From an uncultured bacterium (GTDB taxonomy: Bacteria > Patescibacteriota > Minisyncoccia > Phycocordibacterales > CAIZLB01), in the NCBI GenBank assembly GCA_903864515.1, contig CAIPFZ010000018.1:17290-81289 (forward strand): a stretch of 64,000 bases of DNA, given 5' to 3'. This document shows, one piece after another, positions 1-64,000 of this stretch. A model generated the notes under the pieces. The model had not been told where the DNA came from and made no database searches. It saw only the letters and a list, made by a program, of their open reading frames with translations. The stretch's first letter is position 1, and each line of letters starts with the position of its first letter. The translations under genes were made by a program, and so were the position numbers.

Positions 1-572
1 TACCAGGTTCAACGGCGGGATATTCTGGAGAAACATCTCAAGGTTATGGGGAATTCCAAGTTGGATCAAATTCCATATACATTCCAATGCCAAACGGTCA
101 CTCAACAATGTATGGATATGAATTTAAGACAGAATTCAATGTTGCCAGAAAGATATGGGACGCCAATAGCTACCGAGGAATTGGAAGAAACGCCGCTTTT
201 CCATTAATTCCAGGTGTATCTGTTGGTATATGTTCAAAGATAATCACTCAACTTAGAGGAATGGGTTATACAAATGGAGGAATTCCAGCTGTTGTACACT
301 TCGCTGGAGGACCAGATGTGCTAGTTAGAATTGATGACTCAGGAGATGACAGAAACATTTGCCCTAGAAATATTATTGATTTCTATATACCAAACTACAG
401 ATTTGCTACCGATTCATACAAATGGTTAGATGGTAGACCTCTTACGGGTATAGACGTGGCTCCAAACGCATCTCAACTAACAGGAACATCAATTAATAGT
501 ATTACTGGAATAAACTGGGGATATAAGTCACTATATGAGTATGACGCTGCAAACGGTGGTACTGTTGATTAA
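1..572 (+). CDS. hypothetical protein, 5'-truncated (frame open to window start)
   Basis: ORF 87..572 has no in-frame stop back to position 3, so the protein probably starts upstream of the window. No recognisable motifs. Sits immediately upstream of the T4SS-like cluster. Confidence 0.4.
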   Translation, partial: PGSTAGYSGETSQGYGEFQVGSNSIYIPMPNGHSTMYGYEFKTEFNVARKIWDANSYRGIGRNAAFPLIPGVSVGICSKIITQLRGMGYTNGGIPAVVHFAGGPDVLVRIDDSGDDRNICPRNIIDFYIPNYRFATDSYKWLDGRPLTGIDVAPNASQLTGTSINSITGINWGYKSLYEYDAANGGTVD

Positions 573-729
573 TATCAAATAAATAAAACACTCTCTTCAT
601 TATTAAAGTATTTTAGAATTTAGAATGAAGTAGGTAGGCCCTTGAATTACCACCACAAAAATAATAATTATAGATTATGTGTGTAAATAATTATTGTTTT
701 TATTCAATATGATATATAATTATCGATAA

Positions 730-3480
730 ATGAGCTTGATGAAATTTATAAACAACAAGACAGCTAAAAAAATCTTTGTGGTTGGGGTTTTGGTGTTGGG
801 GTTTTTAACGGTAAATATTTCAGACAACGGAATAATGAAGTCAGCGGGGGCCGTTACAGACGAGGAAGCATTATATTATGCAAACAATGAGCAGTATGGG
901 TACCTTGGAATGACGACAGGGGATCAAGTTAGATTATCCATGGCAATGCACAACACCTCAACTCTAGCCCTGAGTGTTAACGATATGGCTGGAGTATTTG
1001 GAACATACGGTTCATATCTAAAGGCTACAACAAACGGACAGAACAGTTCACACATAACCCCAGATCAAGTTGCTGGCACAATAACAGTCAACACAATACT
1101 AAGAAAGTTAAATGTTGACGTGTCTACAGACATAAAGGATCAAAATCTCATAGACCTTAAAAATTCAATATATCAATCAGTTATGAGCGTGTTGAGTGAC
1201 CAGGAGTGTATAGAAAACATGAAGAATGTACACAACATATCTCAAATATATGGTAGTCAAAATAACTATGAACTTATTACGGGCTGTGTAAAAAGAGTTA
1301 CAGATAACTCAGCAAATGCATTTGCCGAATACTACAAAAAAACAACGAGTGACCCAGTAAAATTAAAAAACAGGCTTCAAGCACTCGATAATCAGCAATC
1401 TGGTAATCAAAAAGCTTTAGCGGCTGCTCCTGGTGGAAATGAGGAAATATATTGTATTAAGTGGTTAGGGGGAGTAAGTATCCCAGGCTGTATTGCAATA
1501 CTTTCATATTTTATATTGTATTTAACCTCTTGGGTTCTTTTTGCGGCAGCTCTATTGTTTGATTTCACAATCAGTTACACACTATCAATGACTGATATTA
1601 TTGATGGTTTTACTTCTATACAATATGGCTGGGAGGTATTTAGAAACCTTATTAACCTGTTCTTTATATTAATATTAGTATTTATATCAATATCAACAAT
1701 ATTACAAGTTGATAGTTATGGATATAAAAAATTATTAGGAAAACTTGTTATAGCTGCAATATTGATAAACTTTAGCATGTTCTTTACTAAAGTAATAATT
1801 GACGCAAGTAATATTACCGCACTAGTCTTTTATAAGCAGATAATGGTTGATGCAAACAAAAAGAATATTGATACACCCAAGGCTGGGGACAACGTTGTAA
1901 GCTCGGCACTAACTTCTGCATCTGAGGCGGCTGGAGAATACAACAATTTATCTATGGGTATTATGGATGCGCTAGGCATGCAAACCATTTGGGGTGTTTC
2001 AAAGACAACGGGGGGTGGTACAACCGGTGGTTCAACAAAAGATGCAAATAATGACCCAGCAATTAGGTCAGCGAGTGCAGTAGCTGCTGCTGGTGGAGCT
2101 GGTCTTGGATTAAATCCATGGACAATGACACTGGTTGGTCTTGGGGGTTCTGTTTTTATACTATTTCTTTCATTCATTTTCTTGGCCGCATCATTTATGT
2201 TCTTAGCCAGAACTGTAATGTTAATAATGCTATTAGTAACCTCTCCAATAGCTTTTGCTGCAAATGTACTACCTCAAACAAAGAAACTGTCTGATAAGTG
2301 GTGGAGTAAATTAAATAGCGCTGTTTTATTTGCCCCTGTATACATGCTATTGATGTTTGTTACACTCAAAATGATTTGGGGTAGGAGTGACAAAGTAACA
2401 AATCTACTTTCAATGTTCTCAAACACTGATTCTGGTGCTATCAATTCAATATTCTTCTTCTTCCTACTATGTTTTCTACTGGTAATGTGTCTAACAGCAG
2501 CAGCCACAATTGGAACAATAGGCTCAAAAACAATGAGCAGTTGGGGGAAGAGTTTGGGAACAAAGGCGAAGAACTTTGCTATCAACAAAGCAACTTCACC
2601 TGTCAGCTACTTAGCAGACAAGGCATCAAAAAGCAGTATACTATCTAGACTACCCGGCGGAGGTATGATTCTTCAGGGTGCGGATAAGCTAGCACAATCA
2701 AAACTTGGTGGTGACTCAAGCTATAGATCAAGAGTGGACGCTGACAAGAAAACATATCAAACAAGAGGTGAATTAATCAAAAAAGCCAGAACGGGAGATT
2801 TAATTAGAAGGATGGGTGAAAGCGATGAGGAGTTTAATAAAAGAAAGAAAGATCAAGAAGGTGAGGGTAAGAAAGGACAAAGAGAATACTTGGGAATTAG
2901 TACAGCAAAAGGAGACAATCGCCTTGTTTCAAGTAGCTTTAATAAAGGTAAGCAAATGGCAATGCAGGAAATCATGAACAAAAGCCTGGCTGCAAAAACA
3001 GGTGCTTTCGTAGACATAGAAAACAAGGCTAAAAAGGATTCTTTTGCAGCCCTTAAACAAATATCTGAAAAACTTGAAGAGGCTGATGAGCACGGAGATC
3101 ACACAGAGGAGGCATTGAAGTTTATTGAAAAAATTGGAAAAGAAGGAGTTGAAAGTATGGATTTGAAGGACTTAACTAAAGTTATAGATGGATTATCTAA
3201 ACCATTCAACGATCTCACAGAACAAATTTTTCAAAACAACAAAGAGGCTCACGACCTGAGGAACAGAAGGAGTGACCCAAGTACCCCATCCACAGAATTG
3301 ATCGATATAGACAACAGACTTAGCGCTATAACCACCGACAATTTAACACATAGAAACAGGAGAGATGAATTGAGAGATATAATTAGCCTAATAGAGAAAC
3401 CTATCAACAGATGGCAAGAAAATGACGCGAGAAGTGGAACCAAGGCAGCTATCGAAGAGAATAAACCTGATAAAAAATAA
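730..3480 (+). CDS. VirB6/TrbL-like polytopic membrane protein of a T4SS-like system
   Basis: N-terminal signal/anchor, a ~240-aa extracytoplasmic domain, at least six hydrophobic helices (e.g. FILYLTSWVLFAAALLF, LGKLVIAAILINFSMFF, LFLSFIFLAASFMFLARTVMLIML), then a ~330-aa K/E-rich tail. This architecture is typical of VirB6/TrbL-family proteins. The VirB3-like and VirB4 genes follow in the same orientation. Confidence 0.55.
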   Translation: MSLMKFINNKTAKKIFVVGVLVLGFLTVNISDNGIMKSAGAVTDEEALYYANNEQYGYLGMTTGDQVRLSMAMHNTSTLALSVNDMAGVFGTYGSYLKATTNGQNSSHITPDQVAGTITVNTILRKLNVDVSTDIKDQNLIDLKNSIYQSVMSVLSDQECIENMKNVHNISQIYGSQNNYELITGCVKRVTDNSANAFAEYYKKTTSDPVKLKNRLQALDNQQSGNQKALAAAPGGNEEIYCIKWLGGVSIPGCIAILSYFILYLTSWVLFAAALLFDFTISYTLSMTDIIDGFTSIQYGWEVFRNLINLFFILILVFISISTILQVDSYGYKKLLGKLVIAAILINFSMFFTKVIIDASNITALVFYKQIMVDANKKNIDTPKAGDNVVSSALTSASEAAGEYNNLSMGIMDALGMQTIWGVSKTTGGGTTGGSTKDANNDPAIRSASAVAAAGGAGLGLNPWTMTLVGLGGSVFILFLSFIFLAASFMFLARTVMLIMLLVTSPIAFAANVLPQTKKLSDKWWSKLNSAVLFAPVYMLLMFVTLKMIWGRSDKVTNLLSMFSNTDSGAINSIFFFFLLCFLLVMCLTAAATIGTIGSKTMSSWGKSLGTKAKNFAINKATSPVSYLADKASKSSILSRLPGGGMILQGADKLAQSKLGGDSSYRSRVDADKKTYQTRGELIKKARTGDLIRRMGESDEEFNKRKKDQEGEGKKGQREYLGISTAKGDNRLVSSSFNKGKQMAMQEIMNKSLAAKTGAFVDIENKAKKDSFAALKQISEKLEEADEHGDHTEEALKFIEKIGKEGVESMDLKDLTKVIDGLSKPFNDLTEQIFQNNKEAHDLRNRRSDPSTPSTELIDIDNRLSAITTDNLTHRNRRDELRDIISLIEKPINRWQENDARSGTKAAIEENKPDKK

Positions 3481-3483
3481 CAT

Positions 3484-4281
3484 ATGATTAATTTTACAAA
3501 AACAGACTTAGAAAACAGACTTAAAACTCTTTCCAAGGAGATGCAAGATAAGTTGTTAATGTTAAGTTACGAGGACTATTTTAGAAACATAATAAATTAC
3601 AAAAACGTAAAAGATGACGAAATTTTTGATGCTGTAGGTTATGCAGCAAGAGTTGTTGCCCTCGGCTTCGCCTCCAAGCAAGAAATGTTTGATCTTATTT
3701 TGGAAGCGATAGGCGATGAAGATGAGGCTAGACATATTTTTGAAGAGATAGATAGAACAATACTTGTTCCAAATAATTTTCAAGGACTACAGCAAGATCA
3801 ACAAGAAACACCAAAAGCAGAAGTCTCGCAAGGCACATCAACTCAAGAAAACACAACAATCACAACAGAAACTGCAGAAGACATTCTTAAGGAAATTGAA
3901 AATCCAACACCGGCACCAGCATCCCTTCCAGTCTTTAAACCAGAACCTGTGATATCAACTCAAGCTCAAGCACCAGAATTAGCACCAACACAAGCGCCAC
4001 AGCAATCAACAATACAAACCCAGCAACCTATTCAAACAGAAATTCCACAGACAAATACTCCAATAAATCAAACGCAACCAACCCCAACCCAGTCAAACCC
4101 AGTATCAATGACAATGCCAACAAAAGAGCAGGTTGCGGCGCAACAAATGAATCAACCTCCCCAAGTACAAACAAACCCAAACAAAGAATCTCAACTTGAT
4201 TCCAAACTCACAGATGCAACAGCACAGCCTTTAAAATCAACATATTATAAAATAGACCCTTATAGAGAGCAATTAAAATAA
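3484..4281 (+). CDS. hypothetical protein with P/Q/T-rich low-complexity C-terminus
   Basis: Starts 4 nt after the VirB6-like stop. C-terminal half is a proline/glutamine/threonine-rich repeat (PTQAPQQSTIQTQQPIQTEIPQTNTP...). Confidence 0.4.
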   Translation: MINFTKTDLENRLKTLSKEMQDKLLMLSYEDYFRNIINYKNVKDDEIFDAVGYAARVVALGFASKQEMFDLILEAIGDEDEARHIFEEIDRTILVPNNFQGLQQDQQETPKAEVSQGTSTQENTTITTETAEDILKEIENPTPAPASLPVFKPEPVISTQAQAPELAPTQAPQQSTIQTQQPIQTEIPQTNTPINQTQPTPTQSNPVSMTMPTKEQVAAQQMNQPPQVQTNPNKESQLDSKLTDATAQPLKSTYYKIDPYREQLK

Positions 4282-4282
4282 A

Positions 4283-4612
4283 ATGACAGCAAATTCAATA
4301 GAAAGAAATAAAGAAAGATTTGATTCACTCCCTCAAGATTTTCAGCGGGCAATCAGGACAAGTGATTATGATCTAGAACTTGCAACAATAGCAAAAAAAT
4401 ACAAGCTTCATATTGATCAATCAGCCAACCTAGAAGAAACATTGGCAAAATTCATTTTTGGGGAGATAGAATCTTCAGATCTGATATCGGAAATGGAATC
4501 GAAAGTAAATATACCAAGAGATACAGCGGTTGAAATGGTGAAGGAAATAGATCAATTGATTATTACGCCCATCAGAAAAAACCTTCAAGATATTCAATCA
4601 AAGACAAGTTAG
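4283..4612 (+). CDS. hypothetical protein (T4SS cluster)
   Basis: Tightly packed (2 nt after previous stop), same strand. No motif recognised. Confidence 0.4.
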   Translation: MTANSIERNKERFDSLPQDFQRAIRTSDYDLELATIAKKYKLHIDQSANLEETLAKFIFGEIESSDLISEMESKVNIPRDTAVEMVKEIDQLIITPIRKNLQDIQSKTS

Positions 4613-4643
4613 ACTAAAACTTATGTAGATAAAATATTAAATT

Positions 4644-4680
4644 TTATCACAAAAGAAGACTTGAAATAATTGTCATGATA
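4644..4680 (+). promoter_or_regulatory. putative extended -10 promoter (TGaTATAAT) upstream of the VirB3-like gene
   Basis: The sequence ttgaaataattgtcatgatataattg contains TGATATAAT about 25 nt upstream of ATG 4697. Coordinates approximate. Confidence 0.3.
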
Positions 4681-4696
4681 TAATTGTTTTGACAAC

Positions 4697-5134
4697 ATGA
4701 GATATCAAACGCCACAATTTATTGAAGAGGATGAAAAACTATTTGGCCCCCTAACATTTAGGCAGTTTGTCTATTTAGTAGGGGGTCTTGGTATTTCATT
4801 TGTATTATACAAAACACTTCCTTTCTTGATTTCTCTATTAGTAATAATCCCAGTAATGATGACTTCAGTTGCTTTGGCATTTTACAAAGTAAATGAAAGG
4901 CCTTTTATTGATACATTAGAAGCTGCTTTCTTTTTTATGTTCTCCAACAGACTTTATACATACAAAAAAATAGACAAACCTATTAAACAGAGCATGGATG
5001 ATCAAAAGACAAGAATAGCACCTCAAATTAATCTGGGAGTCTCTAGTAGCAAACTAAAGGACTTAGCATGGAGTCTAGATATTAATGAAAAGACCAACAG
5101 CAGAGTTGGTGATAATCAAAAATTAAATATATAA
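4697..5134 (+). CDS. VirB3/PrgI-like small two-helix membrane protein
   Basis: 145 aa. N-terminal FRQFVYLVGGLGISFVLYKTLPFLISLLVIIPVMMTSVALAFY forms two TM helices. Lies directly upstream of the VirB4-type ATPase, as PrgI/VirB3 does in conjugative systems. Confidence 0.45.
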   Translation: MRYQTPQFIEEDEKLFGPLTFRQFVYLVGGLGISFVLYKTLPFLISLLVIIPVMMTSVALAFYKVNERPFIDTLEAAFFFMFSNRLYTYKKIDKPIKQSMDDQKTRIAPQINLGVSSSKLKDLAWSLDINEKTNSRVGDNQKLNI

Positions 5135-5141
5135 TTAAAAA

Positions 5142-5804
5142 ATGTCATCAAACGCATCTATAAACTCAAAACCAACTCAAGACTTTGTCCCAATTAAAGA
5201 GGTTAGGGATGGAGTTGTAATACTAAAGGATGGATCGATGAGAGCAGTTCTACTTGCTTCATCTATAAACTTTGCCCTGAAATCACAAGAGGAACAGCAA
5301 TCGGTACTTTATCAATTCCAAAACTTCTTAAATTCAATAAACTTCTCCATTCAGATATTCGTTCAATCAAGAAGACTGGATATTACACCTTATATCAACT
5401 TATTGGATGATAGAATTAAATTTCAATCTAGTGAGCTAATGAAGGTTCAAACAAGGGAATATATGGATTTTATTAGAAATCTAACAGAATCAGTAAATAT
5501 TATGACAAAGAGTTTCTTTGTTGTAATTCCATATTCACCTGCAATAATAAGTCAAAAAGGTGGTGTATTATCAGGTATTTTTGGTGGAAAGAAGGACAAG
5601 AAAGAATCTGACAATGAAGAGTTTTTACAATTTGAAGAATACAAGAGTCAATTACAACAAAGAGTTGACGTAGTAGAACAAGGACTTGCAAGATGTGGAG
5701 TTAGAGTTGCAGAACTTGGAACAGAAGAAATAATTGAGTTCTTCTACAAACTATTTAATCCAGGAACAGTAGAAAAACCAATCAACATGTCAGTAGACAG
5801 ATAG
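5142..5804 (+). CDS. hypothetical protein resembling a VirB4/TraC N-terminal domain (no NTPase motifs)
   Basis: The segment VPIKEVRDGVVILKDGSMRAVLLASSINFALKSQEEQ follows the pattern at the N-terminus of VirB4/TraC-family proteins. No Walker motifs. Sits between the VirB3-like and VirB4 genes. Confidence 0.4.
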   Translation: MSSNASINSKPTQDFVPIKEVRDGVVILKDGSMRAVLLASSINFALKSQEEQQSVLYQFQNFLNSINFSIQIFVQSRRLDITPYINLLDDRIKFQSSELMKVQTREYMDFIRNLTESVNIMTKSFFVVIPYSPAIISQKGGVLSGIFGGKKDKKESDNEEFLQFEEYKSQLQQRVDVVEQGLARCGVRVAELGTEEIIEFFYKLFNPGTVEKPINMSVDR

Positions 5805-5839
5805 AATTTTTATGCATTTTAGCGTACAATTAGAACAAC

Positions 5840-7687
5840 ATGAGTTTACTAGATTTTTTAAAAAAACAACCACAAGAAAGTTCTCCAATTAGTTCCATTC
5901 TACCAAAGGAAATTTATCAATCTGGTGTTTTGGAATTACAGGACATTATCGCACCGTCTGGCCTTAAGATAAGTCCAAAGACAATAAATCTTGGGGAAAA
6001 AATAGTTAGAACCTTCTTTGTTATATCTTATCCAAGATTTCTATCATCAAATTGGTTCTCTCCAATAATTAACCTAGATAAAGTCTTTGATATTTCTATT
6101 TTTGTACACCCAATAGATACATCTACAATATTAAGACAATTTACAAAAAAAGTTGCAGACATTGAAGTTGATATAAGTACAAGAGAAACAAAAGGATTGG
6201 TTAGAGATCCAAAACTTGATACCGCCTATCAAGATCTAGAAGAGCTCCGAGACAAGCTACAACAAGCACAGGAGAGACTTTTTGATGTAGGCCTATACCT
6301 TTCCATATATGGAGAGAATGAGCAGGAATTGGACAAAATTGAGTCTGAAATCAAATCAATACTTGAATCTAATCTTGTATTCATTAAACCCGCTCTATTT
6401 CAACAAGAACAAGGCTTTCAAAGTGTTCTTCCGATAGGTGAAGACAAGCTAGGTGTTCACTCAAAACTAAACTCAGAGCCATTGTCTAGTATTTTTCCTT
6501 TTATCTCTTTTGACCTTACATCCGATAAGGGAATTTTGTACGGAATTAATAGACACAACTCGAGTCTAATTCTTTTTGATAGATTTTCTCTAGAAAACTA
6601 TAACTCTGTTACTTTTGCTAAAGCAGGATCTGGTAAGTCATATCAAACAAAGCTAGAAATCATCAGATCCATGATGTTTGATACAGATGTCATAGTTCTT
6701 GACCCAGAGCGAGAATATGAATACCTTGCAGAAGCAACAGGAGGAAGATATTTCAATATTTCATTAACATCAGAACACCATATTAATCCCTTTGACTTAC
6801 CTGTACCAAGAGAAGGTGAATCTTCAGCGGATGTTTTAAGATCCAACATTATCAACCTTGTTGGTTTGTTTAGAATAATGCTTGGAGGACTTACACCAGA
6901 AGAGGATGCTGTTATGGACAGAGCAATCACTGAGACCTATGCCCTTAAGGATATTACTCCTGAATCTAATTTTGCTGCCGCTGAACCACCACTTATGTCA
7001 GACTTTGAGCTTGTTCTTGGTGGAATGGAAGGTGGAGAATCATTGGCTCAAAGATTAACTAAATATACCAAAGGAACATGGGCGGGTTTTATCAACAGAC
7101 CTTCAAATATTGATATCAACAAAAAATTTGTGGTCTTTTCACTTAGAGACATGGAAGAGGAATTGAAACCTGTTGCGATGTATATTGTTATGCACTACAT
7201 TTGGAATGCAATTAGAAAAGAATTAAAGAAGAGACTCTTGGTTATTGACGAGGCGTGGTATTTGATGAAGTCTGAGGACACAGCATCATTCCTTCTTGGA
7301 TTAGCTAAAAGAGGTAGAAAATATTATTTGGGTCTTGCGACAATTACACAAGACGTTGAAGACTTTCTAAAATCCCCTTATGGATTACCAATTATTTCCA
7401 ACTCTTCTATTCAAATCCTACTTAAACAATCTCCATCGTCAATTGATATTGTTCAAAAAACCTTTAATTTAACTGATGAGGAAAAATATCTTCTCCTTGA
7501 GTCAGATGTAGGAGAGGGAATGTTCTTCGCTGGACTTAAGCACGTGGCAATCAAAGTCATTGCATCGTATACAGAAAATCAGATTATTACATCAAAGCCA
7601 TCTGAGGTTTTGCAAATAAAGAAGGAAAAGGCTGAGTTGGCTGAGCAAAGAGCAACTGAGATGGAAAATCTAAAGAGAAGTATTTAA
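5840..7687 (+). CDS. virB4: VirB4/TrbE/CagE-family T4SS ATPase
   Basis: Walker A FAKAGSGKSY, Walker B/DEAW motif LLVIDEAWYLM, and the typical N-terminal VirB4 domain (IVRTFFVISYPRFLSSNWFSPIINLDKVFDISIFVHP). Confidence 0.8.
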   Translation: MSLLDFLKKQPQESSPISSILPKEIYQSGVLELQDIIAPSGLKISPKTINLGEKIVRTFFVISYPRFLSSNWFSPIINLDKVFDISIFVHPIDTSTILRQFTKKVADIEVDISTRETKGLVRDPKLDTAYQDLEELRDKLQQAQERLFDVGLYLSIYGENEQELDKIESEIKSILESNLVFIKPALFQQEQGFQSVLPIGEDKLGVHSKLNSEPLSSIFPFISFDLTSDKGILYGINRHNSSLILFDRFSLENYNSVTFAKAGSGKSYQTKLEIIRSMMFDTDVIVLDPEREYEYLAEATGGRYFNISLTSEHHINPFDLPVPREGESSADVLRSNIINLVGLFRIMLGGLTPEEDAVMDRAITETYALKDITPESNFAAAEPPLMSDFELVLGGMEGGESLAQRLTKYTKGTWAGFINRPSNIDINKKFVVFSLRDMEEELKPVAMYIVMHYIWNAIRKELKKRLLVIDEAWYLMKSEDTASFLLGLAKRGRKYYLGLATITQDVEDFLKSPYGLPIISNSSIQILLKQSPSSIDIVQKTFNLTDEEKYLLLESDVGEGMFFAGLKHVAIKVIASYTENQIITSKPSEVLQIKKEKAELAEQRATEMENLKRSI

Positions 7688-7720
7688 ATCAGTTGCAGGG
7701 AGGTATATTATATGTTTAAT

Positions 7721-7750
7721 AAAGAAGCTTTTTTAAAAAAAGGCTTTTTT
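7721..7750 (+). terminator. putative intrinsic terminator after virB4
   Basis: A/U-rich hairpin aaagaagcttttttaaaaaaaggctttttt followed by a T run. Confidence 0.3.
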
Positions 7751-7780
7751 ATTATCCTGTAGTCTGTTAATATATAGACA

Positions 7781-8260
7781 ATGAACGAAAGGCAAGCAGA
7801 AAGTCAATATAAACTATCAAACAAGAGAAATCCTGGTAGAAGTTCTGTTTTTAAAAAAAATGAAGAGGATGATTTTGAGGATGAAGATAGTATGTATTTA
7901 AATAGCGAAGATGAACCAGAGAAGAGGGTCTCAGTGAAAGCCTTTTTATTGTCTATAATTTTTGGCTTAGTTTTAGATGTAGTCAGCTTCTTTCTACCCA
8001 TCTTAGGTTGGTCTGTTGGCACCGTGTTAATAATTCTGTTATATTTTAAGCTTGGAGTTAAATTTCATTTTAAAAACTTAATGAAGTTTGGTGGTTGTAG
8101 CTTTATTGAATCAATTCCAGTCATAAACATGTTTCCAGCCTTTACTTTGGCTATAATTTTAAATGTTGGCCCAATGGTTTGGGGTGGAGAACAAGAAGGT
8201 GAAGAACCCTCCCAATCTGCACATAAAGTACAGAGGGCAATATCAATGATTAAAAAATAG
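7781..8260 (+). CDS. small membrane protein, acidic N-terminus plus 2-3 TM helices
   Basis: 159 aa. The first ~50 aa are D/E-rich, followed by hydrophobic helices (LLSIIFGLVLDVVSFFLPILGWSVGTVLIILLYF, MFPAFTLAIILNVGPMVW). Confidence 0.4.
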   Translation: MNERQAESQYKLSNKRNPGRSSVFKKNEEDDFEDEDSMYLNSEDEPEKRVSVKAFLLSIIFGLVLDVVSFFLPILGWSVGTVLIILLYFKLGVKFHFKNLMKFGGCSFIESIPVINMFPAFTLAIILNVGPMVWGGEQEGEEPSQSAHKVQRAISMIKK

Positions 8261-8334
8261 AATTTTTGTATTCTGTGTATAAATTCTAAACAAAAATTAG
8301 TTTACAATGTATAATTAATGATATAATTATTTAG

Positions 8335-9420
8335 ATGATTAAAATTAAAAAACAAAACTTAAGAAAAATCCTGATACTTACAGCTGTATTTTCATTTTTT
8401 GTTTTTAATCAAGATGAATACAATAGCCTATTGAAAAAGGCTGTTGCTCAAACAGGTGATGTATTGAATGTAGTTGACTCACCAATACCTGAACAAATAA
8501 AGGAAATCAAACAACAATTAGAGATTAGTGTCTCTCCAGAAACACCCAGACCAAATGAAGACGTGAATATAAACATTGAGGCTTATGGATTAGATCTAAA
8601 CTCAACTAATATACAATGGCTTATTAATGGCAAAGAACGATTAAGAGGAGATGGCGAAAAGAGATTTTCTTTTAATGTGGGTAGCGGAGGAGAAAGTAGG
8701 GTGGTGGTTAATGTTTTTCCAAAAAACCAACCTCAAATTTCAAGGAGTTTTGTCTTTAATCCATCAAATGTAGATTTATTATGGCAAGCTGAGACATATA
8801 CACCCCCTTTTTACAAAGGAAAAGCACTATTTTCACCTGAATCATCTGTAACACTGGTTGCTATACCAAATTTTACAAACGGCAACTCAAGAGTTAGCGA
8901 TTCAAATGTTGTATATAAATGGAGTATGGACAGAGAAGTGTTGGGTGATGATTCTGGATATGGTAAAAACTATTTAAAGTATAAATCAGACATAATAGAG
9001 TCAGAGAAGGAAATAGCGGTTGAAGCATACCCCTCTGGACAAGAATCAAGGAAAGGTGTCGGTAGTGCAACTCTTTCGGAGAAAAATTCCTTCGGACTAT
9101 TCTACGAAGACAACCCAACAAACGGCATAATGTTCAACTATTCTCTAACAAATCAAATAGACCTAGGTTCAAGGAGTGAATCAAAAATAAGCGTATTTCC
9201 ATATAATTTCACAACAAACAATAAAAGTTCTGGTCTACAATATACATGGTATGTAAATTCAGAGAAAATCAATATTCCAAGTAATACAAACACGGTGACA
9301 ATCAAGAGAAACAACAAGGAAAAGGTTGATTTAGCCAATGTTTTTGTTGATATATCAAACCCAACACATATAATGCAAACAACAAGAAGTGCTGTAGACT
9401 TTTTGTTCAAGAATAATTAA
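8335..9420 (+). CDS. secreted hypothetical protein (signal peptide)
   Basis: N-terminal KKQNLRKILILTAVFSFFVF is signal-peptide-like; the remainder is hydrophilic and N/S/T-rich. No catalytic motif. Confidence 0.45.
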   Translation: MIKIKKQNLRKILILTAVFSFFVFNQDEYNSLLKKAVAQTGDVLNVVDSPIPEQIKEIKQQLEISVSPETPRPNEDVNINIEAYGLDLNSTNIQWLINGKERLRGDGEKRFSFNVGSGGESRVVVNVFPKNQPQISRSFVFNPSNVDLLWQAETYTPPFYKGKALFSPESSVTLVAIPNFTNGNSRVSDSNVVYKWSMDREVLGDDSGYGKNYLKYKSDIIESEKEIAVEAYPSGQESRKGVGSATLSEKNSFGLFYEDNPTNGIMFNYSLTNQIDLGSRSESKISVFPYNFTTNNKSSGLQYTWYVNSEKINIPSNTNTVTIKRNNKEKVDLANVFVDISNPTHIMQTTRSAVDFLFKNN

Positions 9421-9517
9421 AAGGCCAAAGCGGTGGTATTGAATTATTACTGAATATTTTAAAAACTTTCCATAAATAAAATATACATCAAACATTATTT
9501 GTTGTATTATATTAATA

Positions 9518-10279
9518 ATGAATATTTTTAATCACGAAACTATTAATTTGAGTAAGAGAATTTTTTCTGGACTTATTATATTATCCTTGTTTTGTTACTC
9601 TTTCTTAATGTTTAGTTCACTAAACACTGTATTAGCGGCGGCGGATGATATGATAATAGATTTACCTCCGGTTAATGGAGTCCCTGATTCTGTTACTGTT
9701 CCACCCCTTACTGGAAACTTAACACCTGGATTAGACAGATTAGGTGATCAAGTACCAATCAGAACCGGCGCCCCACTACCCGGCGGAACACCGAACAACA
9801 ACTCCCCTGTAATCACCCCCAACCAACAACCCTTAGGAATGCTTGATCAAGATGGCCCCAATGTTTCTGAGGATTGTGGAATTTCTCCAACGAAAGGTAA
9901 ATGGAATTATTGTCTACTTGCACCTTTAAATGGCCTTATTGGTAAGCCGGGTACAAAAAAAAATACCTCTTCCTCCGGATCTACTGCTGTTGAAATATTT
10001 GATGTATCCGGAGGCTTAAGTCCATTCTTCTTCAAGGTATACAGAATTGGTGTAATGGCAGCTATTGCACTATCTATTGTAATGATATCTCTTGGAGGAA
10101 TTCAGCTGGCTACAACAGATTCAATATCCGGAACGGATTCTGGTAGAAAGAAGATCAACGCTGCTTTTGCTGGTCTGTTTATAGCCCTTTTCTCTTACGT
10201 TCTATTATATACAATCAACCCAGCCTTAGTTAATAACGGATCAGGAGATATATTTGATAAGCAAGAAATAAAGCCTTAA
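9518..10279 (+). CDS. secreted protein with C-terminal TM hairpin, possible pilin-like T4SS component
   Basis: Signal peptide, a proline-rich mature region, and a C-terminal pair of hydrophobic helices (IGVMAAIALSIVMISLGGIQLA ... AAFAGLFIALFSYVLLYTI) resembling the VirB2/TrbC pilin fold. Assignment is tentative. Confidence 0.35.
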   Translation: MNIFNHETINLSKRIFSGLIILSLFCYSFLMFSSLNTVLAAADDMIIDLPPVNGVPDSVTVPPLTGNLTPGLDRLGDQVPIRTGAPLPGGTPNNNSPVITPNQQPLGMLDQDGPNVSEDCGISPTKGKWNYCLLAPLNGLIGKPGTKKNTSSSGSTAVEIFDVSGGLSPFFFKVYRIGVMAAIALSIVMISLGGIQLATTDSISGTDSGRKKINAAFAGLFIALFSYVLLYTINPALVNNGSGDIFDKQEIKP

Positions 10280-10281
10280 AC

Positions 10282-11760
10282 ATGTCTAAAACAAAACTCA
10301 CAATATTAATATTAATAATACTAAGTATAGGTCTTGGTGTTCTGTCTGGTATATATTTCTATACAAAGAAAACAACAGAAAATATACCAGTCACTCCAAG
10401 CGACAGAACTATCTTTGGTGGTGTTGGGGGAGTTAGAACAGACCTACCAGCAGATAACACAAATAATACCAGCGATTCAGGAGGTGACATAATTGACAGA
10501 CCAACCTCAACAACAACACCTAAGGCAGATCTATTACGAATGATTTCTGCAGGACCAATATCGGGAGCTGATTTTGTAATAAGAGATATTATAGCTTCAA
10601 GCACACCATCAGTCTTTACAGGAACAACTACAACCTCTACTTCTTCAACTTCAAAATTAACTTCTACCAAGAAAGCTAAAACTGTTGTTATTAAACCTAA
10701 AATATTAGGTCAGGAAGAAAAAATCAGATACATAGAAAGAGGAACAGGAAAAATATATGAGACTGCCTCTTCAACTAGCAAATCAGAAAGAATAACAAAC
10801 TCCACCTATACAAGGATAAACGAGTCTTTCTTTGATAAAAAAGGTGACAACATACTACTCAGGGGATTATTGGGTAATTCAGATGTTATTCAAACCAGAC
10901 TTGGAACAGCATTCCTGGAAACAGCTACTTCAACAACTCAATCTCTTAAAACAAAAGAGCTTCCTTATAATTTATTATCAGTAGCAATGTCTCCAGAGAG
11001 AGATTATTTTGCATATTATATTGAACAAAAAGGTGTTGGGTCTTCCATTAACATAAGCAGACTTGATGGAACAGGAATATTTAATGTTTATAAATCACCA
11101 TTCAGGGAATGGCTGTTATCTTATCCAAATAAGGACACCCTGGTCTTAAATACAAAACCATCAACATACTCAGAAGGCTTTGCATACTCTATAAATATTA
11201 AAAACAAGGCTTTCAAAAGAATAACCGGTGGTCAAAAAGGTCTAACAACCCTAGTTTCACCAGACGGATTAAACGTTTTAGTTGGAGAAAGTATAGATGG
11301 ATCCATGAAACTTAGTATTTTGAACCTAAAAACACAATCTAGTAAGGATATTTATATAAGAACTCTACCTGAGAAGTGTGTATGGTCTCTTTTGGAGAAA
11401 AATACTCTGTTTTGTTCAGCCAGTGAATCAATTGTTTACGCACCATATCCAGACGCTTGGTATCAAGGTCTAGTTTTCTTTAATGATAATATTTGGAAAA
11501 TAAATACAGAAACATCTGAAAATAAGCTTCTTTATGTGGTTAAAGACTCAGTAAAAGATGGAATAGATGTAATTAATCCAAAACTAAGTAAAAATGAGGA
11601 TTACTTTATGTTCACAAATAAGAAAGATTTAAGTCTTTGGGGATTACAGATAGAAAAACCTCAAAAGCAGATGTCAACTTCTACAAAATCAACCAAAACA
11701 ACAATAATTAAGAATAGTACCAGCACAAAATCCACCTCAACAGCAACCTCAACCATCTAA
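10282..11760 (+). CDS. membrane-anchored S/T-rich hypothetical protein
   Basis: N-terminal TM anchor (LTILILIILSIGLGVLSGIYFY), S/T-rich linker, possible beta-rich C-terminal domain, S/T-rich tail. Confidence 0.45.
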   Translation: MSKTKLTILILIILSIGLGVLSGIYFYTKKTTENIPVTPSDRTIFGGVGGVRTDLPADNTNNTSDSGGDIIDRPTSTTTPKADLLRMISAGPISGADFVIRDIIASSTPSVFTGTTTTSTSSTSKLTSTKKAKTVVIKPKILGQEEKIRYIERGTGKIYETASSTSKSERITNSTYTRINESFFDKKGDNILLRGLLGNSDVIQTRLGTAFLETATSTTQSLKTKELPYNLLSVAMSPERDYFAYYIEQKGVGSSINISRLDGTGIFNVYKSPFREWLLSYPNKDTLVLNTKPSTYSEGFAYSINIKNKAFKRITGGQKGLTTLVSPDGLNVLVGESIDGSMKLSILNLKTQSSKDIYIRTLPEKCVWSLLEKNTLFCSASESIVYAPYPDAWYQGLVFFNDNIWKINTETSENKLLYVVKDSVKDGIDVINPKLSKNEDYFMFTNKKDLSLWGLQIEKPQKQMSTSTKSTKTTIIKNSTSTKSTSTATSTI

Positions 11761-11778
11761 TTAATAAGAATAAGGCAT

Positions 11779-11807
11779 AAAAAAACACACAATTGTGTGT
11801 TTTTTTA
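11779..11807. terminator. bidirectional intrinsic terminator (perfect palindrome with A/T flanks)
   Basis: The sequence aaaaaaacacacaattgtgtgttttttt lies between the convergent T4SS gene (+) and yidC (-). Confidence 0.55.
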
Positions 11808-11829
11808 TTGTATTAATAGTTATTATAGA

Positions 11830-12567
11830 CTATACACCCTTCTCTTCTAAATCTTTCTTAACTGTCTTTCTAAAATATACCTCTTGAGCAATTGCAAATA
11901 TGTTTGAAGTAATCCAGTACAGTGAGATAGCTGATGTTAAACTAAATGAGATAAGAAAAACTATTGCTGGCATTGTATATCTCATCTGAACATTCATACT
12001 CTTAGCAAATTCCTCTTGTTTTCCCATCTTACCTGTAGGTTTATATGCCGGAACAGAATATCTAATTTGTATAAATTGAGTTATACCAACAACCAGACTC
12101 AACCAGAAGTTCTTTTTTGTTATATCCAAAAAGCCTAAAAAGAAAGTGTTTACCGTTTGAGGGTTTGGAATAAAGCTATATAAAATATCAGCATTTATAT
12201 TAGGTAATCCAGATGTATAAAAGATACTAGCCAAAGATAAAATGATTGGTAGTTGAATTAACAACAAAACAATACCAGAAAAAGGGTTCAGTTTGTTTAC
12301 CTTATAAAATTCAAACATCTTTCTCGCTTGCTCCTCTCTATTGTTAGCATATTGTTCCTTTATTTTATTCAATTCAGGCTCAAGTGCCTTCATCTTTAAT
12401 TGAGTAACAACTGAACTCTTTGACAGGGGAATTAAAACAAACTTAACAATACAAGTAAAAACTATTACAGCCACTCCCAAATCAGCTCCTGGAGTGTGGT
12501 TTATTATATAAACCAAGCCATTATATAGGGGGTTGTAAAATGTTACACTAAAAAAATTTGATATCAT
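11830..12567 (-). CDS. yidC: YidC/Oxa1-family membrane protein insertase (short form)
   Basis: Characteristic YidC core with five TM helices and a conserved charged loop (KMKALEPELNKIKEQY). Sits in the canonical rpmH-rnpA-yidC order. Confidence 0.85.
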   Translation of the reverse strand: MISNFFSVTFYNPLYNGLVYIINHTPGADLGVAVIVFTCIVKFVLIPLSKSSVVTQLKMKALEPELNKIKEQYANNREEQARKMFEFYKVNKLNPFSGIVLLLIQLPIILSLASIFYTSGLPNINADILYSFIPNPQTVNTFFLGFLDITKKNFWLSLVVGITQFIQIRYSVPAYKPTGKMGKQEEFAKSMNVQMRYTMPAIVFLISFSLTSAISLYWITSNIFAIAQEVYFRKTVKKDLEEKGV

Positions 12568-12941
12568 TATCTTATTATATAATCTTTTAATAAAATTTGC
12601 TTCATATCATAAACAATATCTGAAAAGTCAGCTTTTATTGAACTTAACTTTGATAAAACCACAAAACAGGGTATTGAAACCTTTAAATCCTCTTTTTCAA
12701 GACTATTTATTGCCTCTAAAAATGCTTCTTTTAGCCTCCTTTTTGATCTATTTCTATCAACAGCCTTGATGAAGACCTTTTTCGATGAAATAAAAGACCC
12801 TCCAATTAACAAAGGGTTATTTTGACCTGTTTTTTCAGGTTTTTCTTCCATTGTTTTTAAAAGAAAAAAGCCTGAATTATAGGCTTTACCTTTTTTCATT
12901 ATAGAAGCAATTTGTAGGGAAGAGAGGCTTTTAATGGTCAT
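12567..12941 (-). CDS. rnpA: ribonuclease P protein component
   Basis: RNR-type motif KAVDRNRSKRRLKEAF. Lies between rpmH and yidC. Start is likely MTIKSL (12941) rather than the track start 12977. Confidence 0.75.
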   Translation of the reverse strand: MTIKSLSSLQIASIMKKGKAYNSGFFLLKTMEEKPEKTGQNNPLLIGGSFISSKKVFIKAVDRNRSKRRLKEAFLEAINSLEKEDLKVSIPCFVVLSKLSSIKADFSDIVYDMKQILLKDYIIR

Positions 12942-12985
12942 AAATGGCTTTATTCTAGGCGTTTTACACCAAATCAAGCAAATAA

Positions 12986-13120
12986 CTATACAGACAACTT
13001 CTTCCTTCCTTTTGCGCGACGAGCAGCTAAAACACGACGTCCACCGTGAGTGGCAGTTCTAACAAGAAAACCGTGTGTTTTTGCTCTCTTTCTTTTGTTT
13101 GGTTGATATGTTTGCGACAT
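12986..13120 (-). CDS. rpmH: 50S ribosomal protein L34
   Basis: Not on the ORF track (44 aa). The reverse strand translates to [44 protein letters not shown], a classic L34. Divergent from dnaA. Confidence 0.85.
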
Positions 13121-13220
13121 AACAAGGATATTACATCATTTTTGTTTTTTTGTAAACTCACCCGGGTGTTGTTTTTATTGAATCAAAAATCAAAATACAC
13201 TTTTAAAAATTGTAAATAAG

Positions 13221-13229
13221 TTATCCACA
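13221..13229 (+). promoter_or_regulatory. consensus DnaA box TTATCCACA upstream of dnaA
   Basis: Perfect 9-mer. The extended 13-mer TATCCACAGGTAT recurs at about 14949 between dnaA and dnaN. Confidence 0.6.
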
Positions 13230-13298
13230 GGTATCAACATACTTTTGGTTTTTCTTCAAGTTTCTTTTAAAAAAGCAGAGGGTATAATATTCATCAAT

Positions 13299-14633
13299 AT
13301 GGAGATAAAAAAACTATGGGATGGAGTTTTAGCACAAATGGAAATTGAGGTTTCAAGAGCTAATTTTTCAACATGGTTTAAGGATACATATATAAACAAG
13401 ATAGATAATGGAATAGTTTATCTAGCTGTTCCAAATACTTTTGCAAAAGAGTGGCTTTCTCAAAGATATCATAAAAAAATTCTAGAAATATTGAGAATGG
13501 AAGATGAAAATATTAGATCAATAGAATATGTAATAGCTGCACAAAAGAAGAAAAGGGAAGATGGAGGAGATGATGAATCATCTATAGGTAAGGATCTACC
13601 ATTAAGTGGCTTATTTATTAATCCGGAGGACAATTTAAACCCAAGATACACGTTTGAAAACTTTGTTGTTGGGCAATTTAATGAATTAGCTCACGCAGCT
13701 GCACAAGCTATTATCAAAAAGCCTGTTGCTTATAACCCTCTTTTTTACTATGGAAATACAGGATTAGGAAAAACACACTTAATGCAGGCTATTGGAAATC
13801 ACATCAAAAATCACAACAAGGAAAGAAGGGTTTTTTATGTTACATCCGAAAAATTTACAACAGACTATATAACATCGCTTCAATCTGGAAAAATAAATAA
13901 TTTTAAGGATAAATACAGAAAGTATGATGTTTTAATAATAGATGATATACAATTTCTATCAAACAAAGAAAAGACTCAGGAAGAACTCTTTCACTTGTTT
14001 AATCACTTGTATGACAACAATAAACAAATCATCTTTTCATCAGATGTTCACGTTAATTACCTGCCAAATATAGAAGATCGTTTAAAATCAAGGTTTATGG
14101 CTGGTATGATAATCGATATATCACCAGCAGATACGGAATCTAGAATGGCCATACTTAAAACAAAGGCTAGAATTAACAATTTTTCATTATCTAATGAAAT
14201 ATCCGCTTGTTTAGCAACCTCTGTTGGTGGAAGTATAAGAGAATTGGAAGGAATACTTAACACTGTAATATGCCAATCTCAATTAAAAGGAAGGGACTTA
14301 ACCCTATCTGAGGTTAAGCAACTTACAAAGAATTCCGGTAGACCGCATAAGAATGTATCAGTGAGGGACGTAGTTAGAGCTGTATCATCCTTCTATAATA
14401 TTGAGGAAGATGCTATATATAACAAAACAAGGCGCCAAGAGGTGGTTAAACCAAGGCAATTAACCATGTATATATTAAGAGAGTTCTACAACATTTCTCT
14501 ACCTTCAATTGGTCAAAAACTTGGGGGAAGAGATCACACAACGGTGATTCACTCATGTGAGAAGATTAAGAATGAACTCAAATTAAACTCAGAATTACAA
14601 TCTGAAATAAATCAGATTAAGGCGATGATTTAG
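13299..14633 (+). CDS. dnaA: chromosomal replication initiator DnaA
   Basis: AAA+ Walker A GNTGLGKTHL, DnaA signature region, C-terminal DNA-binding domain (LTMYILREF...IGQKLGGRDHTTVIHSCEKI). Start is likely MEIKKLW at 13299. Confidence 0.9.
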   Translation: MEIKKLWDGVLAQMEIEVSRANFSTWFKDTYINKIDNGIVYLAVPNTFAKEWLSQRYHKKILEILRMEDENIRSIEYVIAAQKKKREDGGDDESSIGKDLPLSGLFINPEDNLNPRYTFENFVVGQFNELAHAAAQAIIKKPVAYNPLFYYGNTGLGKTHLMQAIGNHIKNHNKERRVFYVTSEKFTTDYITSLQSGKINNFKDKYRKYDVLIIDDIQFLSNKEKTQEELFHLFNHLYDNNKQIIFSSDVHVNYLPNIEDRLKSRFMAGMIIDISPADTESRMAILKTKARINNFSLSNEISACLATSVGGSIRELEGILNTVICQSQLKGRDLTLSEVKQLTKNSGRPHKNVSVRDVVRAVSSFYNIEEDAIYNKTRRQEVVKPRQLTMYILREFYNISLPSIGQKLGGRDHTTVIHSCEKIKNELKLNSELQSEINQIKAMI

Positions 14634-15006
14634 TCATAAATCGGAAAACAGTCATCATACAAACTTAAGATAGGTGATTAACAAGAAAGGGGAGTGATAT
14701 AGAATATCACCTCTTTTTTTGTTTATACATATAAATAACTGTGCATAAGTATGTGTATAAGCTGTTGGTATTAATGTATTACAATGTTCAAAAGCTGTTG
14801 GTACCTGTGTATACCATGTTAACTATATGTATACTTATCAACATCACCCTAAAAGACATTATTTAAGCCACCGTTCAAAACACTGTCTCTTAGTTTGTCT
14901 TTTATAAAAAAAGAGGTAAATTAATAGTTATATCTAAAGATACACATATCCACAGGTATAGTAGTAATAAGCTTTTTTATTAATAAAGATATATAATTAA
15001 TACATT
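14634..15006. other. candidate oriC (dnaA-dnaN intergenic)
   Basis: Terminator-like hairpin after dnaA (about 14689-14721). Near-consensus DnaA boxes: rc TTATGCACA and rc TTATACACA around 14741-14755, and ATATCCACAGGTAT at about 14948-14961. Direct repeat agctgttggta twice. AT-rich tract next to the dnaN start. Confidence 0.5.
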
Positions 15007-16107
15007 ATGAAAATTGAATGCATCAGAGAAAGACTAGCAGAGGCTGTTACAAAAGCTGAGAAGATAACAAGTAAGAACACTTCACTACCTATACTTAGTT
15101 GTATTCTCTTAAGAGCTTCTGAAAATACATTATTTATAAATTCAACAAACTTAGATATTGGAATTGAAATTAAGATACCAGCAAAAGTTGAGGCTGATGG
15201 TTCGGTTGCTATACCAGGATCTATTCTAAACTCCTTTCTAAATAGTATTCCATCTGAGAAAACTGTAACTCTAGACTTGAGGGATGGTAATCTTTTGGTT
15301 TCAACTCCAAAGACGAATACCATCATTAAGATATACCCCAATGATGATTATCCAATAATACCAAAGGTTGATATGCAAAAATGTATCGAAATACCCGCAG
15401 AAAGCCTTATAAGCGGTATTAAGTCTGTTTGGTATAGTTCTGCCACATCAAGCATTAAACCAGAGCTCTCAAGTGTTTGTGTGACTCCTGATGACGGTAC
15501 TATTGTCTTCGTTGCAACTGATGGACTGAGGTTGGCAGAGAAAACTATAAAAATTAAAAATACACTGGATTTTTCTCAAGTTCTAATTCCAGTTAAGAAT
15601 GCTGTTGAAATAATTAGATTTTTTGAAGGTATTAACGAGAGTTTAAGTGTTGTTATTGAACAGAATCAAATAGCTGTATCTTATAATGATAATTATTTGG
15701 TCTCCAGAATTGTTGAAGGTAATTTTCCTAATTATAAAGCTATTATTCCAAAGGAGTTTGTTTCAGAGATTACCATTCTTAAACAGGATTTATTGAATTG
15801 TTTTAAAACAAGTTCTATTTTTAGTGATGCCTTTAATCACACTAAGTTTGTAATACACCCTGAGGAAAAGAATATTGAAGTTATTACAAAGAATAATAAC
15901 GTTGGAGAGAGTACTACTACAATACAGGGGGTTATAAGTGGAGAATCCTTGAGTATTAACTTCAATTATAAATATATAATGGATGCTTTGGTGTCAGTCA
16001 GCTCAGATAGTCTAACTCTCTCATTTAGTGGTGTTAATAAGCCTATGATAATGAAAGCTCAGGGAGAAGATAGTTTTCTCTACCTGCTGATGCCTATGAA
16101 TAAATAA
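15007..16107 (+). CDS. dnaN: DNA polymerase III beta sliding clamp
   Basis: Typical DnaN N-terminus (MKIECIRERLAEAVTKAEKITSKNTSLPILSCILL). Three-domain length and position after dnaA. Confidence 0.9.
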   Translation: MKIECIRERLAEAVTKAEKITSKNTSLPILSCILLRASENTLFINSTNLDIGIEIKIPAKVEADGSVAIPGSILNSFLNSIPSEKTVTLDLRDGNLLVSTPKTNTIIKIYPNDDYPIIPKVDMQKCIEIPAESLISGIKSVWYSSATSSIKPELSSVCVTPDDGTIVFVATDGLRLAEKTIKIKNTLDFSQVLIPVKNAVEIIRFFEGINESLSVVIEQNQIAVSYNDNYLVSRIVEGNFPNYKAIIPKEFVSEITILKQDLLNCFKTSSIFSDAFNHTKFVIHPEEKNIEVITKNNNVGESTTTIQGVISGESLSINFNYKYIMDALVSVSSDSLTLSFSGVNKPMIMKAQGEDSFLYLLMPMNK

Positions 16108-16108
16108 T

Positions 16109-16366
16109 ATGATAAATATAGGAGATTTATTAGGTGCTTATTCAAAAATTAAGAATCCATTGGATGATAAGAGGGTAATTGTTGATATTATAGAGAAAAA
16201 TTTTAATTTAAAGATTGAGGAAAATCAGGTTTTTTTCAGGAAAAACTTACTTATATTAAAAGTTAATTCTGTTCAAAAGAATTATTTACACATAAGAAGG
16301 GATGTTTTACTTAAAGCTGTAAAAGAATCGGTTCCAGATAGGTTTATAAATAACATAAATTTCTAA
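16109..16366 (+). CDS. DUF721/DciA-like small protein
   Basis: 85 aa with the pattern LGDLL...VLILKVNSVQKNYLHIRRDVLLKAVKE, resembling DUF721 proteins often found next to dnaA/dnaN. Confidence 0.4.
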   Translation: MINIGDLLGAYSKIKNPLDDKRVIVDIIEKNFNLKIEENQVFFRKNLLILKVNSVQKNYLHIRRDVLLKAVKESVPDRFINNINF

Positions 16367-16371
16367 AGCAA

Positions 16372-16405
16372 AAAACCTCCAGTGTTGGTGCTGGAGGTTT
16401 TTTTA
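16372..16405. terminator. bidirectional intrinsic terminator
   Basis: Hairpin cctccagtgttggtgctggagg flanked by A and T runs, between the convergent DciA-like (+) and PBP1A (-) genes. Confidence 0.7.
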
Positions 16406-16425
16406 AAAGAAATTAAACTCTTATT

Positions 16426-18897
16426 TTATTGAATTGAATATACAGCTGTGGCCTCTCTTTGATTTCCATTTGAATCCCTCTCAACAGCCTTTAATTCATC
16501 CTCAAAATCACTAGATGGTGTTTCTGCTGGTGTATATGAAAAAGTAAAAGGTGATTCTATTGATTTACCTATTGAAACATCGTTTACATAATATTCAACA
16601 GAAACAGTATTACTTTTAAGACCAGAGACAATAATTGGTTGTTTTTGTTTTTTGTTTATTATTGAGAAGTTAGATGGCTGAGTAATTTTAAATTGGTTAT
16701 TGTTTTGACCAGATGAATCTATACCTCCAGATACTAGTGTACTTTGGATTAAACCAGCAGCTTGTGAGCCCTGAGACCAATTTAATACACCAAACTCCCA
16801 GTTTCTAAATTGATCATCTGATGATGATAAACCTGGTATTCTTCCAGCTGGATCTTTTTTATCAACCCAGTATAATTCTGAGTGGACCTCATTACCTGGC
16901 CCCATCCACGCTCCGGTTAAGAATGGCTTAATACCCTTCTCAGAAGACTCAGGTGCATCAAAGTTCTCTACAGGAATTCTTGTTAATTGAAATTCCATTA
17001 GACTTTTCCAAAGTGGACCTACAATTCTTGCTGATGACTGTTGCACCATGGGTGTATTGTCATTATTTCCCATCCATGCGCCAATTACAATACTTGGAGT
17101 GTACCCTATCTCCCAAGCATCTCTAGAGTTGTTGGTTGTACCAGTTTTTAATGCCACAGCTCTTTCTCCAAAGGTGCTCGGTGCAAAGATTGAGGATCTT
17201 GCCTTTTTATCGGACAAAACATCATTAATTAGCTTTGCAGATTGTTCCGTTATAACTTGTTTTGATGAAACTTTCTCAGGGGCTTGTTCTAATATTTGCC
17301 CCTTATCGGTCTCAATTTTAAGTACAGAAATTAATGGAACCTTTTGTCCGTTGTTTGCAAACACACCATAAGCAGATGTCATATCCAGTGGTGAAACTTC
17401 ACCACCTCCAAGTACAAGTGTTAATCCGTATTGAGAAGCTGGGCCTAAATCATTAACACCCATGGCTGTTGCAGTTTTAATAGTGTCTTCAACGCCAGCT
17501 AAATAAAGAACCTTAACAGAGGGAATGTTTCTTGATTGAGCAAGTGCTGATCTGAAGTTCATTAAACCCTTAAAACCACCCTCGTAGTTTTGTGGTGTAT
17601 AACAACCTGGTTTTTCCTTATCTTTTTCATTTGTAAGTGGTGCACAATTTACATTAAACTCAGTCTGTACATCAAATAATGGTGTATCTGGTGTATAACC
17701 CTTCATAAAGGCTGTTGCGTAAGCAAAAGGCTTGAATGATGAACCTGGCTGTCTATGTGCTGTTGTAACATTAAAATTACCCTCATTCTCTTTGTCAAAA
17801 TAATCCTTAGAACCAACCATCATTAATATTTGACCTGTTCTTGGATCAACGGCCACAGAAGCTGCATTCTTTGCTTTGAATGCTGGACCATTTTTTGTTA
17901 CGTAATTATAAATTAAATCTTCAGACTTTTGTTGTAATTCATAATCAAGTGTTGTAATTATTTTTAGACCACCCTTTGCTAGTGTCTCTTCCCCATATTT
18001 TTCTAGTAAATAATCTTTAACATACATAACAAAATGAGGGGCTTTTATTCCAGCCATTGATTTTGGTTGAAATACAACCTTCTCTGCAATCGCTGTATTG
18101 TATTCTTCTTGCGTAATCATTTTTGCACCCAATGCTTTGTCTAGGACTAATTTCTTTCTTGCCTCTAATTTTGTTTTATTTTTTCCGTATGGAGAAAGAA
18201 CCGATGGTGATTGGGGTAGGGCAGCCAAATACGCTGATTCTGCAAGTGTTAACTCTGAAGACTTCTTGTTAAAGAAGAGGGAGCTAGCTTCTTCAATACC
18301 ATAAATGTTTCCTCCATAAGGAGCCTCATTTAGATACATGTTTAGAATAGTATCCTTGGAAGCAGTTCTTTCAAGTTTGATAGCAAGAATCCATTCCTTA
18401 ATTTTTCTAGTTATGTTTTTGTCTTGAGAAAGAAGTGAATTTTTAACAACTTGTTGTGTTATTGTTGATCCACCCTGACTAAACTTTAATGTAAAAATAT
18501 TAGCAAAAATAGCTCTTATAATTGAAGATACTTTAATTCCGCCATGATTGTAAAAATCAACATCTTCAATGGCTATAGTTGTTTTTTTAGCATAAGGAGA
18601 TATTTGATCAAATGGAGTTACGGTTCTTCTAACTTTTTCACTCAAATCATAAAGCATTATGTTACCTGTTCTGTCATAAATCTTTGCAGATTGTCCAAGT
18701 AGTCTATCGTCAAAAGATGATAAATCCGGTGTTTTTATAGTTGAAGCCCAAATTAAAAATATACCCACTAATATAACAGAGACAATTATTGATATGAGTA
18801 GCGCATTCTTTAGTATTAATTTTAAGCGCTTTTTGTTGTGTTTTGTTAACATTTTGTTTATTTGTTGATTTTGTTTATTGTACAACAAAAAACACAC
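16426..18897 (-). CDS. class A penicillin-binding protein (glycosyltransferase + transpeptidase)
   Basis: GT51 motifs (EDVDFYNHGG, QGGSTITQQ). Transpeptidase SxxK (SSFKPF) and KTGTT. N-terminal membrane anchor. Confidence 0.85.
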   Translation of the reverse strand: MCFLLYNKQNQQINKMLTKHNKKRLKLILKNALLISIIVSVILVGIFLIWASTIKTPDLSSFDDRLLGQSAKIYDRTGNIMLYDLSEKVRRTVTPFDQISPYAKKTTIAIEDVDFYNHGGIKVSSIIRAIFANIFTLKFSQGGSTITQQVVKNSLLSQDKNITRKIKEWILAIKLERTASKDTILNMYLNEAPYGGNIYGIEEASSLFFNKKSSELTLAESAYLAALPQSPSVLSPYGKNKTKLEARKKLVLDKALGAKMITQEEYNTAIAEKVVFQPKSMAGIKAPHFVMYVKDYLLEKYGEETLAKGGLKIITTLDYELQQKSEDLIYNYVTKNGPAFKAKNAASVAVDPRTGQILMMVGSKDYFDKENEGNFNVTTAHRQPGSSFKPFAYATAFMKGYTPDTPLFDVQTEFNVNCAPLTNEKDKEKPGCYTPQNYEGGFKGLMNFRSALAQSRNIPSVKVLYLAGVEDTIKTATAMGVNDLGPASQYGLTLVLGGGEVSPLDMTSAYGVFANNGQKVPLISVLKIETDKGQILEQAPEKVSSKQVITEQSAKLINDVLSDKKARSSIFAPSTFGERAVALKTGTTNNSRDAWEIGYTPSIVIGAWMGNNDNTPMVQQSSARIVGPLWKSLMEFQLTRIPVENFDAPESSEKGIKPFLTGAWMGPGNEVHSELYWVDKKDPAGRIPGLSSSDDQFRNWEFGVLNWSQGSQAAGLIQSTLVSGGIDSSGQNNNQFKITQPSNFSIINKKQKQPIIVSGLKSNTVSVEYYVNDVSIGKSIESPFTFSYTPAETPSSDFEDELKAVERDSNGNQREATAVYSIQ

Positions 18898-18937
18898 TTT
18901 TTATAGTGTGTAATCTGTTATTTTTAGATATCTTTAA

Positions 18938-19237
18938 TTAAAACAAATCCTCATCAACCGCCTCCTCATCTTCTTCATCTTCGTCAACTGCTGGAGCAAT
19001 GAACTCACCATCTTCATTTAACTCACCAAATGAACCAAAACCAAAAGGATCCTCACCCTCTTTCTCTGGGTCTATGATACCGTCTTCATCTGATAGTTCC
19101 TCTACTTCATCAAGCGGTACATCCAGTGGATCAACGTCTCCATCTCCAATGTCCTTATCATCTAATTCAGCATCCTCTATTGAATCATCACTAGCATCAT
19201 CGGTTGTTGTATCGTCCAAATCTAATTCGTCTGGCAT
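18938..19237 (-). CDS. highly acidic (D/E-rich) small protein
   Basis: 99 aa, about half D/E. Same orientation as flanking ruvC and PBP genes, with a terminator-like hairpin downstream (about 18886-18910). The overlapping S-rich ORF on + is the complement-strand artefact. Confidence 0.35.
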   Translation of the reverse strand: MPDELDLDDTTTDDASDDSIEDAELDDKDIGDGDVDPLDVPLDEVEELSDEDGIIDPEKEGEDPFGFGSFGELNEDGEFIAPAVDEDEEDEEAVDEDLF

Positions 19238-19344
19238 GTTTTTGTTTTTGATTAATTATTAAAACTTATTTGATATATTTATCATATCAATAGAAATATG
19301 CAAGTAAAACTGTGGATATTTATTAAAAAAATAAAATTATTATT

Positions 19345-19818
19345 TTAATATCGCAACAGAGCACAGCAAGCTAGGCCACAAGCTATTGCATCATATTCAT
19401 CGTCCGTAGCTTTTTTATCTATCTTTAAAATCAATTGAACCATCTTTGTCATTTGTTGTTTATCACTTTTTCCGTCACCAGTAACTGCAAGTTTTATTTC
19501 CATTGGATTAATTTCCTTAATATTTAATTTACTCTTTTTTGCGATATAAATTATAGTGCCTCTAGTCTCAGCAACTCTCATTGCTGTTTTTGTATTTTTG
19601 CTAAAGAACAATGTTTCTATCGCTAATACAAAAGGTGAATATGTATTAATTAATTCTTCAACCTTATTTCCAATCTCCAATAATCTATCTTCAAAAGGTA
19701 TTTTTGCATCTGTTTTAAAACATTCAGAGTACAAAAGAGAATCTTTTTGTCCACGCTCCTTTTCAATTATTGCAATACCTAATCTTTCATATCCAGGGTC
19801 TATTGATAGTATTTTCAT
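19345..19818 (-). CDS. ruvC: Holliday junction resolvase RuvC
   Basis: The N-terminus MKILSIDPGYERLGIAIIE and RNase H-fold length are typical of RuvC. Adjacent to ruvB. Confidence 0.85.
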   Translation of the reverse strand: MKILSIDPGYERLGIAIIEKERGQKDSLLYSECFKTDAKIPFEDRLLEIGNKVEELINTYSPFVLAIETLFFSKNTKTAMRVAETRGTIIYIAKKSKLNIKEINPMEIKLAVTGDGKSDKQQMTKMVQLILKIDKKATDDEYDAIACGLACCALLRY

Positions 19819-19844
19819 TGTTAATAAATAATTATTTTTCCAAC

Positions 19845-20924
19845 TTATGCAAATTTAATTTGTTTATCTTCCGGATAGTCAATTCCTAAGTGAGCATAGC
19901 CTTGTGGCGTTACCATTCTTCCCCTCGGTGTTCTTTCTATGAAACCAAGTTGAATTAAATATGGTTCACTAAATTCTTCAATTGTAGCTTCATCTTCTGA
20001 GAGAGAGGCGGAAATTGTTCCAAGTCCAACTGGCCCTCCGTCATACTTTTCTATAATTGTTGAAAGTATGGATCTGTCCATTGCTGTTAAACCCCTTCTG
20101 TCTATGGAAAGAAGAGATAGGGCTTCTTCCACAACCTCCTTATTCAATTGTTTTTTTAATACTTGAGAATAATCTCTACATCTCTTAAGTAGGTAGTTGG
20201 CAGTACGGGGAGTTGAACGGCTTCTTTTTGCAATCTCATCCACAGCTTCTTTGTTTATATCTAGATTTAAGATAGTAGCTGATCTTAAAACTATTTTCGA
20301 TATTTCCTCCTCCGTATAGAATTCTAGACGAAACACACCACCTGAAAATCTAGATCTAAGAGGGGATGAGACCATGGCTACTCTTGTTGTTGCTGAAATT
20401 AAGGTGAAAGGAGGTAGGTCTAATTGAATAGTTCTGGCTGAAGGGCCTTTTCCTATGATGATATCTATTTGGCCCGATTCCATAGCGGGGTACAGCACCT
20501 CCTCTACAGTTTTGTTTAGACGGTGGATTTCATCAATAAACAGTATGTCTCCAGGGGAAAGGTTGGTTAAAACTGAGGCAAGGTCTCCTACGCGCTCTAT
20601 AACGGGACCTGATGTGATTTTAATCTGAGAACCAGTCTCCTTTGCTATAAGGTGGGCGAGGGTTGTCTTTCCAAGGCCTGGTGGGCCATAAAACAATAAG
20701 TGCTCAGGTGGATGATTCCTACCCTTTGCTGCAGTAAGTAGTATTTTAAGATTGTTTTTAATCTGTTCTTGACCTATATATTCATCAAAATTGTTAGGCC
20801 TTAGCTCTTGATCCAGGACTTTATCCCCGGTTTTTTCCAAAACCTCGTCAGTTACAGGGTTATTTAAGGAGATATCTCCTGTGTTTATATTAAAATCTTG
20901 TGTCATTTTGTTATTTTTACACAT
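19845..20924 (-). CDS. ruvB: Holliday junction branch-migration ATPase RuvB
   Basis: Walker A GPPGLGKTTLA, RuvB AAA+ core and C-terminal winged helix. Start may be MTQDF (20906). Confidence 0.9.
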   Translation of the reverse strand: MCKNNKMTQDFNINTGDISLNNPVTDEVLEKTGDKVLDQELRPNNFDEYIGQEQIKNNLKILLTAAKGRNHPPEHLLFYGPPGLGKTTLAHLIAKETGSQIKITSGPVIERVGDLASVLTNLSPGDILFIDEIHRLNKTVEEVLYPAMESGQIDIIIGKGPSARTIQLDLPPFTLISATTRVAMVSSPLRSRFSGGVFRLEFYTEEEISKIVLRSATILNLDINKEAVDEIAKRSRSTPRTANYLLKRCRDYSQVLKKQLNKEVVEEALSLLSIDRRGLTAMDRSILSTIIEKYDGGPVGLGTISASLSEDEATIEEFSEPYLIQLGFIERTPRGRMVTPQGYAHLGIDYPEDKQIKFA

Positions 20925-20953
20925 TTTAACTCTTAATCAGTATAATAACCGCT

Positions 20954-21045
20954 TGACATAAAAAAATAAGTATGCTACGATACTTGTGAGGGTGAAACAA
21001 GCTTGTCAGATGATATTGACATGCTAAAATAGGTTTTTGTAATAG
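20954..21045 (+). promoter_or_regulatory. two sigma70-like promoters upstream of the ncRNA candidate
   Basis: TTGACA (20954-20959) + 17 nt + TACGAT. TTGACA (21016-21021) + 17 nt + GTAATA. Both point toward 21091. Confidence 0.35.
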
Positions 21046-21090
21046 AAGTACAAAAAGGGATTTATCTTTGTGTTATTCTTTCGAATAAAA

Positions 21091-21261
21091 CAGCTCCTTA
21101 AATCTCTAAGCGATACAACCTTTGCGGGTCTATCGGTTTTTCTTAAAGGACGTTCTGGTGCGGGCTTTATGCCACGTTCCTGGTGCTATCCTTAAAGAAC
21201 TATCGGGCTTTAGGTCTTAGGACTTAAAGCATCGCTTAGAGATTTAAAGTGCTGTTTTTTT
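21091..21261 (+). ncRNA. structured ncRNA candidate with 6S RNA (SsrS)-like architecture
   Basis: A ~23-bp closing stem (CAGCUCCUUAAAUCUCUAAGCGAU ... AUCGCUUAGAGAUUUAAAGUGCUG) encloses ~120 nt with internal helices (UCUUAAAGGA/UCCUUAAAGA) and a central asymmetric region. It ends in a T7 run and has no ORF. It lies between ruvB and pilB. Confidence 0.4.
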
Positions 21262-21447
21262 ATTATCAATTTTTACTTAAATAAATTGATAAGATAACAA
21301 TACCTGCGAGGTCATTCTAAGTCAACGGAGATTTGCACAGTTTTTTGTTTTAAGATTAAATATAAAAAATGTCAAACTTTGTTGTTTTTTTGTTTATATT
21401 TTTATCTATTTGATAAATTATTTTACAATAGATATTTTGTATAAAAT

Positions 21448-23163
21448 TTATACAAGATTAGTCTCTTCCAAAACATCATCCTTTTTAAGGTCTATCACTC
21501 TCTCTAATTCATCAAATGATGTTATTCCTTGTAAAACCTTTACTACACCATCTTGTCTCATATCCAAAAAACCCTGCTTCTTGGCTACAGATTTAATTTC
21601 TCTTTCACTTGGATTTTCTCTGACTATTTTTTCAATTGACGCATCCGTTAGTATTAATTCGTGAATTCCTATTCTGTCAAAGTATCCTGTGTTGTTACAA
21701 GACTCACAACCTACCGGCATACAGATTTCAGTTGGCTTTTGAATAAACTCTTTTCCTTCCTCCATATCTTTGATTGAATCCAAAACATCATTAACCAAAT
21801 CAATTCTCTCCGTTGGTATTGGAATTCTTTTTTTACACTTTTCACACAGAACTCTAACTAGTCTTTGGGCTATAGCCGCATGAATTGCAGAGGTTAGTGT
21901 TTTTGGGTCTGCACCTAAGTCAATTAGTCTAGTAAATGTTCCAGCTGCGTTGTTGGTGTGAAGAGTTGAAAAAACGAGGTGACCAGTTAATGCGGCATTT
22001 ATTGCAGTTATTGCAGTTTCAGCGTCTCTAATTTCTCCAACCATTATAATGTCAGGGTCTTGTCTCATTGCGGATTTAAGGCCTGCTTCAAAAGTATATC
22101 CTTTAGATTCTTCAACTTGAGTTTGTACAATTCCTGGAAGGTGATATTCAACAGGGTCTTCAATTGTAATTATTTTATATTCTGGACTAGAAACTTCTCT
22201 TAAAAAGGCGTAAAGGGTTGTTGTTTTTCCAGATCCTGTTGGTCCGGTTGTTAAAATAAGGCCATTTGGTCTAGCTATTTCCTTCCTTATTGCTTCAAGG
22301 AAGCGTTTTGACATACCAAGCTTATCCATTGTAACCATTATGGACTCTGGGTTAAGAATACGCATAACAACAGACTCTCCATATGATCCTGGAATTGTTG
22401 ATGTTCTTATTTCAATATCTGTGTTCTTTACTTTTACTGTAAATCTACCATCTTGAGCGTTTGATTTAATGTTTAACTTAAGTCCAGATAATAATTTGAT
22501 ACGGGAAAGTGTTAATTCATAAGTCTCTTTATCAAATTCAGAGACGGTTGTTAAGACACCATCAATTCTGTATCGCAGTCTTGCTTTTAATTCACCAACT
22601 TCAATGTGAACGTCAGAAGATTTTGTAGAGAGTGCCCCCGCCATAACAATTGAAAGCATTTTTGATACTCGGTGGGTTTTCTTCATTTCCAAAGCTTCTT
22701 TTATCCATAGAGCAATATCCTCAAGGTTTTTTGTTCTTTGAACAAGGTCCTCAATCTCTTCGTTTGAAATATCCAACGAACCCGCCTCTGTTTCAGAAGC
22801 AAAGGAAATATCCTTATATCTCTCCCAAGCTTTTTCTAGGCTGTGAATTGATGCAATAAAAAGAGTGGGCCTGTATCCATTTCTCTCTAGGGTGTCTAAA
22901 ACATCCTTAGTTTCAGGGCTTTCTGGTGAATGAACTGCAATGGATATCTTTGTTCCAACTATATCAAATATTGCAACCTTGCTTTCTTTGGCTGTTTTCT
23001 CTTCTATAAGTTTAAGTCCATCTGAATTAATGGATACTGTAGTTAGGTCAATGTAAGATATATTGTACTTTTCCGCTAGAATTTGCATTGAAGCCTCTTC
23101 TTCATCAAGAAGAAGTTTTTTCATTCTTGCGTTTTGTTTGTCTTCGTCAAAGTGGATGGTCAT
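21448..23163 (-). CDS. pilB: type IV pilus assembly / type II secretion ATPase (PilB/GspE family)
   Basis: Walker A GPTGSGKTTTLYAF, Asp/His boxes, tetracysteine motif (CEKCKK...CESCNNTGY), N-terminal GSPII_E_N-like domain. Confidence 0.85.
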   Translation of the reverse strand: MTIHFDEDKQNARMKKLLLDEEEASMQILAEKYNISYIDLTTVSINSDGLKLIEEKTAKESKVAIFDIVGTKISIAVHSPESPETKDVLDTLERNGYRPTLFIASIHSLEKAWERYKDISFASETEAGSLDISNEEIEDLVQRTKNLEDIALWIKEALEMKKTHRVSKMLSIVMAGALSTKSSDVHIEVGELKARLRYRIDGVLTTVSEFDKETYELTLSRIKLLSGLKLNIKSNAQDGRFTVKVKNTDIEIRTSTIPGSYGESVVMRILNPESIMVTMDKLGMSKRFLEAIRKEIARPNGLILTTGPTGSGKTTTLYAFLREVSSPEYKIITIEDPVEYHLPGIVQTQVEESKGYTFEAGLKSAMRQDPDIIMVGEIRDAETAITAINAALTGHLVFSTLHTNNAAGTFTRLIDLGADPKTLTSAIHAAIAQRLVRVLCEKCKKRIPIPTERIDLVNDVLDSIKDMEEGKEFIQKPTEICMPVGCESCNNTGYFDRIGIHELILTDASIEKIVRENPSEREIKSVAKKQGFLDMRQDGVVKVLQGITSFDELERVIDLKKDDVLEETNLV

Positions 23164-23210
23164 GATGATATTTTATACTGTTTTTGGAGAATGCGCCATA
23201 AATAATTAAA

Positions 23211-23239
23211 TTGACGAACTACATTGATGGGGATACAAT
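23211..23239 (+). promoter_or_regulatory. sigma70-like promoter for the proline-rich protein gene
   Basis: TTGACG + 17-nt spacer + TACAAT, about 30 nt upstream of ATG 23269. Confidence 0.4.
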
Positions 23240-23268
23240 TAGTGTATTGTTAAAATAATATAAATATA

Positions 23269-25833
23269 ATGAACGAAAATCCTCCACAACCAACATCATC
23301 AGAAAGTCAAACAGGTGACAACATAAAACGCAGGGGAGTTTTAAGTGAGGTGTTAGAGAAGGTGAATGACAAGGATTCTAATAATTACGATTCTGTTTCA
23401 GCTTCAGGTGTTGGGGGTGAAGAAGAAGATTATATAAAGACTGAACACACCTATGATCAACATGGTGAGGTTGGTTTAAAAAAAGGAAGTATATCAAAAA
23501 CAGGAAATACAGACCCCGGTTTTGGATTGGTCCCTGGTGAATATTTATCAAAGCAAAATTCCTCTCTCAGTCTTGAAGGAAGTCATGATTTTTCTGACCC
23601 AAATGATTCTATGCAGGATGTTGACAGTTGGACTAGAAGCTCAAGGGCTTCTGATAGATATCAAGGACAGAAGGATGGTCTATCAAACTTGAGGCATGAA
23701 ATGAATCCAGAAGAAGATGAGCCTGAGGATATATATATGGATCCAAAAAATGTTTATGATCTAAAAGGAAGGAGAGTTGGAGGGAAGTTTAATACAGCTC
23801 CGCTTGATAATGAAAGTGAAGGTGAAGGATTGTTGTCAAAGGATCATGAGGGTGATGGCGTAGAACCAGGAAGTGTCAGTGTAAAGACTGAACAAAAAAT
23901 TGATGAAACACAAGAAACTTTGGCAGATACCCCACTTCCAGTTGAGGAAAAGGAGCCTGCAAAACCTAAAAAGACAAAATCACCAGAACCAGTAATTCCT
24001 CCAGAGGAACCCCCACTTCCACCAATGCCACCTTCAACACCAGAACCAAGGGTATTTCCAGAGACGCCAGAGTCTTCAGTAGCACCAGAACCACCAAGAC
24101 CACCAGAACCTCCTGTACCACCAATGCCGCCTTCATTTCCAGAGCGGGGTGATTTAACTCCACCACCACCATTCCCACAAGGAGGGTCTACCCCTCCACC
24201 TCTTCCAGAGGTTGCTCCAATGCCCGAAAGAACTCCTATGATTCCTCCATCTCTACCAAGAAATCCTGGAGCTACACCACCTCCACTTCCAAGACCTGAA
24301 GTGTCTATGCCTGAAAGAATTCCCATGAATCCTCCAGTTATTCCTGGTCCTGAAAATCCTATTCCAAATTCTAACGTACCAGAAAATGATAATTCTTTAC
24401 TAGGTAAAATCAACAGGGAAAACAGACTTACAATAGAGGCTGGTAATTCCATGGATCTAGGAAGTGAGATTGGTTGGCTCAGAAGTGCTTTTAATAAGTT
24501 GAGTATAAAAATGGGTTGGACTAAGGATATCGTTAATTATGTAAAATTAAATACAATAGACAAGGCCAGTATGGTCTTTGATACTTACGGAAATGACAGT
24601 CTGATTATAAGAAAAAAGAGAGAAATTGCTCGTCTTGATGCTGTAATACAAAGGGAAACTGATAACCCTACGGGTGAAAGAATGGCAAGAGAGAATGCTA
24701 ACAAAATAGAAGAGTCTATTAGAGAGGCTGAGGCTCGCGGGGATCAAAATATGGTAAGAGCTCTAATACTGGCAAAAAATGATGTTGTTGAAAACGGGGT
24801 AAACAGAAGAGGTCATCTCCAAGCAGAAAGAAACGCTTTGAATGAACAACTTGCAAGATATAATGAAAGAAAGATTTCAATAGTTGATAACTTTATTGCA
24901 AGTACTGAAATACAGACAGAAAGAATTAGAACAGCAGACAGATATCATGAAAATATTGCCAACTTAAGAACTATAAACACGGAGACAAATAGAATGTTAA
25001 GTGTCATAGCTGAAACAGATAGTCAAATAATAAGTTTGAAAAAGGCATTAGCTTCAACAAGAGATAGGGTAGATAAAGCTGAAATTAATGATGCTATCAG
25101 AGCATATGAATCACTCGCAAAACAAAGTAAGTTTAAGCTTAGTCAGTATGAATCCATTGGACATAGACTCGGTAGCTTTATAGAACTTACAGACAAGAGA
25201 ACAAAAAGATTCGATGATGTAAGAGACAGGTATGTAGGAGAAAGGAATATTTCACAAACTAATATTAATAATGGTGGTGTAACAAGAGCGTTCGTGCCAG
25301 CAAGTCCAGCGGGGCCAGCTAGACCTGCACCTACACCTGCGCCAGTCTCTCCTGCTACAAGAACGGGCCCAGCTGCACCTAGACCAACTCCTCCAGCGCC
25401 TGCGTCTCCAACACCAAGGTCTACCCTCGAGCCAACACCTACACCTTCAGCACCAGAATCAACAACCCCAGAACCTGAGCCGACACCCGATGTTGTAGAA
25501 AACCCAGAGTTGAAAAAAAGACGAACAGATAAAATCAAGGTTATAAATGATGCAGCAGAGAGGTTCCGTACGGCTTTTAGGAGTGAAAATAAGTCTGATG
25601 CAGCTGATCTTTCAACAATTCAAATGGCTAAAAATTTAGTTCCCGCATTGCGTGGATTCTTGAAGGACGGAGACTTTACTCAAGATGAAATTGAATTGTT
25701 TAAAAAAGCTGGAGAAAATATTGTTAATTTTATAGCTCAGACTGAAAAAGACGGCAATATTATTACAAACGACAATAGACAGTTTATGAAAATGGGAGGC
25801 AAGGTTTTTAAACAAATAAAAGAAATACAATAA
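23269..25833 (+). CDS. large proline-rich repeat / coiled-coil protein
   Basis: 854 aa. Acidic N-terminal region. Degenerate proline-rich repeats (TPPPLPxxxxMPERxPMxPP) also visible as ~84-bp DNA repeats around 24017-24340. Central coiled-coil-like region. Second PAPTP-rich stretch. Divergent from pilB. Confidence 0.5.
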   Translation: MNENPPQPTSSESQTGDNIKRRGVLSEVLEKVNDKDSNNYDSVSASGVGGEEEDYIKTEHTYDQHGEVGLKKGSISKTGNTDPGFGLVPGEYLSKQNSSLSLEGSHDFSDPNDSMQDVDSWTRSSRASDRYQGQKDGLSNLRHEMNPEEDEPEDIYMDPKNVYDLKGRRVGGKFNTAPLDNESEGEGLLSKDHEGDGVEPGSVSVKTEQKIDETQETLADTPLPVEEKEPAKPKKTKSPEPVIPPEEPPLPPMPPSTPEPRVFPETPESSVAPEPPRPPEPPVPPMPPSFPERGDLTPPPPFPQGGSTPPPLPEVAPMPERTPMIPPSLPRNPGATPPPLPRPEVSMPERIPMNPPVIPGPENPIPNSNVPENDNSLLGKINRENRLTIEAGNSMDLGSEIGWLRSAFNKLSIKMGWTKDIVNYVKLNTIDKASMVFDTYGNDSLIIRKKREIARLDAVIQRETDNPTGERMARENANKIEESIREAEARGDQNMVRALILAKNDVVENGVNRRGHLQAERNALNEQLARYNERKISIVDNFIASTEIQTERIRTADRYHENIANLRTINTETNRMLSVIAETDSQIISLKKALASTRDRVDKAEINDAIRAYESLAKQSKFKLSQYESIGHRLGSFIELTDKRTKRFDDVRDRYVGERNISQTNINNGGVTRAFVPASPAGPARPAPTPAPVSPATRTGPAAPRPTPPAPASPTPRSTLEPTPTPSAPESTTPEPEPTPDVVENPELKKRRTDKIKVINDAAERFRTAFRSENKSDAADLSTIQMAKNLVPALRGFLKDGDFTQDEIELFKKAGENIVNFIAQTEKDGNIITNDNRQFMKMGGKVFKQIKEIQ

Positions 25834-25837
25834 AAAA

Positions 25838-26152
25838 ATGAATTCAACACTCAACAACAATTCAAATCCGCTAACAGCTGATGAAATAAGTAAGCTTCAC
25901 GGGGAAGAACTTAAGCAGGCTTTGGCTCAAAAACTACAAGGATACAAAGATGGTATTGCAGAGATTGATGCTTCACTTAAGGATATTTGCGAAAAAGTGG
26001 AAGCTATGCCAGATGTTGATAAGGCTAAAGCAAAAGCAGAAGATGATGCAGCGATAGCTGAAATTGAGAAACAATTGGATACTGATTTAAATGATGCAAT
26101 TCTTGAACTTGGTACCTCAGATGAGATTTTGAGCGATATTAAAGAAGAATAA
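25838..26152 (+). CDS. small acidic helical protein
   Basis: 104 aa, starts 5 nt after the previous stop. Followed by a terminator hairpin (about 26187-26219). Confidence 0.4.
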   Translation: MNSTLNNNSNPLTADEISKLHGEELKQALAQKLQGYKDGIAEIDASLKDICEKVEAMPDVDKAKAKAEDDAAIAEIEKQLDTDLNDAILELGTSDEILSDIKEE

Positions 26153-26268
26153 CTTTCATTCTCAGTCAGGTACAATATGTCTATTGCAAAACAAGGCCTA
26201 AAAACCTTGTTTTGTTTTTGTTAAATAAAGTATATAATACGAATATTATCTAAATTCAGAAAATATCA

Positions 26269-26811
26269 ATGTATAAGAAAACATCATACTCCCTTGAAGA
26301 TACTAAAAAATTTGCAGAGTTTGTTTTAGATCAGGTTCTAAAAGAAAGAAAAGAAAAGATGAATTCAGAAGAGTCTTTGTTGGCCTTGGTTCTAGTACTA
26401 AAAGGAGATCTTGGTTCTGGAAAAACAGCGTTCACAAAATTTATAGGAGAATTATTGGGTGTTTCAGAGGAAGTAACTAGTCCAACGTTTTCTATAGAAA
26501 AAAGATATAAAACATCAATTGAAAACAGGGAGAAGTTTGGAATTGAAACTTTGATTCACATAGATGCGTTTAGATTGGAATCAGGGAATGAAATATTAGC
26601 TATCGATTTTGAAGAAACTCTAAAAGACCCAAAAAACCTAATCTGCTTTGAGTGGCCAGAAATGGTTTCTGATATCGGTATTCTCCCACAAGATGCGCCT
26701 ATTATTGAGTTTGAATTTGTCGATGAAAACACAAGAAACATGTTTTTTAGTCCATCCATAAACACAGTGGAATTGATAGATAGGGATAGTACAACTGAGG
26801 TTGAGGAATAA
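26269..26811 (+). CDS. tsaE: tRNA threonylcarbamoyladenosine biosynthesis protein TsaE-like (P-loop)
   Basis: LKGDLGSGKTAFTKFIGELLGVSEEVTSPTFSI matches the TsaE/YjeE P-loop and SPTF motif. C-terminal extension. Confidence 0.65.
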   Translation: MYKKTSYSLEDTKKFAEFVLDQVLKERKEKMNSEESLLALVLVLKGDLGSGKTAFTKFIGELLGVSEEVTSPTFSIEKRYKTSIENREKFGIETLIHIDAFRLESGNEILAIDFEETLKDPKNLICFEWPEMVSDIGILPQDAPIIEFEFVDENTRNMFFSPSINTVELIDRDSTTEVEE

Positions 26812-26860
26812 TAAATCAACACTTAAATTAGGTTTGTATAAGGTTCAACCCTCACTCTAA

Positions 26861-29404
26861 ATGGGGTATAATGTGTTTGAAGTGAAAAAAACACCAACAA
26901 AAGATAATGGTATAAGAGAAGATAAAAAGAGTACGTCTAAAAAAGAAGTAATAAATAAAACTTTAGTACTATTGGACTCTCACGCAATAATTCACAGGGG
27001 ATACCACGCCCTGCCTGATTTTGCTACATCCAAGGGTGTACCAACAGGAGCAATTTATGGGCTCTCCTCTATGCTCATTGGAATAATTGAAAAATTTAAT
27101 CCAGATTATATTGTCGCTTGTTATGATCTCCCTCAACCAACATATAGACATGAAGCTTATAAGGATTATAAAGCTGGAAGAAAAAAGAGTGATGATGAGT
27201 TGGTAGATCAATTAAAGTCATCTAGAAAGATATTTGAGAATTTTAACATTCCAATGTTTGATAAACCTGGGTTTGAAGCAGATGATATGCTCGGAACTAT
27301 TGTGGAGCAGACAAAAGATATTAAGGGCTTGAAGGTTATTATTGCATCTGGAGATATGGATACATTGCAGCTTGTTCGCGATAAAGAAGTTCAAGTCTTT
27401 ACTCTAAAAAAAGGAATAAAGGACACTGTTACATACGATGAAGATGCTGTTGTGGAGCGTTTTGGCTTTCATCCAGAATTTCTTCCGGATTATAAAGGTT
27501 TGCGAGGTGATACATCGGATAATATTATTGGAATCTCTGGAATTGGTGAAAAAACAGCAACAACTTTGATTTCTCACTTTCATACAATAGAAAAAATATA
27601 TGAGACTCTAAAAAAGGAGGGTGGTCCAAATGAAATTAAAAAACTTGGAATTACAGATAGAATTATTGACTTACTTGAAAAGGGTGAAGATGAAGCTGTG
27701 TTTAGCAAAATGCTTGCAACAATAAGAAGAGATGCTCCAATCAATTTTGAGCTTCCTGATAAAACATGGAAAGATTCTTTTGATATAAATAAAGCTGAGC
27801 AAATTTTTGATGAATTTGAATTTAGAACCCTTGGTAATAGATTAAAAAATATTATGGGTAGGAATGGGGTTGATATATCTAACTCAAATTCTGGTTCAGG
27901 AGGATTGTTTGGAGAGGAAAAAGGTGGGGGTACGGTTGTTGTTGAGAGCCACAGCGAACCAGAGGAAAATATTACAGAGGAACAGAAAACAAAAGTTTGT
28001 ATTGCTCTTTGGGTCTTAAATTCCAGTTTAACAAACCCAACATATGAAGATGTTCTAAAATACACAAAATCCAAAAAATATGAACAAATAGAGAAATATC
28101 TTTTAGGTGAAATTGAAAAGCAAGGTTTGAGTAGGGTTTTAAAGGAAATTGAATGGCCTCTTGTTCCAGTTGTTTCCAAGATGGAAGAGGACGGAATATT
28201 GCTTGATAAAAAATATTTAAAGAAGTTATCAGAAGACTATCACAAAGAATTAAGTAGATTAGAATCTGAGATTTGGAAAATGGCCGGTAGAGAATTTAAT
28301 GTCGATTCACCAAAACAATTGGGTGTTGTTATTTTTGATGAAATGAATCTCGGGGAAGGAATGGGTTCGAAGCGTCTTAAAAAAACAGCAGGAGGTGCAC
28401 GTTCCACAAAGGAATCGGAATTAGAAAAGCTTAAGGGGGTTCATCCAATAATTGATAAAATATTAGAATATAGAGAATTAGCAAAGCTTCTTTCAACATA
28501 CATTGATCCATTACCACTCCTCACTGATTCAAAAGATAGATTGCACGCAAAGTTTTTACAGGCCGGTACAACAACAGGTAGGATGTCGTCTCAAAATCCG
28601 AATATTCAAAATATTCCAACTAAAACAGATTTGGGAAGAAAGGTTAGAGGTGGATTTATTGCAGAAAAGGGTTCTGTGTTGTTGTCTTTTGATTATTCTC
28701 AGATTGAACTTAGAATTGCTGCAATAATGTCCGGTGATGAAAATCTAATAGAAATATTTAAAAAAGGAGAAGATGTTCATACAGGGGTTGCGTCAAGGGT
28801 TTTTGGAGTAAAAGAAAGCGAGGTTACAAAAGACATGAGAAGACAAGCTAAGGTTATTAACTTTGGAATTCTTTATGGAATGGGGGTTAATGCTCTTAAG
28901 ACCAATCTTGGAAGTACAAAAGATGAAGCCCAAACATTTTATAATGAATACTTTAAAACATTTAGTAGTGTTGCAGAATTTCTAGAGGAAACTAAAAGAT
29001 TTGCTGAACAAAATGGTTATACAGAGACTCTGTTTGGCCGTAGAAGATACTTTGAAGGTATTAGGTCTAAACTACCATTCATTAGAGCTGCCGCTGAGCG
29101 TATGGCTATTAACGCCCCAATACAGGGAGGTGAGGCGGATATAATAAAGATTAGTATGAGAAAAATTTATGATTATATAAATGATTCAAAAAATAAAGAG
29201 GTTTATGGTAGGGTTAAGATGCTTTTGCAAGTTCATGACGAATTGGTGTTTGAAGTTGAAGATAATAAAGAGTTTATAAAGAAAATATCTAAAAAAATTC
29301 AAGATATTATGCAGGATATCTTGACTGATGAGCAGTCAAAGGGGGTGCCAATTGTAACATCGTCAAATATTGGATTAAATTGGGGAGAAATGGAGGCTCA
29401 ATAA
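26861..29404 (+). CDS. polA: DNA polymerase I
   Basis: 5'-3' exonuclease/FEN domain at the N-terminus. Family A polymerase motifs: motif A (LLSFDYSQIELRI), motif B (RRQAKVINFGILYGMG), motif C (LQVHDELVFE). Confidence 0.9.
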   Translation: MGYNVFEVKKTPTKDNGIREDKKSTSKKEVINKTLVLLDSHAIIHRGYHALPDFATSKGVPTGAIYGLSSMLIGIIEKFNPDYIVACYDLPQPTYRHEAYKDYKAGRKKSDDELVDQLKSSRKIFENFNIPMFDKPGFEADDMLGTIVEQTKDIKGLKVIIASGDMDTLQLVRDKEVQVFTLKKGIKDTVTYDEDAVVERFGFHPEFLPDYKGLRGDTSDNIIGISGIGEKTATTLISHFHTIEKIYETLKKEGGPNEIKKLGITDRIIDLLEKGEDEAVFSKMLATIRRDAPINFELPDKTWKDSFDINKAEQIFDEFEFRTLGNRLKNIMGRNGVDISNSNSGSGGLFGEEKGGGTVVVESHSEPEENITEEQKTKVCIALWVLNSSLTNPTYEDVLKYTKSKKYEQIEKYLLGEIEKQGLSRVLKEIEWPLVPVVSKMEEDGILLDKKYLKKLSEDYHKELSRLESEIWKMAGREFNVDSPKQLGVVIFDEMNLGEGMGSKRLKKTAGGARSTKESELEKLKGVHPIIDKILEYRELAKLLSTYIDPLPLLTDSKDRLHAKFLQAGTTTGRMSSQNPNIQNIPTKTDLGRKVRGGFIAEKGSVLLSFDYSQIELRIAAIMSGDENLIEIFKKGEDVHTGVASRVFGVKESEVTKDMRRQAKVINFGILYGMGVNALKTNLGSTKDEAQTFYNEYFKTFSSVAEFLEETKRFAEQNGYTETLFGRRRYFEGIRSKLPFIRAAAERMAINAPIQGGEADIIKISMRKIYDYINDSKNKEVYGRVKMLLQVHDELVFEVEDNKEFIKKISKKIQDIMQDILTDEQSKGVPIVTSSNIGLNWGEMEAQ

Positions 29405-29453
29405 ATAAACAGACTGAAAACTGAATATATAATATAAAATAAATAAAAACAAA

Positions 29454-30182
29454 ATGCTTTATTTAATCTACGGAACAAATACAAACAAGGTACGAGCAAA
29501 ACAGAGGGAGCTTGTTGCTATTATGCAGAGTAAACAACCTAATGTTTCTTTGTATAGGGTTACTACAGAAAATTGGAAGGACTCATCTTTGGAAGAATTA
29601 TTGGGAAGTCAGGGTTTATTTTTAGCAAAGTATATTGTGACACTGGATAAGTTGTTGGAAGATAAGGAAATTGGATCGGAAATTATCGGTTTGCTGGAGG
29701 AAATGAAGGGAAGTGATCATGCTTGGATAATTTTAGAAGACAAGGTCTCCACCCCCAATCTTAAAAAGATAGAAAAGTTTGCATATAAGGTTTTTGATTT
29801 CAATGAATCTGTTGGTTCGCAAGCTGGAACTGAGAAAAAACGTCCACTTGCATTTGATTTTGCCGAGCAATTTGCTGGAAAAAATAAAGTTGGGGCGTGG
29901 GGTGAGTTTATTAAACTAAAGGACGCCGAGCTTGCAGGGGAGGAAATACACGGGGTTTTGTGGTGGCAAATGAAGTCAGTCTTTCTGGCAAAGTTCTGCA
30001 AAAATGCTGAAGAATCAGGTTTGACGCCATACTCATTTCAGAAGGCCTTGAGATTATCTAAGGGGTGGGAGCTTAAGGAATTAAACATTCTGTTGGATAA
30101 ATTGGTTCAAATATATCACGAGGCCCACAGAGGAAATGGAGATTTAATGGTGGAAATGGAAGGAATGTCACTGGGACTTTAA
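29454..30182 (+). CDS. DNA polymerase III delta subunit-like (short)
   Basis: N-terminus MLYLIYGTNTNKVRAKQRELVA resembles the HolA start. Directly downstream of polA. Short for HolA, so tentative. Confidence 0.4.
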   Translation: MLYLIYGTNTNKVRAKQRELVAIMQSKQPNVSLYRVTTENWKDSSLEELLGSQGLFLAKYIVTLDKLLEDKEIGSEIIGLLEEMKGSDHAWIILEDKVSTPNLKKIEKFAYKVFDFNESVGSQAGTEKKRPLAFDFAEQFAGKNKVGAWGEFIKLKDAELAGEEIHGVLWWQMKSVFLAKFCKNAEESGLTPYSFQKALRLSKGWELKELNILLDKLVQIYHEAHRGNGDLMVEMEGMSLGL

Positions 30183-30239
30183 TATTAGCCACATCACCTT
30201 TTTGGCTCATTTTGAAACTTAATAAAAAATAATCAAAAT

Positions 30240-30296
30240 ATCGTAACTTTATAAAGTTACGATATTTTTGCTAAACTTTATAAAGTTTGATATGAT
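30240..30296 (+). promoter_or_regulatory. promoter with palindromic operator(s) upstream of the HTH-Fic gene
   Basis: -35 TTGCTA (30268-30273), 17-nt spacer, -10 TATGAT (30291-30296). The spacer is the perfect 16-bp palindrome AAACTTTATAAAGTTT (30273-30288). An extended 24-bp perfect palindrome ATCGTAACTTTATAAAGTTACGAT (30240-30263) lies just upstream. Confidence 0.5.
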
Positions 30297-30329
30297 GGTC
30301 TTGGTTTACTTATTTTACCAAACAAGTCT

Positions 30330-31283
30330 ATGAATATATCTAAAAAACTAGAAACAATACAAAAGACACTGGGTTTAACCCAAACCAAGCTTGCTGGGCA
30401 ACTTGGTGTTTCTTTCCCTACCCTTAACAGTTGGATTATTGGTAAAAGTATTCCTAGATTAAAAAAAGAAAAGATAATCAATGATTTGTTTCTAGAGGTT
30501 ACCGGCCAAAAGCAAATTCCAGAAGATGAATTAAATAAAAAAAGAAAAATTTTGCAGTATAAAACACTCGGGTATAAAAGCGTTTTGCGTGAAATTATAG
30601 ATAATCCCGACATTAGAGATCAGTTCATTCTAAAATTGACATATCACAGCAATGGTATTGAAGGTAGCACCTTAACTGAACCTGATACTGCTAATATACT
30701 GTTTAATAATATTGCTATATCTGAAAAAACATTAATGGAGCATATGGAAGCCAAAAATCATCAAACTGCTTTGTTGTATTTGTTTGATTATCTACTACAA
30801 AAGCAAAAGATAAATGAAGATCTGATACTTAAACTACACGGTATTTTAATGAATGGGATAATACCAAATGCTGGGGTGTATCGTAATCACGCTGTCAGAA
30901 TTGTTGGTGTAAACTTACCAACCTCAAACTATCTAAGTATTAAGAAAAATATTCAAGAATTGATAAGGTTTTCCGATGATTTTCTAAGTAAAAAAGATTT
31001 TAATATAATTTCTTTCTCGGCTATATTTCATAGCAAGTTTGAACAAATTCACCCCTTTTCTGATGGAAATGGAAGAATTGGACGTTTGCTTTTAAATGCC
31101 TTTTTACTTAAAGACAATATGGCGCCGGCTGTCATTAGACAAGAAAAGAAGCAGTTATATTATACATACTTATATAAATCTCAAATTAAAGAGGAATACA
31201 GTCAGTTTGAAGACTATCTTTGTGATGCAATCATGGCGGGCTTTACAATCTTAGAAAGAGAAGATGGGGAGTGGTATCTTTAA
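30330..31283 (+). CDS. Fic-family protein with N-terminal XRE-type HTH domain
   Basis: N-terminal HTH (LGLTQTKLAGQLGVSFPTLNSWIIG). Canonical Fic motif HPFSDGNGRIGR. Confidence 0.8.
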   Translation: MNISKKLETIQKTLGLTQTKLAGQLGVSFPTLNSWIIGKSIPRLKKEKIINDLFLEVTGQKQIPEDELNKKRKILQYKTLGYKSVLREIIDNPDIRDQFILKLTYHSNGIEGSTLTEPDTANILFNNIAISEKTLMEHMEAKNHQTALLYLFDYLLQKQKINEDLILKLHGILMNGIIPNAGVYRNHAVRIVGVNLPTSNYLSIKKNIQELIRFSDDFLSKKDFNIISFSAIFHSKFEQIHPFSDGNGRIGRLLLNAFLLKDNMAPAVIRQEKKQLYYTYLYKSQIKEEYSQFEDYLCDAIMAGFTILEREDGEWYL

Positions 31284-31345
31284 AATCTAAACAGACCAAA
31301 AAAAGGGGGGGTGCCTAATGCGTATTCTTTATTGATGGCAAAATT

Positions 31346-31420
31346 GTCCGCTCGGTAGGAATCGAACCTACGACCCTCTGCTTAAAAGGCAGGTGCTCTA
31401 CCGACTGAGCTACGAGCGGA
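31346..31420 (-). tRNA. tRNA-Lys (anticodon TTT)
   Basis: Reverse strand reads TCCGCTCGTAGCTCAGTCGGTAGAGCACCTGCCTTTTAAGCAGAGGGTCGTAGGTTCGATTCCTACCGAGCGGAC. Cloverleaf with anticodon loop CTTTTAA. CCA not encoded. Confidence 0.85.
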
Positions 31421-31511
31421 TATATTTGATGTAAATTAGGTACGAAATACTTATTCAGCTTTCTTGTACGTATTATCAAATAATGTTAAAACTATATCAA
31501 AAAAACAAGAA

Positions 31512-32117
31512 ATGTCTAATGCTAATAACGAAAAAACTAAAAAAGACCATAATTTAATGGGTACTTCAAATAAAAAAGCTATAAATAAGCTTAGTTTTAA
31601 CGCCGTTGTTGTTTTGCCTGACATAAGAAGTGCCCATAATGTCGGGTCTGTTTTTAGGACGGCCGATGCTGCTGGGGTAAAAAGAATATATATATCTGGT
31701 TATACTCCAACACCATTGAATAAATTTAATAAACCCCAACCCCAAATTGCTAAGACTGCCTTGGGGGCAGAAAAGACTATTGCGTGGGAATATTTTGAAA
31801 GTCACATTACTTTATTAAATAAATTAAAAAAAGAAGGCTTTAAAATTATTGCAGTAGAGCAGACAAATAATTCAATAAATTATAAGAGTTTAAGTCTGGA
31901 GGGTTTGTTTAATGATGTAAACAAAAAAACTATAGATAAAAAGACTGGAGCGGAGGGTTTGCCCATAGCTTTTGTTTTTGGAAATGAGGTTCTAGGGCTG
32001 CCTAAAAAGATTTTAGATAAGGTTGATGTTTGTATTGAGTTACCAATGAATGGAATGAAAGAATCATTAAATGTTTCAGTAACAGCTGGAATTGTCTTGT
32101 TTCAATATTTAGTTTGA
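31512..32117 (+). CDS. SpoU/TrmH-family RNA 2'-O-methyltransferase
   Basis: SPOUT motifs AVVVLPDIRSAHNVGSVFRTADAAGV, VFGNEVLGLP, and ELPMNGMKESLNVSVTAGIVLFQ. Start uncertain (31464, 31512 or 31557). Confidence 0.7.
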   Translation: MSNANNEKTKKDHNLMGTSNKKAINKLSFNAVVVLPDIRSAHNVGSVFRTADAAGVKRIYISGYTPTPLNKFNKPQPQIAKTALGAEKTIAWEYFESHITLLNKLKKEGFKIIAVEQTNNSINYKSLSLEGLFNDVNKKTIDKKTGAEGLPIAFVFGNEVLGLPKKILDKVDVCIELPMNGMKESLNVSVTAGIVLFQYLV

Positions 32118-33133
32118 TGATTCTCACAATAGTGAGTACTTCTGCCTCCAACTACAATTCTTTTGATTGTATATTTTAAGACTTCTTTTGTCTTGCCTGT
32201 TTCTGTCTTGCTTAACCTCTTGCATTCCGTTTTGCTGCACAACTCTCCCTTCTTTCTATAAACATTGTGCTGTTCTTGAAAAGATCCTTTTTCTCCATCT
32301 ATATTTCTATAATCAGACATTGAGTCTCCTCCAAAGTCTATTCCATTTGTTAAAACAGTTAAAATGGATTGAAAAAGTTTTTTAAGCGCATGTTGCGGAA
32401 TGTTTCTAACAATACTTTCTGGGTGAATATTTGAAAGCCAAAGTGCTTCATCGGAATAAATATTACCAATACCTGCAATTATTGTTTGATCCAATAGTAC
32501 TGTCTTAATTTTACCATTTGGTTTTTTATTAATTTGATCTTTAAATATTTCAAAATTAAATTCCTTGTTTAAAGGCTCTGGTCCAAGATGGGCTAAATCA
32601 GAGGAGTGAAATAATTTATCTGTTTTTATAACAGTAACTTTTGCAAACTTTCTAGTGTCAGATAAGACTAGTTTGCACCTCTCAGTGAATTCTGATTTTT
32701 TATGCAGTAAACTGAGGCTAAAAACAAGCCTTATGTGAGAATTGAATGGATCGTTCAAGGCTTGATTGTTAGTATTTGTTGGTTTCCATGGGTCATCTGA
32801 CTTAATGGATGTGGCTTTACTCCTTGTTTTTGAGGAAATGCTTGTATTTGTATATTCTCCAAACATTAAGTGACCAGTCATTTTCATGTGAATAAGAATA
32901 GTTTCCTTGTTGTCTAGATTTATTAAAATATTTTTTGCTCTACGTTCTGCATTTATAATTTTTGCTCCAATAATTCTGTTTTTGAATTCTGTGAAAAACT
33001 TCGGATCTTTAATATTCTCCTTCGATTTATAATATGGACTATTATAAATACTCCAGACATCAATTATCTTTGCGCCTTTTACTTTTTTATTTAAACCATT
33101 AACGGTTGTTTGTACTTCTGGTAATTCTGGCAT
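32102..33133 (-). CDS. mutM: formamidopyrimidine-DNA glycosylase (Fpg/Nei family)
   Basis: N-terminal MPELPEV, H2TH region, C-terminal zinc-finger cysteines (CSKTECK...HYCENHQ). Contains an insertion relative to typical Fpg. Convergently overlaps the trmH end by 16 nt. Confidence 0.75.
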   Translation of the reverse strand: MPELPEVQTTVNGLNKKVKGAKIIDVWSIYNSPYYKSKENIKDPKFFTEFKNRIIGAKIINAERRAKNILINLDNKETILIHMKMTGHLMFGEYTNTSISSKTRSKATSIKSDDPWKPTNTNNQALNDPFNSHIRLVFSLSLLHKKSEFTERCKLVLSDTRKFAKVTVIKTDKLFHSSDLAHLGPEPLNKEFNFEIFKDQINKKPNGKIKTVLLDQTIIAGIGNIYSDEALWLSNIHPESIVRNIPQHALKKLFQSILTVLTNGIDFGGDSMSDYRNIDGEKGSFQEQHNVYRKKGELCSKTECKRLSKTETGKTKEVLKYTIKRIVVGGRSTHYCENHQTKY

Positions 33134-33203
33134 TTTTGACGATTACTGTATCTTGAATAATAAAGAAATGTGGTGAGATGGTGGGGGGGGAGAAAAAAGG
33201 AGT

Positions 33204-33821
33204 TTAACTCAATACTTTAAGAGTTGCTTTAAGTATTGTACTTATGTCCTTCGTGTCTCTAATTTCCTTGGAAACATTCTCAAGCGCTTCTCTTGCTTCG
33301 CGCTGAGTATAACCTAATGCCTTAAGTGCTTCAAGTGCCTCCACTTCAATACCCCTATTTTGTTTGTTGTTTGATATTATTCCACCCTCAATTGAATCGT
33401 CATCCATATCACCCAATATCTTACCTTTTAATTCCATAACAATCTTTTCTGCGATTTTCTTACTTATCCCAGATACATTTGTTAAGTATGAAATATCTTG
33501 AGAGACAATAGCTTGTCTAAGATTTTGAGTATTAGCAAGTCCTAAAATATTCAAAGCAGATTTAGGCCCTATACCAGAAACACTAAGCAGGAGATTGAAA
33601 AAGTCTAATGAGTTTTTGTTTTTGAAGCCGTAGAGGTCTATTGCATCATCTTTGACAACGGTGTGAATCCAGATATCGACATGAGAAATACCTTCTGTTT
33701 CTGCAATAAAATCAGGGGTGGTGTAAACTTTATAACCCACACCGTTTTGATCGTTTCCTGTGTTTACGATCAAAAACTTCAAATCCCTATAAATAATGTC
33801 TCCTTTTAGGTATCCAATCAT
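33204..33821 (-). CDS. ruvA: Holliday junction DNA helicase RuvA
   Basis: OB-fold N-terminus (MIGYLKGDI), two HhH motifs (SVSGIGPKSALNIL, NVSGISKKIAEKIV), C-terminal RuvB-interaction domain. Confidence 0.85.
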   Translation of the reverse strand: MIGYLKGDIIYRDLKFLIVNTGNDQNGVGYKVYTTPDFIAETEGISHVDIWIHTVVKDDAIDLYGFKNKNSLDFFNLLLSVSGIGPKSALNILGLANTQNLRQAIVSQDISYLTNVSGISKKIAEKIVMELKGKILGDMDDDSIEGGIISNNKQNRGIEVEALEALKALGYTQREAREALENVSKEIRDTKDISTILKATLKVLS

Positions 33822-33923
33822 GTGCGCATTATAGCATATTTTATTATGGTGATTTGGTAAAAGTGATATATTTTATTGTGTAGTTGTCAAAAAACAACTT
33901 TTCTGCTATTGTTTGCAATACAT

Positions 33924-34184
33924 ATGCCAATAACCCAATCAGCAAAAAAAGCACTTAGAGGCTCAGAGAGAAAGAGAGTTGTTAATGTTCGTCGTAAGAA
34001 GAAGGTAGACATAGCTGTTAAGGCTGTTAAGACTCTTACTTCAACAGACAAAGCTACTGCTCAAACAGCTCTATCTAAGGCTTACAAGGAATTAGACAAG
34101 GCTGCAAAGAACGGTCTTATAAAGAAAGGCGCAGCAGACAGAAAGAAGTCAAGATTAAGTAAAATGGTTAAGAAGTTAAGTTAA
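33924..34184 (+). CDS. rpsT: 30S ribosomal protein S20
   Basis: MPITQSAKKALRGSERKRVVNVRRKKKVDIAVKAV is a classic S20. Start at 33924 (internal Met of track ORF 33876). Confidence 0.85.
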   Translation: MPITQSAKKALRGSERKRVVNVRRKKKVDIAVKAVKTLTSTDKATAQTALSKAYKELDKAAKNGLIKKGAADRKKSRLSKMVKKLS

Positions 34185-34205
34185 TTAAATAGATTAATTT
34201 ATCAA

Positions 34206-34236
34206 CAAAAAATACCTCATCTGAGGTATTTTTTGT
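34206..34236. terminator. bidirectional intrinsic terminator
   Basis: The sequence aaaaaatacctcatctgaggtattttttg is a 9-bp stem with A/T flanks, between rpsT (+) and the convergent membrane protein (-). Confidence 0.65.
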
Positions 34237-34244
34237 TGAGGGGA

Positions 34245-34946
34245 TTAAATAAGGGGGTCTTGCTTAAGATCCTTTGGATCTACATCATCAATATTCTTAT
34301 TATCTCCCAGTATTGTAGGGTGTTCTTTAACAATCGGCTCTGTTGTTAAGGGGACTGCGTTTCCATCCTTCTTTACCAATATGTGATGATGGGGGTTTGG
34401 TCCATTTTCTTCCTTCTGCTCCTCCTCCAATATTAGTTCCATAATAACGTCCTTAACTCTTTGAGGATTAGAAATCTGTTCAAAGAAGAATTTATTATCC
34501 TTTCCTGCAGTTTGTATCTCTATTACTCCATAATTGAAAAAAGTCGGTATTAAACCTTGAACTTTATAAGAAACGTCTTGTATTTTATCCAATTGTAATT
34601 CAGCAACTCTTCTGTTGAAAAAACCAGTCTGTAAACTGTCCACAACCCTCTCTGTTGTGACAATCCAGTTGTCTAGCGTATACATCGTAATTACATAAAA
34701 TAGCCAAAACCATAGGAATAGATAATAGGTAATCCAAAGAAAGGAGTAGATTGCTATTAAGTCATATTTAACAATTATAGAGCTAAAAGCAACTAGAAAA
34801 ACAAAGGGTAGGAATACAAAAAAGCCAATAAGTAGTATTTTTGCGGTAAGAGTAATCCAGTGTCTGTGTAAAACGAGAATAACATCTTCCTCCTCCTCTT
34901 TTCCCTCAAAAAACCAATTGTGTTTTTTTAATATTACTTTAGGCAT
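34245..34946 (-). CDS. membrane protein with bacterial PH (bPH_2/YdbT-like) domain
   Basis: Two N-terminal TM helices, then a domain ending ...VIEIQTAGKDNKFFFEQISNPQRVKDVI, typical of DUF304/bPH_2. Confidence 0.45.
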   Translation of the reverse strand: MPKVILKKHNWFFEGKEEEEDVILVLHRHWITLTAKILLIGFFVFLPFVFLVAFSSIIVKYDLIAIYSFLWITYYLFLWFWLFYVITMYTLDNWIVTTERVVDSLQTGFFNRRVAELQLDKIQDVSYKVQGLIPTFFNYGVIEIQTAGKDNKFFFEQISNPQRVKDVIMELILEEEQKEENGPNPHHHILVKKDGNAVPLTTEPIVKEHPTILGDNKNIDDVDPKDLKQDPLI

Positions 34947-34948
34947 GA

Positions 34949-35218
34949 TTATTGTGTTTTTTGTTTAAAATTATTTAAGATGACACTATTTTCCTTTATG
35001 AAAGTACTTTCACTTCCAAACATTTTTTTAAAGTCTATTTGAGTAAAGAGCATGAAGCTAAGCATACTGAGAATGATGGATCCGGCTAAAAATACAGCCA
35101 CAATTTTCTTTGGCCAAGATGTAATGCCATATTTAAGAAGGTGATACACTATAAAGAAAGCGCCCAACCAATACACAGCTAGGTATATTACTGGGATTGA
35201 AAGCATTATCTTGTTCAT
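34949..35218 (-). CDS. small membrane protein
   Basis: 89 aa with three hydrophobic segments. Immediately upstream of 34245..34946. Confidence 0.35.
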   Translation of the reverse strand: MNKIMLSIPVIYLAVYWLGAFFIVYHLLKYGITSWPKKIVAVFLAGSIILSMLSFMLFTQIDFKKMFGSESTFIKENSVILNNFKQKTQ

Positions 35219-35345
35219 GGAAGTATTTTATCACAGATAAAAATCTTTTGCCTTGAATGCCTATTGTTCTTGATTGGCTTATGTGCCAAATTCTTTAATG
35301 GGGTAGGCGTATGCTAATTGCAGTAATTAGACCTATCTTATAAAT

Positions 35346-35420
35346 TGGTGCTCCCGGTAGGAATCGAACCTACATTTTAACTTCCGCAAAGTCATGTCCT
35401 ATCCATTGAACGACGAGAGC
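35346..35420 (-). tRNA. tRNA-Arg with anticodon GCG (unusual)
   Basis: Reverse strand reads GCTCTCGTCGTTCAATGGATAGGACATGACTTTGCGGAAGTTAAAATGTAGGTTCGATTCCTACCGGGAGCACCA. Anticodon loop TTGCGGA gives GCG. D-arm and T-arm are near-identical to the tRNA-Arg(TCT) at 41012, supporting Arg identity. CCA encoded. Confidence 0.7.
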
Positions 35421-35447
35421 AATACCATAAAAAGTACCACAGATTTG

Positions 35448-35930
35448 CTAAAAACCCAAATTTTCTAGTATAAGTTGAGAAAGTGACTCCTCCATCTCCT
35501 TTTCAAGTAGATTATACAACAAAAAATCTCTAATCTCATGAGTCTCTATTCCATCAATTGGAATTATCAATAATGGGACAAGTGACTTTCTAGACTTAAT
35601 TAAAAGCTGAGACATTCTACCGTGTTCCTCATTATCTTGAACCCAAAATGACTCAAGAGTAGCGTAAGGGTAGAGTTTGTTACCAATTCTAACTCCCATT
35701 CTATTTAATTCAAATATAGTTAATTTAGGATGTCTAGACCCTACAATAGCAAGAGATATACCAATAACTATTAAAAGAATTCCAAATAGATAATTACCAA
35801 ATATAATAGAAAGAAAGGATGCTGTAACAATTAGTATTCCAAGAGACCAATACCAGTCTTTACTTTTCTCACGATGCTCATGCTCGTAAGTTTCCCAGGT
35901 TATTGATTTGACTTGTGATTCATCGTTCAT
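35448..35930 (-). CDS. hypothetical membrane protein
   Basis: Two TM helices near the N-terminus (LGILIVTASFLSIIFGNYLFGILLIVIGISLAIVG), then a soluble domain. Confidence 0.4.
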   Translation of the reverse strand: MNDESQVKSITWETYEHEHREKSKDWYWSLGILIVTASFLSIIFGNYLFGILLIVIGISLAIVGSRHPKLTIFELNRMGVRIGNKLYPYATLESFWVQDNEEHGRMSQLLIKSRKSLVPLLIIPIDGIETHEIRDFLLYNLLEKEMEESLSQLILENLGF

Positions 35931-35974
35931 AATTAAAATAATTATATCACTCGATTAATGATATTGCTATATCA

Positions 35975-36519
35975 TTAAAATTTATCTTGAAACGGAATAT
36001 CTATAAGCTTCTCGTACTTCCCACCAGAAATCTTTTTTTCATATACTCTTATAAAAGAAACTTTAAATTTAGGTAGTTTTAACAATTTGTCTTTCGCCCC
36101 TTCCTTTACTAATAATAGTTCTTGAGATGTCATCCCCCATGACGTTCCAGCTAGTGTGAGGTGAAAATGATAATTAGCACCCTCAAAATATTTTTTAGTT
36201 AATTCGTCACCAGGCTTAATTGTATTCATAAGTATTTTATGAAGGTCTGATAATTCCCTTGTGGGTGAAGGGGTTAGAAAGACAACGTTTTCTCCAAAAT
36301 TACCAACATCAACCATTGATATGTGAAAATTAGGATAACCCTGAACTGCTTTTTTAACAGAAGAAATCCAGCCCTTATCTTCAGATAATCCACCTTGAGC
36401 TTTAACTGTAATGTGAGGCTCTACCATTAGGGGACTTTATTGTTTGGAAAACTTTTTTGAAAGCTCACAATCTTTTCTTTAATATCATCTGGTAATGGAA
36501 TTCCAATAAAATACTGCAT
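35975..36519 (-). pseudogene. 2H phosphoesterase (LigT/ThpR-like) gene disrupted by a 1-nt frameshift
   Basis: The downstream part (35975..36427) carries both H-x-T/S-x motifs (HITVKAQG, HFHLTLAG). A 30-codon ORF at 36430..36519 encodes MQYFIGIPLPDDIKEKIVSFQKSFPNNKVP, the typical LigT N-terminus, in another frame. One extra C in the cccc run at about 36424-36431 would join them into one ~180-aa protein. Confidence 0.55.
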
Positions 36520-36715
36520 TTTAGTTTAATTAATTTGATGCTTTAATATTTAGATAAACAGGATAACCCTCACATATCAAGTCTTCAATGGGTACATATT
36601 AACATGTTTAAACTAAGTTGTCTGAGATGTGTGTTTTGCGATTATCTAGTTAATTTTAAGTATTCTTGTTAATATATTCACCAGAGACAGTAAACCATCA
36701 ACCTGAAAGGAAAAA

Positions 36716-37087
36716 ATGAAAACGTTTTTGTACAGACTGATATCAATTAGGAACGGAAACAAGGATGGGGTGTGGGTTTTGGGAGGAACCCTCTATTACC
36801 ATCATCAACTTCTCCTCGTGATAGAGGCTGATGATGCAGAACAAGCAGCAAAAGCTTTGGGTACTAAGATTGTTGGTTCGTTTGATCGTTCGCGTGCAAA
36901 TCTTCCAACGGTGTATTACACTGGTATTTCTCATGAAAACCAAGATCGTGCTTCCAATCACAAAGAAGGGTGTTTCTTTCTGTCACTTAAGGAATTGGAG
37001 CCGGGTGATGAATCTACGCATCCTGACTTAGTTGAGAAGACACACCTCAAGGTTACAGCACCAAGAGCAGTGCGGGTTGTCGCCTGA
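36716..37087 (+). other. GC-rich (~45%) segment open in several frames; unidentified structured RNA or foreign gene
   Basis: Three overlapping ORFs on both strands (36716-37087 +, 36743-36961 -, 36831-37031 +). G/C-ending codons are atypical for this genome. Followed by a strong hairpin and tRNA-Ser. I could not match it to tmRNA, RNase P RNA or SRP RNA by eye. Confidence 0.3.
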
Positions 37088-37115
37088 TTTACACAAACAA
37101 CCTGTATAAACAACA

Positions 37116-37142
37116 GCCCCGTCGCACTTCGTGCGACGGGGC
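37116..37142. terminator. strong GC-rich hairpin (12-bp stem, UUCG loop)
   Basis: The sequence gccccgtcgcacTTCGtgcgacggggc. On the minus strand it is followed by a U-rich tract, so it can terminate tRNA-Ser; it may also terminate the upstream GC-rich unit. Confidence 0.55.
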
Positions 37143-37164
37143 TAAGTCATGTTTATTGTATCGG

Positions 37165-37252
37165 CGGAGGAGGTGAGATTCGAACTCACGGTCCCCGTAA
37201 AGAGACTCTTGTTTTCAAGACAAGTGCATTAGACCACTCTGCCACTCCTCCG
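37165..37252 (-). tRNA. tRNA-Ser (anticodon TGA)
   Basis: Reverse strand reads GGAGGAGTGGCAGAGTGGTCTAATGCACTTGTCTTGAAAACAAGAGTCTCTTTACGGGGACCGTGAGTTCGAATCTCACCTCCTCCG. Long variable arm. Anticodon loop CTTGAAA. Confidence 0.85.
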
Positions 37253-37374
37253 TGTTTGTCATATTAGCAAAAATAAGGAAAAAAACAATAGACCACTTAA
37301 ACTATTAATTCTAAGTGATGTTTAATCAGTTTAATTAGCCATAAATCATTCTTTTTGCTAGACTAACTGTACTT

Positions 37375-38253
37375 ATGAATAAAGCTGTCTCTGAAATTAA
37401 AAAGAGAATAATAGGCCTAGATTTTGGCTCAAAAAGAATTGGAGTTGCTCTTTCTGATGAGCTTGGTTTGTTGGCTTTTCCTTTGTGTGTGGTGCCAGGT
37501 TTTGGACATGACACAGATAAAAGAGAGGAGAGAATGAGTCAAACAGAAAAGGAAGTATTATCGATATTAAAAGAGAAGGAGATTGATACTGTAATAATTG
37601 GACATTCCGTTGATCTGAAGGGTTTTGATAATACAATAATGACGGACGCTAGAATATTTGGTTCAAAACTTGAGAGCTACGGCTTTAAGATAGTTTATGA
37701 GCCAGAACTATTTTCAACTGTCCAAGCGACAAAAATTCAAGGAGAGAACAAAAACGCTGACGCATCTGCAGCTGCTATCATTTTACAAAGTTATTTAGAT
37801 AGAATAAAATTTAAAAATATGAATACACAATCACAAGATTTGGGAACAAGTTCCGATAATTTAAACAATACAGAATCGACAGAAGCTCCAAAGGGTGAAT
37901 CAAAGAGTGAAGTAAAAAGCACACCAGAATATATAACAATTGATGATTTTATTAAGGTAGAAATTAAGATTGGTGAAATTATGACCGCTGAGACAGTTGA
38001 AGGTTCTGATAAGTTATTAAAGCTCTCAGTGGACTTTGGTGAAGAAAAACCAAGGCAGGTTTTGTCTGGAATTGCTAAATATGTTGAAATAGAAGAGTTG
38101 ATAGGAAAAAAATTTCCCTTTGTCACAAATCTTGCACCTAGGAAGATGATGGGACAAGAAAGTCAGGCTATGATTTTGGCAGGAAGTCATGAGAATGATC
38201 TTGCTCTACTTAATCCAAGTAAGGATTTACCGAATGGAACGAAGTTAAAATAA
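37375..38253 (+). CDS. ruvX: RuvX/YqgF pre-16S rRNA nuclease fused to a C-terminal Trbp111/CsaA-type tRNA-binding domain
   Basis: N-terminal IIGLDFGSKRIGVALSDELG ... DTVIIGHSVDLKG ... ASAAAIILQSYLD gives the YqgF RNase H-like fold. The C-terminus DFIKVEIKIGEIMTAETVEGSDKLLKLSVDFGEEKPRQVLSGIAKYVEIEELIGKKFPFVTNLAPRKMMGQESQAMILA is a canonical OB-fold tRNA-binding (Myf) domain. Confidence 0.75.
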   Translation: MNKAVSEIKKRIIGLDFGSKRIGVALSDELGLLAFPLCVVPGFGHDTDKREERMSQTEKEVLSILKEKEIDTVIIGHSVDLKGFDNTIMTDARIFGSKLESYGFKIVYEPELFSTVQATKIQGENKNADASAAAIILQSYLDRIKFKNMNTQSQDLGTSSDNLNNTESTEAPKGESKSEVKSTPEYITIDDFIKVEIKIGEIMTAETVEGSDKLLKLSVDFGEEKPRQVLSGIAKYVEIEELIGKKFPFVTNLAPRKMMGQESQAMILAGSHENDLALLNPSKDLPNGTKLK

Positions 38254-38327
38254 AAGTAAATTAAAGTTATTTAATTTTACACAAATAATCATAACAAAAT
38301 CTTTTTGTTATGATAGAATAGTAGTAC

Positions 38328-39452
38328 ATGTCACATTTAGATTTTCTAAATAAATATTTTCCAACACCACATTATCTGGAGATGTCACACGCTGGTGTGG
38401 ATATTAGTTCATCGTCTGTTCACGTGTCTGAATTGATTAGAACATCTAAGGGGTTGAGACTGAAATATTGTGCTGAAGAAAATCTCGCTTCTCCAATTCT
38501 TCCAAATGAATCTTTAATTTCTAACAAAAATCTGATTGAAGTCATGAAGAATATTCAAAAGAAGTATAAGTTAAAGTTTGTTGAAGTCTCTATTCCGGAG
38601 GAAAAAGCGTATTTGTTTACAATAGAGGTGGTTGATGGAACAAAGGAAGAAATTAGAAATAGAATAGAGATGCACCTTGAAGAAAACGTTCCAATATCTA
38701 TAGATGACGCTGTGTTTGATTACCATAGAATAAAGAAAAATGAAAATACGGGTATGCAGTTTTTGGCCGTATCTGTTGTTCCTACGGTTGTTATAAATGA
38801 ATATATAGAACTATTTGAATCATGTGGAATGTTTCCAATATCCTTTTTGATTGAAAACCAGGCGCTATCAAGAGCTATTGTTAAGAGGGGAGACAGAGAA
38901 AATTATCTTATAATAAACGTTGGTCACAAGAGTACTGTACTCTCTATTGTAAATGATGAAACTGTGCAGTTTACATCTACAATAACCCTTGGATCTGAGG
39001 ATTTTACTAATGCAGTAATGCAGGCGACATCTTTTGATAAAGATCAATCTTCTGTCTTAAAGTATGAAAAAGGATTCTCAAGGGATAAAGAAAATGAAGT
39101 TATATCAAACGCTTTAATTGGTACAGCAAATATATTGGTCAGTGAAATTAGAAAGGTTCTTATGTACTGGAATGGTATGAATAGTTCCAAGATAATTGAA
39201 AACAGTATATCTGAATTATCTAGGCAAGTACCCCAATCTTCTGTTGGTGTAAAAAAAGTATTGATTGCAGGAAAGGAGGCTGGTATTTCTGGATTCAGAG
39301 ATTTCTTGGCAATTTCACTTAAAACGCCGGTTGAAATTGCAAATGTGTGGACAAACATACTGTCCTTTGAAGATAGTATTCCAGATATATCCATGAAGGA
39401 ATCATTAAGTTACGGCGTTTCCTTTGGGCTAGCTTTATTAAAAGATCAATAA
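38328..39452 (+). CDS. pilM: type IV pilus assembly protein PilM-like (actin-like ATPase fold)
   Basis: ~370 aa cytoplasmic protein, followed in operon order by single-TM PilN-like and PilO-like genes. Assignment by gene order, size and composition. Confidence 0.55.
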   Translation: MSHLDFLNKYFPTPHYLEMSHAGVDISSSSVHVSELIRTSKGLRLKYCAEENLASPILPNESLISNKNLIEVMKNIQKKYKLKFVEVSIPEEKAYLFTIEVVDGTKEEIRNRIEMHLEENVPISIDDAVFDYHRIKKNENTGMQFLAVSVVPTVVINEYIELFESCGMFPISFLIENQALSRAIVKRGDRENYLIINVGHKSTVLSIVNDETVQFTSTITLGSEDFTNAVMQATSFDKDQSSVLKYEKGFSRDKENEVISNALIGTANILVSEIRKVLMYWNGMNSSKIIENSISELSRQVPQSSVGVKKVLIAGKEAGISGFRDFLAISLKTPVEIANVWTNILSFEDSIPDISMKESLSYGVSFGLALLKDQ

Positions 39453-39453
39453 A

Positions 39454-40005
39454 ATGTTACATCTATTAACTGAATCACAAAAGAATAAGGTGACAAAGGA
39501 ATACAAGATGAGACTTGTTATTGTTGTATCTTGGATGATCATCTTTATATCCCTTACTGGTATGGCATTAACTCTGCCGATTTATTTAATATCAGTAAGT
39601 AAGATTAATCATATTAAAAACGATAATCAAAGTAAGGAAAACTCAACTAAGGCTCTTCGTGATCAGAATTTTCAAGATAAGATTAAGCAGGTTAATTCTA
39701 GCTTGGGTGCACTTAAGATGTTTGTAGGTGTACCGTCTCCCAGGAATACTTATCTAAAGATAGTCGACAGCTTGCCTGAAGGTGTATATATAGACAGGTA
39801 TACTTACGGATTAATAGACGATAGTTCCGCATCAATTAGTATAAGTGGCGTGGCACCAGATAGAGAGAGACTGCTTGAGCTTCAAAATAAATTAAAATCA
39901 AATAGTGAATTTAGTGGTATTAATATTCCAATTACCGGTTTTACCAAGAAAAAAGATTTAAGTTTCTCGTTAAATTTCAATTTAATTAGAGTTATTAAAA
40001 AATAA
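39454..40005 (+). CDS. pilN: PilN-like bitopic membrane protein
   Basis: Short cytoplasmic N-terminus, one TM (LVIVVSWMIIFISLTGMALTLPIYLI), periplasmic-type domain. Start codon overlaps the pilM stop. Confidence 0.5.
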   Translation: MLHLLTESQKNKVTKEYKMRLVIVVSWMIIFISLTGMALTLPIYLISVSKINHIKNDNQSKENSTKALRDQNFQDKIKQVNSSLGALKMFVGVPSPRNTYLKIVDSLPEGVYIDRYTYGLIDDSSASISISGVAPDRERLLELQNKLKSNSEFSGINIPITGFTKKKDLSFSLNFNLIRVIKK

Positions 40006-40007
40006 TC

Positions 40008-40553
40008 ATGTCCAAAAGAACTATTAGCACATTAATTATATCCGTAACCCTAGCAACCATCTCTATTGCAGGATATTTTTACACTGTAACTTATGTTGGA
40101 GGTATGGGTAGTAGTTTAAGTGATATGTATGCTAAATCAGTAGAATTAAAGAAGGAAGAAGAAAGTCTAAGTTCAATTCAGCGTGTAGCTCAGAATGCTG
40201 ACCAAAGAAACGCCGAGCTGTCTAAGTATATTGTTCCTTCTGGAAATGAGGGTTCTATACAGTTTGTTCAAACAATAGAGAATTTAGCTGAAAGTTTTGG
40301 ATTGACTTATAATACGAACTCAATTGAAATTGTATCCGATGAAAAATTAGCAAAGCTTGATAAGGAATATTTAAGTATTAAAGAGACATTAAATGGATCA
40401 AGTAAATCAATTGCTGGGTTTGTAGAAAAGATTGAGACATTACCCTTAAACACCAAGATTAGAAGTTATTCAGTGACAAAGACTGCGGGATCTAAGGGGA
40501 CTTCAACGGTCGAACAATTAGATATAGAAATATTGGTTATTAAAGAAAAATAA
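40008..40553 (+). CDS. pilO: PilO-like bitopic membrane protein
   Basis: One N-terminal TM, a coiled-coil segment, then an alpha/beta domain. Position after pilN. Confidence 0.45.
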   Translation: MSKRTISTLIISVTLATISIAGYFYTVTYVGGMGSSLSDMYAKSVELKKEEESLSSIQRVAQNADQRNAELSKYIVPSGNEGSIQFVQTIENLAESFGLTYNTNSIEIVSDEKLAKLDKEYLSIKETLNGSSKSIAGFVEKIETLPLNTKIRSYSVTKTAGSKGTSTVEQLDIEILVIKEK

Positions 40554-40554
40554 T

Positions 40555-40956
40555 ATGAAAATAGAAATGGGAAAACTCGGCAGTAGTTTAAAAAGAATGT
40601 ATATATTTGGTAGTCATCCCATCTTAGACTGGCAAAGGATTATTGTAGTGAGCGTTTTGCTTATAACTGCAATATTTGTCTGGAGCTATTTCTTTTATTT
40701 TTCCGTAAAATCTGATTTTGGAAATAGTCTAGTTAATGTATCTGAATATGTTCCTGTAAAAGATAAAGAAGCAGAAATCAAGGAGGTTGTTTATAAATAC
40801 AAAGTAAAGGAGTTCTTGTGGACAGGTGGAACAAGTACAGCTGTGGTGAGTGATGATCTGAATGTTGGTACTAGTAGTAATGTGAACAAGGGTGGCACCA
40901 CTACTACTGCTGGAGTTGTTTCTACTAGTACCGGTTCAAGTGCTAATGTGAGATAA
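40555..40956 (+). CDS. small membrane protein with S/T/G-rich tail (possibly PilP-like)
   Basis: One TM (IIVVSVLLITAIFVWSYFFYF). C-terminal low-complexity GTSTAVVSDDLNVGTSSNVNKGGTTTTAGVVSTSTGSSANV. Confidence 0.35.
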   Translation: MKIEMGKLGSSLKRMYIFGSHPILDWQRIIVVSVLLITAIFVWSYFFYFSVKSDFGNSLVNVSEYVPVKDKEAEIKEVVYKYKVKEFLWTGGTSTAVVSDDLNVGTSSNVNKGGTTTTAGVVSTSTGSSANVR

Positions 40957-41011
40957 ACCGGGGTGATCAAGAGGGCTGGTAAAATTTTAAAAATATGCTA
41001 TTGTACTTGCA

Positions 41012-41083
41012 TGCTCTTGTAGTTCAATGGATAGAACTGCGGACTTCTAAGCCGTTAATGTAGGTTCGATTCCTACCGAGAGC
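41012..41083 (+). tRNA. tRNA-Arg (anticodon TCT)
   Basis: GCTCTTGTAGTTCAATGGATAGAACTGCGGACTTCTAAGCCGTTAATGTAGGTTCGATTCCTACCGAGAGCA. Anticodon loop CTTCTAA. Followed by a terminator hairpin at about 41092-41119. Confidence 0.8.
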
Positions 41084-41190
41084 ACAACAGATAAAGCGCC
41101 CAGAAGGGCGTTTTTGTTTTAAGGCGACGTTGCAAATATGGTTTATGGATAACAATAAAAGCATGGAGTTTATCTCCATGCTTTTATTTT

Positions 41191-41266
41191 TGGTGGGCGA
41201 TAAGGGACTCGAACCCCTGACCTTCTCAGTGTAAATGAGTTGCTCTACCAACTGAGCTAATCGCCC
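41191..41266 (-). tRNA. tRNA-Val (anticodon TAC)
   Basis: Reverse strand reads GGGCGATTAGCTCAGTTGGTAGAGCAACTCATTTACACTGAGAAGGTCAGGGGTTCGAGTCCCTTATCGCCCACCA. CCA encoded. Terminator hairpin downstream at about 41157-41185. Confidence 0.85.
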
Positions 41267-41318
41267 TCACTTGGTTCTCATAATATATACTATTATTGAA
41301 ATAATATCAATATCAAGT

Positions 41319-42152
41319 ATGATAACGGTAATGTTGTCTATAATATATCAAGATAAGGACGTTTTAATCATAAATAAGCCTGCAGGCATTATGGTTCACG
41401 GTGATGGTAAATCACAAGAAAAAACCTTGTGTGACTTTGTGGAGGAGGAATTTCCTGAGACTAAAGATGTTGGTGAGCCTATGATGATTGGTAGGGGGCC
41501 TAATAAAGAACCTACAATTCTAAGAAGACCGGGTATTGTTCATAGATTGGATAAAGAAACTTCTGGTGTTATGGTGGTGGCTAAAAATCAGCCAGCCTTT
41601 GAAATACTCAAAAAACAATTTCAAGATCATGTAATTAAGAAAACATACAATACTTTTGTGTGGGGTGCTGTTAAGGAAGATGAGGGGGTTATTGATAGAC
41701 ACATAGGAAGAAGTAAGGGGGACTTTAGAAAATGGAGCGCACAACGTTTTTCACGTGGTGAGTTGAGACCTGCTGTGACTGAATATAAAGTATTAAAGAG
41801 ATTTGACGGTGATCCTGTAATGAAACGTGGGGCGATAATGGTTGGTAAAGGTAATTCAAAAATACCACTAGTGTTTACTCTTGTTGAGGTTCATCCACTA
41901 ACTGGAAGGACACATCAGATCAGGGTTCATTTTAAAGCAATTAATCATCCTGTTGTTGGGGATAGTTTGTATGCTGAGAATCATCCGTATGCTCTAGGTT
42001 TTGCTCGCCTAGCGCTTCACGCAAGAAAATTAAAATTAATTTTACCAGTAGATGCTCTTGTGGATAATGAAGGAGATATAAGTGGAAAGATGAGTGAATT
42101 TGAGGCAGAGCTTCCGGTGGATTTCAAAAAAGCCACAGATGCTTTATTATAA
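41319..42152 (+). CDS. RluA-family pseudouridine synthase
   Basis: Catalytic motif HRLDKETSGVMVVAK. Entry motif IINKPAGIMVHG. Start likely 41319 or 41331. Confidence 0.8.
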   Translation: MITVMLSIIYQDKDVLIINKPAGIMVHGDGKSQEKTLCDFVEEEFPETKDVGEPMMIGRGPNKEPTILRRPGIVHRLDKETSGVMVVAKNQPAFEILKKQFQDHVIKKTYNTFVWGAVKEDEGVIDRHIGRSKGDFRKWSAQRFSRGELRPAVTEYKVLKRFDGDPVMKRGAIMVGKGNSKIPLVFTLVEVHPLTGRTHQIRVHFKAINHPVVGDSLYAENHPYALGFARLALHARKLKLILPVDALVDNEGDISGKMSEFEAELPVDFKKATDALL

Positions 42153-43300
42153 TGATAATGAAGAATAGAACTAAAGGACTCCGAACTTGGATTGAAATAG
42201 ATAAGAAATCAGTTCTGAATAACTTAAAATCATTTCGAGGTCTAGTTGGAGATGGTGTGAAAATAATGTCTGTTGTTAAATCTAATGCTTATGGACATGG
42301 TCTTTGGGATTTTTCAAATACAATTATGAAGGATAAGAACCTTGATTGGTTTGGTGTTGATTCTGTCGTTGAAGGCCTTACCCTGAGAAAAGAGGGAGTT
42401 AAGAAACCAATTCTTGTTCTCGGATATGTCCTTCCAGAGATGTTGAAAATTGCACAAGAGAACGATTTGAGTATTGCTGTATCCTCAATGGAAACTATCA
42501 AGGAAATTTTAAGGACTAAATTTAGAGGTAAGTTAAAAATTCATTTGAAATTGGATACTGGTATGCATAGGCATGGTTTTAATCGATTCCAAAAAACTGA
42601 AGTTTTGTCGGCTTTAAGGGGTGTCCTCTCTAAGGTAGAGATTGAAGGTATTTTTACTCATTTTGCATCTGCAAAAGATCCAAGTGATAGGAATTATACT
42701 AATGGGCAGATTAGGGAGTTCACAGAGTGGGTAAATTTTTTATCAAAAGAATTAAATATACATCCAATAAGACATGCGTCAGCAACAGGAGGAAGTCTAA
42801 TTTATGAAAATGCTCGTTTCGATATGATTAGAGTTGGAATTGGAATGTATGGACTGTGGCCATCCGAAGAATCAAAGAAGTATAAAAGTAGAACGATAAA
42901 GATAAGCCCCGTTTTATCTTGGAAAACAATTGTCGCAGAAATTAAAATGATTAAAAAGGGGGAGGGGGTTGGTTATGATCTATCTGAAAGGGTAAATAAG
43001 GATACAAAAATAGCTATTCTTCCAATTGGCTATTGGCACGGATTCCCCAGGGGCCTTTCCCGTGTTGGCTGTGTCTATATAGGGGGAGTTGCCTGTAAGG
43101 TCTTGGGTAATGTGTGTATGGATATAATAATGGTAGATGTTTCAATGGTGCCGGGAATAAGGGTTGGTGACGAGGTTGAAATAATTGGAAGGAGTGATAA
43201 AAGCAAAAATAGTTTGTTAAATATGGCTAAATTGGCAAATATGTCCATTTACGAGCTTGTTACTAGAATCAACCCCCTAATTAAACGGATAGTTATTTAG
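42152..43300 (+). CDS. alr: alanine racemase
   Basis: PLP-lysine motif VVKSNAYGHG near the N-terminus. Length and C-terminal beta domain fit Alr. Confidence 0.85.
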   Translation: MIMKNRTKGLRTWIEIDKKSVLNNLKSFRGLVGDGVKIMSVVKSNAYGHGLWDFSNTIMKDKNLDWFGVDSVVEGLTLRKEGVKKPILVLGYVLPEMLKIAQENDLSIAVSSMETIKEILRTKFRGKLKIHLKLDTGMHRHGFNRFQKTEVLSALRGVLSKVEIEGIFTHFASAKDPSDRNYTNGQIREFTEWVNFLSKELNIHPIRHASATGGSLIYENARFDMIRVGIGMYGLWPSEESKKYKSRTIKISPVLSWKTIVAEIKMIKKGEGVGYDLSERVNKDTKIAILPIGYWHGFPRGLSRVGCVYIGGVACKVLGNVCMDIIMVDVSMVPGIRVGDEVEIIGRSDKSKNSLLNMAKLANMSIYELVTRINPLIKRIVI

Positions 43301-43366
43301 TTTAACCAACAGGAAGACAGGTCCCTGGATTTGCAAAAACAGAGTATCTCTGCTATATTGCTCCCT

Positions 43367-43873
43367 ATGACAGCAGCTATAAAAACAGTTAAAAAGGATA
43401 TTAAAGTGGCTAAAACAGATGCTACTAGAAAGGATTTTGATATGCGCGTAGGTGATACGGTTAAGGTGTATCAAAAAATTCAAGAAAAAGGTAAGACTCG
43501 TCTTCAGGTTTTTGAAGGGCTTGTTCTTGCTAGAAAGCACGGAAGTGAAGCTGGCGGTACTTTTACCGTTAGAAAGGTTTCTGGAGGCTATGGGGTAGAA
43601 AGAATCTTCCCATTGTATTCACCTAATATTGATAAGATAGAAGTTACAAAGCGTGCTAAGGTTCGTCGTGCTAAACTTTACTATATTAGAGACAAGGCGG
43701 CTAAAGAAATTAGTAAGAGAATGAAGATGGAAATGACAAAGCGTGATTCATCTCATTTAACTAAAGCAGAGGCTGCAAGATTAGAAGCGGAGGAGGCAGC
43801 TGCAGCAGCACTAGCTGAGCCGGAGGTAGAGGTGGTAGAGGCAACAACAGAAGACACAACAGCTACAGCATAA
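43367..43873 (+). CDS. rplS: 50S ribosomal protein L19 with acidic/Ala-rich C-terminal extension
   Basis: [59 protein letters not shown] is the L19 core. Terminator hairpin at about 43906-43942. Confidence 0.85.
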
Positions 43874-43965
43874 TTTAAATAAGACAGGCGCCACAGTGGT
43901 GTATAAAAACAAGACCAGTAAGATGGTCTTGTTTTGTTGTTTGCTTTTATGCATAATATACCAAT

Positions 43966-44052
43966 GCGCGAGTGTTGAAACTGGTAGACAAGCATCCTTG
44001 AGGTGGATGTGCCCGTAAGGGCGTGGAGGTTCAAGTCCTCTCTCGCGCACCA
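43966..44052 (+). tRNA. tRNA-Leu (anticodon GAG)
   Basis: GCGCGAGTGTTGAAACTGGTAGACAAGCATCCTTGAGGTGGATGTGCCCGTAAGGGCGTGGAGGTTCAAGTCCTCTCTCGCGCACCA. Long variable arm. CCA encoded. Confidence 0.85.
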
Positions 44053-44339
44053 AAATTAAATTGACCAAAGAGCTCTGAATGACTACCGATGGATATTACT
44101 GTTAGTATCATACTGTTATTATCCCTTTCATAGATTAATAGTAAATCTGGGCGAATATGGCACTCATAAAAACCTGAGTATTCACCATTTAGTTTGTGGT
44201 TTTTAAATCTCGGAGCTAAGACTTTTCCAGAAGTTAAAATGTTAATAACATAATTGATTTCAAATTCTGTATATCTTCCTGACAATAAGACTTTCTCTAA
44301 TTGTTTTTTAAAATTGTTGGTATAATATATCCTATACAT
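44031..44339 (-). CDS. yafQ: type II toxin, YafQ/RelE family mRNA interferase
   Basis: GEYSGFYECHIRPDLLLIYERDNNSMILTVISIGSHSELFG matches the YafQ core (G.W.G.R..H...DW.LIY......L.L.RTGTH..LF). The last 7 codons overlap the 3' end of tRNA-Leu on the opposite strand. Confidence 0.75.
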   Translation of the reverse strand: MYRIYYTNNFKKQLEKVLLSGRYTEFEINYVINILTSGKVLAPRFKNHKLNGEYSGFYECHIRPDLLLIYERDNNSMILTVISIGSHSELFGQFNFGARERT

Positions 44340-44393
44340 AGTGCACAGAATATCATTTACACACCAAAGAAAACCCGAAGAAAATATAAATTT

Positions 44394-44690
44394 TTACCTA
44401 TTTAGGATATCATCCAACATTTCCTCGCTTGTTGCAAATCCCTTGCCACTCTTCTTTGCTTCTGCAACTTCCTTTTTCAACAACTCGTAATTTAAGAGTT
44501 TCTTACCTTTGATGGTTGAAGGAAAGAAGGGGATGGACTCACTTGTAACAACCTCCTTGAGAAAGAGTTTGATTCCAGAGGAAAGATCTAGTCCAATGTC
44601 CTTAAGTACATTTGATGCTTTTTCTTTCAAATCTTCCTCTATCCTGATTTGTATAGTTGTTTGAATGCTCATATGGGAAGTATAATGCAT
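44394..44690 (-). CDS. dinJ: type II antitoxin, DinJ/RelB family (RHH)
   Basis: IQIRIEEDLKEKASNVLKDIGLDLSSGIKLFLKEVVTSESIPF matches the DinJ N-terminal ribbon-helix-helix. Directly upstream of yafQ on the same strand. Start likely MSIQTT (44672). Confidence 0.7.
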   Translation of the reverse strand: MHYTSHMSIQTTIQIRIEEDLKEKASNVLKDIGLDLSSGIKLFLKEVVTSESIPFFPSTIKGKKLLNYELLKKEVAEAKKSGKGFATSEEMLDDILNR

Positions 44691-44784
44691 TTGTCATTAC
44701 ATTGTCAACTCACCGGTCTGCCCCCTTTTTTTTATTAAGTAAGTGTTTATGGCCTTTAGTTTTTAATTTTGTTAATATTGTGGT

Positions 44785-45750
44785 ATGGAAAATAATGTAA
44801 ATGATAATATCGCAAAAGTAACGGATCCAATAATAAAACGAAACAATCTACGGTTTTCAAAATATGATCAGGAGGTGGTCACTCCAATATGGGTCCAAGC
44901 AATTTTTAAATTATACGGATATTTTCAAATCTTTTCAGCCGTCTCCTCAATTATTGTACCTATGGTGGGAGGTGTCCTGCTTGGTGTTTTGGCAGCCGCT
45001 TTAGGTGGGGGAAGAGATAGCTTTTTTGAAGCTTTTAAATTATATGGTTATTTGGTAGTTGGGGTTATACCAGCTGCGGTTTTGGCCTATGGCTTTCTAA
45101 GAAATAGAAAATGGATTATAACCTGCCTAGGTCTCCAGCTCGCGTCGTCATTGTTTTTCTATGTAACTGGTATTATTGGCGGTAAGTCGTATCAAAATGA
45201 ATTATTATCAACATCTTTTTTTTCATCGATGATGATTTTATTCATGGCTATACCAGTTATCGTTATCGTTATTGCAATAATTTATCGAAATACCCTAAGT
45301 GGAAAGTTCTTTGCAATAACTCCTGTTTTGTTAATGGTACTGTCTATGGCCGGTGCGCAGTATTATACTAATGATACTGTTAAGAATAATTCAAACCAAA
45401 ATATGCAGACTGAAGTAAATACTGATCGTTTTGATACAAAGACATCTTCAGGATTAAATTCTACTTCTACTACTTCTACTACTACTGCCGTCATGGGTAA
45501 AAATGTCGATAAAAAATCAGGTGTAATAAAGGGTATTAAGATTAATCCCAAAGTGGATAATAGTATTTTAGATAGCGAGGATATAAGTATGCTTAAATAT
45601 ACAATTGAAAATGAACCAATTGGTAAAACCAGGGAGGCTTGCGTAGATTATGCCACCCAATATTTTCAAAAAGGATCTTCTCCCGAAGCAAAAGCAGAGG
45701 GTGTTGCTCTTGTAAACGCCTGTGTTTATTATATGGAGGGAGGTAAATAA
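44785..45750 (+). CDS. hypothetical polytopic membrane protein
   Basis: Several TM helices, S/T-rich stretch, soluble C-terminal domain. Confidence 0.4.
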   Translation: MENNVNDNIAKVTDPIIKRNNLRFSKYDQEVVTPIWVQAIFKLYGYFQIFSAVSSIIVPMVGGVLLGVLAAALGGGRDSFFEAFKLYGYLVVGVIPAAVLAYGFLRNRKWIITCLGLQLASSLFFYVTGIIGGKSYQNELLSTSFFSSMMILFMAIPVIVIVIAIIYRNTLSGKFFAITPVLLMVLSMAGAQYYTNDTVKNNSNQNMQTEVNTDRFDTKTSSGLNSTSTTSTTTAVMGKNVDKKSGVIKGIKINPKVDNSILDSEDISMLKYTIENEPIGKTREACVDYATQYFQKGSSPEAKAEGVALVNACVYYMEGGK

Positions 45751-45771
45751 AGATTGTTGTCTATTATTCTT

Positions 45772-47094
45772 CTATTTAATTTTCCCCTTGAATTCCTCTG
45801 AAATAGTAATCTCAGTAAATACATCTTCTTTTTTGAAATATGAAGATAGGTGCTTAACGGCCTTGTCATAGTCAGCCCTTATAACCCCCTCTAGATATTC
45901 ACTTAATTTTTTTACACTCCTTCCGGATGCAATTTCTCGCTCTGCTGATTCTGCAATATCGCCACTTAAGAATTCACTGGCTAGTGTTCTTTCTATGATA
46001 ATTTTTCTTTCTCTCTCACAATCTTCTCTATATTCTCCTTTGACGAATCTGTCTATGGTGTCCCAAATTATGTTTTCAGCGTCTATTATATTCTCAGGTG
46101 CAACCTTAACCCAAATATTTTGAGAAATATATTTTGGATTCTTAAAGAAATTAACTCCAACTCCGTAGCACCAACTATTATCGTGTCTAAGTCTTCTAAA
46201 CAATACTTCCCGAAGTATCGTAGTAATCAAACCCAAAGTCTCTTCATCTGATTTTTTAAGCTCAAGAACCCTGTCTATCTCCAAAACCGCCTGTTTATTA
46301 TCAGTTCTTCCAATTTCTGCGTAGGTTTTTACCCATCTTTTTTCCTGAGGAAGATTTATTTTAGAAGGTATTTTAAAAGATGGACGTGCTTTTCCACTTG
46401 GTAACAGATCAATTTTATCCTTTATTTCCCTGACGATGGATTCATTAACTACTCCAGTTAGAATTATAATAGAATTCTCTCTAGTATAATTTTTGTGTGC
46501 TGATAAAATATCTGTCTTTGATATTTTTGCAACAGTATCAATCCAACCTAAAGGGGATGACATTCTACTTTTCTCAGGTATATCATTATAAAGATTTTTA
46601 CTCCATTTCTTTAGATATGCTATGTATTTATCGTTCAACAAATAATCCCAACCTTCTTGAGTTATTACCTTTCTTTCATGTTCAATATCCTCGTCTTTAA
46701 CAAGAGGTTTAAATATTAAATGATACATGCCCTCTATCGCAGGATTTGATTTTTGAGGTAGGAACTTACAAATATAGCAGGTGTCTGTAAAACGAGTGTG
46801 GGCATTTAGTGAATCAAGAAGATATTCCTTTGAAAACAAATCGATTGTCTTCTTGTTGCCATATAAGTCATTACCATCAAAAACAATATGTTCCAGGAAA
46901 TGGGCGGTACCTTCAGATCCTACCTTGTCATCTTGCGCACCGTGTTTAATCATCCATTTCAAAAAAGTACAGTTTGCCCAAGGCAGAGGTCTAGTATAAA
47001 TATCAACACCCTTGTAGGTTTGCTTTTTATAATCATATGGGTCAAAAGCTAATTTGGGAATTTTCAATGTCTCTTTTTGTTCTTTTTTGCTCAT
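45772..47094 (-). CDS. M16-family (pitrilysin/insulinase-like) zinc peptidase
   Basis: Inverted zinc-binding motif HFLEH in GTAHFLEHIVFDG near the N-terminus. Length fits a single M16 unit. Confidence 0.65.
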   Translation of the reverse strand: MSKKEQKETLKIPKLAFDPYDYKKQTYKGVDIYTRPLPWANCTFLKWMIKHGAQDDKVGSEGTAHFLEHIVFDGNDLYGNKKTIDLFSKEYLLDSLNAHTRFTDTCYICKFLPQKSNPAIEGMYHLIFKPLVKDEDIEHERKVITQEGWDYLLNDKYIAYLKKWSKNLYNDIPEKSRMSSPLGWIDTVAKISKTDILSAHKNYTRENSIIILTGVVNESIVREIKDKIDLLPSGKARPSFKIPSKINLPQEKRWVKTYAEIGRTDNKQAVLEIDRVLELKKSDEETLGLITTILREVLFRRLRHDNSWCYGVGVNFFKNPKYISQNIWVKVAPENIIDAENIIWDTIDRFVKGEYREDCERERKIIIERTLASEFLSGDIAESAEREIASGRSVKKLSEYLEGVIRADYDKAVKHLSSYFKKEDVFTEITISEEFKGKIK

Positions 47095-47149
47095 GTTGGT
47101 ATGATATCATTATATCGATTTATTAAAAGCTTTAAATTAAACACAAAAC

Positions 47150-47788
47150 ATGGCACTTTATACAGGAAAAGGAGATGGGGGAACAACAAAGACTTTTGGA
47201 TGCGATCAAAGAATTTCAAAGAGTTCTGAGGTGGCGGAGGCGCTAGGGTCTCTTGATGAAATCAATTCATTTTTGGGTTTAATTAAAATTAAAGCAGGGG
47301 AGTTAAAGCGAGATGCCAATAACTCATCAAACAAAGAAGGTGGCAATATTTTAATATTAGGAAAGGGTTTTAATGAAATAATTGAGGGTGTTCAGCAAAA
47401 TCTCTTTATAATTCAAGCTGAGGTTGCTGGGTCTGATATGACAATTAGTGAGAGTAAACTAAGGGAGTGCGAAGAGTATGTTGATGAAGCTGAAAGACTA
47501 CTACCTCCAATAAAAACTTTCTTTGTCTCTGGTGGAACAGAGTTGGCGGTTCTTTGTGATATATCAAGAACTATAGTTAGAAGGGCAGAGAGAAGGGTTG
47601 TTGCGATTGTTGATACACAACGCGTTACATTATCTCAAGAAGCTAGCTCAGAAAATCACAGTAGCGCTTCATCAGTTGGGCCCTGGACTCTCGCTTATCT
47701 TAATCGCCTATCTTCACTATTCTACGTTATGGCTAGATTAGCAAACCATTTTATGGGTATTTCGGAAGGTGCGCCATCTTATAAATAG
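47150..47788 (+). CDS. PduO-type ATP:cob(I)alamin adenosyltransferase family protein
   Basis: N-terminal MALYTGKGDGGTTKTFG matches the PduO-type ATR signature (iYTktGDkGeTsl). Helical bundle length fits. Confidence 0.6.
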   Translation: MALYTGKGDGGTTKTFGCDQRISKSSEVAEALGSLDEINSFLGLIKIKAGELKRDANNSSNKEGGNILILGKGFNEIIEGVQQNLFIIQAEVAGSDMTISESKLRECEEYVDEAERLLPPIKTFFVSGGTELAVLCDISRTIVRRAERRVVAIVDTQRVTLSQEASSENHSSASSVGPWTLAYLNRLSSLFYVMARLANHFMGISEGAPSYK

Positions 47789-47847
47789 TGTATTATCATA
47801 AAACAAAATATTAATTATCACACATTCACCTTATTTAACTTATAAAA

Positions 47848-49137
47848 ATGTCGCCACAATTAACATCAAAACAATATTCAAGATTAGCAACCCTGACAAT
47901 TGGCGTCATTGGCATACTATTCTTTGTGGCTGTGACCTCATTTGTAATATACGGAGTAGGAAATTTTATAATTGCTTGGCTTGGTAATAACAAGACAGCT
48001 TTCAGCTTGAGTGAAATGGATTCTATATCGGCGGGTGATGCTAATATATTAAGTGTAGTACAGAGTTTTGTTGGAAAATCACCTTCTACAGATATAGCAT
48101 CCACTTCAACTGCAATTTTAAACACTACACCCCTTAATGTAAGTACCTCCACATCATCCTCAAGTCTTCCTTATTCAGATATTCAATATGTGATATTTTC
48201 ATTGGACGGCTCAAGGTCTATTAATATGTGGAATGAGACTCGTCAATTTTCAAAAGATATGGAATTAAAGGGGAAGCCAATTCATTTCACATATTTTATT
48301 AATCCAATATATTTAATTACGAGAGAAATGGCTAAGGGTGCATATTTTCCACCAAGAGAATCTCCAGGAAAATCTTTAATTGGTTATGGAAATAATGGCT
48401 ACGATATTAAGCAGAGAGTAGAGCAAATTAACTCTGCTTTTTTGGAGGGTCATGAAATTGGTTCACATAATGTGGGTCACTTTAATGGTTCAAGGTGGAG
48501 TAAGGATGAGTGGCTTCAAGAATTTAATTCTTTTGATTCTGTGATAGCGAATGTGCAAAAAAATAACAAGGATATAGTAATTCCACCTTGGAGTTTTAAT
48601 TCGTCAGACATTGTTGGATTTAGAGCACCTGAACTTGGGGTTAATAGCAGTATGTATAAAGCTTTGGCAGAAAAGAAATATCTTTATGATTCAAGTGGTA
48701 TGGGAATGCCAAGTAAGTATCCGGTAAAAGATCAAAACGGTATTTGGCATATAGGATTAGGAATAATTAAGGTAAAAAATTTACATTCCAGTATAAGTAA
48801 CCCAAAATCTCAAAAAGCTGGAAAAAATTATTATGTCCTTTCTATGGATTATAATTTTTGGATGTATCAATCTAATGTCAGAAATGTAGCAAAGAAGGGT
48901 ACCCCACTTTGGAATAGTTTTTTTAGCGAGATGAAGGATGCGTATCTAAATTACTTCAATAGTAATTATGAAGGTAATCACGCACCAGTTGTAATTGGTC
49001 ACCATTTCTCAACATGGAATGACGGTGTTTATTGGGAGGTTATGAAATCTTTTGCTGAAGATGTTTGCGGAAAGCCTAAGGTTAAGTGTGTGACATTTAA
49101 GGAGTATGTAAATTATTTGAATTCTGTTGCTAAGTAA
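47848..49137 (+). CDS. membrane-anchored polysaccharide deacetylase-like (NodB/CE4-like) protein
   Basis: N-terminal TM. Candidate NodB motifs FSLDGS, HEIGSHNVGH, GFRAPELG. Assignment is tentative. Confidence 0.4.
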   Translation: MSPQLTSKQYSRLATLTIGVIGILFFVAVTSFVIYGVGNFIIAWLGNNKTAFSLSEMDSISAGDANILSVVQSFVGKSPSTDIASTSTAILNTTPLNVSTSTSSSSLPYSDIQYVIFSLDGSRSINMWNETRQFSKDMELKGKPIHFTYFINPIYLITREMAKGAYFPPRESPGKSLIGYGNNGYDIKQRVEQINSAFLEGHEIGSHNVGHFNGSRWSKDEWLQEFNSFDSVIANVQKNNKDIVIPPWSFNSSDIVGFRAPELGVNSSMYKALAEKKYLYDSSGMGMPSKYPVKDQNGIWHIGLGIIKVKNLHSSISNPKSQKAGKNYYVLSMDYNFWMYQSNVRNVAKKGTPLWNSFFSEMKDAYLNYFNSNYEGNHAPVVIGHHFSTWNDGVYWEVMKSFAEDVCGKPKVKCVTFKEYVNYLNSVAK

Positions 49138-49284
49138 TTGGATGGTTTGACCAGCGGGGTGGGGTGGGTGTCAAAAGTGATGAGGTTAAAAGCTGAGGTT
49201 TAAAAACTCGTCAAAAGACAATATTTGTGATATATATAGTGGGCGTCCGTTGATATTTAATCATTCAACTGATGCCAAGCGTAT

Positions 49285-49359
49285 GGTGCCTATAGTTTAG
49301 TGGTAAAACTCCGGTTTGTGGAACCGGTATCGAGAGTCCGATTCTCTCTAGGCACCCCA
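49285..49359 (+). tRNA. tRNA-His (anticodon GTG) with encoded G-1
   Basis: GGTGCCTATAGTTTAGTGGTAAAACTCCGGTTTGTGGAACCGGTATCGAGAGTCCGATTCTCTCTAGGCACCCCA. The extra 5' G pairs with the discriminator C. CCA encoded. Confidence 0.85.
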
Positions 49360-49361
49360 TA

Positions 49362-49616
49362 ATGTTCACCGTCTACATTCTAGAATGTTCGGATAAAACC
49401 CTATATGTTGGCTGTACTAATGATCTTGAAAAAAGACTCAATCAGCACAATAATTTAAAATCTGGTGCTCACTATACAAAAATAAGAAGGCCGGTTTTTT
49501 TGAAATATTCTGAAAATTTTGAAACCCTACTTGAGGCCAGAGGGAGGGAGGCTGAGATAAAGAGATTTACAAAAGCGAAGAAGTTGGAACTAATCAATTC
49601 TTCCATCGAACACTAA
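49362..49616 (+). CDS. GIY-YIG nuclease superfamily small protein
   Basis: YILECSDKTLYVGCTNDLEKRLNQHN is the GIY-YIG motif. Starts 3 nt after tRNA-His. Confidence 0.75.
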   Translation: MFTVYILECSDKTLYVGCTNDLEKRLNQHNNLKSGAHYTKIRRPVFLKYSENFETLLEARGREAEIKRFTKAKKLELINSSIEH

Positions 49617-49667
49617 TCTCTTTGGCGAGTAACTTATTTTAATAATTTGTAGTACAATAATGGAATT

Positions 49668-50267
49668 ATGGATCCTGTAGTGCTTTTAAATCATATTCTT
49701 GGTTTTGCTTCGTACTTTAGATACCCCCTGGTTGCTGTTGGAACTATTTTTGAGGGGCCTATCATAATGATTGCCGCGGGATTTCTGTACAGGACTGGTT
49801 TCTTTGAGTTAGTCCCTCTTTTTATAGCCATAGTAATTGGAGATTTGATTGGGGATGTAATATGGTATGTTGCTGGAAGATATTTTGCGCATCCAATTTT
49901 GAGTAAAAAAGGAAAGTTTGTTGGAATAACTCCAGAGCGATTTGAAAAGATTAATGATTTGTTTTCAAGATATCATGAGAGAATACTTATATTTTCTAAG
50001 TTAACGCTTGGTTTAGGTTTTGCGGTTGGTGTCTTGGTTGCGGCGGGAATGGCAAAGGTGTCCTTTAAAAGATATATGATTATAAATATAATAGGAGAAT
50101 TTTTCCTTGTCTCAGCTTTGATGTCCATTGGATATTTCTTCGGGCAAGTTTATTTGAATATTTCCAGCAATCTAAAAATAGGCTTTTTGATTACCGTTGC
50201 GGTTGTTATTTTAACCGCCTTCTATCTTTTCTCTCGCTATATAAACAAGAAAAGTAAGGAGCTATAA
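49668..50267 (+). CDS. DedA/SNARE-associated family membrane protein
   Basis: VAVGTIFEGPIIMIAAGFLYRTGFF and the overall 4-5 TM layout are typical of DedA. Confidence 0.65.
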   Translation: MDPVVLLNHILGFASYFRYPLVAVGTIFEGPIIMIAAGFLYRTGFFELVPLFIAIVIGDLIGDVIWYVAGRYFAHPILSKKGKFVGITPERFEKINDLFSRYHERILIFSKLTLGLGFAVGVLVAAGMAKVSFKRYMIINIIGEFFLVSALMSIGYFFGQVYLNISSNLKIGFLITVAVVILTAFYLFSRYINKKSKEL

Positions 50268-50300
50268 AGTAAGTCAAAGTAATTTATAATACAAAATAAG

Positions 50301-51014
50301 ATGCTATCTTTCATTATTCCAACATTAAACGAAGAAAAAACAATTGAGAACACCCTTAAATCAATTAATTCTTTTGTGGGTGATAAGGAAATAATAATAT
50401 CGGATGGTAAAAGTAGGGATAAAACAATTGAGATTGCTAAAAAGTATACTGATAAAATTATAGTTCACGATGGTTTAACTAGACAAAATATTGCTCAAGG
50501 TAGAAATGCTGGAGCAAGAGAATCTATTGGAGAATATATTATATTTATTGATGCTGATGTAATCATTCCTGATATAAATGGTTTTATAAAAAAAGCCGAG
50601 GGATATTTTAAGTCAGACAAGAATTTGGTTGCAATAACGGCGGGGTGTGTTGTTTTGAAGGATGTGGCAAATATTTGGGATATTATAATATTCAAGATTT
50701 TGGCATGGTACTTTTCTTTTCTTAATTATATTGGTTTTGGTGCTGCTGGGGGAGAGTTTCAAATGATTAAAAGAGACGCCTTTCTAAAGGTTAAGGGTTT
50801 TGATGAAGATATTGCTGTTAGTGAAGATATGGATTTGTTTTGGCGATTAGCAAAAATTGGTAAAACTAAACTACCTTTAGGTTTTAATGTTTATCATACT
50901 GGTAGAAGGGCTCATAAAATTGGTTGGCCGAGATTGCTGTGGCAATGGATTTCAAACACTATTACGGTTTTTTTCTTTAAAAGATCAGATGGGGAATGGA
51001 AGGAAATTAGATAG
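50301..51014 (+). CDS. family 2 glycosyltransferase
   Basis: N-terminal FIIPTLNEEKTI, then IIISDGKSRDKT and a DxD-type FIDADVII, give the GT-A fold. Confidence 0.7.
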   Translation: MLSFIIPTLNEEKTIENTLKSINSFVGDKEIIISDGKSRDKTIEIAKKYTDKIIVHDGLTRQNIAQGRNAGARESIGEYIIFIDADVIIPDINGFIKKAEGYFKSDKNLVAITAGCVVLKDVANIWDIIIFKILAWYFSFLNYIGFGAAGGEFQMIKRDAFLKVKGFDEDIAVSEDMDLFWRLAKIGKTKLPLGFNVYHTGRRAHKIGWPRLLWQWISNTITVFFFKRSDGEWKEIR

Positions 51015-51070
51015 TTCTATATGTTTGTGTATAATATGTGTATTAATATTGATAGAAATAATAAATAAAA

Positions 51071-52474
51071 ATGAGAGATTTAAAATTGTTTCCTGAACCT
51101 GTATCGCTAAGAAAATTAATTGGTCCAAGCTTTGTCATCCTTGCATTAGGGCTTGGTTCTGGGGAAGTTATACTGTGGCCTTATTTGGCAGCAAACTATG
51201 GTTTGGGTATTGCTTGGGGAGCAATTCTTGGAATCACATTTCAATACTTCTTAAATATGGAAATTGAGAGGTATGCTCTAGTTAAGGGAGAGAGTGTTTT
51301 TGTTGGTATTCATAAAATATTTAAACCAGCAGTCTATTGGTTTATTATTTCAACCTTCATAGGATTTGGACTTCCGGGAATTGTTGCTGCGTCAGCCCAG
51401 GTAATATCTACTGTTTTAGGGATAGAGAGTTTTAAGTGGGTTGCTATGATCTTGTTGCTTGTAATAGGTCTGATTCTAAGTACGGGAAAAACGGTATATG
51501 GAATGATGGAGACTCTCACAAAAATAATTCTAGGTGTTGCTGTGCCATTCTTGTTTCTACTTGCGATTTTTATAAGTACACAGACGGATTGGATTGCGTT
51601 GATGAACGGTTTGATTGGAAAGGGGGATGGATTTTGGTTTTTGCCAACCGGAATAAGTATGGCAACATTCTTGGCTGCGTTTGCCTACTCTGGAGCGGGA
51701 GGTAATTTAAATTTAACTCAGTCAATTTATATAAAGGAAAAAGGATATGGAATGGGTGTTTATTCTCAAAAGATTGCAAGCCTCTTCTCCAAGCATAAGG
51801 AGACTGAAATTGTTCTAGATGGAACTGATTGTGCAGCAACAGTTGAAGACGTAAGTCGCTTCAAAAAATGGTGGAAGTTAATCAGTATTGAACATGCTTT
51901 TGTGTTTTGGTTTCTAGGTCTTATTTCTATGATGTTTTTGATGATTCTCTCTTATGCCACAACACATGGTCTTGCGGGTAATGCACAAGGAATTAGTTTT
52001 GTAATTAAGGAGGGTTTGATTATTGGTCAAACAACGTATCCAATTATAGGAACACTGTTTTTGATTGCGGTGTCTGTAATGTTGTTTCAAACACAATTGG
52101 GAATTATGGATTCAACGTCTCGTATTATGGCAGAGAACTTAGCGATTAAAAAATTGCGTGGTAAAAAAGATGGAAAGATTAATCTATCAAAACTATATTA
52201 TTCATTTGTCTGGGCACAAATAGCTTTTGGAATAATATTATTCATATTTAATATATATGAGCCAAAGACATTAATAATACTAGGGGCTGTAATTAATGCC
52301 TTTGCGATGTTTGTGCATCTAGCTCTAGTTTTCTGGCTAAATCACTCTGTTTTACCAAAGGTCTTTCGTCCAAGTTGGCCAAGAAAAATAATTATAGGAA
52401 TAATTTTTGCTTTCTTTGGAATATTTAGTTTCTTTGTCTTATGGAGTAATGTTCTTAAAAACTGGTTTTTCTAA
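51071..52474 (+). CDS. Nramp-related polytopic transporter with non-canonical metal-site motif
   Basis: 11-12 TM helices. The N-terminal LIGPSFVILALGLGSGEVILWPYLAANYG parallels the Nramp LGPAF...DPGN region, but with GSGEV in place of DPGN. Confidence 0.4.
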   Translation: MRDLKLFPEPVSLRKLIGPSFVILALGLGSGEVILWPYLAANYGLGIAWGAILGITFQYFLNMEIERYALVKGESVFVGIHKIFKPAVYWFIISTFIGFGLPGIVAASAQVISTVLGIESFKWVAMILLLVIGLILSTGKTVYGMMETLTKIILGVAVPFLFLLAIFISTQTDWIALMNGLIGKGDGFWFLPTGISMATFLAAFAYSGAGGNLNLTQSIYIKEKGYGMGVYSQKIASLFSKHKETEIVLDGTDCAATVEDVSRFKKWWKLISIEHAFVFWFLGLISMMFLMILSYATTHGLAGNAQGISFVIKEGLIIGQTTYPIIGTLFLIAVSVMLFQTQLGIMDSTSRIMAENLAIKKLRGKKDGKINLSKLYYSFVWAQIAFGIILFIFNIYEPKTLIILGAVINAFAMFVHLALVFWLNHSVLPKVFRPSWPRKIIIGIIFAFFGIFSFFVLWSNVLKNWFF

Positions 52475-53667
52475 ATGGAGGGTGTTGTAGATGTTGCAGA
52501 GCTTGCTGTTGATGTTGCTGGCATTGTGGTTGTTGTTGCAAAACTCAAGAACTCTTGAATTGTCATTTTCTCTGTAAAGATATCATTTGCATTATCTACG
52601 CCAATGTATCTAAAATGCCATGGTTCATAAATGTAGCCCGTCTCCTTTTGTTTTTTATCAGGATAGCTCATTATAAAACCGTATTTATAACTATTCTTGG
52701 CCATCCATTTTCCTTCCTTGCTGTATGCAAATTTTGGACTAACTCCAGCGTAGTGAATGCTTTTTCCTGTTACGTCTATTGTTGTTCCAAGTTGATGTTC
52801 AGAGTGTCCAGCTTCTGCAATTCCAGATTTAGCTGAGGGTCCGCTCTTGTTTATCCACATTGAATATAAAAATTTTTGCATATCCGCACTTCTATATGAA
52901 GACGTGATTGCAATATCTAGATTCTCCTCTTTTGCGTCGGATATCATTTCATTTAAATGTCTTGTAATTCTATTTGAGACACACATAACTCCAATAGTTT
53001 TGATATCTTTTGAAACCCTAACCAAATCCTGAGGAATATAATCAAGTGGAACTGCTGTTGATCTGTTTAAGTTTTCAAATACCTTGTCAAAATCACTTTT
53101 TATTAAATCATTTTCTTCAATTATCCTAACTGATGTTGGACAAAGTTCTTTAAACATAAGATCGTTTATCGCCATTTTGGTTGATGAATCTAACTCTCCG
53201 GTTACAGGAAGACTTAACTTGGTCTGTACTATTTTTAGGTTCTTTTGAGTATTTGGTCCAAAATATCCTGTGGTTGAATTTTTTGTCTTGTCAACTGTTA
53301 AGGATTTTAAGATGATTTGTAGGACCTTAACATCATTACCCTTAGACCCTAGCTTTAATATTCTGTTGAACTCTCCATTCTCTTGCCAAACCTTTACTGC
53401 ATTTATGGATACAATAGATGATGAGCTTTTGTTTAATACGCTGGCAGCGGTACTACTTGCGTTTAGTATGTATATTTCTGGGGAGTAGGGTGTTGTTATT
53501 GCATAAAGTGGTTTGGAATCAAATACCTGACTTGAAAGGGTGAGATAAACTAACAGGAGACTGATTCTAATCACTATTCTTGATTTGGGGATATCTAAGG
53601 TCATGTTATTATATTTAGGTAGTATACTATATGTATCATGAATTTTGCTAACAAAAAACCAAATCAT
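52471..53667 (-). CDS. M15B/VanY-type D,D-carboxypeptidase with peptidoglycan-binding domain
   Basis: PG_binding_1-like segment (GSKGNDVKVLQIILKSL...GYFGPNTQKNLKIVQ). M15 motifs SSYRSADMQ and GHSEHQLGTTIDV. Confidence 0.7.
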   Translation of the reverse strand: MIWFFVSKIHDTYSILPKYNNMTLDIPKSRIVIRISLLLVYLTLSSQVFDSKPLYAITTPYSPEIYILNASSTAASVLNKSSSSIVSINAVKVWQENGEFNRILKLGSKGNDVKVLQIILKSLTVDKTKNSTTGYFGPNTQKNLKIVQTKLSLPVTGELDSSTKMAINDLMFKELCPTSVRIIEENDLIKSDFDKVFENLNRSTAVPLDYIPQDLVRVSKDIKTIGVMCVSNRITRHLNEMISDAKEENLDIAITSSYRSADMQKFLYSMWINKSGPSAKSGIAEAGHSEHQLGTTIDVTGKSIHYAGVSPKFAYSKEGKWMAKNSYKYGFIMSYPDKKQKETGYIYEPWHFRYIGVDNANDIFTEKMTIQEFLSFATTTTMPATSTASSATSTTPSI

Positions 53668-54006
53668 TTATTTAAATCATTTACTTACGCTTGGAAGGGG
53701 ATTAAACACGTGTTTAAGAACGAAAGAAACTTTAGGATACACATTATAATATCAGTACTTGTATTGTTTTTTGCTGTATATTTTAGAATAGAGGCAATTG
53801 AAATCGCTATTCTAATAATTTCAATATCAATGGTGTTGGTGGCTGAAATGATAAATAGCGCAATTGAATATACTTGGGATAAACTGGAGCCTAATCATCA
53901 TCCTGTTGTTGGGGTTATAAAAGATACTATGGCGGGATCTGTATTGTTAACATCCTTCGCTGCGGTTGTGGTGGGACTAATCATTATATTTAGAAATTTA
54001 ATTTAG
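53638..54006 (+). CDS. dgkA: diacylglycerol/undecaprenol kinase DgkA family
   Basis: Three TM helices with conserved AEMINSAIE and D..AG (VIKDTMAGSV) motifs. Confidence 0.75.
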   Translation: MNFANKKPNHLFKSFTYAWKGIKHVFKNERNFRIHIIISVLVLFFAVYFRIEAIEIAILIISISMVLVAEMINSAIEYTWDKLEPNHHPVVGVIKDTMAGSVLLTSFAAVVVGLIIIFRNLI

Positions 54007-54023
54007 TCATAAGATAAACAGCA

Positions 54024-54590
54024 ATGAATTCACCACTACTTTTATGGGCAGGTAAGATAGATTTAAATATAATTGATTTCATTACAACATCTGTTACTCC
54101 ATTTGGAGTGAGGTTATCTTTGTTTTTAAGTAATCTTGGTAGCCCACAGTCCTTCTTGTTGTTATTGATTGCTTCCGCTATGATTTTCTGGCTATTCAAA
54201 AAGCCATACTCATTAATTCAGTTTTTTGTAACACTAGGTGCAGGAATGTTGTCTGTTTATTTATTAAAGATTTTAATTGCTAGACCAAGGCCAATAGGGG
54301 CGCTTTTTGATATTGGTGGATATTCATTTCCAAGTGGACACGCAACAATTGCAACAATCTTCTCTGCTTTAATTATTTTTGCATATAAAAATCATATTAA
54401 GAATATATTCCTGAGGTCAATTTTTGTATTGGTCCTGTCTATTTTGGCCCTAGCTGTATCATTTAGCAGGGTCTATTTATCAGTTCATTACTTAAGTGAT
54501 GTTGTTGTAGGTATTTTGCTTGGCTTATTGATATCATCTTTGTCCGTATTTATATTTGAGAACTTATTCAAAAGGGAGGAGTTAATATAG
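54024..54590 (+). CDS. PAP2-family phosphatase (BcrC-type undecaprenyl-PP phosphatase-like)
   Basis: PAP2 motifs KILIARPRP, PSGHAT, SRVYLSVHYLSDVVVG. Confidence 0.75.
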   Translation: MNSPLLLWAGKIDLNIIDFITTSVTPFGVRLSLFLSNLGSPQSFLLLLIASAMIFWLFKKPYSLIQFFVTLGAGMLSVYLLKILIARPRPIGALFDIGGYSFPSGHATIATIFSALIIFAYKNHIKNIFLRSIFVLVLSILALAVSFSRVYLSVHYLSDVVVGILLGLLISSLSVFIFENLFKREELI

Positions 54591-54640
54591 ATCAGCGGAT
54601 TCTGCTGTTTATTTTACTAAATCACCCACTGGGTGATACA

Positions 54641-55465
54641 ATGATTTTTATGAATATATTTCACGCAATAATTTTAGGTATAGTTGAGGGAATTACTGAG
54701 TTTTTGCCAATATCATCAACCGGACACATGATATTAACCTCAAAAGTATTAGGGATACAAGAGACTGATTTTTTAAAGACATTTGAGATAGTTATTCAAT
54801 TAGGGGCAATACTTGCTGTTGTTGCTCTGTATTTTAAGAGATTAATAACCTCAATGGATACTATTAAAAAGGTAATTGTAGCCTTTATACCAACGGCTAT
54901 TATAGGATTGATATTTCACGATTTAGTAAAAGCATATTTACTTGGAAGTACATTGGTCGTCTCTATATCTTTGATTGTAGGAGGAATCATAATTATTTGG
55001 TTTGAAAAAACAAATCAGAAGAAGCAATTATCTCAGGCGCAAACAGCTGTTGGGGGAGAGGTTGGGAAGAGTTTGAATATTGATATTAGTTATATGCAAT
55101 CAATTAAGATTGGTTTTTATCAGTCAATCGCTATGATTCCTGGAGTCTCAAGATCTGCTGCAACAATAATTGGCGGTCAAATCTCAGGTCTGTCTAGAAT
55201 AGCCATTGTTGAATTTTCTTTTCTTTTGGCAATACCTACCATGTTTGCAGCATCCTTTCTGGATTTATATAAGGGGGTAGGGCACATTGGATCAAATGAA
55301 GTAATGCTTTTGGTGGTGGGTTTTGTTACAGCGTTTATTGTGGCATTCATAGCAATTAAGAGTTTCATAAACTATATTCAAAAACATAGCTTTATAGGCT
55401 TTGCTGTTTATAGAATTATAGTTGGTGTTTTGTTCCTGATTTTGCTAGCTTTCTCTGTTTTGTAA
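54641..55465 (+). CDS. uppP: undecaprenyl-diphosphatase UppP/BacA
   Basis: Signature GIVEGITEFLPISSTGHMIL, second conserved region PGVSRSAATIIGG. 8 TM. Confidence 0.85.
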   Translation: MIFMNIFHAIILGIVEGITEFLPISSTGHMILTSKVLGIQETDFLKTFEIVIQLGAILAVVALYFKRLITSMDTIKKVIVAFIPTAIIGLIFHDLVKAYLLGSTLVVSISLIVGGIIIIWFEKTNQKKQLSQAQTAVGGEVGKSLNIDISYMQSIKIGFYQSIAMIPGVSRSAATIIGGQISGLSRIAIVEFSFLLAIPTMFAASFLDLYKGVGHIGSNEVMLLVVGFVTAFIVAFIAIKSFINYIQKHSFIGFAVYRIIVGVLFLILLAFSVL

Positions 55466-55561
55466 TTTTTACTTAGTGTGGCTGGTGTAATAAAAAGTTA
55501 TCCCCACCCCACCCATCCCCAAATCCACTCACTATGTTAAAATTAAACCACGCCCACTCTG

Positions 55562-57511
55562 GTGTGGTTTAATTTAATAATCAAAAAATCAAATAATTAT
55601 ATGAGTAGATTAACAATAGAAGGTAAGGTGGGGATTGCTGTAGTAGCGGTTCTCACAATAGCCTTCTCTATTTTTTTAACAAACAACGCTCAAGCACAAG
55701 CAAGTAGGACGGGTAGACCAGATGTTGTAATACAAACAACAGTAGCAACATCAACTGATTTCTCTAAATCATCTGTATACATAACAGGAGCCTCAGGAAG
55801 AGACTACATCACTCCGTTTGCTGGATTTGGCGTCTCCATGCTTCCTGACTCCTGCTACGCATATAACAACATAAGTGCTGATATACAGAAGATAACATAC
55901 GTATTAAGTACACAGATAAAGGAAATGGTTGATCTGTATAGCTCTAACTCATGTAATACACAAACCACACTCTCTCCAACATGCACCAGCTACCTAGACT
56001 CAATAAATAACCTAACTCTGACCTATGCAACATACCAAGTAGAGGGTCTAAAGCAAGCAAGTGAGAAGACAAGACTATGTAATACTGACAACACAAGAAA
56101 GACTGGAGTATCTCCAAGAACATACTATGGAATAGATGTTGTTGCGCTAACATATGCATCAGTAAGAGACGCATATGTAAACAAGAGTTATAGAAGTCAT
56201 ACTACACTTCTAAATAATGTGAACAGTAACCTGACAAGCAAGATGAATGTTGCCATAAGGTCTGATAAGTTCACTGATAAAGTTACATCATCTTCAACAC
56301 TACGTACTCTTGCATATAACACATTCAAGAATCCATCACAGACACCTGAACCAAGATCAAGAGTACTCCCAGCTACACCAAGTACATCACTGAGTGTTCC
56401 AAATGCATTCCTATTCTTTGGACAAACAGATAATGTAACAAACAGGCAAATTGCTGCTATTCCATTTAATTCACTACAAGAATATGTAAATGCATACAAC
56501 GCCAACAAGACAAGATTTGCTGATATATACAACCCAATCAACAGAACACTAATTGACCAAGGTGAGAATGTACTCATGAATATTAACAGGAAGATTGAAC
56601 TAAGACTTCCACCAAGAGAGGTACTACCAGAACCTGTTGCTGTTGCAACAACATCAACTGACCAAGTACTGCCTGCTACACAGAAGGCAAGCGTGATTAA
56701 CTCTATTGGTAACTGGTTTGGTGGTATATGGAGCGCTATAGCTGACTTCTTTGGTTATATGTTCTGGGGGGAGAAGGCGGAGGCGGCACCTAGAGCTGGA
56801 AAGGATTCTCGTCTCCTTGTTGGTCCGAGTGGAAGTGGAGCAAGCGGAAGTGGGGAGAGTTTTGATGAGAAGATGTATAAACAGCTATGTCCCGCATTGC
56901 CTAATCCGGTGCCGAAGCAGAAGTTGGTGGCGGTGCCTAGTGATAATAAAGAAGAGGAGGAAGTATTCTTTAAAAATCTTCTTGTGAAGAGTCCCGGTAT
57001 CAAGCAGGCAACAGAATATGTTACAGGTGAACACTTTGGAACACCGACCCTTGGCGATGCAGAGATTGAACATATAATAAATAAAAGTTATTTCGATCAC
57101 AACACATCTTCATTCAGTGGTCGTATTACCGGAAGTGAAACTCCACCTAAGAAGCCAGAGGACGTAAGGAAAGAAATTGAAGATAGGACTAAGGAGCCTT
57201 ACACTTACGGTAGTGGTCCGATGGTAGTAGACCTATCAAAACCTACTAATCCATATAATTGTTTAAGAGATTTTGATACGCATGAAACTGTTGACTGGAG
57301 TCAATACTTTCACCCTATGTCGTCTTCATTCTATGATTCACTTAAAATTACAGTGAGGGCTGTTGTTGCAGGAACCGAGCAAATAGCTACCGAGACATTT
57401 AGCACAAAGAAAACTAGGGAAGCTGAAGTTCTTAATAATTTTGAAAGATATGAAACTTTGGCTACTAATTTACAGGTTGAGTTCGTTAATCGTGCTAACA
57501 AGAGGAAGTAG
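55562..57511 (+). CDS. secreted S/T-rich hypothetical protein
   Basis: The TM/signal segment GIAVVAVLTIAFSIFLTNNAQA follows an internal Met (MSRL). S/T/N-rich, cysteine-containing N-terminal region, acidic C-terminal half. The track start coordinate appears to coincide with a GTG codon. Confidence 0.45.
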   Translation: MWFNLIIKKSNNYMSRLTIEGKVGIAVVAVLTIAFSIFLTNNAQAQASRTGRPDVVIQTTVATSTDFSKSSVYITGASGRDYITPFAGFGVSMLPDSCYAYNNISADIQKITYVLSTQIKEMVDLYSSNSCNTQTTLSPTCTSYLDSINNLTLTYATYQVEGLKQASEKTRLCNTDNTRKTGVSPRTYYGIDVVALTYASVRDAYVNKSYRSHTTLLNNVNSNLTSKMNVAIRSDKFTDKVTSSSTLRTLAYNTFKNPSQTPEPRSRVLPATPSTSLSVPNAFLFFGQTDNVTNRQIAAIPFNSLQEYVNAYNANKTRFADIYNPINRTLIDQGENVLMNINRKIELRLPPREVLPEPVAVATTSTDQVLPATQKASVINSIGNWFGGIWSAIADFFGYMFWGEKAEAAPRAGKDSRLLVGPSGSGASGSGESFDEKMYKQLCPALPNPVPKQKLVAVPSDNKEEEEVFFKNLLVKSPGIKQATEYVTGEHFGTPTLGDAEIEHIINKSYFDHNTSSFSGRITGSETPPKKPEDVRKEIEDRTKEPYTYGSGPMVVDLSKPTNPYNCLRDFDTHETVDWSQYFHPMSSSFYDSLKITVRAVVAGTEQIATETFSTKKTREAEVLNNFERYETLATNLQVEFVNRANKRK

Positions 57512-57562
57512 GGGTATTAAAAGTAGAAATATGTAAGGTATATTCAAAAAGCGGACACGAAA

Positions 57563-58390
57563 GTGTCCGCTTTTTGTGTGTACCACTCTCATAAGCAACC
57601 CCATATACACACCTCGCCCATCAATCATTTAACCCAAAATTGTGCTATACTTAGCTCTATGAATAAAGAAAACAATTTTCAAATATTTAAGTCTAGTTTT
57701 GTGATAGGTATTGCAATACTTTTGTCAGCCATGGTTGGCGCATACTCTTTCTATAGCATAAAAGCCATGGATGATTCAGTTACCGTAACCGGCTCTGCTA
57801 GAAAGAGTGTAGTTTCAGATCAAGCAAAATGGTCAGTTAACTTTATGAGACCGGTTACCCTTGATACAGTAAAGGATGGATATACTAAAATGGATAGTGA
57901 CTTAAAAATAGTTACTGCATTCTTTATAAAAAATGGATTTACAGAAGCTGATTTGAAGATAACACCGGTTCTAATGAATGAAGTGTATGAAAATAATCCA
58001 AATTCTTCAGTTAAGAAATATAATTTGATTCAAACAATTAGCGTATCATCAGGTGATGTTAAGAAAATTGATTTAATGTCAAAGGGGGTAAGAGATTTGG
58101 TTTTGAGCGGAGTGGTTATTTCTCCTCAAAATCCTGAATATTATTTCTCAGGTCTACAAGATATAAAGGTTAGTTTATTACCTGAAGCATTAAAGGATGC
58201 AAAAGCAAGAGCAGATGCAATTGTTAAGCTCGCTGGAAGCTCTGTTGGAAAAATAAAATCAGCTGGTGCTGGTGTGGTTCAAGTTATGTCTTCAGGAACT
58301 AATGATGTCTCTGACTATGGATCATATGACACTTCAACAATAGAGAAGGATGTGATGGTTACAGTTAAAGCATCGTTTCAAATTAAATAA
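57563..58390 (+). CDS. SIMPL-domain (DUF541) protein, membrane-anchored
   Basis: The TM segment FVIGIAILLSAMVGAYSFY follows an internal Met; the track ORF has ~30 codons of likely leader. Segments VTVTGSARKSV...DQAKWSVNF and ALKDAKARADAIVKLAGSSVGKI follow the SIMPL pattern. Confidence 0.5.
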   Translation: MSAFCVYHSHKQPHIHTSPINHLTQNCAILSSMNKENNFQIFKSSFVIGIAILLSAMVGAYSFYSIKAMDDSVTVTGSARKSVVSDQAKWSVNFMRPVTLDTVKDGYTKMDSDLKIVTAFFIKNGFTEADLKITPVLMNEVYENNPNSSVKKYNLIQTISVSSGDVKKIDLMSKGVRDLVLSGVVISPQNPEYYFSGLQDIKVSLLPEALKDAKARADAIVKLAGSSVGKIKSAGAGVVQVMSSGTNDVSDYGSYDTSTIEKDVMVTVKASFQIK

Positions 58391-58404
58391 ATTTCAAATA
58401 AAAG

Positions 58405-59352
58405 ATGATTCTACTTCGAGGAACTGATATAAGAGATGGTAAAAGAGAAAACTTACGCTCTAGAATTAATGACATAAAAGAAAAAGAGGGGGATAAGTTT
58501 ATTCCTCCAACTCTAGTAATATTTCAAATTGGGGACAATGCGTCTTCTACTGTTTATATTGGGCAAAAGAAAAAGTTTGCAGAATATGTTGGCGCTTTGG
58601 TTTTGCACATTAATCTTCCTGAGTATGTAAGTGAATCTGATTTAATTGCAGAAATAAATAATTATAATATGGACGATTCAGTTCATGGAATAATTGTTCA
58701 ATTACCACTACCAAGACATTTATCAGTTCACAATATCACAAATGCTATTGATTATAGAAAAGATGTTGATGGATTGAGTAGTACTAGTCTTGGTCTTCTT
58801 GTTCAGAGGAATTTTAAATTAGATAATGATGTAATTAAAGGAGGTGAGAGTATGGATAAGTTTAAAAACCTAGATTTTAAAGGCTTTATTCCAGCTACAG
58901 CTAAGGGGGTAATCACTTTACTCGATGAGTATGGTATTGAGGTTGAGGGTAAATCGGTTTGTGTGATTGGACGTTCTGTTCTTGTTGGTAAACCAATCTC
59001 ACTTGTTATGCTTGCAAAAAATGCAACTGTAACAATCTGTCACTCCAGAACCGCTAATTTAAATGAGATTACTAAACGATCAGATATTTTAATATCAGCA
59101 ATTGGAAAGCCTGGATTTATCGATAAAACTTTTGTTAGAGAAAATCAAATTTTAATTGATATTGGTATTACATCTGTTGATGTAAAAACTGGAGAAGGAG
59201 AAAATGTTAGAAAAGTTTGTGGTGATTTTGATTTTGAAAAAATAAAAGATGCTGTTGAAGCGATAACTCCAGTTCCAGGTGGAGTTGGTCCGCTCACTGT
59301 TGTATCTCTTTTTGAAAATTTATTTGAATCTTTTCACAATTCTCTGCTATAA
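58405..59352 (+). CDS. folD: bifunctional methylenetetrahydrofolate dehydrogenase/cyclohydrolase
   Basis: Motifs GIIVQLPLP, ATAKGVITLL, and VIGRSVLVGKPISLVM (NADP Rossmann), with the C-terminal PVPGGVGPLTV. Confidence 0.8.
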   Translation: MILLRGTDIRDGKRENLRSRINDIKEKEGDKFIPPTLVIFQIGDNASSTVYIGQKKKFAEYVGALVLHINLPEYVSESDLIAEINNYNMDDSVHGIIVQLPLPRHLSVHNITNAIDYRKDVDGLSSTSLGLLVQRNFKLDNDVIKGGESMDKFKNLDFKGFIPATAKGVITLLDEYGIEVEGKSVCVIGRSVLVGKPISLVMLAKNATVTICHSRTANLNEITKRSDILISAIGKPGFIDKTFVRENQILIDIGITSVDVKTGEGENVRKVCGDFDFEKIKDAVEAITPVPGGVGPLTVVSLFENLFESFHNSLL

Positions 59353-59359
59353 TGTATTT

Positions 59360-60349
59360 ATGGCAATCAAAAAAGATATTACAAAAACTAATGAGTCCAC
59401 AAAAATTCTAGAACTAAATTCATTATTAAAAATTGTTTCAATTTTATTCATATTATCATTAACGGTTTTGACGGTTTATTATATTTCAGGAGAGAAGAGG
59501 GGTAAAATGGCGGATCAAAATTTAATTGTTGTTTCTGGTCATGGAGAAATGAATGTTAAACCAGATACTACAAAGTTCACAATTTCTGTAACTGAGTCAG
59601 GTAGAGATGTTAAATCATCTCAGGAAGCAACAACAAATAAAATAAATGCTGCTATTGTTATTTTAAAACAAAATGGAGTGTTGGATAAAAATATTAAAAC
59701 ATTAAATTTTAATACTTATCCAAAATATAGTTCCAAGACATCTGCTTGCGCTACAGAGCCTGTAGTTATTAAAAATAAGGCAACATCAGTTTCCAATACT
59801 AAGGGGGCGGCGACATCAACTGCAGTTAAGTCTGCAGCACCTGTTGCTGCAACAAAGGTTGCGGGTGGTAAGGCGGGCGTTACTATTGCACCAGTTCTGT
59901 CTTCAGTTACGAATCCATCACCTTGTGTAGAAAGAACATCAGAGATTGTTGGGTATGAGACAACCCAATCTATTGAAGTAAAAATTACAGACATAAGTAG
60001 GAATCCAGATTTGGCAGGCGTAGTTGTTTCTGCAGTAGGGAAGGTTGGTGTTCAAACAAGTGAGGTGACAAATTTTGTGGATAATCTAGACAAGACAAAG
60101 CAAATTGTAAGAGATCAAGCTATACAAAAGGCGAGAGTTCAAGCAGAAGATATAGCAAGGTCCTTGGGGGTTAAACTTGGTAAGGTAACATCTTTTTCTG
60201 AAAATTCTAATGGAGGATATCCATATCCTATGATGATGAGTTCTAAAATGGCTGAAATGGCTGAAACAGCTGATTCAGCAGTCGCTAACTTGCCAGTTGG
60301 AGAAAATAAGATAACATCTGATGTTAATGTGACTTATAGTATAAGATAG
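59360..60349 (+). CDS. SIMPL-domain (DUF541) protein, membrane-anchored
   Basis: Start taken as MAIKKDI (59360), right after the folD stop; the track ORF from 59279 overlaps folD. TM segment, then NLIVVSGHGEMNVKPDTTKFTISV...AIQKARVQAEDIARSLGVKLGKV, the canonical SIMPL pattern. Confidence 0.6.
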   Translation: MAIKKDITKTNESTKILELNSLLKIVSILFILSLTVLTVYYISGEKRGKMADQNLIVVSGHGEMNVKPDTTKFTISVTESGRDVKSSQEATTNKINAAIVILKQNGVLDKNIKTLNFNTYPKYSSKTSACATEPVVIKNKATSVSNTKGAATSTAVKSAAPVAATKVAGGKAGVTIAPVLSSVTNPSPCVERTSEIVGYETTQSIEVKITDISRNPDLAGVVVSAVGKVGVQTSEVTNFVDNLDKTKQIVRDQAIQKARVQAEDIARSLGVKLGKVTSFSENSNGGYPYPMMMSSKMAEMAETADSAVANLPVGENKITSDVNVTYSIR

Positions 60350-60383
60350 TCCTTATTCGGATTTAGGGGGACGATAGTGTGTT

Positions 60384-60412
60384 AAAAAGAGGCCTTGAAG
60401 AGGTCTCTTTTT
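60384..60412 (+). terminator. intrinsic terminator after the SIMPL gene
   Basis: The sequence aaaaagaggccttgaagaggtctcttttt is an 11-bp stem with a 7-nt loop and a U-run. Confidence 0.55.
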
Positions 60413-60480
60413 GTTGAATTTGTGGATATATCTGCTTTTATCCGCATAGCGCCTCTTTTTGTGTCAAAATAGCCAGAATG

Positions 60481-60509
60481 TTGACATTTAACCCTTTTGG
60501 CTATATACT
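60481..60509 (+). promoter_or_regulatory. near-consensus sigma70 promoter upstream of secE
   Basis: TTGACA (60481-60486), 17-nt spacer, TATACT (60504-60509), about 60 nt upstream of the secE ATG. Confidence 0.5.
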
Positions 60510-60568
60510 TCTAAACGTTAAAATAACATCTAGAGCGCCCGAAAGGGTGTTTTAAAATACCAAAATAT

Positions 60569-60757
60569 ATGTCAATAAAACAATATATAAGTGATACAAA
60601 ATCAGAAATGAAGCATGTTAGTTGGCCAACAAGAAAGCAGACTATTGTTTACACAACACTAGTTATTGTTGTCTCACTTATCGTGGCTTTATATGTTTCT
60701 GGTCTTGATACCGTCTTTACAAGCTTGTTCAAAAGCCTTGTATTACGTTCATTTTAA
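60569..60757 (+). CDS. secE: preprotein translocase subunit SecE
   Basis: 62 aa with a single C-terminal TM (IVYTTLVIVVSLIVALYVSGL). Canonical position immediately upstream of nusG. Confidence 0.7.
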   Translation: MSIKQYISDTKSEMKHVSWPTRKQTIVYTTLVIVVSLIVALYVSGLDTVFTSLFKSLVLRSF

Positions 60758-60777
60758 AAGTTAATTTTTAAATAACA

Positions 60778-61320
60778 ATGTCAAAACAAGAACAAGGAGA
60801 GAGGAATTGGTATGCAATTCACACATACGCTGGATATGAAAACGCTGTTATGAGAAATCTTAAGCAGCGTATTGAGTCATTGTGTATGGATGATCGTATA
60901 TTCAATGTAATCGTACCTACAGAAAAGAAGATCAAGATAAAGGGTAGTAAGAGAATTGAAGAGGATGAGAAAATATACCCAGGATATATCTTGGTGGATA
61001 TGATCGTAAATGATGATACATGGTATATGGTGAGAAACACACCAAGAGTTACAGGTTTTGTTGGTTCTGGTACAACCCCAGTTCCTCTTGATAAGAAAGA
61101 GGTTGAGGAGTTGTTTAGAAGAATGTCTAATGACAACATTAAACACACTATTAATCTTGCTATAGGAGACCTTGTTAAGGTGGCTGACGGTCCATTTAAG
61201 GACTTAGAAGGCAAGGTGTCAGAGGTTGATACAGATAGAGGAAAGGTTAGAGTCCTTGTATCAATGTTCGGTCGTGAGACACCTGTTGAGCTAGACTTCT
61301 TGCAAGTTAAGTCAATATAG
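60778..61320 (+). CDS. nusG: transcription termination/antitermination factor NusG
   Basis: NGN domain (WYAIHTYAGYENAV...KIYPGYILVDM). C-terminal KOW (GDLVKVADGPFKDLEGKVSEVD). Confidence 0.85.
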   Translation: MSKQEQGERNWYAIHTYAGYENAVMRNLKQRIESLCMDDRIFNVIVPTEKKIKIKGSKRIEEDEKIYPGYILVDMIVNDDTWYMVRNTPRVTGFVGSGTTPVPLDKKEVEELFRRMSNDNIKHTINLAIGDLVKVADGPFKDLEGKVSEVDTDRGKVRVLVSMFGRETPVELDFLQVKSI

Positions 61321-61406
61321 GGTATTTTATAAGAACTTGGCCAGATACGCCTGCGCTTCTCTCGCGGATTGTGGCCATAAATAAAGACAATAATTAAATA
61401 ATATTT

Positions 61407-61832
61407 ATGGCAAAAAAAATAATAAAATCATTAAAATTACAAATTCCTGCTGGAAAGGCAAATCCTGCTCCACCGGTAGGTCCTGCACTTGGTCAGGCTG
61501 GTGTTAACATTGGAGAATTCGTAAAGAGATTCAATGATGCAACAGCTTCTATGGCAGGGGATATTGTACCTGTAGTTATCTCAGTTTTTGAGGATAGAAC
61601 TTTTGACTTTGTTCTAAAGACTCCTCCAGCAGCTTCTCTTGTTTTGAAGGCAATCGGGGTTGAGAAAGGATCAAGTCACCCAAACACAAAGAAGGTTGGA
61701 AAGATCACAAAAGCTCAAGTTAAGGCAATTGCTGAGAGAAAGATGCCTGATCTAAACTCAAAAGATATAGAGGGGGCAATGAAGATGGTTGAAGGAACAT
61801 GTGCATCTCTTGGAATTGACGTTATAGCTTAA
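61407..61832 (+). CDS. rplK: 50S ribosomal protein L11
   Basis: [43 protein letters not shown] is the canonical L11 N-terminal domain. Followed by a terminator hairpin (about 61882-61910). Confidence 0.9.
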
Positions 61833-61945
61833 TCTACGCTATCAAATAAAATAGATTAGAAATAATAAATTTTAACAAAATCCTCATGGAAAAACCGTGA
61901 GGCTTTTTGTTTGTCATTATTTTATTGCATGCTAATATAACAAAC

Positions 61946-63736
61946 ATGAACAAAGTCATTACTGATGCAATATTTAAGGTTGTTGGAGATGAAAATTCCG
62001 CAAGCTTTTTGATGGGTAAAAATCTATTGGATAGACCTGGAGACTTGTCACACGGTGATTACTCAACAAATGTTGCAATGATTTTAGCACCAAAACTTGG
62101 CGTTAAACCTATTGAATTAGCAAATCAAATTATGCAAAAACTTCAGGCGTCTATTGCAGAAGGTGTTTTGACCGGAATTGAGAAAGTTGAAGTTGCGGGT
62201 CCTGGATTTATTAATTTTTACCTTTCTCAATCTACGTCATTAGAGTTGATAAAAGAGATATTAAGTGAGGATAAGGGTGGAGATAATTATGGAAAAACAA
62301 ACCTACATGGTGGAAAGAAGATGATTTATGAATATACAGATCCAAATCCATTTAAGCAATTTCATATTGGGCACCTTATGTCGAATGCAATAGGTGAATC
62401 CCTAGCAAGACTTGGTGAGTGGTCTGGGGGAGATGTTAAAAGATATTGTTATCAAGGGGATGTTGGTAGGCATGTTGCTTTTACATTCTATGGTTTTGAT
62501 TTGCTGAAAAAAGAAGAGGGAATAGAATGGCCTAGTGAAAATCTGTCACTCAGTGAAAAGGTGGCATTTCTTGGTAAGATATACGCTAAGGGTGCAACTC
62601 ATTTTAAAGATCACGAGGAAGATGAATCTATTGTGCAAGAAATAAATAAGAAGATTTATAACAAATCTGATAATGAGCTGAACGCATTGTATGACTTGGG
62701 AAAGAAATGGAGCATGGATCACTTTGAGGAAATTTATAAAATGCTTGGAACAAAATTTAATGAATATTTCTTTGAGAGCGATAGTTCTGTTGTTGGTTTG
62801 GAAGAGGTTAAAAAAGGATTAAAGAGTGGAATATTTGAAGAAAGTGAGGGCGCTGTAATATTCAAAGGGGAAAATTATGGATTAAATACTCGTGTATTTA
62901 TTAATAAATTTGGATTACCTACATATGAAGCAAAGGAAGTTGGCCTTGCGTTACTTAAATACAATAAAGATCCATATGAAGTTTCTTTTACAATTACAGC
63001 TAATGAGCAAGATAATGTATTAGCAGTCTCATATAAAGCTATTGAGCAAATATATCCTGAAATTGCAAAGAAGAATGTTCACCTTTCACATGGAATGTTA
63101 AAACTTACCACAGGGAAGATGTCTTCAAGAACTGGCGATGTTATTACAGGTGAATCAATGTTACATGATATGACTGAGATGGCTCTTTCTAAAATGGAGG
63201 AGCGAGAGATACCTGAAGAGGAGAGAAAGGAAATTGCACAGCAAATTGCTGTATCTGCAATTAAGTACACAATACTTAGACAAACAATTGGAAAAGATAT
63301 AATATTTGACCCACAAAAATCTCTATCATTTGAAGGTGATTCTGGTCCTTATTTGCAATACTCATGTGTGCGTGCAAAATCTGTGTTAAATAAGGCAAAA
63401 AATAATGGTATTGAAATTGATCTAGACAAGATTGAAATAGAAAATCTTAAGGATTTTAAAATATGCCAATTAGGTTGGGCTGGTGGAAAGCTAGAGAAAA
63501 TGTTAGTCAGATTTCCTGAGGTATTAATAAGATCTGAGGTAGAACGTGCTCCACATTATGTGAGTCAGTACCTATTGGATGTTGCGTCTGAATTTAACTC
63601 TTTTTATGCCAATACACAGATTGTTGTAGAAGGGGATTTCCTAACTCCTTATAAAGTTGGATTAACAAAGGCGACACTTATTGTCTTAACGAATGGATTG
63701 AACGTTCTGGGTATAGAGGTGCCAAGTAGGATGTAG
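61946..63736 (+). CDS. argS: arginine--tRNA ligase
   Basis: Class I HIGH motif (FHIGHLMSNAIGESLARL). ArgRS-type KMSK variant (GKMSSRTGD). C-terminal DALR-like anticodon-binding region. Start likely MNKVITD at 61946. Confidence 0.8.
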   Translation: MNKVITDAIFKVVGDENSASFLMGKNLLDRPGDLSHGDYSTNVAMILAPKLGVKPIELANQIMQKLQASIAEGVLTGIEKVEVAGPGFINFYLSQSTSLELIKEILSEDKGGDNYGKTNLHGGKKMIYEYTDPNPFKQFHIGHLMSNAIGESLARLGEWSGGDVKRYCYQGDVGRHVAFTFYGFDLLKKEEGIEWPSENLSLSEKVAFLGKIYAKGATHFKDHEEDESIVQEINKKIYNKSDNELNALYDLGKKWSMDHFEEIYKMLGTKFNEYFFESDSSVVGLEEVKKGLKSGIFEESEGAVIFKGENYGLNTRVFINKFGLPTYEAKEVGLALLKYNKDPYEVSFTITANEQDNVLAVSYKAIEQIYPEIAKKNVHLSHGMLKLTTGKMSSRTGDVITGESMLHDMTEMALSKMEEREIPEEERKEIAQQIAVSAIKYTILRQTIGKDIIFDPQKSLSFEGDSGPYLQYSCVRAKSVLNKAKNNGIEIDLDKIEIENLKDFKICQLGWAGGKLEKMLVRFPEVLIRSEVERAPHYVSQYLLDVASEFNSFYANTQIVVEGDFLTPYKVGLTKATLIVLTNGLNVLGIEVPSRM

Positions 63737-63843
63737 GTTTGTATGTGTTTTAGGGATATGTGAAAGCTATCATCAAACCTGATTTATGCTTATAATATAT
63801 ATGTATAGTTTTTATTATACTTTATTAATTATCAAATTATAAA

Positions 63844-64000
63844 ATGTTATTTACAAATTCAAGGTTTAGTAAGATTTCAGTTTCTGTTTTGATGGTATCC
63901 TTCTCTTTGTTATCTTGGAAGGTATCATCTGCAGAAGATGGATATTGGGCTTTTAATAAATTACCTGTAACTCCAAATTATTTAACAGCATCTAGTGATG
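63844..64000 (+). CDS. secreted hypothetical protein, 3'-truncated at window end
   Basis: MLFTNSRFSKISVSVLMVSFSLLSWKVSSAEDGYW is a signal-peptide-like N-terminus. The ORF runs off the window. Confidence 0.3.
   Translation, partial: MLFTNSRFSKISVSVLMVSFSLLSWKVSSAEDGYWAFNKLPVTPNYLTASSD

Follow-up and report, generated by a model that had tools for sequence, protein, structure and literature searches.

The fusion gene and its surroundings

The window, the whole 64-kb stretch of DNA that was analysed, carries a complete gene that joins a RuvX/YqgF nuclease domain to a Trbp111-type OB domain. Its open reading frame begins with ATG and has no internal stops (ORF list and sequence), and no other ORF in the window resembles either RuvX or Trbp. 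A Pfam scan detects both RuvX (PF03652) and tRNA_bind (PF01588) in this one ORF, as the initial annotation had proposed, and the peptide quoted there is found in the protein sequence. The gene is laid out as follows.

37375..38253, + strand: RuvX-Trbp fusion gene, complete, 292 aa plus stop codon (ORF list and sequence)
37405..37800, + strand: RuvX/YqgF RNase H-like nuclease domain, aa 11-142 (PF03652, TIGR00250, AF2, Foldseek)
37831..37914, + strand: low-complexity disordered linker, aa 153-180 (AF2 pLDDT, gap columns)
37930..38247, + strand: Trbp111/MetRS-C-type OB domain, aa 186-291 (phmmer, PF01588, TIGR00399, Foldseek)

The AF2 model of the fusion (pTM 0.57) has a disordered linker, in which pLDDT drops under 50 for aa 154-170 and 173-180, and no fixed interface between the domains. 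Linker columns in an alignment of 100 fusions are mostly more than 75% gaps, so the length of the linker is variable.

The gene is bordered by a divergent tRNA gene upstream and by type IV pilus genes downstream, and several other genes of nucleic acid metabolism lie elsewhere in the window.

37163..37251, - strand: tRNA-Ser(UGA), directly upstream of the fusion and divergent from it (ARAGORN and Rfam)
37144-37114, - strand: strong terminator-like hairpin after the tRNA (terminator scan)
38328..40553, + strand: pilM, pilN and a pilO-like gene, directly downstream of the fusion (Pfam PilM_2, PilN)
19345-19818, - strand: ruvC (Pfam RuvC, E 6e-36)
19845-20924, - strand: ruvB (Pfam RuvB_N, E 6e-72)
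33204-33821, - strand: ruvA (Pfam RuvA domains)
12567..12977, - strand: rnpA, the RNase P protein gene, adjoining yidC and dnaA (Pfam Ribonuclease_P, E 1.7e-11)

With ruvA, ruvB and ruvC all in the window, a DNA junction resolvase is already there, and the fusion is therefore no stand-in for a missing one. The presence of rnpA likewise speaks against the fusion as a simple RNase P replacement; RNase P RNA was not detected in the 64 kb (Rfam), and its gene may lie outside the window. A MetRS gene was found neither in the window nor in 40 related ruvX-trbp loci.

The nuclease domain

YqgF/RuvX proteins are nearly universal among bacteria and essential in several. Their role is contested, and has been described as that of a Holliday junction resolvase, a pre-16S rRNA 5' nuclease, an antitermination factor or a general RNase. 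The N-terminal part of the fusion is a member of this family, in agreement with the initial annotation: PF03652 matches aa 11-142 at 80 bits against a cutoff of 29.2 (E 2.8e-22, Pfam), and TIGR00250 (RNAse_H_YqgF) scores 53.3 bits against 43.25 (NCBIfam). AF2 models aa 11-150 with pLDDT above 90, and Foldseek matches this RNase H-like fold to 7w89, 1vhx (B. subtilis), 1nu0 and 7ess at E 1e-8, with a TM-score on target of 0.81 for the D. radiodurans YqgF structure 7w89. Three carboxylates correspond to the metal-binding residues of the family.

37420..37422, + strand: D16, first catalytic carboxylate, in the GLDFG motif (aligns with E. coli YqgF D9)
37699..37707, + strand: E109-P110-E111 motif, with E111 as second catalytic carboxylate (alignment)
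37759..37761, + strand: D129, third catalytic carboxylate, in the DASAAAIILQ helix (invariant in 78 fusions and in split genes)

D16, E111 and D129 are the counterparts of D22, E106 and D122 of the D. radiodurans enzyme (DrYqgF), in which the alanine mutant of D22 is impaired and E106A and D122A are inactive (PMC9601230). D16 is invariant in the 78 fusions and kept in 32 of the 33 RuvX genes that are split from their OB partner (see below). In the alignment E111 falls on the E of the DER stretch of both the E. coli and the B. subtilis protein, and it is invariant in the fusions and in the split genes.

The closest known relatives are E. coli YqgF (1NU0/1OVQ), which processes the 5' end of pre-16S rRNA, the Mn-dependent RNase DrYqgF (7W89), B. 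subtilis YrrK (1VHX) and the dimeric junction resolvase RuvX of M. tuberculosis (7ESS). DrYqgF cuts RNA and does not cut Holliday junctions (PMC9601230), whereas M. tuberculosis RuvX and H. pylori DprB resolve junctions in vitro. The fusion shares with these proteins the RNase H-like fold, the GxDxG motif, the D/E/D carboxylates, the DASAAxxILQ helix and a domain length of ~135 aa. It differs from them in its C-terminal OB domain, in an 11-aa insertion (aa 46-56) seen in the window's subclade in the fusion alignment, and in having 'EPE' where they have 'xDE(R)'. The 'EPE' variant is found in 27 of 31 fused sequences and in 51 standalone CPR RuvX sequences, and is thus common to fused and unfused forms.

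The OB domain and its 3'-CA pocket

The C-terminal part is a tRNA_bind domain (PF01588, aa 197-290, 94.9 bits against a cutoff of 27, E 3.1e-27, Pfam) and also exceeds the cutoff for the MetRS C-terminal family TIGR00399 (metG_C_term, 130.8 bits against 116.65, NCBIfam). Aquifex aeolicus Trbp111, the 'MetRS beta subunit' (1PYB, 8VTZ/8VU0), and the bacterial and archaeal MetRS C-domain (TIGR00399; 1MKH, 5H34) are its closest relatives, with 46-48% identity across the whole 105-aa domain, the same fold, the same dimer flanks and identical residues at K33, R75, S82 and M85. The phmmer match to Trbp111 (1pyb/8vtz) has E 2.5e-28 and covers chain residues 6-110 of 111, and Foldseek gives a TM-score on target of 0.90 for 8vtz. 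Both the N- and the C-terminal flank, which form the dimer interface of Trbp111, are kept, the protein ends where the domain ends, and the extension that makes EMAPII a pseudo-dimer is absent in the alignment to Trbp111. By these alignments the domain is of the dimeric Trbp111/MetRS-C class, and its dimerisation is predicted. The initial annotation's description of a Myf/EMAP-type, Trbp111/CsaA-type domain hence needs trimming: tRNA_bind and Trbp111 stand, while the monomeric EMAPII type and CsaA do not. The CsaA export chaperone models score below cutoff (NF007496, 66.1 bits against 171; TIGR02222, 47.7 against 119.65), as do those for the YtpR subtype (19.3 bits against 100) and PheT (pheT_bact, 20.5 bits against 402.65).

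A Trbp111-tRNA co-crystal structure from 2024 identified the single-stranded 3'-terminal CA dinucleotide as the sole recognition target, and the structure together with mutagenesis assigned its binding to K33, R75, F78, S82 and M85 (PMC11286949). The matching residues in the fusion are encoded at two sites.

38011..38013, + strand: K213, equivalent to Trbp111 K33, which contacts C75 of tRNA (phmmer alignment)
38140..38172, + strand: R256, S263 and M266 in the motif APRKMMGQESQAM, equivalent to Trbp111 R75, S82 and M85 of the terminal A76 pocket (alignment)

Four of the five mutagenesis-defined residues (K213, R256, S263, M266) are thus identical to those of Trbp111, where K33A impairs binding and R75A almost abolishes it (PMC11286949). 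K213 is 98% conserved in fusions, R256 94%, and S263 and M266 100%; in the 33 split pairs, the OB genes have K or R at the K213 position in 33 of 33, and the R/S/M residues in all 29 that could be aligned. The fifth residue, F78, which stacks on C75 in Trbp111 (PMC11286949), is replaced by M259, as it also is in some MetRS C-domains, and K73, whose contact is backbone-only, is replaced by Ala. As judged from this alignment the CA pocket is intact, and binding of tRNA 3' ends is predicted.

Because the YqgF triad is invariant in 78 fusions and the CA-pocket residues are 94-100% conserved, both the nuclease active site and the CA pocket are, by this measure, under selection.

Distribution and origin of the fusion

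Public collections contain a protein identical to the fusion (P0001), encoded on a contig of 96,905 bp, and more than 100 clusters (90% identity) have both Pfam domains in one protein, with identities down to ~36%. Of 1.84 billion clusters formed at 50% identity, ~17 have a full-length representative of the fusion, so the domain combination is as uncommon as had been suggested. The named clusters that carry it all belong to the Patescibacteria/Parcubacteria (CPR), the clade assignment being based on the names attached to homologues and on the lineage of those homologues. The more than 100 two-domain clusters and the ~17 representatives show the fusion to be real and ancient. That the two domains are separate genes in many relatives might suggest a sequencing or assembly frameshift in the window, an explanation with next to no chance of being right: the identical protein and the independent fused clusters were obtained from a variety of samples and with a variety of assemblers (NCBI, JGI, ENA, Logan), six loci (L001-L003, L081, L082, L084) have the fusion as one ORF each, and between their domains the fused forms carry 10-45 aa of dedicated linker, which the split forms lack. 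Such an artefact is excluded by these independent single-ORF proteins.

Among the loci retrieved, ruvX and trbp are separate adjacent genes in 33 and fused in 7. (A search of genome contigs with the single protein returned four relevant loci, L001-L003 and L028, the remainder being MetRS genes of unrelated bacteria.) In the split pairs the ATG of trbp overlaps the ruvX stop codon (ATGA) or sits a few nucleotides away, with spacers of 2-10 nt, and this coupled adjacency spans lineages that are only ~40% identical. Neither translation with genetic code 25 (UGA = Gly) nor read-through makes the split pairs into fusions in disguise: the 10 in-frame cases stop with TAA (5), TGA (3) or TAG (2), all three relative frames are found (15, 10 and 8 pairs), and every OB gene has its own ATG beside the ruvX stop. 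Judged by this arrangement, the fusion arose from a tightly and often translationally coupled ruvX-trbp pair, which Parcubacteria-type CPR bacteria have conserved. What is new here is that the fusion is no isolated oddity but represents, in fused form, a conserved CPR gene pair.

To count fusion events, RuvX domains were placed in a neighbour-joining tree, which is star-like and has fused and split states interleaved. Its only clearly monophyletic group is the window's subclade (P0001, P0005, P0006, P0009, P0011, P0016), whose nearest neighbours are the split forms L088, L083 and L085. The surroundings are shared as well. Of 30 related loci, 27 have PilM no more than 1.5 kb downstream and 8 have a VTT gene directly after trbp, and the ruvX-trbp-(vtt)-pilMNO block is syntenic as a whole; ruvA is 1-5 kb away in several loci, and one relative (L083) also has a tRNA upstream. 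RuvX also occurs as a fusion with the next downstream gene, which encodes a VTT/DedA membrane protein (P0179, P0181, P0207).

Proposed function and alternatives

The fusion is a true two-domain protein kept by selection, in which a flexible linker of ~30 aa joins a nuclease with an intact active site to an OB domain with an intact CA pocket. Our preferred explanation, to which we give a probability of about 0.45, is that a reader of tRNA CCA ends here tethers, and probably dimerises, a nuclease that acts on RNA. By analogy with Trbp111 and MetRS-C, the OB domain would homodimerise, and would catch tRNAs or tRNA-like RNAs by their free CCA-3' end, at micromolar affinity. Capture would raise the local concentration of the tethered nuclease at the acceptor end, much as the same OB domain on aminoacyl-tRNA synthetases lowers the Km for tRNA; the known role of the domain on enzymes is tRNA loading through a higher local tRNA concentration (PMC11286949). 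The nuclease, whose relatives in E. coli and D. radiodurans process RNA 5' ends or leaders, would then cut or trim the RNA near the captured 3' end. Candidate substrates would be 5' extensions, precursor junctions of tRNA or rRNA-tRNA transcripts, and damaged tRNAs, and in split lineages the same partnership could be achieved through co-expression of RuvX and Trbp.

The ruvX-trbp pairing points to RNA as the nuclease target, without proving it. It is plausible that the nuclease is directed to tRNA, as the initial annotation had it, but the 'structured RNA' also named there is not what this OB fold should read, since Trbp111 recognises only the single-stranded 3'-terminal CA and not the shape of tRNA (PMC11286949). 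Several points count against the preferred model: the AF2 model shows no fixed interface between the domains, Trbp111 also binds DNA 3' tails, its F78 is Met here, and the RNase P protein encoded in the window means that generic tRNA 5' maturation is already covered. The case for tRNA targeting is further weakened because RuvX-VTT/DedA fusions exist and synteny extends over the entire ruvX-trbp-(vtt)-pilMNO block, so adjacency and fusion in this clade may mirror a frozen gene order and not a shared function.

A serious alternative, though less probable than the preferred model, is that the fusion is a neutral one of convenience. Trbp would then be a free 'MetRS beta / Trbp111' tRNA cofactor that works in trans in aminoacylation or tRNA handling, and RuvX an ordinary pre-16S rRNA nuclease, sharing an operon in a streamlined genome of stable gene order until loss of a stop codon joined them with no new function. 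The RuvX-VTT/DedA fusions come from the same neighbourhood, in which VTT may stand right behind trbp, and Trbp has entered odd fusions elsewhere, with Pterin_4a (Pterin_4a+tRNA_bind, P0163) and with an N-domain of no known type (P0153). Fused and split states are intermixed in the star-like RuvX tree, metG_C_term is above cutoff on the C-terminal part, the linker aligns with the MetRS C-terminus, and synteny with the unrelated pilMNO genes is conserved equally. Against this, adjacency and tight coupling have been held across the ~40%-identical lineages, and independent fused lineages retain both active sites, which is beyond what unrelated neighbours would lead one to expect, if not proof.

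The OB domain could instead be mainly a very stable dimerisation module, possibly also a clamp for DNA 3' ends. It would make a dimer of an otherwise monomeric YqgF, and the target of this nuclease would be DNA that is branched or being taken in. The enzyme would then resemble M. tuberculosis RuvX, for which junction resolution needs a dimer, or H. pylori DprB, a YqgF homologue that is linked to natural transformation and has no OB domain. The dimer interface of Trbp111, described as 'extraordinarily robust', drives the dimerisation of MetRS (PMC11286949), Trbp111 has served as an engineered fusion partner (MITF-Trbp111, PDB 7d8s), and both flanks that form the interface are kept here; Trbp111 takes DNA as well as RNA tails (PMC11286949), and M. 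tuberculosis RuvX and DprB act on junctions. The pilMNO synteny and the proximity of ruvA would fit DNA uptake or recombination, and synteny alone is the basis of the likeness to DprB. We nevertheless regard this explanation as quite unlikely. Dimerisation alone would need no CA pocket and leaves the conservation of the pocket residues unexplained, which suggests that the domain is not kept for dimerisation only, and in the 33 loci with separate polypeptides Trbp cannot covalently dimerise RuvX. As for DNA, RuvABC is complete in the window, DrYqgF does not resolve junctions, and linkage to dprA or comEC was not seen.

Relation to known systems and implications

MetRS, PheRS beta and TyrRS carry OB domains as fusions, and Arc1p and AIMP1 act as cofactors in trans; in each, an OB domain of low affinity for the tRNA end raises the local substrate concentration for a catalytic partner. 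The RuvX-Trbp fusion would, by analogy, follow the same logic. Trbp111 and MetRS-C are free-standing or appended to aminoacyl-tRNA synthetases, and the partners described so far are all synthetases or scaffold proteins, whereas here the OB domain is attached or adjacent to a nuclease. A nuclease as OB partner is not mentioned in PMC11286949 or in other literature that we found, nor did we find an architecture there that combines YqgF/RuvX with a tRNA-binding domain. If the preferred model holds, the reach of Trbp/EMAPII OB-fold partners would extend past synthetases and scaffolds to a nuclease.

A broader claim is that, across a large CPR branch, RuvX/YqgF and a Trbp111-type 3'-CCA reader are the two parts of one dedicated ribonuclease, either fused or encoded in an operon, that chooses its substrates by their CCA-3' end. 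We put this forward tentatively, as something that may well not hold. Were it true, it would amount to a previously unrecognised route of tRNA or tRNA-like RNA processing or quality control, and would supply natural 'Rosetta-stone' evidence for RNA, not Holliday junctions, as the native substrates of the YqgF family. That ruvX shares a conserved operon with the gene of a 3'-CA reader, and has repeatedly fused to it, is an independent genomic pointer to CCA-ended RNA as a substrate class of YqgF. Were the fusion merely neutral, it would still be a useful caution on inferring function from fusions where gene order is frozen. About half of the usual ribosome-biogenesis factors are missing from CPR bacteria (PMC12641178), and the fusion adds to the picture of how RNA maturation is organised in them.

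Results

The fusion protein and its relatives

A single uninterrupted ORF of 292 aa occupies positions 37375..38253 (+) of the window, and Pfam finds two domains in its product:

aa 11-142: RuvX (PF03652), E 2.8e-22
aa 197-290: tRNA_bind (PF01588), E 3.1e-27

In NCBIfam, the N-terminal part scores above the cutoff of RNAse_H_YqgF TIGR00250 (53.3 bits vs 43.25) and the C-terminal part above that of metG_C_term TIGR00399 (130.8 bits vs 116.65), and full-length MetRS models align at their C-terminus with the linker before the OB domain as well. The protein falls far under every cutoff of the CsaA, YgjH-like, YtpR and PheT models, so the CsaA half of the Trbp111/CsaA-type label that the initial annotation gave the OB domain does not hold. 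In PDB sequence searches, the C-terminus matches Aquifex Trbp111 (1PYB/8VTZ, E 2.6e-27), and the N-terminus matches B. subtilis YrrK (1VHX) and E. coli YqgF (1NU0). An AlphaFold2 model made with 78 homologues as input (mean pLDDT 86.6) has two folded domains with pLDDT >90 and a disordered segment (aa 153-180) between them. Foldseek against the PDB pairs it with Trbp111 (TM-score on target 0.90) and D. radiodurans YqgF (DrYqgF, 0.81), and also returns MetRS-C, CsaA, YrrK, E. coli YqgF and M. tuberculosis RuvX (MtRuvX). The original description of a YqgF domain followed by a tRNA-binding OB domain is correct. Each domain belongs fully to a known family, and the model shows the protein as two intact modules, predicted to fold independently on a flexible tether.

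Public collections include an identical protein, encoded on a 96,905-bp contig, and more than 100 clusters (90% identity) have both Pfam domains in one polypeptide, with identity down to ~36%. These clusters originate from NCBI, JGI, ENA and Logan assemblies; with separate assembly sources and a single ORF, the join is not the frameshift artefact that the initial annotation had named as a refuting case, and fusion of two genes by error has a negligible probability. The organisms named by the sources are Patescibacteria group, Candidatus Paceibacterota and Candidatus Taylorbacteria, which places them among the Parcubacteria within the CPR. Databases already list these proteins, with generic labels ('Holliday junction resolvase RuvX', 'methionine--tRNA ligase subunit beta', 'putative transcription antitermination factor YqgF'). 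A profile from 78 fusions was run on 1.84 billion sequences, each representing a 50%-identity cluster, and gave ~17 full-length matches, below which came many RuvX-half-only proteins of ~130 aa and OB-half-only proteins of ~110-165 aa. The fused architecture is thus globally rare, as the initial annotation had supposed, and well established in one bacterial radiation.

Conservation of the two functional sites

D16, E111 and D129, which align with the three carboxylates of YqgF, are among the invariant columns in an alignment of 78 fusions. In DrYqgF, RNase activity is impaired by D22A and abolished by E106A or D122A; this enzyme is a Mn-dependent 5'-to-3' exonuclease and endonuclease that favours rRNA and poly(A) and is without junction-resolving activity, and E. 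coli YqgF cuts the pre-16S 5' leader (PMC9601230). In the fusion family, the 'xDE(R)' of classical YqgF is replaced by 'EPE', a motif common to standalone CPR RuvX and so not fusion-specific. The window subclade has an 11-aa insertion within the nuclease domain and the longest linkers among the fusions. One 228-aa fused homologue, P0133, is without the strand bearing the EPE motif (catalytic E111 equivalent), which makes it a degenerate nuclease or else an artefact of gene calling.

The 2024 Trbp111-tRNA co-crystal showed that the fold binds only the single-stranded 3'-terminal CA dinucleotide, leaving the tRNA elbow and body unbound; Trbp111 rejects 3' extensions, internal CA and a 3' phosphate, binds DNA tails as well as RNA tails, and by mutagenesis K33, R75, F78, S82 and M85 are important (PMC11286949). 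Residue alignment maps these five to K213, R256, M259, S263 and M266, the window protein having Met in place of Trbp111 F78. Over 100 fusions, K213 is conserved in 98%, R256 in 94%, and S263 and M266 in 100%. At the sequence level, both the nuclease triad and the putative CA pocket are shown to be under purifying selection. The window OB domain covers Trbp111 residues 6-110, and therefore retains the flanks that build the very stable Trbp111/MetRS dimer interface.

A conserved ruvX-trbp gene pair

Metagenome contigs were scanned with profile guidance, domain HMMs were then run on stop-to-stop ORFs, and every locus with both domains was classified: 33 are split and 7 fused. In the close relative L083, whose C-terminal half is 66% identical, separate genes encode RuvX (156 aa) and Trbp (164 aa), with a 73-nt, AT-rich spacer full of stop codons between them. 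Other split pairs are spaced as follows:

L085/L086: 96-nt gap
L088: 8-nt overlap
L028: overlap
L089: 17-nt overlap

The relative reading frames of the split loci divide 15, 10 and 8, ruvX stops are mostly TAA, and an ATG belonging to the OB gene lies a few nt at most from the ruvX stop, with several ATGA overlaps. The pattern is that of classical translational coupling; sequencing error and stop-codon reassignment are rejected. The catalytic and pocket residues are retained in the split proteins, and the nearest neighbours of the window subclade in a poorly resolved tree are split forms. These loci identify the fusion as one form that a conserved ruvX-trbp gene pair can take. At L089 (410-445), the overlap is closely preceded by an A7 run (GATAAAAAAAGT) and the frames differ by +1; slippage, transcriptional or translational, could in principle yield a fused product from this split locus. 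At L085 (5001-5510), a free Trbp has a ~55-aa low-complexity insertion inside the OB domain, between 'DFGE' and 'PRQVLSG'.

PilM lies <=1.5 kb downstream in 27 of the 30 loci with enough sequence, sometimes with a VTT/DedA gene interposed (8/30), and in related loci ruvA frequently sits on the opposite strand, a few kb upstream. The window order is tRNA-Ser (-), fusion gene, pilM, pilN and a pilO-like gene, beyond which lie a pseudouridine synthase gene (~1 kb) and alanine racemase (~2 kb).

Three proteins (P0179, P0181, P0207) fuse RuvX to a VTT/DedA-family membrane domain, and VTT/DedA is the gene after trbp in some of these genomes; fusion with a downstream neighbour seems to recur in the clade. 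Two loci, L028 2842-3438 and L084 10781-11392, belong to the same observation. P0163 and P0153 are unusual Trbp-type fusions, one joining Pterin_4a (PCD/DCoH) to tRNA_bind, the other a 160-aa N-terminal region with no Pfam match to a linker and tRNA_bind.

A possible role at CCA ends

The Trbp/EMAPII OB fold is known in fusion with aminoacyl-tRNA synthetases (MetRS, PheRS, TyrRS) and scaffolds (Arc1p, AIMP1, tRip) (PMC11286949), whereas the partner here is a RuvX/YqgF nuclease. A literature search found no paper pairing YqgF or RuvX with a tRNA-binding domain, and a recent CPR ribosome-biogenesis factor survey scores yqgF as present/absent only (PMC12641178). The fused architecture and conserved ruvX-trbp operon are undescribed, are not a new kind of system, and give a clean and testable way to approach the contested substrate of a nuclease family that is often essential.

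Our leading, still tentative reading (probability about 45%) is that the fusion is a CCA-end-guided ribonuclease in tRNA or rRNA-tRNA precursor processing or quality control. By family analogy, the OB module would dimerise and bind free CCA-3' ends at micromolar affinity, and its partner would cut RNA as characterised YqgF enzymes do. Since the 5' end of a tRNA adjoins its 3' CCA tail, a 30-45-aa tether to a CCA reader would concentrate the nuclease at the acceptor end, and it may work there on CCA-ended RNA. An enzyme-attached OB module raises local tRNA concentration and lowers Km (PMC11286949). Most relatives would obtain the same partnership from co-translated separate RuvX and Trbp.

The functional coupling is putative, and a neutral fusion of neighbouring genes is a credible explanation, if a less probable one: RuvX is also fused to the VTT/DedA protein that follows trbp in some genomes, Trbp occurs in further odd fusions, the entire block including the unrelated pilMNO is syntenic, and Trbp could be merely a free 'MetRS beta' cofactor. 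No MetRS gene was found in the window or in 40 related loci. We think it improbable that the OB domain is instead a dimerisation or DNA-end module with a role in DNA junctions or transformation. The robust Trbp dimer, its binding of DNA tails, the MtRuvX and H. pylori DprB precedents and the pil and ruvA context favour such a role, but the CA pocket is conserved, split forms exist, and RuvA, RuvB and RuvC are all encoded in the window, providing a canonical junction-resolving system alongside RuvX.

Other features of the window

The window is chromosomal and origin-proximal (rnpA-yidC / dnaA-dnaN, polA, argS, a PBP1-type gene, pilus genes), with cumulative GC skew climbing from ~0.07-0.15 near the origin-type block (to ~24 kb) and reaching 1.44 by 64 kb. 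The RNase P protein is also encoded, which excludes the fusion as a simple RNase P replacement, and no second RuvX-like or Trbp-like ORF was found within the 64 kb. Seven tRNA genes lie in 18 kb (31346-49359). The 3' CCA is encoded in four of them (Arg-GCG, Val, Leu, His) and absent from three (Lys, Ser, Arg-UCU), so both kinds of precursor occur and the organism needs a CCA-adding enzyme. Further features are:

730-3480 and 8335-11760: large ORFs adjoining the secretion-like cluster, no Pfam match
4697-7687: type IV secretion/conjugation-like cluster (PrgI-like, TraC-like, VirB4/TraG-type P-loop ATPase genes)
11830-16107: origin-type block, yidC (-), rnpA (-), then dnaA (+), dnaN (+)
30330-31283 (+): Fic/DOC protein with N-terminal HTH, further upstream than the LigT-type gene
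35975-36427 (-): short (150 aa) 2H/LigT-type 2'-5' RNA ligase family protein, two genes upstream of the fusion
36716-37087 (+): 123-aa ORF between the LigT-like gene and tRNA-Ser, no Pfam match
37144-37114 (-): strong terminator-like hairpin after tRNA-Ser, 14 bp with 10 GC pairs
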